Part shown: one piece after another, positions 1 through 64,000 of the stretch
How the letters are laid out: each line of letters begins with the position of its first letter
Numbering within the stretch: the stretch's first letter is position 1
From: an uncultured Acidobacteriota bacterium
Lineage (GTDB): Bacteria; Acidobacteriota; Blastocatellia; RBC074
DNA length: 64,000 nucleotides
Direction: 5' to 3'
NCBI GenBank assembly: GCA_963796275.1
Contig: CAWCKY010000001.1
Coordinates: 1,248,001 to 1,312,000, forward strand
Program-made: the position numbers and the translations under genes
The notes under the pieces: generated by a model
Database searches by the model: none
What the model saw: only the letters and a program-made list of their open reading frames with translations
What the model was told of the DNA's origin: nothing

Positions 1-1005
1 TCGAAATGGCTGGTCAGCCCCGGTCATCCTCTGACGTCTCGTGTAGCGGTGAACCGGTTCTGGCAGATGCTGTTCGGTTCAGGACTCGTCATCACCGGAG
101 AGGATTTTGGATTACAGGGAGAATTGCCTGCACACCCGGAATTGCTTGATTGGCTGGCGGTGGAGTTTATGAACCCGGGGCAGAACGGCGGGATGGGGCG
201 TTCGGGCGATGAACTAAAGAGTCCCATCGCCCAGTCCAACTCCCCAGACCTTCCGTGGAATGTCAAAGATTTGCTCAAGACAATTGTGATGAGCGCCACC
301 TATCGCCAGGAGTCTAAGATCGACGAACGCCTGCAACAGCGCGATCCGGACAACCGGTTGCTTGCGCGCGGCCCGCGGTTCAGGCTTCCGGCTGAAATGA
401 TACGCGACCAAGCTCTTGCTGTTTCAGGCCTGCTAGTTGAAAAACTCGCTGGGCCATCGGTAAAACCGTATCAGCCGGATGGTCTATACAAGGACATGGC
501 ATTTTCCGGTCTCACCGGTTACGAACGTGATAAGGGTGATGGATTGTGGCGGCGCAGTCTTTACACTTTCTGGAAACGGACTGTGCTCACGCCGAATATG
601 CAGGTATTCGACGCTTCGGCGCGCGAATTCTGCACGGTGCGGGATACGCGCACAAACACGCCGCTGCAATCGCTCAACCTGATGAACGATGTCACCTACA
701 TCGAAGCCTCGCGGATGCTGGCACAGCGGATGTTACTGGAAGGCGGGAATTCTCCGACCGCGCGAATCAGTTGGGCTTTTCGACTGCTGACATCGCGACA
801 ACCGAAAGCCAGAGAGATTGATATCCTGCTGCGGAATCTCGACCAACAGATAGCTCACTTCGCCCGCAATCCGCAGCATGCAGTCAAACTGTTGTCAGTC
901 GGTGAAATGCGGAATGACAGTAAACTGAATGCATCAGAACTGGCTGCGTATGCAGCGACGGCGAGTCTTATTCTGAATCTCGATGAAGTGATTACCAAGC
1001 AGTAA
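1..1005 (+). CDS. DUF1553 (PSD1)-domain protein, 5'-truncated by window edge
   Basis: Frame is open from base 1 (SKWLVSPGHPLTSRVAVNRFWQ). Motifs HPELLDWLA, EMIRDQAL, RRSLYTFWKR and TNTPLQSL are typical of DUF1553. It lies next to a DUF1501 gene, the usual partner. Confidence 0.9.
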   Translation, partial: SKWLVSPGHPLTSRVAVNRFWQMLFGSGLVITGEDFGLQGELPAHPELLDWLAVEFMNPGQNGGMGRSGDELKSPIAQSNSPDLPWNVKDLLKTIVMSATYRQESKIDERLQQRDPDNRLLARGPRFRLPAEMIRDQALAVSGLLVEKLAGPSVKPYQPDGLYKDMAFSGLTGYERDKGDGLWRRSLYTFWKRTVLTPNMQVFDASAREFCTVRDTRTNTPLQSLNLMNDVTYIEASRMLAQRMLLEGGNSPTARISWAFRLLTSRQPKAREIDILLRNLDQQIAHFARNPQHAVKLLSVGEMRNDSKLNASELAAYAATASLILNLDEVITKQ

Positions 1006-1212
1006 GTGTGTGTTTCTTCGAAGCCATGAAAGATCGTGATTGCCTATGATCTATTCGTAGAGGATGTGCAAATTATGAATGATGTTATAAACGCGCCCCC
1101 TAGGGTTATGGCAATGAATAGGACCCTTTTGGGGCCCTACGATGTAATCGACCTTAATTCAATGCCATTGTCCTTGGGGCTTCAAGTCGAACCAGCAAAG
1201 GTAGATTGACTC

Positions 1213-2667
1213 ATGATGAACCCGCTCAATGATTATCATCTGACGATGACCCGCAGGTATTTCTTCAGCAGATTTGGCCTCGGCCTCGGTACTGCCGCTC
1301 TGGCCTCGCTCCTGAAGGAGAATGTTTTTGGGAGGGGTTTGCCTCAAAATAGCGACGCTTTGAACGGTTTGCCTCATTTTACTCCTAAGGCGAAGCGCGT
1401 GATTTATCTCTATCAAGCCGGTGGGCCGTCGCAGCTCGAGCTCTTCGATCCCAAACCGATGCTTGAAAATCTGCGCGGCCAGAACCTGCCCGAGTCGATT
1501 CGGATGGGGCAGCGATTAACCGGTATGACCGCTCATCAAGCGACCTGGCCGACAGCGCCTTCGAGATTCAAATTCGCGCAACATGGCGAATCGGGAGCAT
1601 GGCTCAGTGAATTGCTTCCCCACACTTCCAAGCTTGCCGATCAATTGTGCTTCATCAAGTCAATGCATACAGAACAGATCAATCATGATCCGGCGATTAC
1701 GTTTTCGCTAACGGGGTTCCAGCTCGCCGGTCGTCCGAGCCTGGGTTCGTGGGTCGCGTACGGACTTGGAAGTGAGAATAAAGACCTGCCGGCATTCATC
1801 GTTATGATATCGGTCGGCAGGACCGGCGGCGATCAGCCTTTATATGATCGGCTGTGGGGAAGCGGATTTTTGGCTTCACGTTACCAGGGTGTGAAGTTTC
1901 ATAACGGTCCGGATCCGGTGCTCTACTTGTCGAATCCTCCGGGCGTGGCTAAGCAAGTGCGCAGGCAATTTCTCGATGATCTTGCGGAAATGAACCGGAT
2001 CAATGCCGAGGAGTTCGGTGACCCCGAGATACTCTCGCGCGTGGCCCAGTACGAGATGGCATATAGAATGCAGACCTCGGTTCCTGAACTGAACGATCTA
2101 TCAAAAGAGACTGAAAAGACCTTTGAGCGGTACGGTCCGGATGCGCGCAAGCCTGGCACCTTCGCGTTCAACTGCATTCTGGCGCGCCGCCTGGTAGAAC
2201 GCGGCGTGCGTTTCATACAGTTGTTCCATCGCGGTTGGGACCAGCACGGGGACTTGCCGAAAAACATAGCGAAACAGTGTCTGGACACGGATCAGCCTTC
2301 GGCGGCCTTAATTCTTGATTTGAAAGAACGAGGTTTGCTGGAGGACACATTGGTGATTTGGGGCGGTGAATTCGGACGGACGGTCTATTCACAGGGTAAA
2401 CTTACGGCCGACAATTACGGGCGCGACCACCATCCGCGCTGTTTCACTGTTTGGCTCGCAGGCGGCGGCATCAAGCCGGGAATTTCGATCGGCGAAACCG
2501 ATGACTTCAGCTACAACATCACTCGCGACCCGGTTCACGCCCATGACCTCAACGCTACCATCCTGCATTGCCTGGGTATCGATCACAAACAGCTAACATA
2601 CAAGTTCCAGGGGAGAGACTTCAGATTGACCGATGTTCATGGCAATGTTGTTACTAAGATTTTATAG
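1213..2667 (+). CDS. DUF1501 family (sulfatase-like) protein with Tat-like N-terminus
   Basis: TRRYFF N-terminus, [36 protein letters not shown] and GRDHHP motifs. Confidence 0.9.
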
Positions 2668-2675
2668 CTCGTGTG

Positions 2676-2691
2676 TGGCATCAGCTTTGCT
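2676..2691 (+). promoter_or_regulatory. Candidate sigma54 -24/-12 promoter
   Basis: TGGCATCAGCTTTGCT has exact GG-N10-GC spacing and is intergenic, upstream of the BON/SRPBCC gene. Confidence 0.4.
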
Positions 2692-2861
2692 CCTCCTTAC
2701 TTAATTCATATTTCTAGATCAGCTTGGATCGGAGACAGACGGATCTGTACCGCATATGGACGTACGTGCGGAGTGCATTGAGATAGTCTCCAGGTCTCTG
2801 GTTGGTTAATAGCAGAAGACTGTGCAAAAAAAAGTTAATTGAAATCAGCATTTTTCAGACC

Positions 2862-3015
2862 TGAGCGCCAGAGGCGCTGGATGTTTATAGTCTTCGATCG
2901 CCAGAGAATCACGAGCTCCGGAGGAGCGACATGTAGGCATTCATATGTCGCTCCTCCGGAGCTCGGGTTATTGTCAGTATCGTGAACTATAGACATTACG
3001 CGCCTCCGGCGCTGA
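2862..3015. repeat. Nested inverted repeat (REP/REPIN-like element)
   Basis: Inner perfect IR CGAGCTCCGGAGGAGCGACAT (2912-2932) / ATGTCGCTCCTCCGGAGCTCG (2945-2965). Outer imperfect IR AGCGCCAGAGGCGC..ATGTTTATAG / CTATAGACAT..GCGCCTCCGGCGCT. The half-site GAGCGCCAGAGGCGC recurs at ~4621. Confidence 0.75.
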
Positions 3016-3093
3016 GATGCGAGACTATTGATTCTGTTGGACACACGCTTCAAATAAATGAGCTGCTGAAAACTATTTTCTAGGGAGGTAAAG

Positions 3094-4389
3094 ATGAGAA
3101 GACATTGGATAAATATGATCGTTCCGAAAGACAAACGTTCGCGGTCTCTCACTAATCGGGCCGAGATGAGCCCGGCGCTGGCGGCGCTCGGCGGTCTGGG
3201 GATGGGGGCAGGTCTTATGTATTTATTCGATCCCGTTCGCGGCAAGCGGCGGCGCGCGCTCGTACGCGACCAGTTGGCGCATGCCGGACATGTGATTGCG
3301 CGATCGATGCCGACGACGTCACGCGACCTGAGGCATCGCGCTTATGGGGTGCTGGCTGAAGGCAGCCATCTATTCCAACACGAGGAAGTATCGAACGAGG
3401 TGTTGGAGGCGCGGGTGCGCGCGAAGATAGGGCGTTCGGTCTCGCACCCCCACGCCATCTCCGTCCAGGTCAGCAACGGGCGAGTCACATTGAGCGGCCA
3501 AGTATTGGACCTGGAAGTGAACCTCATGCTCTCGGGCGTTTCATCAGTGCGCGGCGTTCGAGATGTCGAGAACCTGCTGACGGTTCATACAGAAGACGAA
3601 GAAATACCCAGCCTGCGGGGCGGACGCCCTCGGACCGGCGATCGTTTCGCATTGATGCAGTCCAATTGGTCGCCGACCGCACGGTTATTGACGGGGTTGG
3701 CCGGAGGCGCTCTGATGGCCAATTGTCTATTGAGGCGCGACCCGCTGAGTATTGCGCTGGGCGCGGTCGGATTCGGATTGTTCATGCGCGGAAGTACCAA
3801 TCTGGATATCAAGAGCTTGATAGGCGTCGGCCGCGACTGTCGCGCGGTCGAAGTGCAGAAAACTATAAACATAAACGCGCCGGTCGAAAGGGTCTTCGAT
3901 TTCTGGACAAATTACGAGAACTTCCCGCAATTCATGTCGAGAGTACGCGAAGTGATACCAACCGGCACTGATCGTTCGCGCTGGATCATCGCAGGGCCCG
4001 CGGGCATTCCCGTTGAATGGACGGCAGAGATCACCGAGAAGGTGCCCAACAAGATGCTGGCGTGGAGGTCCATCGCAGGTTCTGCCATCAATCACGCAGG
4101 CATTGTCCACTTTGAGCCCAGGCGTGATAGCGGCACGCGTGTGCAGATCAAGATGTGGTATCGGCCGATCGCTGGAGCGGTCGGGCACAAGCTTGCATGG
4201 CTATTCGGTTCAGATCCAAAAAGCGAAATGGATGCCGACATGGTGCGGATGAAGACGTTCATTGAAACCGGCCATGCGCCGCACGATGCGGCCAGTCCAT
4301 TAACGCGAGAATCCGATTCAGCGCTGAGCCGCGCCCGGACGAATGAAGCAGAAGCCGGTAAAAAATCCCATCTGGCCGGAGGAGCCTGA
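3094..4389 (+). CDS. BON domain + SRPBCC (cyclase/dehydrase) protein
   Basis: LMYLFDPVRGKRRRA N-terminus, BON-like VRAKIGRSVSHPHAISV..VTLSG, and SRPBCC motif ININAPVERVFDFW..NFPQFM. GGAGG RBS upstream. Confidence 0.85.
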   Translation: MRRHWINMIVPKDKRSRSLTNRAEMSPALAALGGLGMGAGLMYLFDPVRGKRRRALVRDQLAHAGHVIARSMPTTSRDLRHRAYGVLAEGSHLFQHEEVSNEVLEARVRAKIGRSVSHPHAISVQVSNGRVTLSGQVLDLEVNLMLSGVSSVRGVRDVENLLTVHTEDEEIPSLRGGRPRTGDRFALMQSNWSPTARLLTGLAGGALMANCLLRRDPLSIALGAVGFGLFMRGSTNLDIKSLIGVGRDCRAVEVQKTININAPVERVFDFWTNYENFPQFMSRVREVIPTGTDRSRWIIAGPAGIPVEWTAEITEKVPNKMLAWRSIAGSAINHAGIVHFEPRRDSGTRVQIKMWYRPIAGAVGHKLAWLFGSDPKSEMDADMVRMKTFIETGHAPHDAASPLTRESDSALSRARTNEAEAGKKSHLAGGA

Positions 4390-4520
4390 AAAGGGAGTTG
4401 ATAGCGCCACGCAATACCTGATAGACTCTGTAGCCATCCAGTAAGTCTCCCCGACGCGGTTTCCTTCATTTGTCGAAATTTCCCAACAGCTTGGGATGCC
4501 GGTAATGCCGGTGCCTATAC

Positions 4521-4536
4521 TGGCATTGTTATTGCC
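4521..4536 (+). promoter_or_regulatory. Candidate sigma54 -24/-12 promoter
   Basis: TGGCATTGTTATTGCC has GG-N10-GC spacing and lies upstream of the CBS gene. Confidence 0.4.
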
Positions 4537-4798
4537 GAATTTATTAACGGGATAAAAAATCAACATAGCTAACTGAGTAGTGTGCAAATTAATAATCACT
4601 GGAATCAAGGTTTGGGCTTTGAGCGCCAGAGGCGCGCGACGTTTTAGTAATCAATCATCCGACGAAAAATACTGTCATCAGATATCTAAACTTCGGGTTC
4701 CTATAGAACCTCGGAGGCTATTGATTGCAATCAAACGTAATTTGCACGTGCTTCAGCTAAATACATGAACCAAAGTGACCTTTAACAGGGAGGATGAA

Positions 4799-5275
4799 AT
4801 GAGAGTACAAGATGTCATGACGAGAAACGTAAAGGCTTGCCAGCCTGAGGCCACTGTGGACCAGGCGGCGATGATGATGTGGGATTACGATTGCGGCGTG
4901 CTGCCGGTGGTGGATTATGACGGAAGGGTGATGGGAATGATCACCGATCGGGATATCGCGATAGCCGCGTCGACACGTGGCCGTCTCACGACGCAGATCA
5001 AGGTGGGCGAGGTCATGTCGGGCAACGTCCATGCTCGTGCAGAGGATGAAGATATTAAATCAGCCCTCAATACAATGCGGCGCGAGAGGGTCCGCCGGCT
5101 CCCGGTGATCAACCGTGAGGGGAAGCTTGCGGGTATTCTATCGATCAACGACGTTGTGCTGCGCGCGGAAGAGTCCAGAGTCGGACGTGTTCCTGATATC
5201 TCACAGGAGGATGTTGTGAGCACGTTTAAGGCTTTGTGCGAACACTCCAGGGCGCACCAGGCTGGAATGATCTGA
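4799..5275 (+). CDS. CBS domain protein
   Basis: MRVQDVMT, CGVLPVV, GMITDRDI, VRRLPVI and GILSINDV form a CBS pair. GGGAGG RBS precedes ATG 4799. Confidence 0.9.
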   Translation: MRVQDVMTRNVKACQPEATVDQAAMMMWDYDCGVLPVVDYDGRVMGMITDRDIAIAASTRGRLTTQIKVGEVMSGNVHARAEDEDIKSALNTMRRERVRRLPVINREGKLAGILSINDVVLRAEESRVGRVPDISQEDVVSTFKALCEHSRAHQAGMI

Positions 5276-5327
5276 TGAACCGGGAGGATAGAAGGTTTCG
5301 TGCCTTCCGAGCCTCCGGTTTATATTT

Positions 5328-5399
5328 AGACAGGATTTACATAGATGCAGGAAACAACGCAATGCGCGAAATTCCTGATGAATATTGTAAATCCTGTCT
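5328..5399. repeat. Intergenic inverted repeat (REP-like)
   Basis: AGACAGGATTTACA ... TGTAAATCCTGTCT are perfect 14-bp arms. Confidence 0.6.
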
Positions 5400-5591
5400 T
5401 CCCTCTAGGGAGACGGGCGCGACCTCACGACCAATATTTTTCGTGACCTGACTTCGTAAGAATCAGAAACCATTAAAAATTTTTCCACAATAATATTTTT
5501 GAATCTCTCCTGATTGATATGTCTATATGGTAGTCTGCTGCCAATGGCAGGGGGACATTTCCGTTAAGGAAATATTCGAAGGAGGCGTTTT

Positions 5592-6869
5592 ATGGGCCAG
5601 GATGTAACAACCGGGGTGGAAAGCGAAGTAATGGTGACGATCATTGACGCCAGACGCGCGTTGCACGGCATCATGCCGTCGTGGCGGATCGATATTGTTC
5701 TTGCCTCTCTGGTAGCCGAGCCGGAGACGCTCGAAGAATTGGAAGACGCCATCGCGCGGTACGATGCGTCGGTCATCAGCCAGGGGTTTCTCGTTCATCT
5801 GGAGCGCGGCGTGAATGAGACGCCGTGGGATGCGGGAGTCGTAATCATCGATATGACCGCACGGTTGATTGTGGCCGAGACCGAACCGGCGATTTATAAG
5901 CCTGAACGTAATGGATTTACGCTATATTGCGCTGATCCACCGCTCGACTGGTTCAAATCAGCTCAGGAAGAGCTCATCCAAATTCCTTATATGATTTCGG
6001 ATGACTGGCTCATCACAGACACGTTAGACTGCTGGCGCGGAACGGCTGAGCGCCGCAGCAGCGAGCGCTCGGCGAATCCGCACTTCGACGCACGGTCCGT
6101 CCTGTTCGGTAAAATCGCTGAATTCATCGCGCAGCAATGCGCAATCGCGCAAGCTGCCGGGAAGGAAGACCCGATAGCTGAAATCCACGAAGCGTGGCTG
6201 ATGACCCCGCGCGAGGATTTGCGCGGTCAGACGCCGCGCGAAATACTGCTGGCCAGGCTGGAGTTCATCGACCATGATCTGTTCTCCCGCGAGTTGCAAT
6301 GGAGCCTCACTTGCGTCCGCCCGCCGATTTTGAATCATGCATCGGCAGCTTACCGTTACGCCGGGTTCGGCACACACAGCAACTTTGTTTACTTCGAGAT
6401 GATTCGTCACATGCTCGAAGAGTGCTGGAAGCGCACGCGCCCGGACCAGCTCTTGCCTCTCGACGATGAGATAGCGCATTTAGAAGAACAGCAAGTTGAT
6501 TATTTGACCGAAGGGACTGAGATGAGATACACCCCCGGGTGGTTTTTGGAGCAGGAGCGATTGCGCATACCTATCCTCGCACCGGAGGACTTCGAAGACC
6601 TGGGAGATGCGGAATTCACAATTCCGCGTGCCGCTGATGACCCGACATTGAGTATGGAGTTCATGCGCTTGTGTGTTGATCATATGAATGCAGAAGAGAA
6701 CTTCGTTTTCTCCTTATACGCCTCGCGTGAAGAATGGGAATCAGAACGCCACGTCTGGGAGACGCTGCAGTGCCGACCCGAGATCGGATTGACAGGCGAC
6801 GAGAGGATTTACAATGATCGGATGCCGAAGGAGGAAGATGAAATCGATGATGACGAATGGCCTTCCTGA
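5592..6869 (+). CDS. Hypothetical protein (acidic, 425 aa)
   Basis: Long ORF with GGAGG RBS. Internal WLMTPREDLRGQTPREIL resembles the MbcA/ParS/Xre antitoxin motif. Confidence 0.75.
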   Translation: MGQDVTTGVESEVMVTIIDARRALHGIMPSWRIDIVLASLVAEPETLEELEDAIARYDASVISQGFLVHLERGVNETPWDAGVVIIDMTARLIVAETEPAIYKPERNGFTLYCADPPLDWFKSAQEELIQIPYMISDDWLITDTLDCWRGTAERRSSERSANPHFDARSVLFGKIAEFIAQQCAIAQAAGKEDPIAEIHEAWLMTPREDLRGQTPREILLARLEFIDHDLFSRELQWSLTCVRPPILNHASAAYRYAGFGTHSNFVYFEMIRHMLEECWKRTRPDQLLPLDDEIAHLEEQQVDYLTEGTEMRYTPGWFLEQERLRIPILAPEDFEDLGDAEFTIPRAADDPTLSMEFMRLCVDHMNAEENFVFSLYASREEWESERHVWETLQCRPEIGLTGDERIYNDRMPKEEDEIDDDEWPS

Positions 6870-6939
6870 GCCCGCGCTGCCGCATAACTGGCGCCCCGGT
6901 CTCAGTCAAGAGATCAAATACACGCGTTTAGATTGTGAT

Positions 6940-7245
6940 TCAATATGAATTGAAATAGGTATAGAAGATAAACGAGAAAAGTAATATCAAAAGTATTATA
7001 TTTACCCACCGCGCGATAACTATACTTTTACGTTCTCTCCTATGGAATTCAAAAAGTTTACTCCTCAATTCATATTTCTCTTTAAAGTCTTTATTGATAT
7101 CGGAAGGATCGTGTTCCAAGATGTCTTGGTAAAATTCGTGTGCATTTTTCAATTCCTCGAAGTCGTCATTTGGCATAAGCTGAGATTCCCCTTTCCCCAT
7201 CCGAAGAGCATGCAACTGCTTCTTGAGAACCGATCTTAATAACAA
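6940..7245 (-). CDS. Hypothetical small protein with C-terminal TM, low GC
   Basis: AT-rich ORF with a hydrophobic C-terminus; start codon uncertain. Confidence 0.45.
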   Translation of the reverse strand: MLLRSVLKKQLHALRMGKGESQLMPNDDFEELKNAHEFYQDILEHDPSDINKDFKEKYELRSKLFEFHRRERKSIVIARWVNIILLILLFSFIFYTYFNSY

Positions 7246-7383
7246 CCCAGCATAACTTCAACATAAATAATAATCGATCAAAGTTGAATGTCTGATTTAG
7301 ATCGCGATGAGAGAATGCGCGGGACGGCGCTGGTGGTGATAGCGAGCGTGGCGCTCGCGCCGGCGTGGGATATCGTCATCCAA

Positions 7384-7495
7384 GGTAGTCGGTAGTCGGT
7401 AGTCGGTAGTCGGTTGTCGGCTGTCGGTAGTCGGTAGTCGGCTGTCGGTTGTCGGCTGTCGGTAGTCGGTAGTCGGTTGTCGGTTGTCGGTTGTC
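7384..7495. repeat. Heptamer tandem repeat (GGTAGTC/GGTTGTC/GGCTGTC) x16
   Basis: Directly visible 7-bp period, intergenic. Confidence 0.95.
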
Positions 7496-7589
7496 GGTCC
7501 AGAGATATCAGTTCGAGACGACTCGAATCTTGGACAGCAGCTCGTCTTCAATGGCATTGACTGACAACCTCATGACGAATCAAATTTCG

Positions 7590-10500
7590 TCATGGTACGA
7601 AGATGGTGGTCAGAGGCAGATAGCTCCGTAGGAGCGCCTGATCGATGACGTTGGCTGGTGTGATGGTGCCGATCTGGCTCGGGTTGGCTCTGACAAAGTC
7701 AGGCGGGGAGAGAGTGTAATTGTACGGCAGCTTCGTGAGGTCGATCCATGTGAATCCCAGTGGCGGGTTCCAGACGAGTGCATCGGGATCGACGGGATTG
7801 AGCCGTGCAGGGTCAAAGGGGGTGGGCGCTCCGTTTAATTGCCAGACGCTTCCGCGTTGCGTGATGCGTCCGCCGTTCGAAAACGCGAGCGGCGTTCGAA
7901 CCTCGAGGAACTCGCTGTTCTCCACCAGCACCGCGGCGTTGGTTGTTGAGTTGACCGCCGTCTGAGTGCCGGGAAACGGCGCCGAAGCGATATCGTCGAC
8001 CATTACGTTGTATACGTGAGCATTGCCGAATCGCATGCGCGGCGTGCGCTGCCGGACCAGGATGAAGGCGTTGTGATGGTAAGTCACGTTCAGCCGGCCC
8101 GCGTCCGTCGCTCCGGCGTCGTCACCGTTACCTACCAGACTCGTTTTGTCCTGAGGAATTTCGTGGGTGATGATTTGCTGCACAGATTGGCCCGCCTGGC
8201 GCAGCGAACGATAGTAACTTATTCGTGAGTCGTCGGGATTTGCTTGGTAAAGGCTCTCGAGGTAGTTGATCTGATTGGTGACCTCGTTCTCGAGATCGCC
8301 CGTGAAGCGGTTGAACGAGAGGGTCACGAGGTCCGCTCCGCGCACGACATCGACCTGTCCATCGTAGGATTTGGCGAAGTCGCAGTGGTCGATCCAGACG
8401 TTGCGCCCGCCGCTTATCTCAATGAAATCCCACCCCTGGAGGTCGTACGCCCCCTGAGTGACGTCATCCCATTCCCAGAGACCGCGGAATTTGAGATTGC
8501 GAATGATTATGTTCTGCGTCCCGTTGATGTTCAATATCCCGTGTCTGATAGTGGCGCCGCGATCCGAGAAGAGCGTCTTGTTCGAAGCAACCCTGATCAC
8601 GCCAAGATTCGAGGCGATGAGTTCAGGATTGATGAGCGGGCGGCGGCTCTGATTCTGGTTGTTGAGCGCACCGAGGTCGACGTCTGTCCGCAGTTCGATG
8701 ACCAGGGGATCCGCGCTCTGCAAATACATCTGGAGCGTCTGCGCCGGATCGGGTGTGGTCGAATCGATCACCTTATAGTGCGACGTATCCGATGGATCGA
8801 CAAGTCCGCCGCCGGTAGTGCCTTGGCCACCCCCCTGGCCACCCCCCTGGCCACCCCCCTGGCCACCCCCTTGGCCACCCCCTTGGCCACCCATCTGACC
8901 AATTGTCGCAAACCCTTCCATTACGAACGTCGCCAACGGAGGCAGTTGAGTCGCCGGGTCTGTCACTGAGAGGATTGCCGTCGCGCTGAGAGTCGCCTCG
9001 CTGAGGCTGCTGACAAGCACCGTGTAGAATCCCGTATCCGTGGGCTGAACGTTCTGCAGGGTGAGCGTCGAACTAGTGGCGCCGGGAATATCGGCACCGT
9101 TTTTCCGCCATTGGTAGTTGATCGTGCCTGTTCCACCGGATCCGTGCGCCACCACCGTGAAATTGATGGTATCGCCGATACTCCCCAGGCGGCTCTGCGG
9201 CTGTTGGTCGATCAGAGCTCCCCGCGTAAAGACAGTCAGTGTCGCGGGCTCGCTGGCGAGGAACCCGAAGGTATTCGTAACCACAACCGAATAAGAACCA
9301 GAGGAATTGAGCTGGACATCGCTCAGCACAAGCGACGGCGCGGTAGCGCCCGGGATCGGTGAGCCGTCCTTCAACCACTGATATGACGGTGGCGGTATGC
9401 CCCTGCTGGTGACGTTGAAGGTCACGGTATCACCGGCGAATGCCACCCGGCTCACGGGTTGCGCCAGGATCGATACGGGCGAGGCGATCGGCGTGGCGCG
9501 CAGAGTCAGAAGAGCCGGCGCGCTGGAGATCGAACCCACTCCATTGCTAATCTTCACGCTGTAGTACCCCGAGTTCGACAACTGCAATCCCGCGCGAGCG
9601 AGCGTCGCATTGATGGCACCTGCAATGGGCGCACCGTCTTTGAGCCACTGGTAGGAGAGCATCGGTGAACCGCTAGCGGTAACGGAAAATGTCACCGCAT
9701 CACCGATTGTAGCGACGTTCGGGATGGGTTGCGTGACAATCATCGGCGCCCCGCTATCGGAGACGATCGTCAGCGTGGCCGCCGCGCTCGTCGCTGATCC
9801 TGTTGAATTACTGACGGTGACGCGATAGTCGCCCGCGGCGCCCGCCTCAACCGCGGGCAGGAGCAACATCGGCCCGGTCGCACCCGGTATCGCGACGCCA
9901 TCTTTCGACCACTGGTAAGAGGGCTCGGGCAGGGCCGACGCCCCGACCGTGAAGATCGCGTCCTGGCCGGCAGACAGGGTCTGGCTCATCGGCGGACTCT
10001 TAATGAACGGCGATGTCTGCGGGACCCATCCGCCGAGCACGAAAGTCGGATCGCTCCACTGGTTCGCCTCGGCGTCGGTAAGCTGGCGCGAGGATGAGAT
10101 TCGCTGGCTCACATCGAGAAGCGCTCCATCAAAACCTGTGCTGCGATATTCCCAGAATCGGACCGTACTTGAACTGGTCGCGTTGTTGAGCAACCATCCG
10201 GCCGGCGATATATGCGATCCCATAGCCGAATTGATGTGAACGACCTGGCTGTCCGGGAAGACATTGGGATCGATGCGCGCGAGGAAGGTTCCCGTCACCC
10301 CGGTCGACGCGCTGAAGCGGCAGTTGACGTAAACAAAGCCGGGCTGATTCTGCGGTGTCCTCGCCTGCACAAAGTAGCTGTCGGATCTCACGTTCCGGAA
10401 CTCAGAGTTCAAGAAATAAGCCGAGGCGTTGCCCCAAATGAAGTCGACATCGCCTTCGATGTAACAATTCTCAACATAAGCGGAGCCGTTGAGCTGCAGC

Positions 10501-13500
10501 GTGTCCTGGAAACTGTAGAAGTCGGAGTTCCGGATCTGAGAGCGAGCGGCGTTGGTCCGGATGGTCTCAGCCTGTGAACCGCCCTGCGGCGTCAGGTTGC
10601 GAACGGTCAGATTTTCGATAGTCCAATCGTTGGCATCCACCCAGATTACGCTGCGCGAGTTCGGGTTGAAGTTCGCGTTATTTGCATATGCGATGACCGT
10701 CTCCAGCCGATCTTCACCGCGCAAGGTGATCAGCGGCCTATTGCTGTTGATGCGTATCAGCTCTTGATAGAGGCCTTTACGGATGAAGATCAATGTGCGC
10801 TGGGCATTGCCCGCCGGCACGAAATCGATCGCTCCCTGAACCGTGGCGAAATCTCCGCTACCGTCGGACGCGACCACCAGCGTCGTCGCCCCAGCGGCCG
10901 GCGCAGATGCGCTGGTGCTGAACCGCCATGCGTCCTGTCCGGCGATCCCTGCGAAAACGCCGTTCGCCGTCCTGAAGACCCCTGGATCGACCGTGACAAA
11001 ATAGGTTTTGTTATAAGAGAGCGCGACGTGCGGCGTGATGAGCGCGGTATTTCCACTCACAATCACGGGTAGATAGTTATATACGCTTCCGCCGATCGTC
11101 TTTGTCTGGGAAGGAACCCCCAGATCGATCGTATCGACAACCTCGGTCGTCGCGGCATCGCGAATTCGGATGAGGCCATTCGCGCCCAGCAAAGGCGCAA
11201 CCCCAAATGTGATCTTGAGCGGCGCGTCGATAGGCAGGTTTGACGCGCCGTCCGACGGGAAGAGAGAAGTCACGGCGAGGGCGGGATCGATCACGGTGAG
11301 CGTCGCCGCAGGACTGGTCACCGATCCGCCCCCATTGCTCACCAGTACGGAGTATGCGGCGGCATCCGCAGCCTGCACGTTATTGAGGATGAGGGCGTCC
11401 GCGGTTGCGCCGGGAATATCCACGCCATTCTTTAACCACTGATAGGTTAATGGAGGCGTGCCGCCCGCGACCACGGAGAAGAGCGCGGTCGAACCGAGAT
11501 TGAGTGTCTGCGAGACCGGTGGCGTGACGATTGAGGGTGGAGAGATAACCGTCAAAACGGCCGGGGCGCTCGTAACACTGCCGGCAACGTTCGTCACATT
11601 CACGGTATAGCTGCCGGCGTCAGCTGGACTGGCGCTGGCGATCGCGTACGTAGCATTTGTAGCACTCGCGATCTCAAGGTCATTCCTGCGCCACTGATAG
11701 CTGAGAGGTGGGGTGCCGGCAGCCATAACCGTGAACTGCACCGCTGCGCCAGCGACCACAGCCGCGGAAGCCGGTTGCATGGTGATTGTCGGCGGCACGG
11801 GCGAGGTGGTGACGATCAACGTCGCCGGATCGCTCACTGCCGAGCCCGCGCCATTACTTACGATTGCTGTATACGTGCCCGCATCGCCGAGCTGGACGCC
11901 CGGTATGCTCAAAACCGGTCCGGTCGCGCCGGCGATCTCCGCACCGTTCTTCCTCCATCGATATGAAAACGGCGCGCTGCCGGCGACTGCGACGGTGAAC
12001 TCCGCAGGCTGTCCGACCAGAATCGTTTGCGACTGCGGTTGTAATGTGATGACTGGTGGAGCGAGGTTGACCACCACCGTGACCACATCGCTGGTGATAC
12101 TTCCAACAGGATTGGTCGCCGTGAAGGCGTAGCTTCCGGAGTCGGCGACCCGGACATTGCTGAGCGTGAGCGTCGTGCTGGTGGCGCCCGCGATCGGAAC
12201 TCCGTCCTTGCTCCATTGGAATGTGAGCGGGGCGCCCCCCGAAGCCGCGGCTGTGAGAGCCACGCTGTTGCCCTCGATAACTGTCGCACCGGTCGGCTGT
12301 GCGGTGATCGCCGGCGGAGCGAGACCTAGAGTCGCCGAAAGGTTTTTAAACGTGATCGATGAGGCGAAGTTTGAGCTTCCCACACGCCAGCCGAAGTAGT
12401 CGAAAGTCGCGTCGGGCGCCCCGCTGGTCTCCGTGGTCGAGAAGTTGTACGCATCACCCAACGGATCGCCCGCAATCGATGCGGTGAGACGAGTCTCCGT
12501 CGCAGAGAGACGCGTCAGCGAATAGGTCAGGACGTAATCGGTGTTGTCCGCAAACGACCGAGCCGTTCCTCCCCCAGCCCCGATCGTTGTGAAATCAGCG
12601 CCGGTGTTGAAGACGTTGTTAGAAGTGGTTGTCGTCCTTCGGTTGAGTGTGAAGGCAGTGCCACCCCCGACCGTTGAGATAGAGGTGAAGAGACCGTAAC
12701 CTGTGTCGCCGATGTAGGCCGCGTTCGATGTGCCGCCATTATCTGCCGGCCGCGAACCCTTGGAGTCGAGGATACCGAATCGAAGCCCGGGCGACGGTGA
12801 CGCGATCGCAGCCGGGTTGAGGCCTGTAAATGAGAATGTGACGCTCACGTTCAGAGTGTCGCCTATTCCCAGCGTGACGGGCGAACCCGCGCTCGTGAAA
12901 TAAGCGGAGATCATGTCCGCGCTCGTCGTGTTCCAGGTGAATTGAGCCGAGCCAGTTGTTACCGCAGCCGCAGTGCTGCCCTGAGCCTTGAGCCACGTGG
13001 CGGAGGCTGGCGGAGCCATCGTGAGGCGTTCACCGTCCGCGAAATCGTCGCTCATAACTACCAGGCCTGCCGGCGAGGTAACGCTGAGGGCTGCCGGCCT
13101 GCTCTCGATACTTCCGGCGGAATTGCTTACGACGACGCTATAAATGCCGGCATCGGGTAACTGGACGTTCGTGAGCCCAAGCGTCTCCGTCGTTGCCCCC
13201 GCCATTGCCGCCCCGTTCTTCCGCCACTGGTATGCTAGCGGCGGCGTGCCACTCGCCGCAACGGTAAGACTCGCACTCGATCCGGCCAGAACCGCCTGCG
13301 AAACGGGTTGCGTGATGATAGCCGGCGGAATATCAGGCTTCGACGCCAATGCCACTGCCGATGTCACGATCCGGTTCAACCCCTTCTGATCCCACGAAAG
13401 TATCATCGTGCCTGGGGGGCCTCCGGTTACTGCGGCTTGAGTCGATCCTGCGATGCCGAATCTGCTTCGCACCGCTGTGAACCGTTCGAGTTGGTTCGAT

Positions 13501-14117
13501 CCGGGTGTGAGCTCAATGGTTCTGGTGCTCTCGCACGCCGCGATATCGACGACCCATGAGTTCGCCGGCGCATCGATCGTAGTCCTTATCGGTCCCGTGT
13601 CGATGTTCCTGGCGTTGGCGGCGACCGCCGCGGGCGCGCCGGGCTGGACACCAAAAAGCGATACCGCTCCTCCTGCAGCCACATCGATTATTCCGGTGAA
13701 ACTGACCGAGATTTCGTAAGAGCCAGGCGTGGGCAGCTCAGAGCCGGTCAAGTAGAATATCTGCGTCTCCAATGCAAGTAATCCCCAAGACACGGCATGA
13801 GAATTCGGTGCCGCATGCATCGAGACCCCATTGAATGTCACCGTCGCGATGCCGCTCTTGAAGAGGATGAAGTCGTCGGTCGATACCGCTACAACCAGTG
13901 CCCGATCAAGGCCGCTGCCAATAGCATGGCTCCAAGAGATCGAACGCGTGTTTCGGGCGACCCCCGAAGAACTGGAGCCGTCGAACGTGATTCCCGCCGA
14001 TGCCGGCGTTGCAGCGAAGATCAACAAGAGAAGTGATAGAACAAGCTGAAACTTCCCGGCGAACGAGCGAAATAGTCTTATACGGTGAGTAATCACCTCG
14101 AAGCTGGATATCTTCAT
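7590..14117 (-). CDS. Secreted multidomain pectin-degrading enzyme: ~9 Ig-like repeats, Big_5-like domain, pectin methylesterase (CE8) and pectate lyase (PL1)
   Basis: Signal peptide. Repeated PxIxxQP...YQWxKxG...DAGxY Ig units. CE8 motifs DGSGDFATVQGAID, FQDTL, IEGDVDFIWG. PL1 motifs VWIDH, QRTPRMRFG. Confidence 0.9.
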   Translation of the reverse strand: MKISSFEVITHRIRLFRSFAGKFQLVLSLLLLIFAATPASAGITFDGSSSSGVARNTRSISWSHAIGSGLDRALVVAVSTDDFILFKSGIATVTFNGVSMHAAPNSHAVSWGLLALETQIFYLTGSELPTPGSYEISVSFTGIIDVAAGGAVSLFGVQPGAPAAVAANARNIDTGPIRTTIDAPANSWVVDIAACESTRTIELTPGSNQLERFTAVRSRFGIAGSTQAAVTGGPPGTMILSWDQKGLNRIVTSAVALASKPDIPPAIITQPVSQAVLAGSSASLTVAASGTPPLAYQWRKNGAAMAGATTETLGLTNVQLPDAGIYSVVVSNSAGSIESRPAALSVTSPAGLVVMSDDFADGERLTMAPPASATWLKAQGSTAAAVTTGSAQFTWNTTSADMISAYFTSAGSPVTLGIGDTLNVSVTFSFTGLNPAAIASPSPGLRFGILDSKGSRPADNGGTSNAAYIGDTGYGLFTSISTVGGGTAFTLNRRTTTTSNNVFNTGADFTTIGAGGGTARSFADNTDYVLTYSLTRLSATETRLTASIAGDPLGDAYNFSTTETSGAPDATFDYFGWRVGSSNFASSITFKNLSATLGLAPPAITAQPTGATVIEGNSVALTAAASGGAPLTFQWSKDGVPIAGATSTTLTLSNVRVADSGSYAFTATNPVGSITSDVVTVVVNLAPPVITLQPQSQTILVGQPAEFTVAVAGSAPFSYRWRKNGAEIAGATGPVLSIPGVQLGDAGTYTAIVSNGAGSAVSDPATLIVTTSPVPPTITMQPASAAVVAGAAVQFTVMAAGTPPLSYQWRRNDLEIASATNATYAIASASPADAGSYTVNVTNVAGSVTSAPAVLTVISPPSIVTPPVSQTLNLGSTALFSVVAGGTPPLTYQWLKNGVDIPGATADALILNNVQAADAAAYSVLVSNGGGSVTSPAATLTVIDPALAVTSLFPSDGASNLPIDAPLKITFGVAPLLGANGLIRIRDAATTEVVDTIDLGVPSQTKTIGGSVYNYLPVIVSGNTALITPHVALSYNKTYFVTVDPGVFRTANGVFAGIAGQDAWRFSTSASAPAAGATTLVVASDGSGDFATVQGAIDFVPAGNAQRTLIFIRKGLYQELIRINSNRPLITLRGEDRLETVIAYANNANFNPNSRSVIWVDANDWTIENLTVRNLTPQGGSQAETIRTNAARSQIRNSDFYSFQDTLQLNGSAYVENCYIEGDVDFIWGNASAYFLNSEFRNVRSDSYFVQARTPQNQPGFVYVNCRFSASTGVTGTFLARIDPNVFPDSQVVHINSAMGSHISPAGWLLNNATSSSTVRFWEYRSTGFDGALLDVSQRISSSRQLTDAEANQWSDPTFVLGGWVPQTSPFIKSPPMSQTLSAGQDAIFTVGASALPEPSYQWSKDGVAIPGATGPMLLLPAVEAGAAGDYRVTVSNSTGSATSAAATLTIVSDSGAPMIVTQPIPNVATIGDAVTFSVTASGSPMLSYQWLKDGAPIAGAINATLARAGLQLSNSGYYSVKISNGVGSISSAPALLTLRATPIASPVSILAQPVSRVAFAGDTVTFNVTSRGIPPPSYQWLKDGSPIPGATAPSLVLSDVQLNSSGSYSVVVTNTFGFLASEPATLTVFTRGALIDQQPQSRLGSIGDTINFTVVAHGSGGTGTINYQWRKNGADIPGATSSTLTLQNVQPTDTGFYTVLVSSLSEATLSATAILSVTDPATQLPPLATFVMEGFATIGQMGGQGGGQGGGQGGGQGGGQGGGQGTTGGGLVDPSDTSHYKVIDSTTPDPAQTLQMYLQSADPLVIELRTDVDLGALNNQNQSRRPLINPELIASNLGVIRVASNKTLFSDRGATIRHGILNINGTQNIIIRNLKFRGLWEWDDVTQGAYDLQGWDFIEISGGRNVWIDHCDFAKSYDGQVDVVRGADLVTLSFNRFTGDLENEVTNQINYLESLYQANPDDSRISYYRSLRQAGQSVQQIITHEIPQDKTSLVGNGDDAGATDAGRLNVTYHHNAFILVRQRTPRMRFGNAHVYNVMVDDIASAPFPGTQTAVNSTTNAAVLVENSEFLEVRTPLAFSNGGRITQRGSVWQLNGAPTPFDPARLNPVDPDALVWNPPLGFTWIDLTKLPYNYTLSPPDFVRANPSQIGTITPANVIDQALLRSYLPLTTIFVP
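8821..8892 (-). repeat. 12-bp coding tandem repeat encoding (GQGG)n linker
   Basis: TGGCCACCCCC(C/T)-type unit, about 6 copies, at the start of the PL1 domain. Confidence 0.9.
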
Positions 14118-14641
14118 GGACTCACAGTGCCTGGCTAAATTTGAATTTGTTTTATCTTGTGACTAATCGTGCAGCCAATTCCTCCCATCTACACCCCTTC
14201 CGTTTTGCGCACCATAAATCGGTAGATGAGGCAATGCCCTGAAATCTATCGGGCATTATATGAGACTCAACAAGAAGAACTGATCAGTGAAGAAAAGTCT
14301 TGCATTATCGGTATATCCGCCATTCTCATCCCGTCTCCCATTCGACTCAAGATTTGTGAGGAAGCTTGCCCTAAACCTGATCAGACATCGCTAGTATTTG
14401 GTTAATATGCATGACCCCATAAAACTTATCCGGTATTTGTCTTATTGCGCAACAAATACTCCTAACCTCATTTTTTGTCAACATCAATTTCCTCATTTCG
14501 CGAAGGAAATGTTATGAAAGGGGCCGATGCTATAAATCACCGGGCGAGCGGGCCTCCGATTACTCCGATTACTATGAAATCCGCCCGTCCGGAGCGAAGA
14601 GCTTTCCCCTCATTTTTCGGGGCTTGTTACGGATTGAGCCT

Positions 14642-15004
14642 TTTCCTTTCCGGACACACGATTTCTGACCGCCTGAAGGCGGAAACACGGATATTGCGTT
14701 TGGAGTTCCGTGTTTCGCGGTCTTCCTTTCCGCACGCGATTTCTGACCGCCTGAAGGCGGAACTCCGAACACGGATATTGCGTTTGGAGTTCCGCGTTTA
14801 CGCGGTCTTCCTTCCGCACACGATTTGACCGCCTGAAGGCGGAAACACGGATATTGCGTTTGGAGTTCCGTGTTTTGCGGTCTTCCTTTCGCACACGATT
14901 TGACCGCCTGAAGGCGGAAACACGGATATTGCGTTTGGAGTTCCGCGTTTACGCGGTCTTCCTTTCCGCACGCGATTTCTGACCGCCTGAAGGCGGAACT
15001 CCGA
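14642..15004. repeat. BIME-like array of alternating inverted REP units (~75-85 bp period, ~4.5 units)
   Basis: GACCGCCTGAAGGCGGAA occurs 5 times, alternating with the inverted variant GGAGTTCCG(C/T)GTTT..GCGGTC. Linkers are near-identical. Confidence 0.85.
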
Positions 15005-15021
15005 GCTCGTTTTCTTTATCG

Positions 15022-17286
15022 TTAAGGGACGCGAATCTCGTCTATGTTAGCCAGGTCCTGGCCATTTGATTGAAAGATGATTTGGTTTCCCCCGCCAGGA
15101 GCGAGGTTTACGTTCACCACTATCCCGGCCCAGGTCGTCCACGAACCTGTCGGGTTAAAGGTGATGCTTTGTGGCGCTCCGTTGATGATCAACTGGCCAG
15201 TGCGCGAGGTGGCCACACCCAACGCATAACGAATTCGCAAGGTTGTATTGCCGCCCGATCCGCCATCAACGGTATTGAACTGCAGGAAACCGCCATTTAC
15301 CGAGAAGTTGACGTAGCCTGTGCCGTTGAATCCACCGTTGGTAGACTCAAAAACGGTGCCGCCGCCAAATTGCGCCGATTCCGCCGGGAATATTGTTGAA
15401 CTGGGCGGAGGCGGGCCACCGACCAATACAATGTTGGGTGTCGGCGGTGTGCCCATTCCGTTGCCCAAAAAGAAGCTCGGGTGCGGCGGCTGGTTATAAG
15501 CAGTATTCTGCCAGGCAATCGCAACGCGGTATTGTGCGTCGTGCATCAGCGTGTATATGCGGTTGTTTGCGACCGCAGTCGTGGTATAGATGCGCAAGGC
15601 AGTGTTCCCCTCGTTGAAAACTACCTCTTCGCGCCAGTCGCCCAAGAGATCGGCGGACAAATTCGGGGTCGCTTTGGTGCCGTTGATGGACGACGCGCCT
15701 GAGGCGGTAAGCAAACGCGTATCCCCGCCCGTGCCATATTTGTCGATGTGGTTACTGTCGAGCAGCTCCCGCACAAAGTCGCCGTCCCACCAGATAAGAA
15801 AGTTGACTGAGCCGGGATTGCGCCCGACGTTCCCGCCGAAGGCGTTAAATAGGCTGTTCATGCCTTCGCCGGCGCCCCAGAACTCGGCGCCTCCGTTACC
15901 GGCGTAGACGTCGCCCGCGACGCCGCGGCCCGGCCCTTCGCAGTTGCAGTTGTTAGGTATGGAGAAGAGGATTGCACCGTTGTTGGCATCGCGGAGAGTG
16001 GCGGCGGGACCTGCGGAGCCTTCGTGGATCTGCCAGATTTCCAGGCCCGGGCGCGTTGGGACGAGGTCGCCAACGTGCAGGGCGTCGCCGTGGGCATAAA
16101 AACTTGTCGTGTAGCGCCCGCTGCCGTTCTCATTGAGAGTCATACCGCCATAGATGATCTCCTGGCTTCCGTCGCCATCAACATCAGCCACCGAGAGCGA
16201 ATGATTACCTCTTCCCTCCCAGTTAGAACCGGAAGTGGCGCTGTTGAAGAGCCACCGCAAGGTCAGATTGCCGTTGCGGAAGTCCCAGGCTGCGATCTTA
16301 GAACGTGCATAGTAGCCTCGCCCCATGATAATGCTGGGACGCTGGCCATCTAAATAGGCGGTGCCGGCCAGGAACCGATCGCCGCGGTTACCATAATTGT
16401 CTCCCCAATCAGCGATGTTACCGCGGGCCGGCTCAAAGTTGGCCGTGGCCCTCACGGCGCCGGTCTGACCGTCGAATACAGTCAGAAACTCAGGACCGGT
16501 GAGTATCCGACCGGCAGTGTTGCGGTGATCTGCGTTAACATTTCCGATGACCTGGCCCGTCCCGCTGCGTGTGCCATCGGCGGTCTTACAGACTACCTCG
16601 GCTCTGCCGTCTCCATCATAGTCATAAACTTGAAACTGCGTATAGTGCGCGCCTGCGCGTATGTTGCGACCTAGGTCTATGCGCCACAGACGTGTGCCGT
16701 TGAGCTCGTAGGCATCAATAAAAACGTTGCCTGTATAGCCGTCCTGCGAGTTGTCCCGCTGATTGGATGGGTCCCATTTGAGGACGATTTCGTATTCACC
16801 ATCACCGTCGAGATCGCCCACCGAAGCATCGCCAGGGCTGTACGTATATGACTCGTTCGCGGGAGTTGTGCCGCCGGCCGGGCGTTGTAGCGCAACGCGA
16901 ATATAGTTTTGTGTAAAAGCGTTGGCCGGCAGTGTGTAAGAAGGACTATCGGCTTGCTCTACCCCATTAACCACTGCGCGCACGAAGTACCTGTTAGATT
17001 GGCTCAGGTTGGCCGTTCCGTCAACGAAGTTGGTGCTCGATGTTACCGTTGTACTGTTGAGTCTGGTAACCGCCCCGCCTCCTGTCGAACGGTAAATGTT
17101 AAATCCGATGTTTGCCGTCGCCTCTGTACCTGACAATCGCCATCCGACATACACCTGCGTGCTGCCGGTGCGAACTGCAACAACACCGCGACTCAAGTTC
17201 TCCATCTGATATTGTGCGAATGCAGCGCTCGCACAGAAAAACAACACTCCGATAGCTAACAACATTTTCGGCTTAGTGGTGTCCAT
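15022..17286 (-). CDS. Rhamnogalacturonan lyase, PL11 (YesW-like), with C-terminal CBM35-like module
   Basis: QMENLSRGVVAV, DLDGDGEYEIVLKWDP, NIRAGAHYTQF, GNHSLSVADVDGDG, NQPPHPSFFLG. C-terminal AESAQ..GFNGTGYV..NID CBM-like tail. Confidence 0.92.
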   Translation of the reverse strand: MDTTKPKMLLAIGVLFFCASAAFAQYQMENLSRGVVAVRTGSTQVYVGWRLSGTEATANIGFNIYRSTGGGAVTRLNSTTVTSSTNFVDGTANLSQSNRYFVRAVVNGVEQADSPSYTLPANAFTQNYIRVALQRPAGGTTPANESYTYSPGDASVGDLDGDGEYEIVLKWDPSNQRDNSQDGYTGNVFIDAYELNGTRLWRIDLGRNIRAGAHYTQFQVYDYDGDGRAEVVCKTADGTRSGTGQVIGNVNADHRNTAGRILTGPEFLTVFDGQTGAVRATANFEPARGNIADWGDNYGNRGDRFLAGTAYLDGQRPSIIMGRGYYARSKIAAWDFRNGNLTLRWLFNSATSGSNWEGRGNHSLSVADVDGDGSQEIIYGGMTLNENGSGRYTTSFYAHGDALHVGDLVPTRPGLEIWQIHEGSAGPAATLRDANNGAILFSIPNNCNCEGPGRGVAGDVYAGNGGAEFWGAGEGMNSLFNAFGGNVGRNPGSVNFLIWWDGDFVRELLDSNHIDKYGTGGDTRLLTASGASSINGTKATPNLSADLLGDWREEVVFNEGNTALRIYTTTAVANNRIYTLMHDAQYRVAIAWQNTAYNQPPHPSFFLGNGMGTPPTPNIVLVGGPPPPSSTIFPAESAQFGGGTVFESTNGGFNGTGYVNFSVNGGFLQFNTVDGGSGGNTTLRIRYALGVATSRTGQLIINGAPQSITFNPTGSWTTWAGIVVNVNLAPGGGNQIIFQSNGQDLANIDEIRVP

Positions 17287-17779
17287 AGTTCCTCCTGATG
17301 AATTTTCTGTGCATCCTCATTTCTAGTCTTCTACCGCGAGACACTAATCTATCTACTCAACAGCAGTCGTTTGTTGTCGCACAGTACAAAACTTCAGAAA
17401 GAGGAAATCCGCAGACTTTATAGGCGCTCGTGGGTTTTCCGACGGTAAAGCTAACCGCAATGACCTGGTACTCACCTAGAGGTTACCGACGGCTGTCCTG
17501 ATTTTATTGGCTTTTCCAGGCTTCCAGGTAGCGGCTTTTTATGACTGAAATCTTCTGATCTATTCCAAAATACGCGTGCATTTTAGGCTAAAATGCACGC
17601 ACGTCAAGCGCAATTTGTTTTGATGTAGGAATAGATAGACAGAAGCGGTTGGTGTCGATAGGCAGGCGAAGGCTCGGATTGTTCGCAATTTTACTGCTCC
17701 CCTACCTAATCGAGCGCACTTATTGCAGGTTGATTTGAGGGAAAGATATAAGGGAAAGCCTTCCTCTATTTTTAGCGAA

Positions 17780-19000
17780 ATGGCATTTAAATATCGCCGG
17801 TTCAATAAGTCGCACTGGCTGACCTCTACCGTCTTCGGTATCGGGATGGCGTCATTTTTCAGCGATCTCAGCCATGAGACGGCGACCTCGGTACTACCTG
17901 CGCTTCTTGCTTCGATGGGAGTGGCAGCTGGCGCACTCGGAACGATCGAGGGTGTTGCTGACGGTTTTTCAAGTGCGGCCAAGCTCTACGGAGGTTGGTT
18001 GTCCGATCGACTTCAGCATCGCAAGCCCCTTTGCGCATTCGGTTACGGAGTGATGGCTATCGCCACAGGAATCATCGCTTTCGCAACGACCTGGGTTCTG
18101 GTGCTGGTTGGTCGTAGCCTCGCCTGGATCGCACGCGGTTTGCGCACACCGGCTCGCAAAGCGCTGCTGGCTGAAGCCGTTACGCCGCAGACGTACGGAC
18201 GCGCCTTTGGCTTCGAGCGCACGATGGACACACTCGGGGCGGTCGTTGCGCCGCTCATTTCACTGGGATTGTTGAGCCTCGGACTGGTTCACCGGCAATT
18301 GCTCTGGATTTCTGTGATTCCCGCATTGCTTGCGGTTGCCTCCATACTTTTCCTGGTGCGTGAAACGAAGGATCGTATACCGAGCCCGCATCCATTCCTC
18401 GCATCAATGCGTGGTCTACCAAAACGATTCATACGGTTTCTTTATGGGGTTGGGTTATTCGGTGCGGGAGACTTTGCGCATTCGCTTATGATTCTCTACG
18501 CAGTGGCGGCCATCACGCCAAGGCTGGGCGCGGCAGGTGCCGCATCTGTCAGCGTCGGTCTCTATGCCCTCCACAATCTGGTTTATGCGGGCGTCTCTTA
18601 CCCATCGGGCGTGCTGGCGGACCGAATGAACAAGCGTCTTCTACTTGCCTTTGGTTATGGGCTTGGCGCGGTGACGGCGATTCTGTTTGCTCTCGGAATC
18701 AGCTCCTTGCCGCTACTGGCTCTCGCCTTCATTTTGGGCGGGGCTTACGTCGGCATCGAAGAGACCTTGGAGGACTCACTCGCCGCCGAACTGTTACCTG
18801 AGACGATACGGGGCACGGGGTTCGGCACTATGGCGGTCGTTAACGGCATGGGAGATTTCGTCAGCAGCCTCTGCGTAGGTTGGTTATGGGCAGTCTTCGG
18901 TCCGGCGGTCGGATTCGGCTTCGCAGTTGCGCTAATGGGAGCGGGTGCTGCGGTCGTTTGGATAACTAGTAAGCGTCCCGGCATCGCGGGTGAAGCGTAA
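17780..19000 (+). CDS. MFS transporter
   Basis: SFFSDLSHE, GWLSDRLQHRK, GRAFGFERTMD and multiple TM segments; start codon uncertain. Confidence 0.88.
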   Translation: MAFKYRRFNKSHWLTSTVFGIGMASFFSDLSHETATSVLPALLASMGVAAGALGTIEGVADGFSSAAKLYGGWLSDRLQHRKPLCAFGYGVMAIATGIIAFATTWVLVLVGRSLAWIARGLRTPARKALLAEAVTPQTYGRAFGFERTMDTLGAVVAPLISLGLLSLGLVHRQLLWISVIPALLAVASILFLVRETKDRIPSPHPFLASMRGLPKRFIRFLYGVGLFGAGDFAHSLMILYAVAAITPRLGAAGAASVSVGLYALHNLVYAGVSYPSGVLADRMNKRLLLAFGYGLGAVTAILFALGISSLPLLALAFILGGAYVGIEETLEDSLAAELLPETIRGTGFGTMAVVNGMGDFVSSLCVGWLWAVFGPAVGFGFAVALMGAGAAVVWITSKRPGIAGEA

Positions 19001-19159
19001 TTTTCAAGTGTAGATTGTAAAGATTACGTCCGTAGCTCTTAGTCTACGGCACGAGGACACATCCTGTAGAACTTCGACTCGCGCATTGCCCGCAGCCGGT
19101 TCAAGCAATATGGACAACTCCTCGGACGCAGTTCGTAAGCTTCTATCCCATTTATTTAA

Positions 19160-20566
19160 TCACTTCGTCGCTGCGCCGTTGAGCAATTCCGTGAATGGCC
19201 TTCCCTCCGGTTCTGGGAGCTTCAGTTTTAACAAACTTGCAATGGATGGGGCCAGATCGATCATCCGCGCCAGAGGCATCTTCGCGCCGCTTCGCACGCC
19301 CGGCCCGTAAATGATCAGCGATGCGCGCATCCGAGGGTCGGTCGGAAGGTAGCCGTGCGTTCCTTTGTATGTTTCCCCGGAATCGCGCACTTCCGCTCCG
19401 GTCAGCGTGTCGTCGAAGGAATATCCCGGGGCGGCTTCCAGCATCAGCGCCGCCTGGGGGACCGCTTCCATCTTGCGAAGTTCGTTGCGTGTGACTATCT
19501 GTTTGATCGGGCTATTTTCCTCCTTCGCCCATTTGGAGAAGATGGCGTTGACCTTCGCTTCGGTCTCCTTGTCATTCGTGTCCTTCAAGATTATGGCGCA
19601 TGAACCGCCCGCGGGCCACGATGCAGCCTTCCACGCCGTTGCCTTTCCCGCCGCGTCGAGCGTGATCAATCCTTCTTTGGCCAACGGCACGTTGGGCGAG
19701 AAGCGCTTACTGATACTGGCGAAACCGTGATCGGAGACGATGAAGAAAGTCGTCCTCTCGAAGATGCCGGCCTGTTTGGTCGCTTCTAGGATGCGACCAA
19801 TGTACCCGTCTTCGCGCTCGGCCATTTCGATGCCGGGTTTCGTACGAGGACCGTTGCGGTGGTGCGTGCCGTCCAGTTCGATCAGATGAAGCAAAAGCAG
19901 GTTGGGGCGATAGTTTTTGATGATGAACTCGCTAACCGAAGTCAAGCGCTCATCAACGCTACTGTCTTTCTTCAGATCGGGTCCGAGCGCCTTCTCCAGA
20001 AGTCCCGGCGTTGAGTGTTTGGCTGTCCACTTCCACGTCGGCGGATTTTCGCCCGGTTCGAAAATCTCCGGAACGTTGTAATCGATCTCTGCGTCCACCG
20101 TCACGGGCCAACCGACGGCGGCGGTGGTAAGCCGCGCTTTCTTAGCGACCGTCCAGAGCGTTTCCGCCGTCAGCGCTTTTGCGTACCAGTACCAGTATCG
20201 CGTCTGCGGTTCACTCGGAGCTTCGAAGATGCGGTTTTGGACGATGCCGTGCGCCGCCGGCCGCAATCCGGTCACCATCGTTGTATGCTGTGGATAGGTC
20301 ACCGTAGGATAGACTCCCTCCATACCTTCTGCGTATGCGCCGCCCTGTTTCATCAGTGTCAGCGTCGGTACGCGCAGCCCCAGCTTCTCCGGGGCGGTGT
20401 AATAATCCGGCGGCATGCCATCCACCGAAATCAGTATGACGTGATCCGGGCGCTGGGCTTGTGTCGTTTGGCTGGCGCTCAACGCCTGGCCAAAGTCGAT
20501 GATCGATCCGCACACGAGCAGCAGAACTGCCACCGCTGTTATGCATGAACGAAGTGCTCTGGTCAT
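19160..20566 (-). CDS. Ectonucleotide pyrophosphatase/phosphodiesterase (alkaline phosphatase superfamily), exported
   Basis: ILISVDG, PTVTYPQHTTMVTG, DGTHH, VSDHGF, THGY motifs; signal peptide. Confidence 0.9.
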   Translation of the reverse strand: MTRALRSCITAVAVLLLVCGSIIDFGQALSASQTTQAQRPDHVILISVDGMPPDYYTAPEKLGLRVPTLTLMKQGGAYAEGMEGVYPTVTYPQHTTMVTGLRPAAHGIVQNRIFEAPSEPQTRYWYWYAKALTAETLWTVAKKARLTTAAVGWPVTVDAEIDYNVPEIFEPGENPPTWKWTAKHSTPGLLEKALGPDLKKDSSVDERLTSVSEFIIKNYRPNLLLLHLIELDGTHHRNGPRTKPGIEMAEREDGYIGRILEATKQAGIFERTTFFIVSDHGFASISKRFSPNVPLAKEGLITLDAAGKATAWKAASWPAGGSCAIILKDTNDKETEAKVNAIFSKWAKEENSPIKQIVTRNELRKMEAVPQAALMLEAAPGYSFDDTLTGAEVRDSGETYKGTHGYLPTDPRMRASLIIYGPGVRSGAKMPLARMIDLAPSIASLLKLKLPEPEGRPFTELLNGAATK

Positions 20567-20720
20567 AACCGTTCGCTCCTTATCTATGTTGTATATATGC
20601 TGTGCAATTGAATGTGGCGCGATGGTAAGGCATGGCACTCATGCAGTAAAGCTTTCACCAATCGCTGCAAGCGTGTTTCAGATATCCGAATAATTCCTCT
20701 ATGCTGAGCATGGTTATGTT

Positions 20721-21119
20721 ATGAGCAGATCAAATAAGGGTTTTGACCTCGAAAAATTCTTCGTCGCGCTTTCCGATCGCAATCGTCTACGCCTGATTAA
20801 CCTGTTAGGGGACGATGAGGTTTGTGTGTGCTTCTTCACCGAAGTCTTGAAGATGCCACAGCCGAGGGTCTCGCGGCACCTCGCCTACCTGCGCCGCGCG
20901 GGGATAGTGGCGGCGCGTCGAGAAGGGAAATGGATGCACTATCGCCTCCTTCCTCCGGCCGACGAACACGCCTCGCAGATCCTTCAAAACGTGCGTGAAT
21001 ATCTGGCGAGCAATCGGGAGATGCAGCAGGATCGGGCGAGGCTGATCAAGGTTTGCTGCGCGCCTACGCTCCCGGTGCAATTGCAGGGCGCGCCACTACC
21101 CGCGAGTCTACAAGCCTGA
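20721..21119 (+). CDS. ArsR/SmtB family transcriptional regulator
   Basis: ALSDRNRLRLINLL, EVCVC, QPRVSRHLAYLR, RREGKWMHY. Confidence 0.92.
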   Translation: MSRSNKGFDLEKFFVALSDRNRLRLINLLGDDEVCVCFFTEVLKMPQPRVSRHLAYLRRAGIVAARREGKWMHYRLLPPADEHASQILQNVREYLASNREMQQDRARLIKVCCAPTLPVQLQGAPLPASLQA

Positions 21120-21564
21120 GTGAAACTTTATTTCGGTATGAAAACCGGCCGCCGGACAGCTGGAAAGTTCGAGGCGGAAGAATTTGTTGAATCAAATCTG
21201 CCGTGAGTATAACAACTGCAAACTGAGATTATATCCGGCGTCGCACCTATGCCGCCGAACCTGGTCGAGAACATCCTGCAAAACGTTTTCATTGGCCGTT
21301 TTCAGGTTGGAGACGCGACATTGGTCATATGTTGAGTATGATATCGTCGGTAACGCTCGAGCCGATAACCATCAAAATCCACACGCGCGCTTAGGTTGAG
21401 ACCGAGGAAGTATTTTCATGTCCTCGCATCAAAAATTAATTTGAATCGAAACGTATCATAATCGGTTTGAGGATATATAATATTTATGATTTTGTCCCTA
21501 CTCACTTGAATACCAGTACTGTATCTGTATCTACATTAACCCCGTTACATAAAAGGACTTCCTA

Positions 21565-22611
21565 ATGTATTTCAAGAGACATCTTCGAAGAACTACCCTG
21601 CTTTTACTCGCATCGTTAGTGATCAGTTCTACACTCATTCAGATCGCCGCTCAGAATTCACCCCAATCGCCACAACCAATTCCTGCCGTTCAACAGACCG
21701 GCGATCAATCGCAAAAACCGGGCCGCCCGGGGAAAGAGAGTGAGCCGCAGGATCTCAGCAGTGAAACAATCAAGATCGACACTGAATTGGTTCAGCTCGA
21801 TGTCACCGTGATTGACCAGAATAACAATCCTATATTTGGTTTGGGTAAGAATGACTTTACGGTTTATGAAGATAAAGTGAAGCAGCAGATAGAGTCTGTC
21901 AATCGTGAGGAGATTCCCGTCAGCTTTGGTATTGTCATCGATACCTCCGGCAGTATGCGTAATAGGCTTCAGACTATCACGGACGCATCGGTCGCTTTGA
22001 TTAAACAGAAACGAGCTGAGGATGAGGGGTTTGTCGTTCAATTTAAGGCTGAACCCGAAATAGTTCAACCATTCACCCAGGACGAGAGTGATCTGCAGTC
22101 CGCCCTGGAAGAACTTTACACTAGTGGTCCCACCGCCTTACTCGACGCCATCATCCATTCCTCTGATTACGCCAATAAAAATGGGAAACAGCGACGCAAA
22201 GCGATTGTCGTCATCAGCGATGGGCTGGAGAAAAACAGCGCAGTAAAGGAAAAAGAAGTGTTAGCCGCGATCAAAGAGAATGAAGTGCAACTCTATATGA
22301 TCGGCTTCCTCGACAAGGAAGAGGCAACCAATCCCTTCTATAAATCTCCGAGGCAGAAAGCCAAAGACTTGCTGGAAAATCTGGCCAACGATTCAGGCGG
22401 TCGCGCCTTTTTTCCCAAGGACATCAGTGAAATACCAGCGATTGCCGCCCAAATCGCCAAAGGTCTCCGCACCCAATATGTCGTCAGTTATTATCCCGCC
22501 AATACTGCGCGGGACGGGACGTTCCGCATAGTGCAGGTGGAAGTTAACAAAGACAACCAGACAATGATTGCTCGTTCGCGAGTGGGATACTACGCGCAAG
22601 CAGATAAATAA
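21565..22611 (+). CDS. VWA domain protein, acidobacterial type
   Basis: [19 protein letters not shown] motif [24 protein letters not shown]; signal peptide. Confidence 0.9.
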
Positions 22612-22789
22612 CCTGACTTCATTGCTAACCAAACAGAATCGAAAACGAAGGTCGACTGCGTCGTCGTATATAAAAGAGTGTCCGCATCCTGCGCGAAAAA
22701 CTTATTCCCAGAAAATACTTCAAGATACGAGTGGGCCATCGATTGGACAGGCGTTTTGATGTTAGCGCAGTACGCCGCCAGGCATCAGA

Positions 22790-23911
22790 TCATGGCCTTG
22801 AGCGGCCGAACATACGGCACACTAGCTCGGTACCTATGGCGCTGGTCATGAGGCGTTCTTTGCTGTCACCGAGTAATCGTTGCGTCCAGTTGACGAAACC
22901 GCCGTCAGCGAGCGCAAACTGCTCGCCGCGATCGTTCTTCGCTTTTATGTGAAAACAAGGGCCTTCGTAATATCCGAGTCCGGTCAGACGATATAGATTG
23001 AAACTCAAGCGGACTCCTTCGCGCTCCTCGCGCAATGGAGCGCATACATATTGTTCGAGCAAACCCATCTGTACTAGTAAATGCTTGGGTAAATCGAATT
23101 GCGCCAGATTCTCACTGGGCACAGCGAATGATCTGGGCCATGCGCTCGAGAGCTTCTCGATCAAGCGCTCCGAACTTGTATAGTCGCTCGCGCGCACGAA
23201 TGTTCTTATTTCATCTCTGCTAATCCCGAACACAGAGCAGAGATGCGCGACTACGCGCGTGTCGGAAAGTTCGACCTCAATATCTTCGAACCCGAAGTCC
23301 ATTGCCGACAACTTTTTCAAAAGTGTCAGGTAATATCCGATATGGTCTCCAAGGGCGGCCGTCTCAAATGAAAAAGATCCCGTGTCGCGCGCCGCGCTCA
23401 CCAAGCTGAATAGCTTGAAATGGGCGGTAAAACCCGCCGTCTTTGGCGCCGGAAATCTGACCACTCGCTGGCTGGCGCATAGTCGGGTAGTCTCTTTTCT
23501 GCTCTTGATATCTTTGCGGCGGCGAACGCACTCAAGCGCTAATCCAACGGTCGGATCAGCGGCGCATTCATATGCCCTGATCGAGCTTAAGACATTTCCT
23601 TGATCCAGCCCAGTGAGTGTCGCGATCGCCCCCAGCGGAGTCAGGGGTGACAACTCCATCGCTTCGAATTGCGGCGCAACACTATAACTAACATGTTCCA
23701 CTTCGTTCAGTAGCCGTCCGTCTAATCCACAGGGTTGAGTAACCATGTGGGAACGCGTCAGGTGAGATGATTCGATCTTACCGACTCGCCTCTTTAAAAC
23801 TGTAAGCAGTAAAGAATGAAGCTCCGCCCCCGAGAGTTTTTCTGAAAGAAGGTCGACCAGATCGTCTACTCCCAAGTCTCTGATAATTCGCTGCGCTATC
23901 TGTTCGCTCAT
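22790..23911 (-). CDS. Hypothetical protein; C-terminus resembles the class II aaRS (HisRS/HisZ) catalytic region
   Basis: GLGYYEGPCF...LADGGFVNW...SAIGTE parallels HisRS GLDYY..GGRYD..GFAIGLER. Confidence 0.65.
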   Translation of the reverse strand: MSEQIAQRIIRDLGVDDLVDLLSEKLSGAELHSLLLTVLKRRVGKIESSHLTRSHMVTQPCGLDGRLLNEVEHVSYSVAPQFEAMELSPLTPLGAIATLTGLDQGNVLSSIRAYECAADPTVGLALECVRRRKDIKSRKETTRLCASQRVVRFPAPKTAGFTAHFKLFSLVSAARDTGSFSFETAALGDHIGYYLTLLKKLSAMDFGFEDIEVELSDTRVVAHLCSVFGISRDEIRTFVRASDYTSSERLIEKLSSAWPRSFAVPSENLAQFDLPKHLLVQMGLLEQYVCAPLREEREGVRLSFNLYRLTGLGYYEGPCFHIKAKNDRGEQFALADGGFVNWTQRLLGDSKERLMTSAIGTELVCRMFGRSRP

Positions 23912-24090
23912 GATTTCAAGTCTATCTCTGTTAAAAAAATGATGTAAGCGGTATGGATTGAATGTTGGCCTTCAACGGATTTGTTTGACAAATTGGTCAC
24001 GTCTGCTCTGCTCAAAAGTTTCACGATTCACTCCTGAGAAAGGTGCGCAAAAATCGATTCGCAATTGAACGCGTGAGTGAATCGTGTGTA

Positions 24091-24207
24091 AATGAAAATA
24101 GCCACCGATGAGGTGGCTGTAACACTTTGTGTTTTTTAGGTGGGCCAGGACGGAATCGAACCGCCGGCGCACGGATTTTCAGTCGTGTGGTCAATCAGCG
24201 AACTGAA
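24091..24207 (-). repeat. att-like site 1: tRNA-Phe(GAA) 3' fragment plus flanking hairpin
   Basis: Minus strand 24139-24185 reads GACTGAAAATCCGTGCGCCGGCGGTTCGATTCCGTCCTGGCCCACC (anticodon loop, T arm, acceptor 3' strand). No 5' half/D arm is present. It is followed by the hairpin AGCCACC-TCATC-GGTGGCT. Confidence 0.8.
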
Positions 24208-24343
24208 TTGAAAATAAAAGAGAGCCCTGGGTACACAGCAAAGTAGACGAATGTCTGAAAAGCCCCTACCTGTCTGATCCGTTTAGAACCCCACTATAAC
24301 GCGTTAGCGTCATAGTGGGGAGGAGTAACTTCCTGCGCTACCT

Positions 24344-24371
24344 TCCTTCAACTGGATAACCAGTTGAAGGA
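24344..24371 (-). terminator. Stem-loop immediately after the lasso precursor stop
   Basis: TCCTTCAACTGG-ATAA-CCAGTTGAAGGA is a perfect 12-bp stem. A second hairpin lies at ~24288-24320. No clear U-tract. Confidence 0.55.
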
Positions 24372-24373
24372 TG

Positions 24374-24544
24374 TTAAGCTTCCTCGTCTTCGTAGATTGC
24401 GAACGGCTGCCAATAGTATCCGGGAGAGGCGGCAAATTCTCGCGGGCCTCGCGGCGCGTTTTCTTGAATCAATTCGCTGGCAGAACCAAGTTCGACGATA
24501 TCTATTTCCAGAGGTTCTGTACTATTTTGTTCTTGAGGTTCCAT
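24374..24544 (-). CDS. Lasso peptide precursor (A), 56 aa: MEPQEQNSTEPLEIDIVELGSASELIQ-ENAPRGPREFAASPGYYWQPFAIYEDEEA
   Basis: Hand-translated; below the ORF-track cutoff. AGAAAGGAG RBS. Leader pattern IVELGSASELIQ. Acidic residue at core position 9. Directly downstream of the cyclase on the same strand. Confidence 0.85.
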   Translation of the reverse strand: MEPQEQNSTEPLEIDIVELGSASELIQENAPRGPREFAASPGYYWQPFAIYEDEEA

Positions 24545-24681
24545 ACTATTCTCCTTTCTGTTATTTGTAGCATCACCTGAGTGGCGCGATGCGTGATTTA
24601 AACTCCGAGGGGGTAATTCGTCAACCTCCGTAGAAGTTTGTTAGTGAAACAATGGCGAAATCTAGTCGGGATCGGAACATC

Positions 24682-26637
24682 TCATGCTCCCTCAAATTGA
24701 GTCGAAGGCGCGTTGCTTCTTCCGGCGTAGTGATGTTCTATTGAGCGCAACCAAATCTCCAAAGATACAACATTGGAAAAAGCATCCAGCTCGAGCTCTA
24801 TGCCATGCCGAGCCTTATCAAGCGCCGACATCATCTCTTTATAATCAACATACCCGCGTCTGACTACGCGCGCATCATCGAGCATCGATTTAATTGCGAC
24901 CCATTCCTGCGCCAGACCGCGACAGAGTGTTTCGCTGACCGATCCTTTGCCTTTTCGCCGGAGGATTGTATCGGGCAGGATATCTTTTAGGGCTCTGCGC
25001 ATTAAAGGTCTAGTCTCGATCGGTTGGAGTTTCTGCTCGAGGGGAATGGCCATCACGAATTCCACCAGCGGGCGATGCAGAAATGGAAAAGTCTTGACGT
25101 AGCTGTGCGGATCACGATGCCCCCACGTGAGAGCAGAAATCGCATACATTAGTGATGAAGCTTGTGCCTGCTGGCTCGGCAAGCGATAACCGAACGGATC
25201 AGCGGGCAGGAGTAAGCGCGCAATAAAATCGGTCCTTTTGGCGAAATCTCGATTTACCCAGGCGGGAATCCGAAATTGATTCTGCAATCTTGCCTTGATC
25301 GAGGTGGACAGAAATGGGACCACGCCTTCCTGCCATAAGAGATCCCAATAAGTTTTGCGCAAAATTTGACTCCACTCCTGTAGTCGTCTATGCAGTCTAA
25401 GGGGTTTTATTCGATATATTAGTATCCCTATCTGTGCTGCGGGCGCGGGCGCGCTCCATAACAACTGGTCCCCGCCGAGCCCGCTCAAAAGGATGCGCGC
25501 CCCTTCCGCATTCATCGCACGCCCCACATGCGCCTGCGCTCCGTAAGTGCACAAACTTGCGCTCGGCCTCTCTATGAATTCGTCTTTCGGAGACGCTAAA
25601 TGAATCCAATGTCCCCGTCGCAAGAAGTGATACCCGGTTTCGCCACGCTTCTTCTCAACCGCCTCAATAAAACGGCGATCATAAGAGGTCTCTCCGTCAT
25701 CCAGATAAGAGATCGTTTTTAAATGCATTGCCTGACGGCTTTCTTCCGCCAGGATCCTGTCTGCCATGCAAACTATGGACGACGAATCCAATCCACCGCT
25801 TAATTCCGCCCATACGGGCCCATCCGCTCGCAAGCGACATCGCACTGCCTCCCGAAACAATTGGCGGAAGTGGTCCGCATATTCCTCATCTCGTTGATAA
25901 CGTATCTCTTTTTCCGTATCAGGCCGCCAGAATCTATGAGTTCGCACCTGGCCCTTATGAACAGACACGACAAAACCCGGTTCCACCGAAAAAACCTTGC
26001 GATATGGCGTGCGATATAATTCTGGAAATATTGCCAAATAGCCTGCGACAAACTCATCGTCAACCTCCAACTCGATGCCGGATGACTTGATCAATGCCTC
26101 AAGCGTCGACGACCAAATAAGCCCGCTATTGTCGGCGTGATAGTAGAGCGGACGGACGCCGAATGGGTCGCGTGCTAATAGCAGCGTTTTCGTTGCGTTC
26201 GTCCATAAAGCTAGCGCGAAATCGCCGATTATCTGCTGCAAGAAAGTTTTATCCCATTTGAGATAAGAGGACATCACCAGCGCAACATCAGTGGTGTCTC
26301 CGTTCAAGCCGTGGGGGAAATATCTTAGCAGGTCGTCACGATTGTCCAGACGACCATCCCATACGAGGATATCCCCCTGCGGTGAAACTAACGGCTGAAT
26401 TTCGAGTCGCGATTCTAGATCGGTAGGAAAAGCGCGAAAACAAAGACCGACGGAATCCTGTATCACTTGGCGCCCACCATCCGGCCCTCGTGGAATCAAG
26501 TCGCCGCTTAATCTAACCAGGGTACTTGTATTAATTGGCCCGTCGTTGAAGTTGATCAGCCCGCCGATTCCGCTCATAAAGTACCTTAGCAGTGGAGAAA
26601 AAATCTGTCTTGATATCAGCCGATAAACCGGACTCAT
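24682..26637 (-). CDS. Lasso peptide cyclase (C; asparagine synthetase-like)
   Basis: MSGIGG (lacks the AsnB catalytic Cys; alternative start 26577), GRLDNR, GDFA, ARDPFG, ELSGGLDSS, SGLGGDQ. Coupled to the B gene. Confidence 0.9.
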   Translation of the reverse strand: MSPVYRLISRQIFSPLLRYFMSGIGGLINFNDGPINTSTLVRLSGDLIPRGPDGGRQVIQDSVGLCFRAFPTDLESRLEIQPLVSPQGDILVWDGRLDNRDDLLRYFPHGLNGDTTDVALVMSSYLKWDKTFLQQIIGDFALALWTNATKTLLLARDPFGVRPLYYHADNSGLIWSSTLEALIKSSGIELEVDDEFVAGYLAIFPELYRTPYRKVFSVEPGFVVSVHKGQVRTHRFWRPDTEKEIRYQRDEEYADHFRQLFREAVRCRLRADGPVWAELSGGLDSSSIVCMADRILAEESRQAMHLKTISYLDDGETSYDRRFIEAVEKKRGETGYHFLRRGHWIHLASPKDEFIERPSASLCTYGAQAHVGRAMNAEGARILLSGLGGDQLLWSAPAPAAQIGILIYRIKPLRLHRRLQEWSQILRKTYWDLLWQEGVVPFLSTSIKARLQNQFRIPAWVNRDFAKRTDFIARLLLPADPFGYRLPSQQAQASSLMYAISALTWGHRDPHSYVKTFPFLHRPLVEFVMAIPLEQKLQPIETRPLMRRALKDILPDTILRRKGKGSVSETLCRGLAQEWVAIKSMLDDARVVRRGYVDYKEMMSALDKARHGIELELDAFSNVVSLEIWLRSIEHHYAGRSNAPSTQFEGA

Positions 26638-27398
26638 CAGGAACGGCTTAGGGCGTGAAAGAACGTCTGTACTTTCGGGTGATCGTTGACCACCTCTCCT
26701 TGAACTTCGACCCAGGCATGTCCATAAAAGGGCATTTTATGAATGCCAATGACCATTTCAGCAGGCGCGCCAATGCTTCGCAGCAGACAAGTGGTCGCCG
26801 CTGAACGTTGCAGACAGAGAGATTTTTTAGAGTACCAGGTGCAGGCGCGGACCAGTCTCGAGCAGATATATGCAATCATCTCAGAATCTGGAGCCCCGCC
26901 GTTAATCGGCCAACCGGACACGATGCGCCGAAGTGCGTTAATGCCGATCAGTTTGAGCACCGCATCCACTATCAAGAGTGCGACCAGAGCAGCAGGAATG
27001 TGAAGTTTCAGCTTTAAAAGTATCTCAATCAGGAAGCGCAATCCGTTCACTACACGTTGAGTCACTATCCCGCCGAGCCATTGGACGTCGACACTCGCTG
27101 ATATCGCAGAAGATTGCAGGAGCCCTTTCTCAGTCAACTTATTGATAAGTTCGTCAACGATCGACCCAATACGTGACGGCACAGAGGCATTGATCTCCGT
27201 ACTTGCAGCGCTAACGAGCTCTGCACGCGACAGACCGGAGTCGCTTGTTGCGATCTTGTGCAGAATTAACGCACCCGTTTTGTTGATGCTCAGGACCTTA
27301 TCTTGTCCGAAGTCGAGTAGTATGCACCCGTCCTCAGTGACTGGTGAGACATAGACATTCGGAGCTAACCGAATCTTCGTGAGGGGTGAAGGTGTCAT
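26637..27398 (-). CDS. Lasso peptide B protein: fused RRE (PqqD-like) + transglutaminase-like leader peptidase
   Basis: N-terminal DGCILLD..SINKTG..LTEKGLL is RRE-like. C-terminal CLQRS...GHAWVE..VVND carries the Cys-His-Asp triad. Confidence 0.9.
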   Translation of the reverse strand: MTPSPLTKIRLAPNVYVSPVTEDGCILLDFGQDKVLSINKTGALILHKIATSDSGLSRAELVSAASTEINASVPSRIGSIVDELINKLTEKGLLQSSAISASVDVQWLGGIVTQRVVNGLRFLIEILLKLKLHIPAALVALLIVDAVLKLIGINALRRIVSGWPINGGAPDSEMIAYICSRLVRACTWYSKKSLCLQRSAATTCLLRSIGAPAEMVIGIHKMPFYGHAWVEVQGEVVNDHPKVQTFFHALSRS

Positions 27399-27523
27399 AC
27401 GTACAAGGTAATTCGGATAGATTTCGCTCGATCAATAGAATTAACCATCAGGCTACACATTAAAGAAGATATATAGCTGTAATGCAACAGAGCCGGAGGT
27501 GAATGTATAGGTATGTAAAGTTG

Positions 27524-27639
27524 AATGAAAACGGCCACCCTTTGGCGGCCGTAAACTGTTTATTCTATTGATGGCCAGGGGACGGTATCGAACCGTCGAC
27601 ATACGGAGTTTAAGCCGGGTGGCCAAACAGTGAACAGAA
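27524..27639 (-). repeat. att-like site 2: degenerate tRNA-Phe 3' fragment plus hairpin; direct repeat of site 1
   Basis: Minus strand reads GGCTTAAACTCCGTATGTCGACGGTTCGATACCGTCCCCTGGCCA followed by CGGCCGCCAAAGGGTGGCCGTTTTCATT. Aligns by eye with 24091-24207 on both flanks. Confidence 0.75.
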
Positions 27640-27670
27640 AGTGGGATACCACAAACTATCACCAATGCCA

Positions 27671-28982
27671 TCATTTATCGTGGTCATCTTTCCCGTTATA
27701 GCCGTCATTGTCGAGAGGCCGCAGGAAGTTCTTGAAGGCCCAGCTGGCCACCTGTCTTCCCTGCTTTCGCGCCGCTTCGTCCGCGAAGCGGAAGTGGATG
27801 CCCTCGTAGATACGGGCGTCGACCACTTCCTCCGCTGCATCGGAGAAGCGTCTATAAGTGCGCGTGTCCTGAATGGTCGGCCCCAGGTTGGTGGTCGTCA
27901 CTGAGAAGGTCATGTCGGTCCGTCCCGAAGAAGAGCGTGAGGTGAATTGACCAGCGGCGCTGGTAACGTTGTTTGCGCCCGAGGTGTAGTCAGGATAGGG
28001 CGGGGTGGCGATGAGCGGCAGCCAGGTTGAGTCGCCGGCCGTCCGCGAGTTGCCGTCGTTGTTACCCTCTTGAATGGCGGTGACTGGCCGCCAGAAAACA
28101 TAGTAGTTCTTACTGTTCCAGGAAGTGATTTGTGCATCGGCCATCGCCATGTCAGCCAGGGCAAAGAGCCGGGCACTTCTGGCAATGTCGTCGACTTGCG
28201 TGCCGGCGATGTCCCTGAGCACCTGGTTCCAGACCACAACGTAGTTACCGGCCCAGAAATGGGCCAGGTCGGTCTGCTCGGGGGTGCGTGAGCTGTTGTT
28301 AAGGGCCCCCAGCGCTTTAACCTCGTTATAGTCCCTGGCGTACTCGCGGCTCGTCAAAGCGGGCGGCGGCGCGGCGCGGAATTGTGAAGGTCTGGTTAAG
28401 TGTGAAGGGGGTGACGTTGCCCAGCCACGGCGCGAGCATCGGCAACAAGGCCGGTGGCGTCGGGCGCCAGACGCCGGGATCGGTGCCGCCGATGAAGGGC
28501 GGCGGCGGCGGAACAGGGAAACTCCCGTCACATGCCCGCAGGGCGATGATCCCGGCGGCGGCTATTGCTCCCACCTCTACCCCGGGATCGTTCGCGGCAA
28601 GACCATGGTCGGACAGATATTGTTGGTAGGTCGTGTCGAGGGACTCGGCCTGAGCTGGAAAGCGGTTGACGAGCACATCGTGCGCGGCTTTGGCGGCAGC
28701 CGCCACCGGGGAGCCGGAGGCTCCCTTGATCTCCACGTAATATGGTTCGTACCGCTTCTCGATGGCCTGGACGGCGTCGTAAACGGCGGCCTGGACCATC
28801 GCAATGTCGAGGACGCCGGTCGGGCCTGGACGTGCGGCTGTCACGGTCGCTTGCACGGCGATCGCATTCCAATCGGCTACAGCATCGGCGCTGACGCTGG
28901 CGGGAGTTGCAAGCAAGATGACGAAGATGGCGATCCTCCGCCAGGTCTGAAGTTTCAGTATATTTGTAGTTGTGTATTTCAT
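27671..28982 (-). CDS. Vanadium haloperoxidase/PAP2-like protein, frameshifted near 28395
   Basis: DAVADWN, YDAVQAI, GVWRPTPP, KNYYVFWRP, YPDYTSG, ARIYEGIHF are split across two ORFs. AGGAGG RBS. Confidence 0.8.
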
Positions 28983-29287
28983 TGGAAGCCTCCTTTTAAC
29001 AACATTTTTAAAACATTTAACAGATTGAGCGGACAGAACATGCAGTATGGTCAATCGTTTTGTACCAAACCCACCAGGCCAACGAGACTATCCAACCTCT
29101 TGGACAGTAAGAGGCGAGGCATGGGCCAAATTGCTCTGGCCACCGACTTACACTAAAATGATCTGTTCATGTCGCCATTGCTCATCGGCCTATTTCACTG
29201 TGTACACTAATCTCAAGGCGGCGAGGAAATCCTTCCAGAGTGGCGAAAAATTTCGGAAAAAGATGAGAAAAAGTTCGGTAAGCCATT

Positions 29288-31232
29288 ATGAATCACTCGG
29301 CCAAGCACTTTTACGAATTCGGCCCGTTCCGGCTGGATATCGGCGAGCGCCTCTTGCTCCGCGATGGAGAAGAAGTCTCGCTCACACCCAAAATTTTTGA
29401 CCTCCTCCTAGTACTGGTCGAAAACAGCGGACACATTCTTGAGAAAGACGCGTTAATGAAAGCTATCTGGCCTGATGTCGTAGTAGAGGAGACGAACCTG
29501 ACGCGCAACGTCTCCACGCTAAGGAAAGCCCTGAGCGAAAGCTCGGACGCGCGTCCATACATCGAGACAATTCCCTGGCGCGGGTACCGCTTTGTCGCAA
29601 GCGTAAAGGACGTAACTAATTACAACACAGAGATGGCAATTGCAACGCCGTCCTCGCCGCCGATTCTGAGCGAAACGGAGGAGCGAGGCTCGCGAGGTGG
29701 AGAAATCTCTCCCGCAGGCCCCGCGTCAAGTACCGGGACTCTAGTTACCTTGATCAGGCGGCGTAAGGTCGCTGCCGGCGCCATCGCCCTGGCGCTCCTG
29801 GGTGTCGGCAGCTGGGCGCTCTCTCTGAGCATCGAGACCCACACGCCGATTGAATCGCTGGCTGTCTTGCCATTCAGCAGTGGTAGCGCTGATCCGCAGG
29901 CGGTATACCTGAGCGATGGAATCACTGAGAGCCTCATCAATAATCTGTCGCAGCTGCCAAATCTGCGTGTGATCGCGCGAACCACCGCTTTCCGCTACAA
30001 GGGCCAAACGTCGGACCCCTCCAAAATAGGACGCGAACTTAATGTCAAAGCAGCGCTCACTGGGAAAGTTCTCCTGCATGGCGACACTCTGATCGTCCAG
30101 GTAGACCTGGTGAACGTGGCGGATGGCGCGCAACTCTGGGGTCAACAGTACTCACGGAAACTTTCGGATATTTTCGCGCTTCAGGGAGAGATCGCGACGG
30201 ATATCGCCGAGGAGTTGCAAGCGAAACTGACGGGCGAAGAGAAGAAGCTATTGGCTAAACGTTATACCAATAATACCGACGCATATCAGCTCTATTTGAA
30301 GGGCCGCTATTTCTGGGATAAGAGGACGGAGGATGGGTTCAAGAGAGCCATTGATTATTTCCGACAGGCGACTCAGAAAGATCCACAATATGCACTGGCA
30401 CACACAGGTTTGGCAGACTCTTACATAGGGCTGACATTCTATAACTATCTTCCTCCCAAAGAGGCGATGCCGCAGGCGAAGGCATCAGCGCTGGAGGCGC
30501 AGAAGTACGATGACATGCTTGCTGAAGCGCACGTATCGCTGGCGCATGTCAAAGTGAATTATGAGTGGGACTGGGCGGGTGCTGAGAGCGAATTCAAGCG
30601 CGCCATCGTGCTCAACCCGCGATACCCAACAGCGCACCAGTGGTATGCTATTCATTATTTAACTCCGCAGGGGCAGCTGGAAGAGGCTCTTGCCGAAATG
30701 AGCCACGCCAGGGATACTCGATCCGCTCTCGCTCGTCATGAACACCTTTCTGGGTGCAACCCTTTATTACGCTGGTAAGTACGATCAGGCGATCGGGCAA
30801 TTTGTTAAAACGCTTGAACTGAATCCCGACTTCGGTGTAGCGCACTGGCACCTGGGGCTTGCTCTTGTGCAGGAGGCGCGATTCGAGGAAGCAATCGCCG
30901 AGCTAAACAAGGCCGTCACTCTTTCGGGGGGCAGCCCGCTCATGAAGGCGGCGCTCGGGCATGCCTATGCGGCTTCGGGTAGAAGAAGCGAGGCAATGAA
31001 TATCCTCACTGAATTACAGAAGTCGGCGGAACGAAGCTACATCTCAGCGAGCGAAATCGCGGCGATTTATGCGGGCCTGGGCGAGCGGGATCGCGCGCTG
31101 GACTGGCTTGAGAAAGCTGCGGAAGAGCGCGCATTCCACCTGGTCTACCTCAAAGTGAGGCCGGAGTTCGCCCCACTGCGCTCCACCCCTCGGTTTGAAG
31201 AATTGTTTAGGCGCATCGGTCTCGCACCATGA
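29288..31232 (+). CDS. OmpR/CadC-type winged-helix + TM + TolB-like + TPR regulator, frameshift near 30715
   Basis: YEFGPFRLD, LTPKIFDLL, IETIPWRGYRF, SLAVLPF, AYQLYLKGRYFW. TPRs continue in 30738-31232. Confidence 0.85.
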
Positions 31233-31339
31233 GTTGCTTGAAGCTGGAGGTGATCGGAGCCCAAGAGACTCCCGATCAAGCACCTGTTTACGGAGGGACG
31301 AGCCACCGGCACAGTGCTGCTCTGGATTTCGTGCTTCAT

Positions 31340-31654
31340 GAATCGCTGATCATCCACTTTATTTTGAATTGGCTACCCGAGCGTGCCATCACCATCCTGA
31401 GGAATTGCCGCAAAGCCATGAAGAAGACAAGCAGGCTGCTGCTTGTCGAGACGATCATAACTGTCGGGAATGACCTATATGTCGGAAAGTTTGTGGACTT
31501 CATCATGTTAACGATCAGGCGGTCAGAAAGAACAGAGGAGGAATCTGAGAATCTCCTTCAGGAGGCCGGTTTCCATCTCAACCAAGTCGTGCCAACAGTT
31601 TCACCCTTCGGCATGAGCATCATCGAAGGAGTATTGGATGATGGGAAGCACTGA
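31340..31654 (+). pseudogene. O-methyltransferase (Methyltransf_2) C-terminal fragment
   Basis: ILNW..ERAITILRNCRKAM..RLLLVE..DFIML..ERTEEE..LLQEAGF; N-terminal part missing. Confidence 0.65.
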
Positions 31655-31774
31655 AGGTATTAATCAGTTGGCGGAGGAGCGGTAGGCTGGTTGGTTGAGT
31701 GATGAGCTAGACCGCAAAAATCAAGGAAGTAGGATAGAAGGCCAGCTTTACAGAATCTTCCGACGTCAAGCGCC

Positions 31775-31865
31775 TTTGGTGAGCGCTTCAATCCTTTCCA
31801 TGATCCCTACCTGGCCGATCCGTACCTATTCTTCGCGGAGGCCCAGAACCGCGACTCCCGTCTCC
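31775..31865 (+). pseudogene. Possible cytochrome P450 N-terminal fragment
   Basis: FNPFHDPYLADPYLFFAEA..TPV resembles bacterial P450 N-termini; very short. Confidence 0.35.
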
Positions 31866-32011
31866 TCAGCGCCAGCGAGGCAGCATATACACGCTCAGAT
31901 GTCGCGGAGCTTGCGAGCTTTCTCTAACCAGAGCTATATACATTCCGCGCCGCTGGCACTGCCCAGATGCTTTACCACAAAATCGGATGGGATCAGCCGT
32001 TTTTACAGTCT

Positions 32012-33690
32012 TTAACGCCGACGAACGAAGTCGGTGGGTAACGGAGGTGCGCTCGCCGGTGCCTGCCGATGCTTAGTCGCCTGTTCGAACGCATACGCTA
32101 AGGCGATCAAGGTAGGCTCACTGAATGCGCGGCCCGTAAACGTTACTCCAAATGGCGCAGGGTTCATAACATTCCCTGCTGGCGGAACGAAGCCCCCAGG
32201 TACTACGATGCTCGGATAACCTGCCTTAGCGGGCGCGGCTGCGCCAAGGTTCTGCGGAAAGAGAATGGCGTCAAAGTCGTCATCCGTGCCATTGCAGCCA
32301 TCAGGCCCGTTGAACACCGCGTCCAGACCGGTTCGGGTGAGAGCCAAGTCCTGGGCACGGTCGGCCAGGTAGCGCAGCGTATCCGCGCTTTCGGGGCTCG
32401 TGTCGAGTTGGTTGGCAGCGAGGAAAATAGCCTGGCCGTATTTCAGCGCGACCTCCGGATGAGTGTTGTTGAAGGCGATGATGTCAGCCAGCGTCCGAAC
32501 TGGAGCGGTTGAGCGGATCGCCAGATAATTGTTCAGATCCGCTTCTGCCCATACATGAGCACCGTTGAACAGTTGCTGGGAGCGGGGTAAGAGGTGCAGA
32601 TGCCGAAGGCTGAAATAGCATCTTGGTTGGGGATCTGGTATGGATCTGCAACAAACGCGCCCTCACGCCGGAGTACCTCGATCGCGTTGAGCATTATTTG
32701 TCGCTGCGCATCGGAGAAACCGTTCCAATAGGGTACGCGCGGGACGGCGATCCGGGCGCCGCGGAGGGCATGCTTTTTGAGAAACTTCGTGTAGTCGCTC
32801 CGGCAGTTGCCGGCAACAAGGCAGGGTGCTGTCGCCGCATCGTTCGGATCATAGCCCGAGATTACGCTCAGCAGGACGGCTGCGTCCGCCACCGTGCGTG
32901 CAAGCGGCCCGGCGGTATCTTGATCAGCGGTGATCGGAAGAATCCCATTTCGACTCACCAATCCAAGAGTCGGTTTAATGCCAACCAGCCCATTGGACGT
33001 GCCTGGACTGAGGATAGAGCCCGACGTTTCTGTGCCAACAGCGACCGCCACCAGGTTAGCAGATACAGCGATGCCCGAACCTGAGCTTGAACCACCGGTC
33101 ATTAAGACTGGACGCCCGTCACCGCCGGGCAGCGGTCGTGGATCGTAAGGATTGAAGCCGTAGCCGCCGAGCGAGCTGTATCCTGCCGGCATTCCGATAG
33201 CTATGAAGTTCGCGAACTCAGTCAATGTCGCTTTGCCAAGGATGATTGCCCCGGCATCTTCCAGCTGCTGTGTGATGAACGCGTCGTTGTGTGGCGCGGA
33301 GCCCGCGAGCGCGACCGAACCTGCCGTCGTCGGCATCCCCGCCGTGTCGATGTTGTCTTTCAGCAGTACCGGAATCCCGAATAGCGGTCCGTGCGCGCGA
33401 CCGCACGCACGGTCGCGGTCGCGATCGCGCGCTTCGTCGAGAGCATTCTCATTGATGTGAATGAACGAGTTCAGCATCGGTCCCGCCTGGTCGTATGCGG
33501 CGATGCGATTAAGGTACATCTGCACCAGCTGTTCTGAGGTGATAAGACGAGTACGCAACGCCAATTGGAGTTCCTGGACTGTGGCTTCAACGAGCTGTAG
33601 TTGCCGCCACCTTCCAAATGACGGCTGGGAGGAGACAGGGGGCGGGGTAATGGCTATAAGGACCACGAGAATAAGCGCAAAACGTTTCAT
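32012..33690 (-). CDS. Amidase signature family protein, exported, frameshift near 32535
   Basis: PVLLKDNID, GGSSSGSG, GTETSGSI; C-terminal AGYPSIVVP..EPTLIALAYAFEQAT lies in a second frame. Confidence 0.88.
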
Positions 33691-34005
33691 GGGAGCCTCC
33701 TTTGAAAAGCGAAAATGCCTTGACTTTCGATCAGACTCCAGACTAATTGCTCCTTTAGGGCGACCATCATAGCCAACGGCGACTTCGCTTCATTGCAAGA
33801 TTTTGGTGGATGCTGTTTGGGCGAGAGGAAAGTTATAGCTGATTTGTTTCAACTGTCAATAAGACACTGTGAATTCATTGCACATCAGCTAGGTAATAAT
33901 GATATGTTCCATATATGTCCCAATTGAAGAAGAGCAGATTGTGCGCAAGACTACACCAGGGCGGAAGAAATCCGCGAAGACGTTTTCTAAGAAAGGGGTG
34001 AAGTG

Positions 34006-34149
34006 ATGGGTATAGGTATAATTGAGCTACTCTATATTGTTCTCGCGGGGATAATCGGATGGGTGCTGTGGAAAAGTCTGAGCACCGCAACCGCAACCAC
34101 AAGGCTGGAAGGTAAGACCAAGTCTGCGAAGAACGGCGGTGCTAAATGA
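34006..34149 (+). CDS. Small membrane protein, 47 aa (MGIGIIELLYIVLAGIIGWVLWKS...)
   Basis: Hand-translated. GAAAGGGG RBS. Stop overlaps the next ATG (ATGA). Confidence 0.55.
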   Translation: MGIGIIELLYIVLAGIIGWVLWKSLSTATATTRLEGKTKSAKNGGAK

Positions 34150-34727
34150 CTGAAGAGCAGATAAAACAACGGAAAAAAACTTTCGGCTTGGTATTATTCG
34201 GGTTCTTAGTCGGGGCCATGTTCGTGTTGGTTCTATATTTCTTGTTCATCATGCCGACGTTTAAGATGCACGAGCAGATTGTGACGGAGATGAAGGCCAG
34301 CCATCAACAGGCAAAGGAGCACCGGGAGAATATCAGCTTGCAGGGCGCAACATGGCTAAAGCGAGTGATGCAAGAGCAAGGCTATGCCAATGTGAATGCG
34401 ACTCCGGATGGTGATGTGCTGGTGCTGGTCGATCCGCACCACGCGCCGCCTGAAGCGGCCCGGCAGATACTATCAAGCGATGAGATGCGAAAGATACTGA
34501 GGGGATACGGATTCACGACTCTGCGCGTCAAACAATCGGATGCGAACTCTTATGGGCCGGGCTTCGATTATGCGATAGAGCCGGTCAAGTCTTCGATGAA
34601 AGGCGGGCGTCGAAATGATTGCAGTCTATGGTATAGGTGCTACGGAGATATTTATTCTCCTCATAATTTTACTGCTTTTTTTGCCTGCGGTGGCGGCAAT
34701 TGGATTGGTATTGTGGGTGGTGTTTAA
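34146..34727 (+). CDS. Hypothetical membrane-anchored protein
   Basis: N-terminal TM; the 3' end overlaps the next ORF, so the true stop is uncertain. Confidence 0.6.
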   Translation: MTEEQIKQRKKTFGLVLFGFLVGAMFVLVLYFLFIMPTFKMHEQIVTEMKASHQQAKEHRENISLQGATWLKRVMQEQGYANVNATPDGDVLVLVDPHHAPPEAARQILSSDEMRKILRGYGFTTLRVKQSDANSYGPGFDYAIEPVKSSMKGGRRNDCSLWYRCYGDIYSPHNFTAFFACGGGNWIGIVGGV

Positions 34728-34833
34728 CCGCCGCAACCCCAACCGCATCGACGTAGTCGAAAGTCGGCTTGACCGGATTGAGCGGCAACTTGCCCGGCAA
34801 TCCGAGCCAAGCTCACCGAACACGAGGGATTAG
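34615..34833 (+). CDS. Small membrane protein (YGIGATEIFILL...)
   Basis: Long hydrophobic segment followed by coiled-coil-like VESRLDRIERQL. Confidence 0.6.
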   Translation: MIAVYGIGATEIFILLIILLLFLPAVAAIGLVLWVVFNRRNPNRIDVVESRLDRIERQLARQSEPSSPNTRD

Positions 34834-35565
34834 TTCAGCGAGGCATTGTTATGCTAATAGACCTTTTAATACTCCTCGGCGATTTTGCATGTGATGTTTT
34901 ATGTGGTCTCTTTTCTGGCGGCGGGGCCAAGCCTCGCATTGATGAGATGATTAAACAAGGTTCGAAGAAAGGGGCGGAATGACCCTCAACGCATACAATG
35001 AAGAATGCGAGGTAAAGCTCAATGGCCATGCGCCTGGTTCCGGAGCAATGCCAGGTTTCTTTATGGCCATTCGATTGAACAGGCTTTATGAACTGGCGAC
35101 GCGACGGCGGGAAGCGAGGAAGAGATCAAGCCGTAATTGGATACAGTCGTCGCTGCCGATTAAATCTAGCCCAAGCTATTTTATGGAAAATGGCATCACA
35201 TATTCTCACTGCTCAAATCTTCTAGAGTAAGACCCAGGCGAGTTTGGGCCGTGGATCTTTGCCCATTTGGCAAATTCTCTTACCCACTCATCAGGCGTCG
35301 CAGTCTTATAGAATGGCCGCTTCTCTGTCGCTTCGATTGGCGCTTCAAATGCAGAGCGTAATAGTTCGTCGATGTCATTTCTCGCTCTTCGCTTTTGCTT
35401 GTAGCAATGCCGCTGTATAAGTGACTCTATCCACTTTAGATAATTATTCCTTCTTGGTGCTCATTATCTACCAGCCAACTGCTTCTCAATAAAAAAGAAT
35501 TTGTCTGCGCTTGAGAGAATCCCCGGGCGCCCTTGTTCAAATAATCCTTCCCATGCAAATTTCAT

Positions 35566-35594
35566 TTGACGTGACCAAATAGTCACGTTACTAT
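35566..35594 (+). promoter_or_regulatory. sigma70 promoter overlapped by a palindromic operator
   Basis: TTGACG-17bp-TACTAT. The palindrome ACGTGAC-N6-GTCACGT (35569-35588) fills the spacer. It lies upstream of an ArsR-family remnant. Confidence 0.7.
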
Positions 35595-35618
35595 AATCCC
35601 ACATATAGGGAGGTAACG

Positions 35619-35795
35619 ATGACAGTTGACGATTTAACTCTAGATATAACACAGAGCATCGACATAAAGAGGGAGCTAAAGTGCCCGACGACAAACTTGA
35701 CAACGTTTGGAAAGCTCTGTCCGACAGCACGAGGCGGTCGATTCTCGACCTCTTGCGGCAGGGCCCCAGAACGACGACCCAGATCGTCGAGGCTT
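35619..35795 (+). pseudogene. Fused remnants: SRPBCC N-terminus + ArsR-family N-terminus
   Basis: MTVDDLTLDITQSIDIK, then from GTG 35681 MPDDKLDNVWKALSDSTRRSILDLLRQGPRTTTQIVEA; both truncated. Confidence 0.65.
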
Positions 35796-35823
35796 CTCGC
35801 ACTACAACAAAATGGAGAACATT

Positions 35824-36582
35824 ATGCCGAAAACCAAAACGATGGAAACACCGAAAATAGTGTCGCGGCAGGAGTGGGAGGCTGCGCACCAGCAACTGCA
35901 CGTGAAAGAGAAGGAGTTGAGCCGTGCCCGTGACGCGTTAGCCGCCGAGCGTCGGCGGATGCCGTGGCTGGCCGTGGAAAAGAACTACGAGTTCGACGGG
36001 CCTGACGGCAGAGCAAGCCTGATCGAACTGTTCGAGGGCCGACGGCAGTTGATCGTCTACCGCGCCTTTTTCGAGCCAGGCGTGTCCGGTTGGCCAGAGC
36101 ATGCCTGCATCGGCTGTTCCATGGTGGCCGACCAGGTTGCGCACCCCGCCCATCTGAACGCCCGCGATACAGCTCTCGCGTTCGTCTCGCGCGCACCGCA
36201 ACCTGACATCGAGCGCGTGAAGGCGCGGATGGGCTGGGAGTTAATCCCGTGGTACACACTGACGGACGACTTCGACGCTGACTTCGGCGTTAATGAGTGG
36301 CACGGCACGAACGCGTTCATCCGAGACGGCGATGGCCTGTTCCGCACCTACTTCATCAACGGCCGCGGCGACGAGCAGATGGGGAACACCTGGAACTACC
36401 TCGACATCACTGCGCTCGGACGTCAAGAAGCGTGGGAGGACTCACCCAAGGGATACCCACAGACTCCGCCGTACGATTGGTGGATATGGCACGACGACCC
36501 CAGCGTGACGGATCCTGATCGACTTGGCCTGGTGCAGCTCCGTGCCGCCCGGGCCGCCGCGAAGGACGACGAGACTAATTGA
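35824..36582 (+). CDS. DUF899 (thioredoxin-like) protein
   Basis: PKIVSRQEW, RDALAAERRRMPW, LFEGRRQLIVY, CIGCS, LDITALGRQE. Confidence 0.9.
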   Translation: MPKTKTMETPKIVSRQEWEAAHQQLHVKEKELSRARDALAAERRRMPWLAVEKNYEFDGPDGRASLIELFEGRRQLIVYRAFFEPGVSGWPEHACIGCSMVADQVAHPAHLNARDTALAFVSRAPQPDIERVKARMGWELIPWYTLTDDFDADFGVNEWHGTNAFIRDGDGLFRTYFINGRGDEQMGNTWNYLDITALGRQEAWEDSPKGYPQTPPYDWWIWHDDPSVTDPDRLGLVQLRAARAAAKDDETN

Positions 36583-36599
36583 TCGCTCACGACGCATTG

Positions 36600-36840
36600 C
36601 TTCGGAACGAGCTTCCAGCGATCCTTCTTCGGCGTTGCGGTGCTGCCTTTTGCCGCCAACGCACCTGTGACGATTGGGTGGTGTATATCCATGTCGGCGA
36701 TGGGCGAGATGCCAATGCCCATGCCTAGCGGCTGGACGATGTGGATGGCGTGGAAGCGGATGCCCGGACAGACGTGGCCCGGCGCCGCAGCGTCGTTCCT
36801 CGGCAGTTGGGGCGTGATGATGGCTCAGGGGGCGGCATAA
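36600..36840 (+). pseudogene. DUF2182 membrane protein N-terminal fragment
   Basis: MSAMGEMPMP.GWTM.MAW.RMPGQTWPGAAASFLG.W.VMM; the usual partner of DUF899; truncated. Confidence 0.6.
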
Positions 36841-36899
36841 GGCTCGGCCTATGTCTTTGTGCATAGCGGTGGAGTCTGGACCCAGCAGCAGAACCTGGA

Positions 36900-38135
36900 G
36901 GGCTACCCACTGTCCGTTGCGAGAGATGATCACTTCTTGTGCCGCCAGATAATCTACCAGGTTGACTATAAACAGCGGATTGCCGTCAGTTCGTTGATAG
37001 AGCTGAGGCGTCAAACCCTCCGGGAGGCGATGTTGTGGGAACCGCACCTCTAGGTATTCGCTCACTGCTGCCTCAGTCAGAAATCCGAGCTGCAATTCTG
37101 TACATGGCGATGGATCAGCAGTTCCTGCTTGGTAGCTTTGAGCGGATGTCCACTTAGATTCACTTCGACTGGACGCCAGGTTCCAATCAGCAGGAAACGT
37201 GCCCGGTCGCTTCGCTGTGCCAGCGCGGTGATGAGACTCAATGTCGAGTCTCGCTCCAATGTAAGTCTTCCAGGACGAGCACGAGCGGAGTTTCAGCAGT
37301 CAGGACTGCAGTCGTTTCGGTCATCTCGCGAAGCATGCGTTCACGCGTCGCGCCGAATATCTCCTGGTGTAGAGCTGCTCGTTCGACAGCTCATGACGAG
37401 CGTTGGCATCTGCGCGAGGCAGGTCGGCGCCAGTTTGGCGAGCAACTCAATCAATTTTTCGCGCCCGGTTCACAGCACAGCCGGTTGAGCGCTTCAAACA
37501 CCGGCAAATAAGCCTCACCTGTACCATACTGTTCCAGGCATTGTCCGTACGCGATCGCAATGCGCCGCTTGTCAGTAACGCGCTGGAGAAAAACTTTAAC
37601 CAGGGTCGTCTTACCGATGCCCGGCTCTCCCGTCACAAAGACCACCTGCCGCTTGCCACGCAGTGCCGTCTCCAACCAGTTTTGCAGCCGAGTCAACTCG
37701 GTTTCACGCCCGATCAACTCGCTGCATCTCACTGCACCATCGGCAAGCTCCATCTCATGGTCCATAAAAGCGTCGCCGGAGCTTTCTATTACGCCAACTT
37801 CTTCCCACGACGGACTGACATGAACGATGAAGCGGTAGCCGCGTTTTGGGATCGTCTGAATATATTCCTGTCCTCCATCCATACCGCCCAATGTCTTGCG
37901 CAAATCAGAGATGTTCTTGACCAGATTGATCTCCTCGATAAAAACGTCGGGCCAAACCCTCTGCATCAAATCTTCTTTTTTGAGGGATCTGCCCGCCGCC
38001 TTCGACCAGGGCCAGCAAAATCTCGAAAGCCTTAGGCGTGATCGGTAGGTGTTGCTGGTTATAGAGCAAGATGCGCTCGCTCGTATCCAGCCGGAAAAGG
38101 CCAAAATGGTAGACGAGTTTGGCCGAAGGCTGCAT
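36900..38135 (-). pseudogene. Winged-helix + AAA ATPase regulator, frameshifted and truncated
   Basis: YHFGLFRLD, IQTIPKRGYRF, LIGRETEL, GEPGIGKT, RTDGNPLF are spread over several frames; no C-terminus. Confidence 0.75.
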
Positions 38136-38439
38136 GAGAATTGGGACCTCCCAGTGTTTTCCCAGGATTTCCCAAGACTTGCAAGATACGCTCGCAATAT
38201 TCTTCATCCTGCCTTAGGCCACCTGCCGGAGTATCCGGATCAGATGTCATAGCGCCTCATAAAGGCCGAATGTGGCAAATAGAGAAGGAAAAATCATTCT
38301 AAGGCAAAGAGGTTGCAAGGGGCGATCTATGAACACTCGGCCGCAGTATGAGAATGACAAAAAGCGGGGGAGGCAGTTGTTGCCAATCCCCCGGCTTTTC
38401 GTCGCTCTCTATGATCAATGGATAAAGTCCAGTCAAACA

Positions 38440-38610
38440 GGTTTTCAGAGAAAGGATTGGTCGGTTATGCAGAAATTGCACCAACAGCAGCCGGACGCGG
38501 GACACGCCGCTGCCCCGTTGCATATCAGCGAACGTGGGCGCGCCCGCAGCCTACTCGAGACGCTCACGAAGCGCGCGCCGACATCCGCCAGGGTGTTGAC
38601 GCCGGCACAC
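38440..38610 (+). pseudogene. Internal fragment of a TPR-CHAT protein
   Basis: MQKLHQQQPDAGH..ISERGRARSLLETL..ARADIRQGVD. Confidence 0.55.
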
Positions 38611-38624
38611 AAGCCGGAACATTG

Positions 38625-39190
38625 AAGGCCACGGTAGGAGGCGTCACGTCGCCCGCATTCGGGTGATTCAGCCGATGCCGTTCGTGGAAGACTTCACCAA
38701 TGTTCCTCTAGACGCCGCGCCATGCTATTGGCTCAACACGACTGGCAAATATGTGGTGCGGGAGGTCGATGGCAACAAGGTGCTGGTTAAGAAGGCTGAC
38801 AACCCGTCTTTAAAACGCACACGCTCGCACTTCGGGCCGGTCGATTGGGCGAATTACACGATCGAAGCCGAGATCCGCGCCATTGAGAAGCGCCGCTAAA
38901 TGGGAGACGCCGGGATCGTCGCCCAGCGATACGAACTGGTGCTCGTCGGCAATAGTCAGAAGATCGAACTGCGTTCCTGGCAGATCGAGCCGCAACGGAG
39001 GCTCGTAAGGAAATTCGCTTGGAAGCCGGATGCCTGGTATCGGCTGAAGCTTGAGGTCGAGAACTTGTCGGACGGCAAAACGCGTGCCCGGGGCAAAGCC
39101 TGGCCGGCGCCAGAGGCAGAACCCGCGGAATGGTTGATCGAATGGACTGACCCAATCGGGAATCGAAAAGGGAAGTGCCGGCGTTTTCGC
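38625..39190 (+). pseudogene. C-terminal fragment of a secreted protein (probably PQQ-like propeller family), with internal stop
   Basis: Continuous protein-like frame broken by TAA at 38897; no start. Confidence 0.4.
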
Positions 39191-39279
39191 CGATAGTACG
39201 AATGATATCTATTTCGAAAATATCAGGATCAGGCAGATCAGGTAAGGGTATTGATCCTGATCTTAGAAACCGAATAGCA

Positions 39280-39357
39280 TTCACGTCGAACTTCGGACGC
39301 ATCTTCAGCGCGGATGCTCCCCGGCAGCTCCAGTTTGGTTTAAAGATAGAATTCTGA
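39280..39357 (+). pseudogene. TonB-dependent receptor C-terminal tail
   Basis: NFGRI..APRQLQFGLKIEF* is a typical acidobacterial TBDR end. Confidence 0.6.
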
Positions 39358-39758
39358 GTCCGAGCTAGGAGAGATTTCTCGCCGTGACGGTCGCAGAAGC
39401 CGAGAGAAACTCTTCAGGGGGCGAGTTTCGCTTACGTGCCTTTGGTATCTAACTTTCTACCTCATAGTTCACTTGTTAGAAATAATAGGTTTCATCGATT
39501 ACCCATGGGCTACCTTCCTGTCAGTTCTAAAGAACTGCTTTGCGACCGCAAAAATAATTTTCGAGCGAATGGCAATATAGCGGAGATTTCAAGAACTCCC
39601 ACTTGCGAGACGAAAACGCTGATAGTTTTGCTCGGACTATTTCTGCATGGTCGCTGTCATCCGGTTGAGCCGAACGATATCGCGACCGGTTTTTGATTAC
39701 TCTCAGCGGCAGATGTAGATGCATCTGGACGTGTAGACTTCGATCCAGGGAGGCAAAG

Positions 39759-40274
39759 ATGAGTGCGGATCAGGCAATGGAAGTTTTTGATCAAAAGCGC
39801 CAGACGGAGACTACAGTTCGCCCTGATGATGACGATAAAGTCGATATCAGGGGAAGCCTCGGCGACTGGAGACGCATCGCGAGCCCTGATTTCATGACAC
39901 AACTCCCTCCCGGGCAAGTGCAAGAGGTCGAGACCGGCGATGACGTGATCCGCGCAATCGAAAAGGATCAGCAGGTCGTCGTCCTGGGGAAGCAGGATAC
40001 TGCGGTTCAGGGACAGATAACGATCAGCTCCCGGGAAGACGCGATTATTGTGTCGGCTGCAACACAGATTGTTCTGGTCGTCGGAGATAGCCAAATCGTG
40101 ATGAAAAATGACGGAACGATCGAAATCGACTGTAAGGATTTTACAGCTAAGGCGACAAATAGAAATAGGATCATTGGGATCGAACGGGTGGACATCAATC
40201 CTCCAGATACAGAGTCGGCTCCGCCCACTCGGCTGCCCACCCGGATGCAGACATCCCGAGCCTCGGTTCACTAG
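39759..40274 (+). CDS. Short protein resembling only the VgrG C-terminal spike region
   Basis: GGGAGG RBS. IIVSAATQIVLVVGDSQIVMKNDGTIEI..VDINPP. Directly upstream of the Eag/PAAR-Rhs genes. Confidence 0.6.
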   Translation: MSADQAMEVFDQKRQTETTVRPDDDDKVDIRGSLGDWRRIASPDFMTQLPPGQVQEVETGDDVIRAIEKDQQVVVLGKQDTAVQGQITISSREDAIIVSAATQIVLVVGDSQIVMKNDGTIEIDCKDFTAKATNRNRIIGIERVDINPPDTESAPPTRLPTRMQTSRASVH

Positions 40275-40415
40275 GTGTTCCCTGACAAAATCGCGAAATC
40301 GAGATGAGGCAGACGATCGGTCTTTGTTTGAGTAAGTACTTCCTCGTCCGAAGAATGAAACGCATCAACTTCACCAGCTAATTGCGCGGAGCGTCGTCAA
40401 TCGGGGGAAATTAAC

Positions 40416-40838
40416 ATGAAGACATACACAATCGATGAGGCCTGTTTTCAAATACCCGACGGATGGGGTGACAACTCAGTCAACGTCTTTTCCCCGTCGG
40501 GTAAGCTGCCTGGGGATTTCTCTTTCGTTATCTCAAGGGATAGTCTCAAAGACAGCCAGGGGCTCGACTCCTACGTCGACGGGCAGTTGGGAGAGCTTTC
40601 GGCAGTCCTGTCACAGTACCGCTTGATCAGGAAATCCGAGACGACAGTCGATGGACTTCCCGCCTTCAGCGCCGAATTCACCTGGAATGTTCAAGAGAAG
40701 ACTATGGCGCAACGCCAGACGTACGTAGCCACGGGACGGCAAGTGCTCGTCATTACTGCGACGACGATCGATAAGTTTTCACGAGATTATAACCTGGTCG
40801 TAGATCGTATCCTCTCGTCCTTCAGAATGTCGGTTTGA
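40416..40838 (+). CDS. DUF1795/DcrB (Eag-type) effector chaperone
   Basis: YTIDEACFQIPDGWGDNSVNVF, SFVISRD, QRQ, VLVITAT; position before a PAAR-Rhs gene. Confidence 0.85.
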   Translation: MKTYTIDEACFQIPDGWGDNSVNVFSPSGKLPGDFSFVISRDSLKDSQGLDSYVDGQLGELSAVLSQYRLIRKSETTVDGLPAFSAEFTWNVQEKTMAQRQTYVATGRQVLVITATTIDKFSRDYNLVVDRILSSFRMSV

Positions 40839-40905
40839 GATGGAGAATTGACCGGTTTCGGAGAAGCAGTTTTGATCGTCAATTTCTGTTTCGAGTGAGA
40901 GGTAC

Positions 40906-43900
40906 GTGATGTTAAGTCTGGTTGGGCGGACTCTCAACGCGGTAGGTGTTATAGCCGGCATTTCGTCGATGGTGGATGCAGAACCGGTACGCGAAGCCGC
41001 ACGACTTAATGATCCGGTTGAACACTCGGCCGCCCTGGCAGGAGCGTTAATAGGGGCGGCGATCGGAGCGGCTGTAGTAGTGGGGGCTGTATTGACCGGC
41101 GGGGCTCTTGCAGTAGCCATTGTCGGGGTATTAGGCGCCTGCGGCACGATTTCAACCGGCGGATTCCTGGGGCAAATGATCGGTTCGTCCCTTACAAGGA
41201 AGACGGGAATAATCAAAGCGCCCTGTGCCGACCGAGTCTACATAGAAGATAAGAAGGCCGCTCGATCAGCAGGAGAGGGAGGCGCCGGCGGGGATAAAGT
41301 CGATTGTGCCGGGCAGCCTCTCGGTATGTCTTCGCATCCTCATCGAGTGATTGCCGAAGGCAGTGCGACCGTATTTATCGAAGGACTGCCCGCCGCGCGG
41401 AAAGGTGACAGCATTGGTTGCATGGCCAAGATTGCCGAAGGGAGCTCTAGAGTTTTCATTTGGGGCGGGACCAAGCGATATGCTCCGGTAGATAGCGAGG
41501 TACCATGGTGGCTTGAATGGGGGCTGGCGGCCTTGGGTGTTGTCGGCATAGTCAGGTGGGCGGCTGTGAAACTGCTATCGAGGTATGCCCCACGCCTCTT
41601 GGGACGGATTCGCTCGCCTCAAGGTTGCAGGATAGGACGGGAGCGCGGCCAATGTGGGAGAGACCCGGTGGAGTTTGCTTCAGGCCGCGTCTTCACCTCC
41701 CATGCGGATTTTGAACTGCCGGGCCGGATCGCGATCGAATTCACCCGAAATTATGACAGTTCGGCAATCGATTACGAAGGACCGCTGGGGCGCGGCTGGA
41801 CGCATTCTTACGACATCCATCTCTGGGTAGACGATCAGCAGGAGATGGTCATCCTGCGAGATGAAGAGGCGGTGCTGTCCGGATTCGACCTGGTCGCCGT
41901 GGGAGAGAGGGCTTTCAATCCACTGAATCAGAGATGGTTGGAACGGTCGGACGATAAGGTGTACGTAGTCTGCGGTCAGGACAGACTGCGATACAAATTC
42001 GAATCTGTCGAAGCGCAGAATGCGGCGACGAAGAGCGAGGATGAACCGGATGGCAGGTCGGAGGCTGCGGCGCTGAAACTGACCGAGATCGAGGATATCA
42101 ACGGCAACCGGATCGAACTCTCCTATGAACGAGGGCGTCTCATCTCACTCGAAGATAGCGCCGGAACCCGGCTGAACTTTTCCTACATCACTTTGGAGAA
42201 AGGGGCGGAGCGGCTGGCCGCAGTCAGTCTGGCGCTGGATCCGGATGCGGACCGGACGGCGAGGCTGGTCAATTTCACTTACGACGCGGAAGGCTGCCTC
42301 ATCAATGCCACCGATCGGGGGTTGGTTCCGCGCCGTTATGCCTACGATGAATATCTGCTGAGCCGGCATACCAATCGCAACGGGTTGAGCTTTTATTATG
42401 CTTATGAAGGTGAAGGCAAAGAGGCGCGGTGCGTGCATACCTGGGGTGACCGGGGCATCTTCGAAGGATGGTTCGAATACGACCCTGGAAGAGATGATGA
42501 CGGTGGTCGAAGATTCGCTCGGAAGAAAACGACCTACTACTTCAATGAATTGGATATGCCGGTCAGGATCGTCGATCCATTGGGCGGGGAGAAGTCTTAC
42601 ACCTACGGTCCGAACGGAGAGTTGCTCTCGGAGACTGATGAGATAGGGCGCCTGACTAAATACGAATACAACGATAAACTCGATTGCGTCTGTATCATCT
42701 ACCCAGACGGTACGAGGCGCAGATTTGATTACAGCGAGGACTCGTTACCGCAGAAGCTCATCGACGAGAGCGGAGCGGAGTTCAGGCGTGTCTACGATCA
42801 ACGCGGCAACTTGAGCGCCACGATCGACGCCCTCGGAAATCGCTACCGAGTACAGTTACAACCGGTTCGGCGACCTGGAGAAGGCCGTCGATCCGCTCGG
42901 CGGAGAGACGAAGTTCAAATGGAACGAGCGGGGACAGATACTCGAATTGACTACACCTCTCGGAGCCACGACCAGGTACGGTTACGACGAACGGGGCAGG
43001 TTGATCAGAGTCAGCGATCCGCTCGGGAACGCGACGCGCTATGCTTATGACGCGCTGGATAGGCTGACGCAGGTGGAGCGCCCGGACGGCACGAGGCATC
43101 ACTTCGAATACGATCCGGAAGGCAATCTGACAAATTTCCTGGATGCAAACGGAGCGGAGACGCGCTTTCGCTATGTGGATAACAACAAACTAGGCGAGCG
43201 GATCGACGCGCTGGGGTACAGGCGACGGTTCGTCTACGACACCGAAGCCAATCTGGTCGAGGTTCGCAACGAGCGAGATGAAGCCTACGGGTTTGGCTAC
43301 GACGGGTTGGATCGGGTCACGCGCGAGGTCGGATTTGACGGCCTGACCTGGGATTATGATTACGACCGGGCGGGCCAGTTGATGGCGCGCACCGATCCGG
43401 CAGGACGCATCACGCGCTTCATCCGTGATCTAAATGGACAGGTGCTTGAAAAACAGCGGCCCGACGGATCAGTGATCAATTTCAACTATGACATTGTTGG
43501 CCGGTTGACCGAAGCCGATGCGCCGGGTAGCGAACTGGTCTTTAAGTATAACGCTCTCGGGCAAGTCATCCAGGAATCGCAGAACGGGCAGGTCATCGAG
43601 CACGAATACGACGCGCTCGGACGCCGGATCAAGCGCCGTTCGCCGGCAGGCGGGACGGTCGAATTCACCTACGACGCCGACAGCCAACATATCCGTCTGG
43701 AAACGCCTCGCGGTTCGATGAAGTTCCAGTATGACAAAGCCGGGACAATTAACCAAGCGGCGATTGCCAGGAGAACTAGAAGAGAGTTTCCATTACGACC
43801 AATGTGGGCGGCTGATCGAGCAGTCTATGTATAAGCCGAGCCATACCCTGGTTCATCGCGGGTACAAATACGATGCCGAGGGCAACCTGATCGAGCTGAG

Positions 43901-45121
43901 TGATAGCAATAAGGGGAGTGAGCCGTTTTGCTTATGATCCGGTCGAGCGATTGCGCGAAGTTTCGCGGCCCGAAAAGAAGGTCGAGCAGTTCATCTATGA
44001 TTCGACCGGGAACATGTTGCGGAGAGGAGAGAGAACGTTTCGCTATGGCCAGCCCGATCGATTGACAAGAACAGATGACGCAATACTGAGCTATGACGGG
44101 GCGGTAACCTGATCGAGAAGCGGCGAGGTCGATCGGTGATTCATTATAGCTACGATCCTGATAACCAGTTGATTGCAGTTGAATCGAAAGAGGGCGGGCG
44201 AGTTGAGTGTAGCTTATGATGCATTTGGGCGGCGAATTGCGAAGAGGACGAAAGATGGTGAACCGGGATACCTGTGGGACGATGATGTCTTGCTGGCGGA
44301 GCAGCGAGACAATAAAGTCGAGTGAATATATCTTTGAGCTTGATAGTTTTATGAGCCGTTGTAGCCGGTTTGATGAGAATGGTATTGAGACTTATCACAA
44401 TGATCATTTGGGAACGCCGCGCGAATTGACGGATGAAAATGGGCAAGTAGTGTGGTCTTCTGAGTATGATGTGTATGGTATCTCAAATCAGTTACACCGA
44501 GTGAAATCGGAAAATCAGATTCGCTTTCAAGGACAATATGAAGATTATGAAACCGGATTGCACTACAATTTTTACCGGTACTACGATCCAACGAATGGCA
44601 AGTATATAAGCCAAGACCCCATTGGGTTGTGCGGGGGTGGGAATCAGTATAGTTATACTCCCAACCCTATTAACTGGGTTGACCCCTTAGGTTTAGAAGC
44701 ATGCCCACAATTGTATGCCCGATATAAAATACTGAGGGCCAAAGGTTTCACACCAGCAGAAGCGGCGTTTGTTGCAAGAAATGGGAGATATACGGCAGCA
44801 TCCAGGGCACATCTAAAGGGTCAACAGCATCATGCACGTTCACAGCCGAAACAAGGTAAAGGGCGGTTTTTACCTAGAGAGGGTGGACAGAAGTTTACGG
44901 ATGAAATCATTTATCATCCAAACACGAAGTGGACACGTCAGCCGAAAGACAATAGATTTAGATTTGATAACTCTGATCTGGGTCGCAATGTGGGATATGA
45001 TACGGATAACAATACTCTTGTGAGAGGAGGAAGAGTAGTCTTGGAACGTGAGGTTCCCTGGAGTGGTTCTCCTTATGGTCCTGGGAATGCTGTGACTCAA
45101 TTCCCCCAAAAGTGGCCGTAG
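40906..45121 (+). CDS. prePAAR-TMD-PAAR-TMD-DUF6531-Rhs/YD toxin with C-terminal toxin domain; multiple frameshifts
   Basis: AARLNDPVEH, LPAARKGD, DPVEFASG, YD repeats, DHLGTPRE, RFQGQY, RYYDP, NPINWVDPLGL. Split over ORFs starting 40906, 42947, 43731, 43900 and 44216. Confidence 0.88.
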
Positions 45122-45188
45122 ATGAACTGGACGCTACCGGGTTGCATATCGGCTGTTGTGACTCAATTCCCACAAAGCTGAGGAAAGT

Positions 45189-45632
45189 ATGCGCGATATC
45201 ATAGAGAGACTAAAACACGAAGCTATCGAACACAATTACCAGATTGGTTTTGATCGAGCGGACGATAGAAAGGATCAAATAATAGAGTTTCTTAAAAAGC
45301 GTCGCCTGGCTGTTAAAGTTTACGCTCCTGGCAATGACTTATTTGCCCATTCATTTTCAATTGATAAGCCACATGAGGAGTTTGTGATATACGTGAGATT
45401 TGATCGGAATTTTTTTACAGCGACTGCTTACAAGAAAGTTGGTCAGGGTAGTAGGGGTGTTGATGATGAAGATTTGATCAACAAACACCTGGATTCTATA
45501 TTTTCATATTTAGAAACTCTCGGCCTTGACAGGGTTATTGCTAAAAAACTGATAGAGGTTGAGTTAGGGGAAGGTCCCCTAGCCGCCGGGCTTACGGCAA
45601 ACTCACTCTTCTCGGTATTCATAGAAGACTGA
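45189..45632 (+). CDS. Putative Rhs immunity protein
   Basis: Small low-GC ORF immediately downstream of the Rhs C-terminus, with RBS. Confidence 0.65.
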   Translation: MRDIIERLKHEAIEHNYQIGFDRADDRKDQIIEFLKKRRLAVKVYAPGNDLFAHSFSIDKPHEEFVIYVRFDRNFFTATAYKKVGQGSRGVDDEDLINKHLDSIFSYLETLGLDRVIAKKLIEVELGEGPLAAGLTANSLFSVFIED

Positions 45633-45933
45633 CGCTTAGCCTAGGTGATTGCAGGTTTTTACAGCAATCGTGGTTTTGCGCTTACTACTCAGACCAGAGA
45701 TACAAAGCAGCCACATTAAACATGGGGTCTTGTAAGGGAACATCGATTGAACGCCTCTTGTTGGTGATCGCCCTGACATTCGCCGCTTAGACCGTCGCGC
45801 CGGCCTATCGTAACAGGCAGAAAGTTGAGAAGGCGGTCGGCAGCAAACCCGCGGGCGGATCAGTGCAAGCAGATCAAAAAGATCAAATTTCCTGATCTAC
45901 TGCTATGCGTGAGCCAGGAGGTTTTCCAGGAAT

Positions 45934-46010
45934 ATCCTCCACGAAGGAACACGAAGAGGCACCAAGATTCTTCTTCTGCTTCGCGATCCTTCTGTGGCTT
46001 CGTGGAGGAT
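45934..46010. repeat. Intergenic inverted repeat (REP-like)
   Basis: ATCCTCCACGAAG ... CTTCGTGGAGGAT with internal CACGAAG iterations. Confidence 0.6.
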
Positions 46011-46032
46011 TGTTCGAGTAATTGTTATCTGG

Positions 46033-46733
46033 CTATGGATGGCCTTCTGTCTTCCAGATTAGCCCAGGCCCCGGACTGAATGAGGCAGCCCAGTAGAACG
46101 GATGCTGCCTCTTCTTGCTCCTCAGCATTCTCAACTGGAACTGCCGCAGCCCTCGCTTCACCCCGCTCCTCACCGCAGCGCCCGGTAATACCGGATCATA
46201 CCTCTTTCGCCCGGTGTCCGAGACCGGCCAGAGGGTCGCTCGCCAGTGTTGCCCTATCCTCCGAGCAGGCGAAGCAATTTTATTCATTTTCGGGGGTAGA
46301 ATTCACCACAATATTTCATTTAGATTTTTGGCTTGATGCAATGATACCCGTTTCGTTTAGATTTTTACCTGATGCAACACGTACCGTCCTGCACGTATAC
46401 CGCCTTGATGAACTGATCCGCGCTCAGCCTGATCTGATAGATATGCTCTTGCCCGTCCGCCATTTCGCGTTTGACCCGGCTCGCCTGACTCAAGCCCGCG
46501 GACTTCCTGTTCGTGATCGCTCCCACTCGGACGTGGAGTTGCCTCAACAGGTCGATTGCCGGATCGGGCCGCGGGAGCGCCCGAAGACCGGAGGCAGAAG
46601 GATAACAGCCAGCAGGCTCAAGATTATGAACAATCCAGGGGAAAATTTGATACATCCCCATAAAAGGCAGGCCGGTTCCGTCGGACAGGAACAGAGGGAC
46701 GCTCGCCGTGATGAGCCATGGTTTCATCTCCAA
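46033..46733 (-). pseudogene. Internally deleted TPR-CHAT gene (N-terminal domain piece + C-terminal tail)
   Basis: VKREMADGQEHIYQIRLSADQFIKAV matches the N-terminus, and GLRQFQLRMLRSKKRQHPFYWAA matches the C-terminus, of the 49635-52761 protein. Confidence 0.7.
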
Positions 46734-46987
46734 TGCTAGCTGTTTATGTTGGGGGGGGACCTGGGCAGGACGCGATTTTAACTCAACATTTTACCAGGAT
46801 TCTATGTCGAGTTCGGACCGCCTTGACAGTCATTGAATTATAATTTTTGTTTGTTTCGATCATAAATGGCGACAGTCGCCACCGCGGGTTAATATAACTG
46901 GCCCCCACAATGTTCAGAGATATGGGCATTCTGGTTGCCGCGTAACGGCGGTTTGGATTCGGCTGTAATCAACTTCCTCAAGTAGCC

Positions 46988-48010
46988 ATGATTGATCTAC
47001 TGCTCGAGCCGCTTTTGCTGACGGCCAGTGACGAAGAGATTGATGAAATCATCTCAGAACTTATAAGCATGCACGCCGCGCCGGTGATCAAAAGGGTCAT
47101 CGTCTATAAACTCCATCTCAATCCCTATCACGGGACAGGACAGGCCGACGTCGACGACATTCGACAAGAGGTCATTCTGCAATTGTTGATGAGACTGCGA
47201 CAGTTTCGCCAGCAGTCAGATGTTTATCCGATCAGCGATGTGCGCGGGTTGACAGCAGCCATTACCCGCAGCGCCTGTGCCCGTTGGATGCAGAGGCGAT
47301 TTCCCGAGAGGCATGCGTTTAAGAATCGACTCTATTACCTGCTGACTCACCAGCCCGGTCTTGCGCTCTGGCTGTCTGGAAATAGAAAACAGATGGCCGG
47401 TTTTAAGATATGGCAGGGGCGAAAGGATCTTGCGACCGTAGAGCAATTCGACCGGCTGTCTACGGAAGATGCATTGCTGGATAGAATCCGATCACTCAAG
47501 TCTGGGAAGGAAGCGGATTGGGGTGGCGTCCTGGCCGCGGTTTTCGATTGCATCGGAGGTCCGGTCGAGTTCGATAAACTGACCGGGTTTCTTGCAGGGC
47601 TGTTGCGAATCGAAGATCGACCGGTCATCCCGCTTGATCCGAAAGACGAGAGCGGACAACCGGGTTCGCCCGCCGAGCAGCCTGACCTGGCCTGGCAGAC
47701 GGAGAAAAGGATCTTTTTGAAAAGGGCGTGGGAAGAGATATGCGAGCTTCCAGCCAAGCAGCGCGTGGCGCTGTTGCTCAACCTGCGGCGCGAAGACCAC
47801 GGGCTCTTTCTGGCCAGGGGGATAGCTACTCTTAGCCAAATGGCGGAGGCGTTGGAGATGAGCCCGGAAAAATTGCCCGAGATGTGGAACGAACTGCCGC
47901 TCGAAGATACCAGGATCGCCGGATTGTTACAGTTGACGCGGCAACAGGTGATCAATGCGCGAAAATCGGGGAGAAAGCGATTGACCCGGCGGTTGAGAGG
48001 TTTTATTTGA
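46988..48010 (+). CDS. ECF-like sigma70 factor with a large insertion between regions 2 and 4
   Basis: DVDDIRQEVILQLL (sigma2); ELPAKQRVALLL and IAGLLQLTRQQVINARKSGRKRL (sigma4-like). Confidence 0.75.
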   Translation: MIDLLLEPLLLTASDEEIDEIISELISMHAAPVIKRVIVYKLHLNPYHGTGQADVDDIRQEVILQLLMRLRQFRQQSDVYPISDVRGLTAAITRSACARWMQRRFPERHAFKNRLYYLLTHQPGLALWLSGNRKQMAGFKIWQGRKDLATVEQFDRLSTEDALLDRIRSLKSGKEADWGGVLAAVFDCIGGPVEFDKLTGFLAGLLRIEDRPVIPLDPKDESGQPGSPAEQPDLAWQTEKRIFLKRAWEEICELPAKQRVALLLNLRREDHGLFLARGIATLSQMAEALEMSPEKLPEMWNELPLEDTRIAGLLQLTRQQVINARKSGRKRLTRRLRGFI

Positions 48011-48185
48011 AGACGATGGTAATAATCGATGCGTTTCAGTAACGTACATCAATGTAAGAGCCAATGGTGAAGAGAGGTAATGTCCCTCCAGAATTTCCGT
48101 TGCTTGGCATTCGTTGCCTGTCACTTTCCAGGGCATAGGAATAAGGCAAAACCCCGGACTCCCCGGGCTATGAGGTAGAAGCGAC

Positions 48186-49478
48186 TTGTCAGATCATCTT
48201 ACGAACACGCAGATCGAAGACTACGGCCGTTGCATGCTCTCGGCCGGCGAGGCCCTGTCTGTATCTGTCCACCTGGCCGGTTGCGAGATGTGCCGGCAGC
48301 GGCTCGAAAGTAATACGAATGACGATGAGGAATATCTGGCATTGAGAGTCGAGCTATTGGGTGAGGCCGAAGCGCTCACTACGCCCATCGGGCACTTGAC
48401 AGTTGAAGAACTGACCGGATTTGTTGATGGAACCCTGCTCGGAGAGGAATTGCAAGTAGTCGGAGACCATCTGACCTGCTGCGAAGAGTGCAACCTGGCG
48501 GTCAAGGATCTGCTGGCGTTTAAAGATCAGGTGACCCCGGGGTTCGACCGCAGCCATCATCCATCCGGGTTTCGAGCTCAGGATGAAAGCGGATGGAGAC
48601 GTCTATTCGCGCCAGGGCCTCGTTTCTGGCCGAAATCTCTCGTCTTCGGGACAGCACTGGCGGCTTGTTTTCTGGCGGTGATGGGCTGGTTGGTGTGGCG
48701 AGAATGGCGGGGAGGCAATGACAATCCGGAAATCGTGAAGGCCCCTTCCTCAGCTGGAGTTTCCACGCCGGATTCGCCGAAACCGGTGCCGGAAAGCGAA
48801 TCGTCGCTAATAGTGAGGCTCAATGACGGCGCGGGTGAGGTGACGTTGGACCGAGAAGGTAAGCTTTCTGGTCTCGATCATCTCTCCCCCGCGGGCTGGC
48901 AACTGGCCGAAAGAGCGCTCACCAGTCAGACGATTGAAAGATCGCCGCTGCTATCGGAATTGACTCGCCCGGAGGGCACATCGAGGGGCAGAGGCGGCCG
49001 GAGCGAGATGTTTTCGGTGATCGAGCCGGTCGGTGAGGTGACGATCAGCGACCGGCCGACATTCCGCTGGTCGTCGTTGGAGGGAGCGACGAGCTATACG
49101 GTTGAGATCTACGACGAGAAACTCCGACGGGTGGAAGTCAGTCAACCAGTCGCCGGTCATTCCTGGATGGTGACGCAACCGCTCAAACGTGGCCGAATCT
49201 ATGCCTGGCTGGTGAAGACCTCCAAGAACGGGCGAATAGAGGTTTCTCCGCCGGCGCAAGAGGCGAGATTCCGAATTCTGGATCAAGCCAGGGCTGACGA
49301 ATTGTCGGCTGCGCGGCGCGATTACGGATCGTCTCACCTGGCACTGGGGCTGCTCTATGCTCAAGCTGGCGTGCTCGATGAAGCGGAGCGGGAATTCAGC
49401 GCCTTGCAGCGAGCCAATCCTAAATCGGAGATCGTCAATCGATTGCTGATGCGGATTCGAAAGATGCGCGGACGATGA
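48186..49478 (+). CDS. Membrane anti-sigma factor with two zf-HC2 motifs and an extracytoplasmic domain
   Basis: HLAGCEMC and HLTCCEEC; TM FGTALAACFLAVMGWLVW; PTFRW..YTVEI..YAW.V Ig-like domain; terminal TPR-like helix. Confidence 0.8.
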   Translation: MSDHLTNTQIEDYGRCMLSAGEALSVSVHLAGCEMCRQRLESNTNDDEEYLALRVELLGEAEALTTPIGHLTVEELTGFVDGTLLGEELQVVGDHLTCCEECNLAVKDLLAFKDQVTPGFDRSHHPSGFRAQDESGWRRLFAPGPRFWPKSLVFGTALAACFLAVMGWLVWREWRGGNDNPEIVKAPSSAGVSTPDSPKPVPESESSLIVRLNDGAGEVTLDREGKLSGLDHLSPAGWQLAERALTSQTIERSPLLSELTRPEGTSRGRGGRSEMFSVIEPVGEVTISDRPTFRWSSLEGATSYTVEIYDEKLRRVEVSQPVAGHSWMVTQPLKRGRIYAWLVKTSKNGRIEVSPPAQEARFRILDQARADELSAARRDYGSSHLALGLLYAQAGVLDEAEREFSALQRANPKSEIVNRLLMRIRKMRGR

Positions 49479-49634
49479 CTCGGAGGCGAGTTCATTCATC
49501 TTTAGTTAACACCGACCGGCGGCTTCAGGATCGCGGGCCTATTGAGATGGGAGATAGATGTCCGATCACTCGGAGGAAGCCGGACAGTTTTTTCGGTCTC
49601 GTTCTTCCGGGCTATCTCCCGCCTTCAGGTTCGC

Positions 49635-52600
49635 CTATTCTCCGGACTGAATAAATGCGGCCCAATAGAACGGATGCCACCACCGCGTGCTCCGCAGCAT
49701 TCTCAACTGCACCTGTCTCAGTCCCTCGCTTCTCTCCTCTCCTTGCCGCAGCGCACGGTAATACTGAATCATCAGCTCCTTCGCGCCTTTGTCCTCCACC
49801 GGCCAGAGACTCATGACCTGGCTCTCCGATCCGGCCAGCACCAGCGCCCGCCGCAGTCCCTGCACTCCCTCGCCGTTCCTGATCTCTCCCACTCCTGTCT
49901 CGCACGCCGAGAGCACCACCAGCTTCGTCCCCCACAGGTCGAGTCCCGCCACCTCCAATGCAGTCAACACTCCGTCATCGTCTCCGCTCTTCCCCAGATT
50001 AGCTCCCGAGAGCGCCAGTCCGGAACGCAGCAATGGGTCTTTGATGTGCGCCGCCCATTTACCCAGCCGCAGGTCCGACAGGCGCAGGGAGTCTCCGAAT
50101 ATGCCCGGTGTTTCCGCGGGAGCCGTCCCCTCATCGCTCAGGAAGAAGCCGTGGGTGGCGATGTGGAGGATGCGGGGCGAGTGGGCCTGTTTGAGCGCTG
50201 CCTCGGTCGCCCGGCTTCGCAAGAGCATCGATGCTTCCGGGAGGACGGCTTTGATCCCCAGCGCCTCGCCTTGCGTGCTGGGCAGCGGCCGGAACGGGAT
50301 CGCTATCGAATCGGCCTCTCCACTCTGAGCCGCTCCCGTGGTGGCATTCGCCGGCCGGCCGAAGTCTGGATTGGCCACTATCAGCGGCTGATTCTGTTGC
50401 GGCTCCGATGTATGCAAGCGCAGCAGGTCGCGTCCGCTCGTCAAGTAGCTGATGGTGTAGCGCTCAACCAGATACCGTTCCTCTTCATCGACCAGGGCGG
50501 CAAAGGGGATGAGGTTGAGTGAGCCGTCGGGAGCGATCAGCAGACGGCGTGTTTCGCCCGGGCCCGACTGCAGTAGTGCCCGCACGGGCCGCATCAATTT
50601 CTCATCCAGTTCGCGACCGAGTTGTTTGACGTCGGGCCTGCCACGCAGCGCCTCGCGCCATTCATCTATGGCTTGATCAATGGGCGCAGCGCCGCCGAGG
50701 TCCACCCACTTCGGACGCCCCTGGGCCTGGAGCACGTAGGCTAAATATCGCGGCAGCTTGCTCTTGCCGGTCTGCAGATCTCTCGGTGTGAAGACGGTGA
50801 ACTCGATCAGCGCGCTGCCCGCTGGGAGAGCCGCCTGAACCGAGGAAAGCGTGACAGGTTGAGAGTTCGTGCGGAACCCGGTGCTGCGGGAACTGAGTTC
50901 GGCTTCCAGGCTCTCGATCTTCTCTTCGAGCGGCTTGAGTCGTCGCTGGTAGGTATCGGGTGTGGCGGTAGACTCTCTGAAAGTGAGCGCGGCCAGTTGC
51001 GAACGGGTCTCGGCGAGTTGACCGAGCAGCTTCTGATCTTCCGATGTGAGGCGGCGGCGCAAGGCAGCGATGGTGTCGGTCATGGTGTCGAGCGCGCGCC
51101 CTTTGCGACGGAGCAGAGTGGTGAAGGCCAGATCGAGCGCCAGCGCATCGCCCGGGGCAGCCTGGCTGTGAAGAGTGAGAGCGAAGTCTGTCTGAGCTGT
51201 GAAGAGAGCGAGGTAGGCCAGTTTCTGCCGTTCGGAGCCGTTGGCGAGGTTGAGCGCGATATTATGTTCGCCGACGTCGTTGGCGCGTGATTGGAAGACG
51301 ATGGCCTGAGCCGGATCGTCCTTTGTTGCATAAAGCCTGGCTAGGCCGGTGAGTGTCTTGCCGACATCGGGATGTTGCAGCCCCAATGCCCTCTCCCGAA
51401 TAGCCAGTGCCCGCCGGTAGAGCGATTGGGCCTCCAGATAGCCCCCTCGGTCGCGGTAGAGATCGGCGAGATTGTTGAGAGAAAGAGCGAGATCAGGGTG
51501 ATCCGGCCCCAGCACCTTCTCCCGGATCGCCACCGCTCGCTGATGGAGCGGTTTGGCCTTTACATAATCGCCCTGGTCATAATAGAGCAATGCGAGGTTG
51601 CCGAGAGAATTGGCGACACTGGGATGATCCGGCCCCAGCGCTTTCTCCAGGATCGCCAGCTCTCGCTGGTAGAGCGGCTCGGCTCTCAGATAGTCTCCCC
51701 GGCCGGAATAGAGCCCTGCGAGATTGCCGAGAAGCAAGCCGACACTGAAATGATTCGGTCCCATCGCCTTCTCCAGGATCGCCAGCGCTCGCTGGAAGAG
51801 CGGCTCGTTTTTCGCGTAATCACCCAGGTAAGCATTAAACTCTGCGAGATTGTTGAGAGAAGCGGCGATATCTGTGTGATCCGGCCTCAGCGCTTTCTCC
51901 CGGATCGCCAGGGCACGTTGAAACATCGGCCCGGCATTTGCATACTTGCCCTGTAGTGTATACACCACTGCGAGATTGCTGAGAGAGAGCGCGACACTGA
52001 GGTGATCCGGCCCCAGCGCCTTCTCCCAGATCGCCAGCGCTCGCTGGTAGAGCGGCTCGGCCTTCGCATACTCGCCTTTGAAATAGTAGAGGCGGGCGAG
52101 ATCGTTGAGTGCCTCGGCGACATCGCGGTCTTCCGCCCCCAGGGATCCTTTCACGTATCTCCCGCACGCGTTCGGCCAAGGGGAGCGCCTGATCGTACTT
52201 CCCGGCGCGTTTCGGTTTATCAAACTCATTCTTCAGCTTGCGCGCCTCCTGCAGGGCTCGGTCACGGTCCGTCGCCGCCCGCAACTCCTCGACTCGAATC
52301 TCATAGCCTCCCGCAGCCGCTCCTTTATGCACAGACCGCACAGTCAGCCTGTATTCACCTGTCGATTCGGCCACCAGCGGCACTTCTTCCCGTCCCAGAC
52401 GTCTGATCTCGGGGTCGAACTCTAAAACCCGGTTGCCGTCCGGTCCCGAGACCTCGACCGCCAGATCGATCCCCTTCTGCTTGACGACCGCCTTCAGGAA
52501 CTGACCGGCGCCGAGCTTGGTCCGATAAGTATGCTGCTGCCCGCCTGCCAATTCCCGTTTGACCGGATTGCCCGGTTCGAGCAGACGTACATCCTTTTCA

Positions 52601-52761
52601 TCGCCGCTGCCGCTCTGGCGTTGGGGTGTGTCTTGAGCCGATAGCCTCAGTGGAGCGGCTATCAGGCTGATGTTCAGGAAGACACACAGGATTACAGATA
52701 GGTTCCGTGAAACGGCTCGCCGCCATCGTTCAGCTGAATGTCGTTCATAGTGATGTGTCAT
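49635..52761 (-). CDS. Exported TPR-CHAT (caspase-like) protease, frameshift near 52140
   Basis: Signal-like N-terminus; kinesin-light-chain-type TPRs (LGPDHP.VA.SL.NLA); catalytic LHIATHG and VLSACETG; HPFYWAAF. Confidence 0.88.
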
Positions 52762-52774
52762 GGCTTCTTATCTC

Positions 52775-52875
52775 CGTCCCTCCAGGTTGGCCCATTCTCC
52801 TGACTCTATGAATGCTGCCCAATAAAATGGAAGCCACCAGCGTGCTCCGCAACATTCTCAACTGCACCTGCCTTG
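52775..52875 (-). pseudogene. C-terminal tail of another CHAT paralog
   Basis: [29 protein letters not shown] (with an indel), immediately upstream of the CHAT start. Confidence 0.7.
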
Positions 52876-53139
52876 ACCTGGGTACATCATACCGAAGCTA
52901 CACCTGCTATACTTAATGATATTGCTGAAGTCCTGCCTTCAGATTTCAGAGATTATCTCACTCCTGCTAAATTTTCGAACCGGTGGCAATATCACGGAAA
53001 GTTCGTGGCCGGATTCTTGGTGAATCTGGCTTGCCTGCTTCGAAACCTGCCAGGTCTCTATAGAACCTCTTCGCCCTCGGCGAATGTGATCTTATGCCAT
53101 TGCATTGTTCCGTTTTCCATTTTGATATCCCAAAATGCA

Positions 53140-53560
53140 AAAACCGCCGCGGGATGTGTCCTCGCGACGGCCGACGTGATCTTTATAACAGTGATGGACA
53201 TATACCGCCGTCACATTCGCCAAGAGGCTTCGGATGCGCATTATCTCCACGTTGCCAAATTGGCGACCGGGTTCTGGGGATTGTTCGCTTGCATGGTTGC
53301 GCTCTTTGCAGCGCGGCAAGGTTCCCTGATCGAGGTCGTCAACAAATTCGGTTCGTTTTTCTACGGTTCGATGCTCGGTGTGTTCGTGCTGGTAATCGGG
53401 ACAAAGCGCGCGACAGGACGCGGGGCCTTTGGGGAATGCTCTGTGGGCTCGTATCTGTGGCGGTTTTAAGCAAATCTGACAAAAATCAGCTTCCTCTGGT
53501 ACAACCTGATTGGCTGTGTGGTGGTTATCGTCACAGTATGCTGCTGAGTTGGACGGGACG
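53140..53560 (+). pseudogene. Sodium:solute symporter C-terminal fragment
   Basis: [34 protein letters not shown]. Confidence 0.7.
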
Positions 53561-53688
53561 ACGAATCGAGGTCGCAGCCGGAGTCGAGACGTTATAGTGC
53601 ACTTCGAGAAAGCCTACTTTTTATAGGGCTTTGGAATATTATCCTTTTTTACGTTATTAGATATAAAAAATGGAGCGATGGAAATGAC

Positions 53689-53935
53689 ATGGCGAGTCAA
53701 ATAACAGACGTAGATTCCGCCGTATCGATCGACTCAGGTCGAGACAAGGCGGGAATCAGGGGGCTGACCTTTTAACCGGGATGTGGGAGCGATTCAGCTA
53801 CTCTGGCATGCGCGCATTGTTAATCCGCTATATGACAACAGCCGTCGAGGGCGGCGGGATGGGAATGGATACAAAACGCGCTGCCAGCATCTATGGAGCC
53901 TATGTCGGTTCAGTCTACCTGATGTCTATCCGGGC
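53689..53935 (+). pseudogene. POT/PTR peptide transporter N-terminal fragment
   Basis: [26 protein letters not shown]; fused in frame to the next gene. Confidence 0.7.
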
Positions 53936-53975
53936 GGCTGGATTGCAGAGCTCTGAGACAAACGAGGGCAACATC

Positions 53976-55846
53976 GTGACGCTTACTTTACTTGATTGGG
54001 TAGTCATTGCAGCCTATTTCCTCTTCAACCTCGGGATCGGCCTCTACTACGCGCGACGCGCACGCGGCAATACAAATGAGTTCTTCCTCTCCGGTAGAAA
54101 CGTGCCATGGTGGCTGGCGGGCACTTCAATGGTAGCAACGACTTTTGCCGCCGATACGCCGCTGGCAGTCACAGGGCTGGTTGCCAGCAATGGCATAGCG
54201 GGTAACTGGCTCTGGTGGAATTTCGTCATGAGCGGGATGCTGACGGTCTTTTTTTATGCCCGTTTGTGGCGACGTGCCGGTGTCATGACCGACGTGGAAT
54301 TTGCCGAGTTGCGTTATGCGGGTAAACCTGCTGCATTCCTCCGCGGCTTCCGGGCGCTCTATTTGGGTATTCCGATCAACTGCATCGTGATGGGTTGGGT
54401 CAATCTGGCGATGGTGAAAATACTGGAAATAACGCTCGGCGTTAATAAAAATACGGCGGTGATAATTGTCGTCGGCATTCTTCTCTTCACAGCCTTCTAC
54501 ACTACCATTTCAGGATTATGGGGAGTGCTGGTAACCGATCTTTTTCAGTTCGTTCTGAAGATGGGGATGGTGATTATGCTCGCGGTTCTGGCAGTCAATG
54601 CTGTGGGCGGAATAGATGAGCTGAAGACGAAGATCATCGCAATGGATGCGGCTAGCGGACAAGCCGGATCGCGGCTCTCATTCTTTCCCGCGCTCGATTC
54701 AGTCTGGATGCCGACCATCACCCTCTTTGTTTATCTTGCCGTCAACTGGTGGGCAAGCTGGTATCCCGGGGCTGAGCCGGGCGGGGGGGGCTATGTTGCG
54801 CAGCGCATCTTCTCAGCGAAGGATGAGCGACACGGCCTGCTCGCGACGCTCTGGTTCAATATCGCACATTACGCACTGAGGCCATGGCCGTGGATCCTGA
54901 CGGCGCTTGCTTCGCTCATACTTTATCCTGAATTGGCCGATAAAGAGGCCGGTTATATCCGAACGCTGATGGATCCCCATATTTTCCCGCCCTATCTGCG
55001 CGGATTTATGCTGGCGGCTTTTGCGGCGGCTTACATGTCTACCATCGGCACGCAACTGAACTGGGGCGCCTCATACGTCATAAATGATTTCTATCGCCGT
55101 TTTCTCGTGCAGGAGGCTAGCGAGCGCCATTACGTCATCACATCTCAGTTAATGACACTCTTGTTGATGGTGATCTCGCTTTTGGTGACCTTCAATCTGG
55201 AATCGATCAGTAAAGCATGGAAGCTGTTGTTGGTTACAGGCGCGGGGACGGGCACAGTGCTGCTGCTACGATGGTTCTGGTGGAGGATCAATGCCTGGTC
55301 GGAGGTGACCGCGATGTCTGTTGCGGCGGCCGTCTCGCTCTTTTTGCAGCTCTACCTGGACTGGGATAGTGATCAACCCAGAGATTTTGCATACCTAATG
55401 CTGACCACCGTCGGTATCACAACCGTAGCCTGGCTCGCCATAACACTCCTCACTCCTGCCGAGCCGACTGAGAAGCTGATCAATTTCTATCGTCAGGTGA
55501 GACCGGAGGGCCCTGGCTGGAGACCCATCGCAGCTAAAGCCGGCATCAGTACAATTAATGTGAGCGGCGGACTGGCCGTGCAATTTGCCAACTGGATTCT
55601 GGTTGCTTATTGATCTATACGTCTCTTTTCGGTATAGGCAAATTGGTCTTCAAGGAATGGGGAGAAGGTCTGCTCTATCTTGTCACTGCCGAAGTTGCCG
55701 GGGCTTTGATTTCATGGAACCTATCGCGAATTGGATGGCAGAGCTTTTCCACTGATGAGCTACTACCCGATCAAAGCCCGGAACCAGAAAACCCAGTTCA
55801 CCATGGAGGCGTAGAGATCGCCGATGCAACGCAGAGAGATAACTAA
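53976..55846 (+). CDS. Sodium:solute symporter family protein, frameshift near 55605
   Basis: [44 protein letters not shown]; tail continues in 55610-55846. Confidence 0.85.
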
Positions 55847-56064
55847 AGCCTGTGCAAATTAAAGTTGAATGCAATCAACCACTTGGTATACGCCACCGGG
55901 CGCAATCAAGATGATCTTTGATACAAGTAATAGGGTTGCCTTCTCGAAAGTCGGTGAGGAAACAAACTTGATAAACCCAAATGTTGGCCAGAACAAGCAT
56001 CTCTCCCGCGTTATCCCAACCAGCCCGGCTGATGAAAAATTTCGTTTAGTATTTGCAGGATAGT

Positions 56065-56335
56065 AGAGCCACTACACCTGATCACTTACCTTTTGGTTCA
56101 AGCCTTTCAGCCGATTTGGCTTGTCACAATTCACGACGCTTATGGCAATCACTTATGTTGACCATACCATCAAACTCTAGCCCTCGACCGCCTTCCGACT
56201 GGCAGTCACAGCCTCATCTCACGACTTGGCTGTCGATACCTCCCTGGAGTTACATTGTTCCGAGAGCTTCACACCTCGCCTTTACAAGCGTTGCGTGTCT
56301 CGGTAGGGTATTTGCGACATAAAATTGGAGCGCAA
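56065..56335 (-). mobile_element. Probable truncated group II intron 5' end (domain I), no RT ORF
   Basis: Starts TTGCG, then CCGAGACACGCAAC..GTGTGAAGC.CTCGGAACAATGTAAC..CAGGGAGGTA..CAAGTCGTGA..GTGACTG..GTCGAGG. This resembles, from recall only, UUGCG-start bacterial group II introns. Confidence 0.5.
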
Positions 56336-56655
56336 GCGCTTTCACTCCACGAACCGACCAAATCAACGTTGAGCGCGAAGGCTGAATACTATGACGACGT
56401 GAACTCGGGAATCTTTCTCGGCTGGGTCAATAAAGAACGCGGCATTGATGGTTGCCTCACGGAGCGGCGATGGCCACGCGATCAACGCGAGAGTTCGTTT
56501 GGCTGATACGTATAGCAAGGATGAATATGCGCAGCGTTTGCTAGATGAGCGATCTGGCCTGTCGCATGTGGGGAATTCAATCCCAAGCTCACCCTAGACC
56601 GACCGAAACGGATCGAGTTCTTCACATAAATGAGAAATCAACTTTGAGGAAGAAT

Positions 56656-58338
56656 ATGAACCTGCCCTTTCTGTTTCTGCAATCGAGCGAGATACGCCTT
56701 GGAACGATTGATTATGCGGTGCTGGCGCTTTACTTTCTGGTGATCTTCGCCATCGGCTGGTATTTCTCGCGCAAAGAGCGCACGACGACGGACTATTTTT
56801 TGGCGAGCCGCGACGTAGCCTGGTGGGCCATCGGCGCTTCGCTATTTTCGTCGAATATCGGAAGCGAACATTTCATCGGATTGGCCGGATCGGCCGCCGC
56901 CAGGGGAATGGCTGGAGGGCATTTTGAATGGCTGGCTTCGATCATCGTGCTGATATTAGGCTGGGTCTTCGTGCCGCTCTATTTGCGCTCGAACGTATAC
57001 ACGATGCCGGAGTTTCTGGAGCGGCGCTACAACGGAGCGTGCCGCACGTATCTCGCCGGCATTTCGCTGATCGCCTATTTGTTCACAAAGATATCGGTTT
57101 CGATCTTTGCCGGGGCAATTGTGCTCAAAGCCGTGTTGGGGTGGGGCATGGTTGAAAGCTCGCTGGCGTTGGTGATCGCGACGGGAATTTACACCGTTGC
57201 CGGAGGGCTTGCGGCAGTGATCTACACCGAAGTAATTCAGACGGTGATCCTGGTGGCTGGGGCGCTGACCTTGACATTTATCGGCCTGGAAAAGGTCGGT
57301 GGCTGGGACGGGTTGCAAGCCGCTGTGCCTGCGGACTTCTTTCATATGATGAAGCCGTCCACCGACAAGGAATTCCCGTGGACGGGAATTTTCTTTGGCG
57401 CTCCGATTCTGGGCATCTGGTACTGGTGTACGGATCAAGTGATCGTGCAGCGCGTGCTGGCGGCAAAAAACATAGGCCACGCGAAAGGCGGAACCGTGGT
57501 CGCCGGATTCCTGAAAATACTGCCGGTGTTCATGCTGATGGCGCCGGGGATGATCGCACGCGCGCTCTACCCGCAAGAGATGGCAGCCGATTCCAACTCG
57601 GCTTTCCCCACACTGGTTATACGGTTGATGCCGGCGGGGTTGATGGGAGTCATGGTGGCGGCGATGCTGGCGGCGTTGATGGCGAGCAAAGCCGCGGTAT
57701 TCAATTCCAGTTCGACCATTTTCACGATGGACTTTTACAAGAAGATCAGGCCGGCCGCTTCTGACAGACACCTGATCAATGTCGGGCGCGTAGCGACAAT
57801 AGTTATGGTCGGGCTGAGTTTATTGTGGATTCCATTTATGGACCGCATAAGTTCTCAGCTCTGGATCTATTTGCAAAGCGTGCAGGCTTACATCTCGCCC
57901 CCCATCGCCGCGGTCTTCCTGCTTGGAGTCTTTTGGAAGCGCCTTAACGGACAGGGCGCGATTGTGTCGCTACTAGTGGGATTCGTTCTCGGAGCAACAC
58001 GGTTCGTTCTTGAAGTCCAATATAAGGGCGCGCCTCCCGGCGGCTTTCTTGGGTTTTATATCGGGATCAACTTCCTCCATTTCGCCGCGTTGATGTTCGT
58101 TATTTGTGTGGGAACTCTGGTCATAGTCAGTTTGTTGACTCCCGCGCCCAAAGCCGAGAAGGTCAATGGCCTGACATTTCAGACTATCAAGGAAAAGATC
58201 TCGATGGGAGAGGTAGAATCGGCGACCATCCTGGAGGCGCCGGCCGAGGAAGAGACGCCTTTGCAAAGGCGCGTCAATACGGCCTTCGCCTTGCTGCTGA
58301 TCGCGACAGTCATCTCGCTCTGGGTCTACTTCGCCTGA
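56656..58338 (+). CDS. Sodium/sugar symporter (SGLT-like SSS family)
   Basis: DYFLASR, SNIGSEHFIGLAG, TMPEFLERRY, WYWCTDQVIVQRVL. Confidence 0.92.
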   Translation: MNLPFLFLQSSEIRLGTIDYAVLALYFLVIFAIGWYFSRKERTTTDYFLASRDVAWWAIGASLFSSNIGSEHFIGLAGSAAARGMAGGHFEWLASIIVLILGWVFVPLYLRSNVYTMPEFLERRYNGACRTYLAGISLIAYLFTKISVSIFAGAIVLKAVLGWGMVESSLALVIATGIYTVAGGLAAVIYTEVIQTVILVAGALTLTFIGLEKVGGWDGLQAAVPADFFHMMKPSTDKEFPWTGIFFGAPILGIWYWCTDQVIVQRVLAAKNIGHAKGGTVVAGFLKILPVFMLMAPGMIARALYPQEMAADSNSAFPTLVIRLMPAGLMGVMVAAMLAALMASKAAVFNSSSTIFTMDFYKKIRPAASDRHLINVGRVATIVMVGLSLLWIPFMDRISSQLWIYLQSVQAYISPPIAAVFLLGVFWKRLNGQGAIVSLLVGFVLGATRFVLEVQYKGAPPGGFLGFYIGINFLHFAALMFVICVGTLVIVSLLTPAPKAEKVNGLTFQTIKEKISMGEVESATILEAPAEEETPLQRRVNTAFALLLIATVISLWVYFA

Positions 58339-58348
58339 TTCCGACTTC

Positions 58349-58873
58349 ATGCTCATCACTGCTGTCAAACCGGACATCACTCGCGAGCAGGCGATCGCGA
58401 GGTTTCGCGGGGTCTTCAGTCAACTGCGCCACGGTCAATTGCGGATCGCGGCGGACTTCTATATCCCATACCGCTTTTTCCAAATAACCTGGGGCCAGGG
58501 GCGAAGAGCGACTGACACAATCCTCGCCGCCGATGCGGTGACCGGCAAATTCGATCTGATTGAGTTCAACCAGTTGCCGGAGGAGGGGGACAGGATGAGC
58601 GTTGATACCGTGTTGTTCGCTGAAGAGCGCGTCAACGAAGAGGATGCTTTTAAACTGGTTCGAGAGCGGATGATGCGGTTGGTGTTTATGAAAGGCTTCT
58701 TCAAACTACACCGCGTGAACCTGGAGATCAATCTGGCTGCAAGTTTGCATTTGCCTTACTGGGTCGGAGTATACGATCGGCAGGGACGCGCGCATCTTGA
58801 AATCATCAACGCCTTGCAAGGAGGTTTCGAAGGAGCCAAGCTTCGCGAAATAGTGGCGGAATGGTTTCAATAG
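58349..58873 (+). CDS. Hypothetical protein
   Basis: Intact ORF following the SSS gene in an operon-like arrangement. Confidence 0.7.
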   Translation: MLITAVKPDITREQAIARFRGVFSQLRHGQLRIAADFYIPYRFFQITWGQGRRATDTILAADAVTGKFDLIEFNQLPEEGDRMSVDTVLFAEERVNEEDAFKLVRERMMRLVFMKGFFKLHRVNLEINLAASLHLPYWVGVYDRQGRAHLEIINALQGGFEGAKLREIVAEWFQ

Positions 58874-58895
58874 CCGCCTGAAAGGAGCCATCGAG

Positions 58896-58962
58896 ATGAT
58901 GACTGTAGACGCATTGCGCGTTCAATTTTTCGAACTTTACGGACGCGAGCCGGCAGTGGAGG
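58896..58962 (+). pseudogene. Possible galactokinase N-terminal stub
   Basis: AAGGAG RBS, MTVDALRVQFFELYGREPAV, then an abrupt break; context is a sugar symporter. Confidence 0.35.
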
Positions 58963-59109
58963 AGTCACAGTCGTCATTATGGCTTCCACTTAATAGACTG
59001 GGAGAACTGGCGACGCAACTGTTCTAGCCAGTGGCAACGTAAGGTGCAGATCGGGTTTGCAGTATTGTCCAACAACGCACGGATGATAGGTTGATTCCGG
59101 AGGTGTGGC

Positions 59110-59125
59110 TGTCCAGTATTGGACA
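59110..59125. promoter_or_regulatory. TGTCCA-N4-TGGACA palindromic box (copy 1, inverted relative to the others)
   Basis: TGTCCAGTATTGGACA; related copies at 60483, 61688 and 62565. Confidence 0.6.
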
Positions 59126-59387
59126 AGGTTGAAAAGAATTATACGAGGCCCGCAAACATGCGTGGTCGCGCTCGATTGCTTGGCCAGGGACGTCCCTCAC
59201 GCATTCTTCACCACCTGCTGGTATGTGCGATAGCGCATAGACAGCCCCTCGCGCGTCTGATAGTTTGGTGGCGGTTAATACTTCTTTGATAGTTCATCAT
59301 TCGACATCGGGATCGGGCCGATTACCTTCTCCTTGTGCCGTCTGTTGGGTTCCCAAACATGACAGCAACCAGATAAGGAGACTTTTC

Positions 59388-60110
59388 ATGCTTCGATTCA
59401 CAAAAACACGCGAGCCGGTGGCCAACCAGTTGCTCGCCGCCCTGCCAACCAAAGAATATCAACGTCTGCGGCCTTACTTAAAAGAGGTCACCTTACCTTT
59501 CGGTGAGATCATTTACGAATCCGGCGAGATCATCCGGCATGTCTATTTCCCGAATCAGGGCATTGTTTCTCTGCTCTCCATGGTGGCAGAGCGCTCGACG
59601 CTCGAAGTTGGCATCGTGGGCGACGAAGGTATGGTCGGCATCTCGGTCTTCCTGGGGATGGGCGCTTCGCTCAACCAAGCGCTGGTGCAAGGCGCGGGCA
59701 CGGCCATGAGGATGAAAGCTGAAGCAATGCGCAAACACGTCGGGCATGAGGGACCGTTACCGGACATGCTCCGCCGCTACGCGAACTCGTTACTGGCGCA
59801 GATTTCCCAGACGGCTGCCTGTAACCGCTTCCACAGGGTGGAGGCGCGCCTCGCCCGCTGGCTGCTCATGACGCACGACCGTCTCCGGTCAAATCAATTC
59901 CGGCTCACCCAGGAGTTCCTCTCCCACATGTTGGGCGTGCGTCGCGAGGGCGTCACCAATGCAGCCCGCGCCCTCCAGCAAGGGAAGCTGATCAGCTACG
60001 TCCGAGGCCAGATCACGATCCTCGACCGAGCAGGCTTGGAAGCGGGGTCTTGCGGATGTTACGGGATTGTCAAATTGGATGTCTCGGCTAAGGCTGACAA
60101 AAGGCGGTAG
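59388..60110 (+). CDS. Crp/Fnr family transcriptional regulator
   Basis: NQLLAALP, VYFP..GIVSL, GDEGMVG, ACNRFH..RLARWLL, LTQEFLSHMLGVRREGV. AAGGAG RBS. Upstream palindrome TATGTGCGATAGCGCATA. Confidence 0.92.
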   Translation: MLRFTKTREPVANQLLAALPTKEYQRLRPYLKEVTLPFGEIIYESGEIIRHVYFPNQGIVSLLSMVAERSTLEVGIVGDEGMVGISVFLGMGASLNQALVQGAGTAMRMKAEAMRKHVGHEGPLPDMLRRYANSLLAQISQTAACNRFHRVEARLARWLLMTHDRLRSNQFRLTQEFLSHMLGVRREGVTNAARALQQGKLISYVRGQITILDRAGLEAGSCGCYGIVKLDVSAKADKRR

Positions 60111-60124
60111 GACTCTTTACCCTT

Positions 60125-60373
60125 GCAGGACACCGGGACACGTTTTTCAGAGGGCTGCGCAATATTCGAGTAAATGATGAAATCACATTGACGACGTTAG
60201 GTGGATACTATCGCTATCGCGTGGACTCGACCAAAGTGGTCGATCCCGAGGAGACTGAAGTGTTGGATAATGACGATGACGATATACTCACTCTAGTGAC
60301 CTGTTACCCGTTCAATTTTGTGGGCACCGCACCCAGGAGATTTATCGTCCGCGCGCACAGAGTTCTTGAATGA
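60125..60373 (+). pseudogene. Class D sortase C-terminal fragment
   Basis: AGHRDT(F)FRGL, LTLVTCYPF, RFIVRA; 5' half missing. Confidence 0.8.
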
Positions 60374-60454
60374 GATGAAAGCCATCTTGCCTTGGTTACG
60401 GCATCCCGCTGGCTACCTGGGCCACTGTAGGAGCAGGCGTAAAAAACAGCCGGC

Positions 60455-60525
60455 ACCACCCCGCCACCTTTCTTTCCAAAATTGTCCAATACTGGACGGC
60501 AATTTATCCCAGGGTGGCCGACCCT
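60455..60525 (+). promoter_or_regulatory. Repeated upstream element (copy 2)
   Basis: CACCTTTCTTTCC..TGTCCAATACTGGACGGCAATTTATCCC..GGCCGA, directly before the RBS of the 60542 gene. Confidence 0.65.
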
Positions 60526-60541
60526 TAGCGAGGAGGAATTA

Positions 60542-60967
60542 ATGGTAAACACAATTAAAACGGGGACCATTCTAATCGCGGAGGGGGCCCTTTTATCGGA
60601 ATCCTTATTATTCGAAAGCGAGCCTTATGTTTATGGATGGAGACTGGTCAAAAACCTCGATAGTAAAGGCTTGGATCAAATCGTCAGCAATGCAGGGTGG
60701 AACTTTTTATACATCGCCGGTGTGATTGATACTAACGTCTTCGGTTCTGATGAGAAGAAGACCACACGTAAGGCGATCAAGCAGGTCATCGCTAACCTGA
60801 AATCGAAGAACTTTAATTGCCTGGAAATTACGCAAGTGGCCGCGAAACGATCCATGGGCTTGCCCTATGTGAGCGTTTCCGCTCACTCGCGACATATTCA
60901 AAAAGGGCCCGCTCTTTCCGAGAACCAGGAAATTGGGGACGAGAAGTACGAAACCGCTGAAGAATAA
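60542..60967 (+). CDS. Hypothetical protein
   Basis: GAGGAGG RBS and an intact ORF. Confidence 0.7.
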   Translation: MVNTIKTGTILIAEGALLSESLLFESEPYVYGWRLVKNLDSKGLDQIVSNAGWNFLYIAGVIDTNVFGSDEKKTTRKAIKQVIANLKSKNFNCLEITQVAAKRSMGLPYVSVSAHSRHIQKGPALSENQEIGDEKYETAEE

Positions 60968-61232
60968 ACCGTACTGTTTCAAGCCGACCAGCGCTGATGG
61001 AATAGGGAAAATGAGGCTGAACTGCCGGCTAAGAAAGAGATCGCCACTATGAAAACACGAATCGGAACTTTCCAGCTTAGCCTGATCTTTACGGGCCTCA
61101 TCGTGCTTTTCGCGCTCCTTATGATGTGGCCGAACAAAGCATCGTAATTTCCACGATGCGCCGAAACAGGCTGCCGATAACCCCTGAGCACCAGCACCAT
61201 TTCCGAAAAGGTCATAGCTTTGGTAGACCATC

Positions 61233-61410
61233 ATGCATTGCCCTACTTGTGGAACAATAGCTTCAACGGATCAAAATTTCTGCCGATCTTGTGGCATGGA
61301 GTTATCGGTCATTTCTCAACTGGTCGCGAAACATCTCTCCGAGACCGATCCCGCCCTGTTGCCGGCGGAAAGCGATGCCAGTAAGCCACGCCGAAGGACT
61401 ACACTGCTGG
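61233..61410 (+). pseudogene. Zinc-ribbon protein N-terminal fragment
   Basis: MHCPTCG......FCRSCG; the downstream reading looks unrelated. Confidence 0.5.
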
Positions 61411-61659
61411 GTCAGCCTTGTAGCGACAGGGAACGATGTCTCATTGATCACGCGATAACCGCTCTGCAAAAGATCGAAGGGCGCGAGCGGACAGACATGC
61501 TGACCAGGGAAGAGCTCGAAGTTTTACGCGGCGCTCGTAGGCCGCAATTGTTGGAACCGGATTGCCCACGTCTTGAAATTGACCTCCACCGGCAGGTTTT
61601 GTTCGTCATTGACCGTGTGGAGGCTACGCCGCGCATTGGCTCTGTTCGTAACATTAAGC

Positions 61660-61746
61660 ACGCCACCGTCACCTTTCTTTCCGGACCTGTCCAATATTAG
61701 ACGGCAATTTATCCCGCACTGACCGAACATCAGCATGGTACTTAAG
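61660..61746 (+). promoter_or_regulatory. Repeated upstream element (copy 3)
   Basis: CACCTTTCTTTCC..TGTCCAATATTAGACGGCAATTTATCCC..CCGA.CATCAG..TGG..CTTAAG. Confidence 0.65.
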
Positions 61747-61819
61747 AGCTTCAGCTCCTCTGGAATCATCCGGACTATCTGAAAGAAAAAGCTCACCTAG
61801 TAAGGATAAGGAGGAATCA

Positions 61820-62116
61820 ATGTCTATCCAAAATAGCATACGAAGACTTAGGGTAACTTCTATTGGCTCATTTCCCCGCTTTCTCATTATGTTCATCCTG
61901 GTAGTGGTCGGGCCACTTGTGTTGCTTGTGATTGGCGGATACAACCCGAATATCCTAGGGCAGGCCAGCATAGTGTGGTCCATCCTGGCTATCGTCCTGC
62001 TGATCTCAATCTGTATCGGCGGCGGCTTCCTGATGTTTAGGCGCAAGTCCGATGCAGGCGAAAGGTCTCTTTATCAGCCCCGAAGTAATGCTGAAAGGGG
62101 CGGAGACGAACCGTGA
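61820..62116 (+). CDS. Small two-TM membrane protein
   Basis: AAGGAGG RBS and two hydrophobic segments. Confidence 0.65.
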   Translation: MSIQNSIRRLRVTSIGSFPRFLIMFILVVVGPLVLLVIGGYNPNILGQASIVWSILAIVLLISICIGGGFLMFRRKSDAGERSLYQPRSNAERGGDEP

Positions 62117-62194
62117 GCCGACCTGAATGCAATAAGCGAAGATGAAATAAGGGTTGATGAGTGAGGACGCTCGGTGAGGAACATCCTTTGTGTT

Positions 62195-62460
62195 CATGCC
62201 TAATGAGCCACGCGCGCAGGATCGCCACGCCGGCTGGGTCTAAAGAACTGAAGAATCCGCATCCAGTGACAGAAACCAGTTTGGCCGAGGCGCGCGCGCA
62301 TTTATCGAGCATTGCTCGATCTGTCACGGCATTAAAGGTCTCGGCGACACATTGATCGGCCGCAATGTCTACCCGAAAGTCCCTGACATGACCAAAGCGG
62401 AAACGCAGCAATTGAGCGATGGTGAACTTTACTACATCGTCACCAATGACATCAGGGATG
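62195..62460 (+). pseudogene. c-type cytochrome fragment
   Basis: KELKNP..LAEARAH, a frameshifted HCSICHG, IGRNVYPKVPDM..LSDGELYYIV. Confidence 0.65.
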
Positions 62461-62564
62461 ACCATGACCCTAGCAACCTTTCTGACCCCGTCAAAATAGG
62501 TAATGCGATTGATTTGGCAAAAGGCCAGGCCATCGATTTTGGGTAAAGTTCCTCAGTTCGAGAT

Positions 62565-62623
62565 TGTCCAAAATTGGACAGCAATATATTCCAGGTTGGC
62601 CGATCATCAGTGTGGAGCTTAAG
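62565..62623 (+). promoter_or_regulatory. Repeated upstream element (copy 4)
   Basis: TGTCCAAAATTGGACAGCAATATATTCCAGGTTGGCCGATCATCAG..TGG..CTTAAG. Confidence 0.65.
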
Positions 62624-63008
62624 AATTTACTGGACGCAAGGAGTTATCAATATCTATTCAAGATATCCTGAAAGGAACGAGGTACATACCCTGTGCGAAA
62701 TTTGAGCAGGACCCTCTATGTTTCCAGCGGGATCGAAAATCTAAAAGAGGAAGTGGCAGTTCTAGAAGCCGAGTTTACCGAGTTAGAGCAGAAGAATCTC
62801 CGTTCCCCCCCTCTGCTTCAGAAGCTAGGCGAGTACTTCGGTTTTGGAGCCGCTGGGAAGCTAGTTGGGCTCGGTTCAGAACTCAATTCCAAACGGGAAC
62901 AATTGGATCGCTTCGAGGCTCAGCCTGAGATACTGAAAGTAACACGCTAAGCACTATGGCGCCTCCTCACAATTTATCAGTAAATCAAAGGAATAAGGAT
63001 AAAGAACT

Positions 63009-63350
63009 ATGGCTAACAACATCAGACCCCTGCATGATCGTGTGATCGTGCGTCGGATCACAGAGGGCGAGCAGTCGCGCGGCGGGATACTCATCCCGGA
63101 CACCGCTCGAGAGAGGCCGCAGGAAGGTGAAGTCGTAGCGGTCGGCGAAGGAAAATACCGCACAGATGGCGCCAGACAATTGCTCGATGTCCGCGCGGGC
63201 GATCGCGTGCTATTCGGCAAGTACAGCGACTCCGAGATCAAGCTCGGTGGCGAAGTACTGTTGGTTATGCGCGAGGATGATATCTTCGGCATCGTCGAGC
63301 GCGCTGGCACCGTGACCAATTCCAGCGACGGCAAAAAACATGGCGAGTAG
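63009..63350 (+). CDS. groES: Co-chaperonin GroES
   Basis: [37 protein letters not shown]. Confidence 0.95.
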
Positions 63351-63415
63351 CCACCGAACAGTCTCGATGCTTTTACATTTACATCGATATTGAATGAAGA
63401 GAGAGAGAGGAAGAT

Positions 63416-64000
63416 ATGGCAAAACAAGTAATTTATGGTACGGAGTCGCGCGCTGCGATTTTGCGCGGCGTCAACCAACTCGCCGACACGGTCAAGATCA
63501 CGCTCGGCCCGCAGGGGGCGCAACGTCGTCATTGACAAAAAATTCGGTTCACCGACGGTTACCAAAGACGGCGTGACGGTTGCAAAAGAGATTGAGTTGA
63601 AAGACCCGCTTGAGAATATGGGCGCACAGATGGTGCGTGAGGTCGCCTCGAAGACTTCTGAGATGGCGGGTGACGGGACGACTACGGCGACCGTACTGGC
63701 CCAGGCGATCTTCCGCGAAGGCGTCAAAACCGTGGCGGCGGGTGCCAACCCGATGGCTTTGAAGCGTGGCATCGGTAAAGCCGTTGAACGCGCGATGAAA
63801 GAGATCAAGCGTCTCTCGAAGCCTGTCACAGGTGAGGCGATCACGCAGGTCGGCACGATTTCCGCCAACGGTGACGCGGCTATCGGCGGGATCATCGCGA
63901 AGGCGATGGAGAAGGTCGGCAAAGACGGTGTGATCACGGTCGAGGAATCGCAGACGATGGAGACATCACTGGAATTCGTCGAAGGGATGCAATTTGACCG
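63416..64000 (+). CDS. groEL: Chaperonin GroEL (3'-truncated by window edge; +1 frameshift in G-run ~63514-63518)
   Basis: [23 protein letters not shown], then [39 protein letters not shown] in the shifted frame. Confidence 0.95.

Follow-up and report, generated by a model that had tools for sequence, protein, structure and literature searches.

Decayed tRNA-Phe-like direct repeats around a lasso-peptide cluster in an Acidobacteriota genome

The lasso-peptide cluster and its flanking repeats

The window analysed here is a 64-kb stretch (C1:1248001-1312000) of the 9.46-Mb genome of a soil acidobacterium (G000, to which contigs C1, C3 and C4 belong); coordinates without a contig name count from its first letter. 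Its minus strand carries what is, by its predicted gene content, an intact lasso-peptide cluster, comprising a B gene, a C gene and a short precursor gene in the order B-C-A. The B gene (26637..27398) encodes a 253-residue protein in which a PqqD/RRE domain (PF05402, 2.5e-6) is predicted to be fused to a transglutaminase-like protease (PF13471, 2.6e-19); the C gene (24682..26637) encodes a 651-residue asparagine-synthetase-like lasso cyclase (PF00733, 3.4e-35; PF13537, 1e-18); and the candidate precursor A (24374..24544) is a 56-residue ORF conserved in G080, a genome of another genus. A hairpin downstream of A (24289..24320, minus strand) is present after A in G080 too, and is the distal end of the cassette sequence common to both genera. 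The GC content of the cassette is 50.2%, as against 54.3% for the genome.

On the B side of the cassette, two overlapping minus-strand ORFs of 286 and 242 residues (27671..29054) jointly match one 432-residue ORF of G001, a genome of the same genus. Homology between G001 and the window sets in at 27657, immediately beyond the nearer of the two repeats described below (copy 2), and other genes occupy the opposite side in G001. Beside the other repeat (copy 1) lies a 373-residue ORF that is unlike the hisZ-like gene beside the G080 cassette.

An earlier note on this DNA had proposed that 24091-24207 and 27524-27639 are diverged direct repeats, and this is borne out. A repeat search identifies a 60-nt direct pair (24148-24207 and 27580-27639; 78% identity, spacing 3432), and sensitive BLASTN over the whole genome aligns the two copies at 73.1% over 119 nt (E 7.9e-13). 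As delimited by repeat search, BLASTN, alignment and terminator scan, copy 1 (24091..24215) and copy 2 (27524..27639) are minus-strand modules with an alpha arm, a tRNA-Phe core and a terminator. In copy 1, the alpha arm (approximately 24215-24183) is followed by the core (24182-24139, anticodon loop to 3' end), a spacer, the terminator (24118-24100) and then TTTTCATT; in copy 2, the alpha arm (27639-27615) leads into a core with a mutated loop (27614-27570), the terminator (27552-27531) and again TTTTCATT. The hairpin that had been noted in each repeat is scored in both copies as an intrinsic-terminator-like site on the minus strand, and both hairpins are intact, with a compensatory change at the stem base in copy 1 and a G-T pair in copy 2. 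The flank that follows the copy 1 terminator (24049..24093, minus strand) contains two spaced ACxCACG-type motifs and is 80-84% identical to the flanks that follow the genuine tRNA-Phe gene of G000 and an integrase-adjacent tRNA-Phe fragment in G002.

The copies resemble each other on either side of the tRNA-like core as well, as the earlier note had observed, and this likeness exceeds chance. On the upstream side, 19 of 24 positions are identical and in register within the 45 nt that precede the anticodon-like loop, and a local score as high arises in 6 of 5000 mononucleotide shuffles; on the downstream side, where the 95 nt that follow the tRNA-like 3' end were compared, the observed score is reached in 1 of 5000.

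tRNA-Phe origin and decay of the repeats

The sole tRNA-Phe(GAA) gene that ARAGORN finds in the whole genome is at C4:1500350-1500425. Starting at the anticodon loop, both copies match the rest of this gene as well as its terminator and downstream flank. The counterpart of copy 1 is C4:1500379-1500510 (81% identity, 137 nt aligned) and that of copy 2 is C4:1500381-1500470 (84%, 92 nt), the matches spanning tRNA position ~30 to 45-85 nt beyond the tRNA end. This alignment upholds the proposed derivation of each repeat from a tRNA-Phe 3' half, with the qualification that the anticodon-like loop of copy 2 is CTTAAAC, with the triplet TAA and not the GAA of tRNA-Phe, the loop being CTGAAAA at every other site. 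The view that both copies are incomplete as tRNAs holds, and neither is a tRNA gene: ARAGORN reports none in the 64-kb window, and a search of 23500-28300 against Rfam has no tRNA match at E<=10.

The part of the module 5' of the anticodon loop is 62% identical to tRNA-Phe, compared with 48-60% for unrelated arms. That the alpha arm is a decayed D-arm was considered and rejected, since overall it resembles the tRNA 5' half no more than unrelated arms do. A 9-nt sequence, AGCTCAGTT, shared in G001:C1021, was noted in the course of this comparison.

The cores of the two copies have diverged both from the gene (91% identity to tRNA-Phe in copy 1 and 82% in copy 2, against 95-100% in six other fragments compared) and from each other (78%). 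Tyrosine recombinases usually require identity of the overlap region, and copy 2 lacks the anticodon-loop sequence at which crossover would take place. As in tRNA-targeting islands, the direct repeats are built from the 3' part of the target tRNA gene. Neither of them lies within an intact target gene, there being no tRNA in the window and the tRNA-Phe gene lying on C4, and the overlap core is not identical in the two sites (CTGAAAA in one, CTTAAAC in the other).

No intact tRNA-Phe occurs upstream of either copy, the only one being on the other contig. Besides the gene itself, the 9.46 Mb contain only three tRNA-Phe-like fragments, and no additional one was found on C1 that would bound presumed neighbouring islands. 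A join of C1 to C4, which would set the four tRNA-Phe-like sequences in one array, was rejected, as the 3-kb contig ends give no C1-C4 link: the two ends of C1 resemble one another and the C3 right end, and matches to the C4 right end occur in C3 and C4. Synteny around the tRNA-Phe gene is lost outside the genus, and G001 is syntenic upstream of the tRNA only. The terminator flank of the G000 tRNA-Phe may therefore be either native or island-borne, and C4:1500426-1611384 may be a single 111-kb island.

Related modules, integrases and cassettes elsewhere

The module, a unit of ~200 nt with an upstream alpha arm, a tRNA-Phe core and a terminator, recurs in two other family genomes and on one metagenome contig, and at those sites the core is 98-100% identical to tRNA-Phe. 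With a search pattern of alpha arm plus core, 7 matches are spread over 5 of the 87 family genomes and the reversed control has 0; copy 2 escapes this pattern. A 44-letter exact pattern occurs in 3 records among genome contigs and 1 among metagenome contigs. After alignment, full modules can be recognized at copy 1, at two sites in G001 and at G080:C178, and partial ones at G080:C882 and in G081, while that of G083 is doubtful; the metagenome module is 96% identical to the G080 site. Across genera the module is kept at 76-86%. Identity to the tRNA-Phe locus is 81% for copy 1 and 84% for copy 2; copy 1 also reaches 79% with G001:C1021, and copy 2 reaches 82% with G080:C178. Because each copy is thus nearer to sites elsewhere (79-84%) than to its partner (73%), the pair does not look like a local duplication. 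Compared half by half with the G080 site, the cassette-side halves (copy 1 arm, 75%; copy 2 terminator, 84%) are closer than the outer halves (68% and 72%), a weak chimera signal that would fit site-specific insertion. No gene shared next to the terminator flanks emerged from BLASTP among 14 neighbouring ORFs, which returned only the broken-ORF and the integrase-integrase match.

A PF00589 profile search of the whole genome gives 20 matches, and none of these tyrosine integrases falls in the window, in line with the earlier note's observation that the cassette has no integrase. Between the repeats there are three ORFs, those of lasso B, C and A, with no integrase beside an att site as in a self-contained island. 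All the tRNA-Phe fragments found, namely C4:1611384 in G000, G002:C284, two on G001:C1042, G001:C1021 and G080:C178, begin at the anticodon loop, and three of them (C4:1611384, G002:C284 and G001:C1042:83) have integrase-side arms. In particular, a search for the intact tRNA-Phe and any adjacent integrase, which had been suggested as a check, yielded not only the gene on C4 but also the C4:1611384 fragment, which adjoins a 391-residue PF00589 ORF (C4:1609997-1611172). The G002:C284 fragment adjoins a 387-residue ORF (PF00589, 6.5e-22), and G001:C1042:83 has the same arm as the C4 fragment. The C4 integrase is associated with this other arm (beta), not with alpha. At the six alpha-type sites examined, no PF00589 ORF was found among the neighbours scanned, and therefore no integrase is tied to the alpha arm.

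Comparable architecture is seen in G000 at tRNA-Leu(caa), where an intact tRNA, an island, an integrase and a 3' fragment occur together, and a tRNA-Pro fragment also adjoins an integrase. On G001:C1042, two co-oriented tRNA-Phe fragments 19.3 kb apart enclose cargo that, by Pfam, includes STAND NTPase, CHAT and radical SAM genes and is not RiPP-like; no PF00589 match was found among the 10 ORFs of this cargo that were scanned.

The closest lasso cluster is that of G080 (C349), whose C protein is 82% identical in amino acid sequence and whose locus can be aligned by BLASTN along 24368..27466 of the minus strand, at 77-84% nucleotide identity. The cassette sequence common to the two stops 57 nt short of copy 2 and, with the hairpin extending it to ~24289, about 80 nt short of copy 1. 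In G080 the B-C-A genes lie at an unrelated locus without a tRNA-Phe fragment, where the cassette and a DNA methylase gene stand between two genes that are adjacent in G000 (C3:1321592/1321700); no convincing pair of flanking repeats surrounds them, short pairs being found inside genes only. Therefore the repeats do not define the cassette, which can relocate by another route, and its arrival between them need not have used them. The suggestion that tRNA-fragment sites delimit an exchangeable RiPP module finds no support in the same two observations, the absence of a fragment in G080 and the end of the common sequence inside the repeats.

The same-genus genomes G001 and G002, with 66-84% nucleotide identity among the matches listed and short contigs, are too diverged and too fragmented for a true empty-site allele to be read. 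At an 85% likeness threshold, position 24183 runs directly into 27677 on one soil-metagenome contig, which thus skips 3493 nt and has a shorter side of 31 nt at the joint, and one other contig links B to copy 2, with 56 differing letters in 482 nt; these two contigs lend weak support to site-specific placement. In sequencing runs that contain DNA of this genome its share is at most 0.11, and no RNA run is among those listed. Among the titles and abstracts listed by literature searches, none concerns a lasso cluster on a tRNA-linked island.

Probable origin of the islet and comparison with known systems

The reading that we prefer, and consider somewhat probable, is that the repeats are decayed att-site modules derived from tRNA-Phe and that B-C-A is a CIME-like islet from tandem site-specific islands that is now inert. 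The genomic islands of this family would carry, or leave behind, modules of ~200 nt when tyrosine integrases recombine at the tRNA-Phe anticodon loop. Situated between two such junctions, B-C-A would be a CIME-type islet without an integrase. It would have arisen through tandem accretion, or when an element integrated at an att-like site already in place, and would later have become fixed as the cores drifted and copy 2 was left without the sequence for crossover. Both hairpins still have the look of functional terminators and may insulate the cluster. We infer that site-specific recombination placed the cassette between the repeats; the cassette itself is presumably immobile now, and the locus is most likely the scar of old island insertions, not a working cassette-exchange system. 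The earlier note had left a choice between mobilisation in trans and a tandem island array. Of these, the array is better backed, by the integrase-adjacent fragments and by the 19.3-kb integrase-less segment of G001, while mobilisation in trans at present is opposed by the decay of both cores and the mutated loop of copy 2.

It is also possible, and a serious minority view, that the repeats are att relics or pseudo-att sites whose bracketing of the cassette is incidental, the cassette having come by illegitimate or homologous recombination or by cargo replacement. The repeat-free G080 cassette at an unrelated locus, the 57-80 nt by which the shared sequence falls short of the repeats and the alpha-type sites without an associated integrase all speak for such a route. 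Against it, a member of a rare module family lies no more than 60-80 nt from either end of a 3.2-kb foreign cassette, the two in direct orientation, in a genome with only three such fragments outside the gene, and the weak chimera pattern fits site-specific insertion. It is unlikely that B-C-A is at present a mobilisable non-autonomous cassette, moved in trans by the tRNA-Phe integrase of the genome (C4:1609997-1611172) as part of an integron-like exchange of RiPP genes. Such an integrase exists, the two sites are directly oriented, one metagenome contig skips the cassette, and integrase-less islands mobilised in cis or in trans have precedents in passages of PMC5704250 and PMC3146451. Working against this are the 78% identity of the cores and the altered copy 2 loop, which leave the sites without the overlap identity usually needed by tyrosine recombinases, the pairing of the C4 integrase with the beta arm, the non-RiPP cargo of G001 and the site-free cassette of G080.

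The modules might instead be retained because they serve a role themselves, either as a tRNA-like small RNA and its terminator or as terminators insulating operons, and their placement around the lasso genes would then follow from that role. This would explain the intact hairpins and the conservation across genera, and is nonetheless quite unlikely. No Rfam family is matched, and the tRNA-like part decays here whereas live sites stay at 98-100% identity to tRNA-Phe, a pattern more in keeping with recombination at the gene than with an independent RNA. Nor did a promoter scan place a sigma-70-like promoter upstream of either module; it gave three promoter-like sites, against a shuffle mean of 4.3, and the one within a copy sits inside the tRNA-like part of copy 2. 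Local tandem duplication of a pseudo-tRNA region, or chance resemblance, is very improbable: the copies are close together and directly oriented, but each is nearer to sites of other genomes than to its partner, and chance is excluded by the shuffle tests and the BLAST E-value. More speculatively, and with considerable doubt, the alpha module may be a portable landing pad, that is, a pseudo-tRNA-Phe unit of ~200 nt scattered over the chromosomes of the family, where tRNA-Phe integrases acting from other loci would add, stack and exchange small cargo units that have no integrase, the pair in the window being an old frozen instance. If true, this would amount to a tRNA-fragment-based cassette exchange distinct from integrons, with the lasso operon as cargo here and STAND/CHAT/radical-SAM genes in G001.

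The preferred reading, in which the repeats are tRNA-Phe-derived att scars, suggests that a small RiPP operon can become a minimal genomic islet in Acidobacteriota, whose mobile elements are little studied, and that at least two routes may carry the same lasso operon from one genus to another. The alpha module, as a recurring unit, should help to map where islands join the chromosome in these genomes, and the lasso cluster, being compact and flanked by terminators, should be easy to clone and express.

Among known systems, integron cassettes are similar in that short, promoter-poor cargo lies between recombination sites and is exchanged by an integrase encoded elsewhere. Here, in contrast, no IntI-type gene or attI is nearby (no PF00589 match falls in the window), the sites are tRNA-derived rather than attC hairpins, and the G080 cassette is without any site. 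The loose likeness to integrons that had been suggested finds no echo in G001 either, where the only other inter-site cargo seen is, by its Pfam matches, not RiPP-like. tRNA-Phe is an integration hot spot for islands of the pheV/pheU type, in which the displaced 3' fragment starts at the anticodon loop; the present locus belongs to a different phylum, and its sites also carry the terminator of the gene and a conserved upstream arm. The ssrA islands of Dehalococcoides, described in PMC3146451, likewise occur several in tandem, with direct repeats from a small-RNA gene's 3' end as their boundaries and with conservation beside the repeat; 15 of them have no integration module, and for these it was proposed that they are CIMEs or have become fixed. 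They use a serine recombinase and a 20-bp tmRNA repeat and all lie within 100 kb of ssrA, whereas here the cores are 45-nt stretches of tRNA-Phe in modules of ~200 nt, tyrosine integrases are implicated, and the copies are unlinked to the tRNA gene in the assembly. Closest are the CIMEs and the tandem accretion of ICESt1/ICESt3-type elements. A passage of PMC5704250 defines a CIME as an att-flanked element without integration or transfer genes, found in tandem with other site-specific elements, and accretion as integration into a resident att site. The B-C-A islet corresponds to that definition if the repeats acted as att sites, as their sequence suggests; it differs in the decay of both sites, in the absence of an intact target gene next to the array, in a cargo that consists only of a 3.2-kb RiPP operon and in having no cognate integrase linked to it.

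Probable attachment-site repeats and their source gene

The observation that repeats surround the lasso genes is confirmed. A repeat search of the window reveals a 60-nt direct repeat (24148-24207 and 27580-27639; 78% identical, spacing 3432), and sensitive BLASTN against the whole source genome (9.46 Mb, 7 contigs) aligns copy 1 (24091-24215, minus strand) with copy 2 (27524-27639, minus strand) at 73.1% over 119 nt (E = 7.9e-13), showing the pair named in the earlier note to be real. In a MAFFT alignment the likeness spans from about 25 nt 5' of the anticodon-like loop to TTTTCATT 3' of the hairpin. The claim that similarity lies on both sides of the tRNA-like core is borne out by shuffling: the observed score was reached by 6 of 5000 shuffles for the 45 nt upstream (19/24 identical, in register) and by 1 of 5000 for the 95 nt downstream. 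Terminator-like hairpins on the minus strand (27552-27531 in copy 2, 24118-24100 in copy 1) are preserved in both copies, and copy 1 shows a compensatory pair. The copies were also correctly described as incomplete tRNAs, as ARAGORN predicts no tRNA gene in the window and Rfam gives no tRNA-like match at E<=10 over 23500-28300. A 15-nt inverted repeat (27431-27445 and 27558-27572; 14/15) surrounds the terminator of copy 2; its arms are the ATCAATAGAAT stretch, where the tRNA-like part has its 3' end, and a sequence upstream of lasso B.

ARAGORN finds 47 tRNAs and one tmRNA in the whole source genome, including a single tRNA-Phe(GAA) at C4:1500350-1500425. Copy 1 aligns to C4:1500379-1500510 (81%, 137 nt) and copy 2 to C4:1500381-1500470 (84%, 92 nt); in both, the match to tRNA-Phe thus begins at the anticodon loop, takes in the 3' end and carries on into the terminator of that gene, and in copy 1 it reaches 85 nt beyond the tRNA-Phe end. 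With this sole, intact gene located, the proposed tRNA-Phe derivation stands, and it is well supported, indeed very probable, that the repeats are tRNA-Phe-derived attachment-site modules. A fourth tRNA-Phe piece (C4:1611384-1611432; 98%, 49 nt), without the terminator, adjoins a 391-aa tyrosine integrase open reading frame (ORF), and 3' fragments of tRNA-Leu(caa) and tRNA-Pro likewise adjoin integrases. As 19 kb separate the tRNA-Leu(caa) fragment from the intact gene upstream of it, the layout of tRNA, island, integrase and 3' fragment recurs in this genome. In addition, window 36906-38341, covering a 248-aa Trans_reg_C + AAA_16 fragment (STAND-type regulator), is 87% identical over 1.45 kb to C4:1514320-1515763, 14 kb downstream of the genuine tRNA-Phe.

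Related sites in the family

Same-genus genomes contain four tRNA-Phe fragments, all starting at the anticodon loop: G002:C284:2960-3109, which adjoins a 387-aa integrase (PF00589, 6.5e-22) and has an upstream arm of its own type; G001:C1042:83-201, with a beta arm; and G001:C1042:19450-19493 and G001:C1021:3122-3217, with alpha arms. The beta arm, on the integrase side, is shared with the source genome's C4:1611384, and the alpha arm with both window copies. A search of 87 family genomes for the alpha arm plus loop (<=2 mismatches) yielded 7 hits, spread over 5 genomes, and none with the reversed control, a count from which copy 2 is absent because it is too diverged to match. After alignment, copy 1, two G001 sites and G080:C178 (from another genus) are full modules, G080:C882 and the site in G081 are partial, and that in G083 is doubtful. 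The alpha arm is kept over about 145 nt between G001:C1021 and G001:C1042:19450, about 70 nt with G080 and 25-40 nt with the window copies, and this conserved module is the most interesting by-product of the analysis. An intact alpha module, 96% identical to that of G080, lies on one metagenome contig, L101; about 170 nt upstream of it, positions 460-507 match tRNA-Arg(acg) (48 nt, 94%), so that fragments of two different tRNAs lie side by side.

After each terminator a short motif occurs twice, about 12 nt apart, alike within a site and different between sites (window 24049-24093 and 27480-27523; C4:1500470-1500510, locus L035; about 160-200 in L065, from G001:C1042; and about 3075-3120 in L031). 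The pairs comprise ACTCACGC after tRNA-Phe and in G001:C1042, ACTCCCA in G001:C1021 and ACyTnTACAT in copy 2, and look like paired protein-binding (arm-type) sites.

No PF00589 ORF occurs among the neighbours scanned at six alpha-type sites (the window; 2 ORFs in G001:C1021, 10 in G001:C1042, 2 in G080:C178 and 4 in G080:C882), and the absence of an integrase near the repeats, as first reported, holds throughout the window. The 19.3 kb between the beta-type and alpha-type fragments of G001:C1042 are also without an integrase among the 10 ORFs scanned. Positions 730-14170 there carry, twice in succession, a set of STAND-TPR NTPase, AAA-CHAT protease-like and radical SAM genes, a candidate defence island between tRNA-Phe fragments.

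Every fragment is homologous to tRNA-Phe from the anticodon loop onward, and in G081 the 5' half of a split tRNA-Phe stops just past that loop; the crossover therefore probably lies at the loop. At the G081 locus (C6:228806-229134), where ARAGORN finds no tRNA, what follows the anticodon arm is unrelated, and an alpha-like fragment lies inverted about 270 nt away; the locus looks like an inversion or unrepaired recombination at the loop.

The lasso cassette and its surroundings

Between the repeats lie, all on the minus strand, lasso B (PqqD + transglutaminase-like; 26637-27398), lasso C (Asn synthase; 24682-26637) and a 56-aa candidate precursor, A (24374-24544). The cassette is somewhat richer in AT than the genome, with a GC content of 50.2% versus 54.3%. 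In a protein search, lasso C matches at E<=1e-30 in 49 of the 87 family genomes and has one close relative, in a different genus (G080:C349, 82% aa), the next best being 44% in G001. Three stretches of the window, 27466-26619, 26580-24729 and 24628-24368, align with the G080 contig at 78%, 84% and 77% nt, respectively, and the precursor and the hairpin 3' of it are also conserved. Both candidate precursors (the second at L096 5449-5619) have IDIVELGSASELIQ followed by (E/D)(N/G)APRGP, and none of the plausible cleavage sites has a Thr two residues ahead of it. The leader may instead be of the Ile(-2) type described for certain Acidobacteriaceae clusters in a section of PMC10368454, with a putative cleavage boundary.

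G001 is homologous to the window from 27657 onward, immediately beyond copy 2; on the other side G001 has genes that are unrelated. Right beside copy 2 is a frameshifted or broken gene without a Pfam family (27671-29054, minus strand), whose overlapping ORFs of 286 and 242 aa correspond to the C- and N-terminal regions of a single G001 ORF of 432 aa (78-81% aa). Toward its right side the window seems to be a region of decaying genes, given a prePAAR/PAAR/RHS-repeat protein in pieces (40906-45121; 714 aa, and 301 aa with the RHS core) and a short methyltransferase fragment (31229-31654). Just after copy 1, a 373-aa ORF (22790-23911, minus strand) matches tRNA-synt_His, a class-II aaRS-like family, weakly and below the cut-off (5e-5); it shows no relation to the hisZ-like gene that neighbours the cassette in G080. 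Contig C1 has an inverted repeat at its two ends (1-3000 and 1321755-1324661; 94% over 2.9 kb), which matches the right end of C3, and the C7 right end and C2 left end have common tandem repeats of about 3.3 kb; such repeats probably broke the assembly.

Origin of the arrangement

The best reading, somewhat more likely than not, is that site-specific accretion placed the lasso operon between the repeats, where it forms a CIME-like islet and has since become fixed. Each copy resembles sites elsewhere more than it resembles the other copy, so the pair did not arise by duplication in place. The arm and terminator facing the cassette are closer to the G080 site than the outer arm and terminator, and the outer flank of copy 1 is 80-84% identical to the tRNA-Phe flank of the source genome and G002; this chimera pattern is weak, the differences being only a few nucleotides. 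In soil metagenome X2, one contig joins 24183 to 27677 without the cassette and a second, of 486 nt, links B to copy 2 (56 other letters in 482 nt), but these are a hint only, since each is a single contig, the shorter side of the joint is 31 nt and the matching threshold was 85%. The main rival, that the cassette came by another route and settled next to pre-existing relics, is a lesser though real prospect. B-C-A occurs as a discrete unit in two genera, at loci that are unrelated. The G080 cassette, together with an N6/N4 DNA methylase gene, sits between hisZ-like and GHMP kinase genes, whose source-genome homologues are adjacent, 108 nt apart, at C3:1321592/1321700. Its contig yields no tRNA-Phe-like sequence in a short-word BLAST (best, a 14-nt word) and no convincing flanking repeats around the cassette; the relocation, or acquisition, of B-C-A was therefore independent of the repeats. 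What the two cassettes have in common ends 57-80 nt inside the repeats.

Mobilisation in trans at present, the strong form of one alternative in the earlier note, is not supported and is very improbable. Core identity to the source genome's tRNA-Phe is 95-100% in six other fragments (98-100% in alpha- and beta-arm sites), versus 91% in copy 1 and 82% in copy 2; the two cores are 78% alike, and the loop reads CTTAAAC in copy 2 versus CTGAAAA at every other site. Tyrosine recombinases usually need identity in the overlap region, and a mutation there should prevent exchange. The suggested integron-like exchange of RiPP modules likewise finds no support.

The locus is a new example, in an under-studied phylum, of a known phenomenon. 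The alpha sites and their cargo correspond to tandem accretion with integrase-less CIMEs, the term applied to such arrangements in a passage of PMC5704250, and a close parallel, from the relevant portion of PMC3146451, is offered by Dehalococcoides, where 15 of the tandem ssrA islands are without an integration module.
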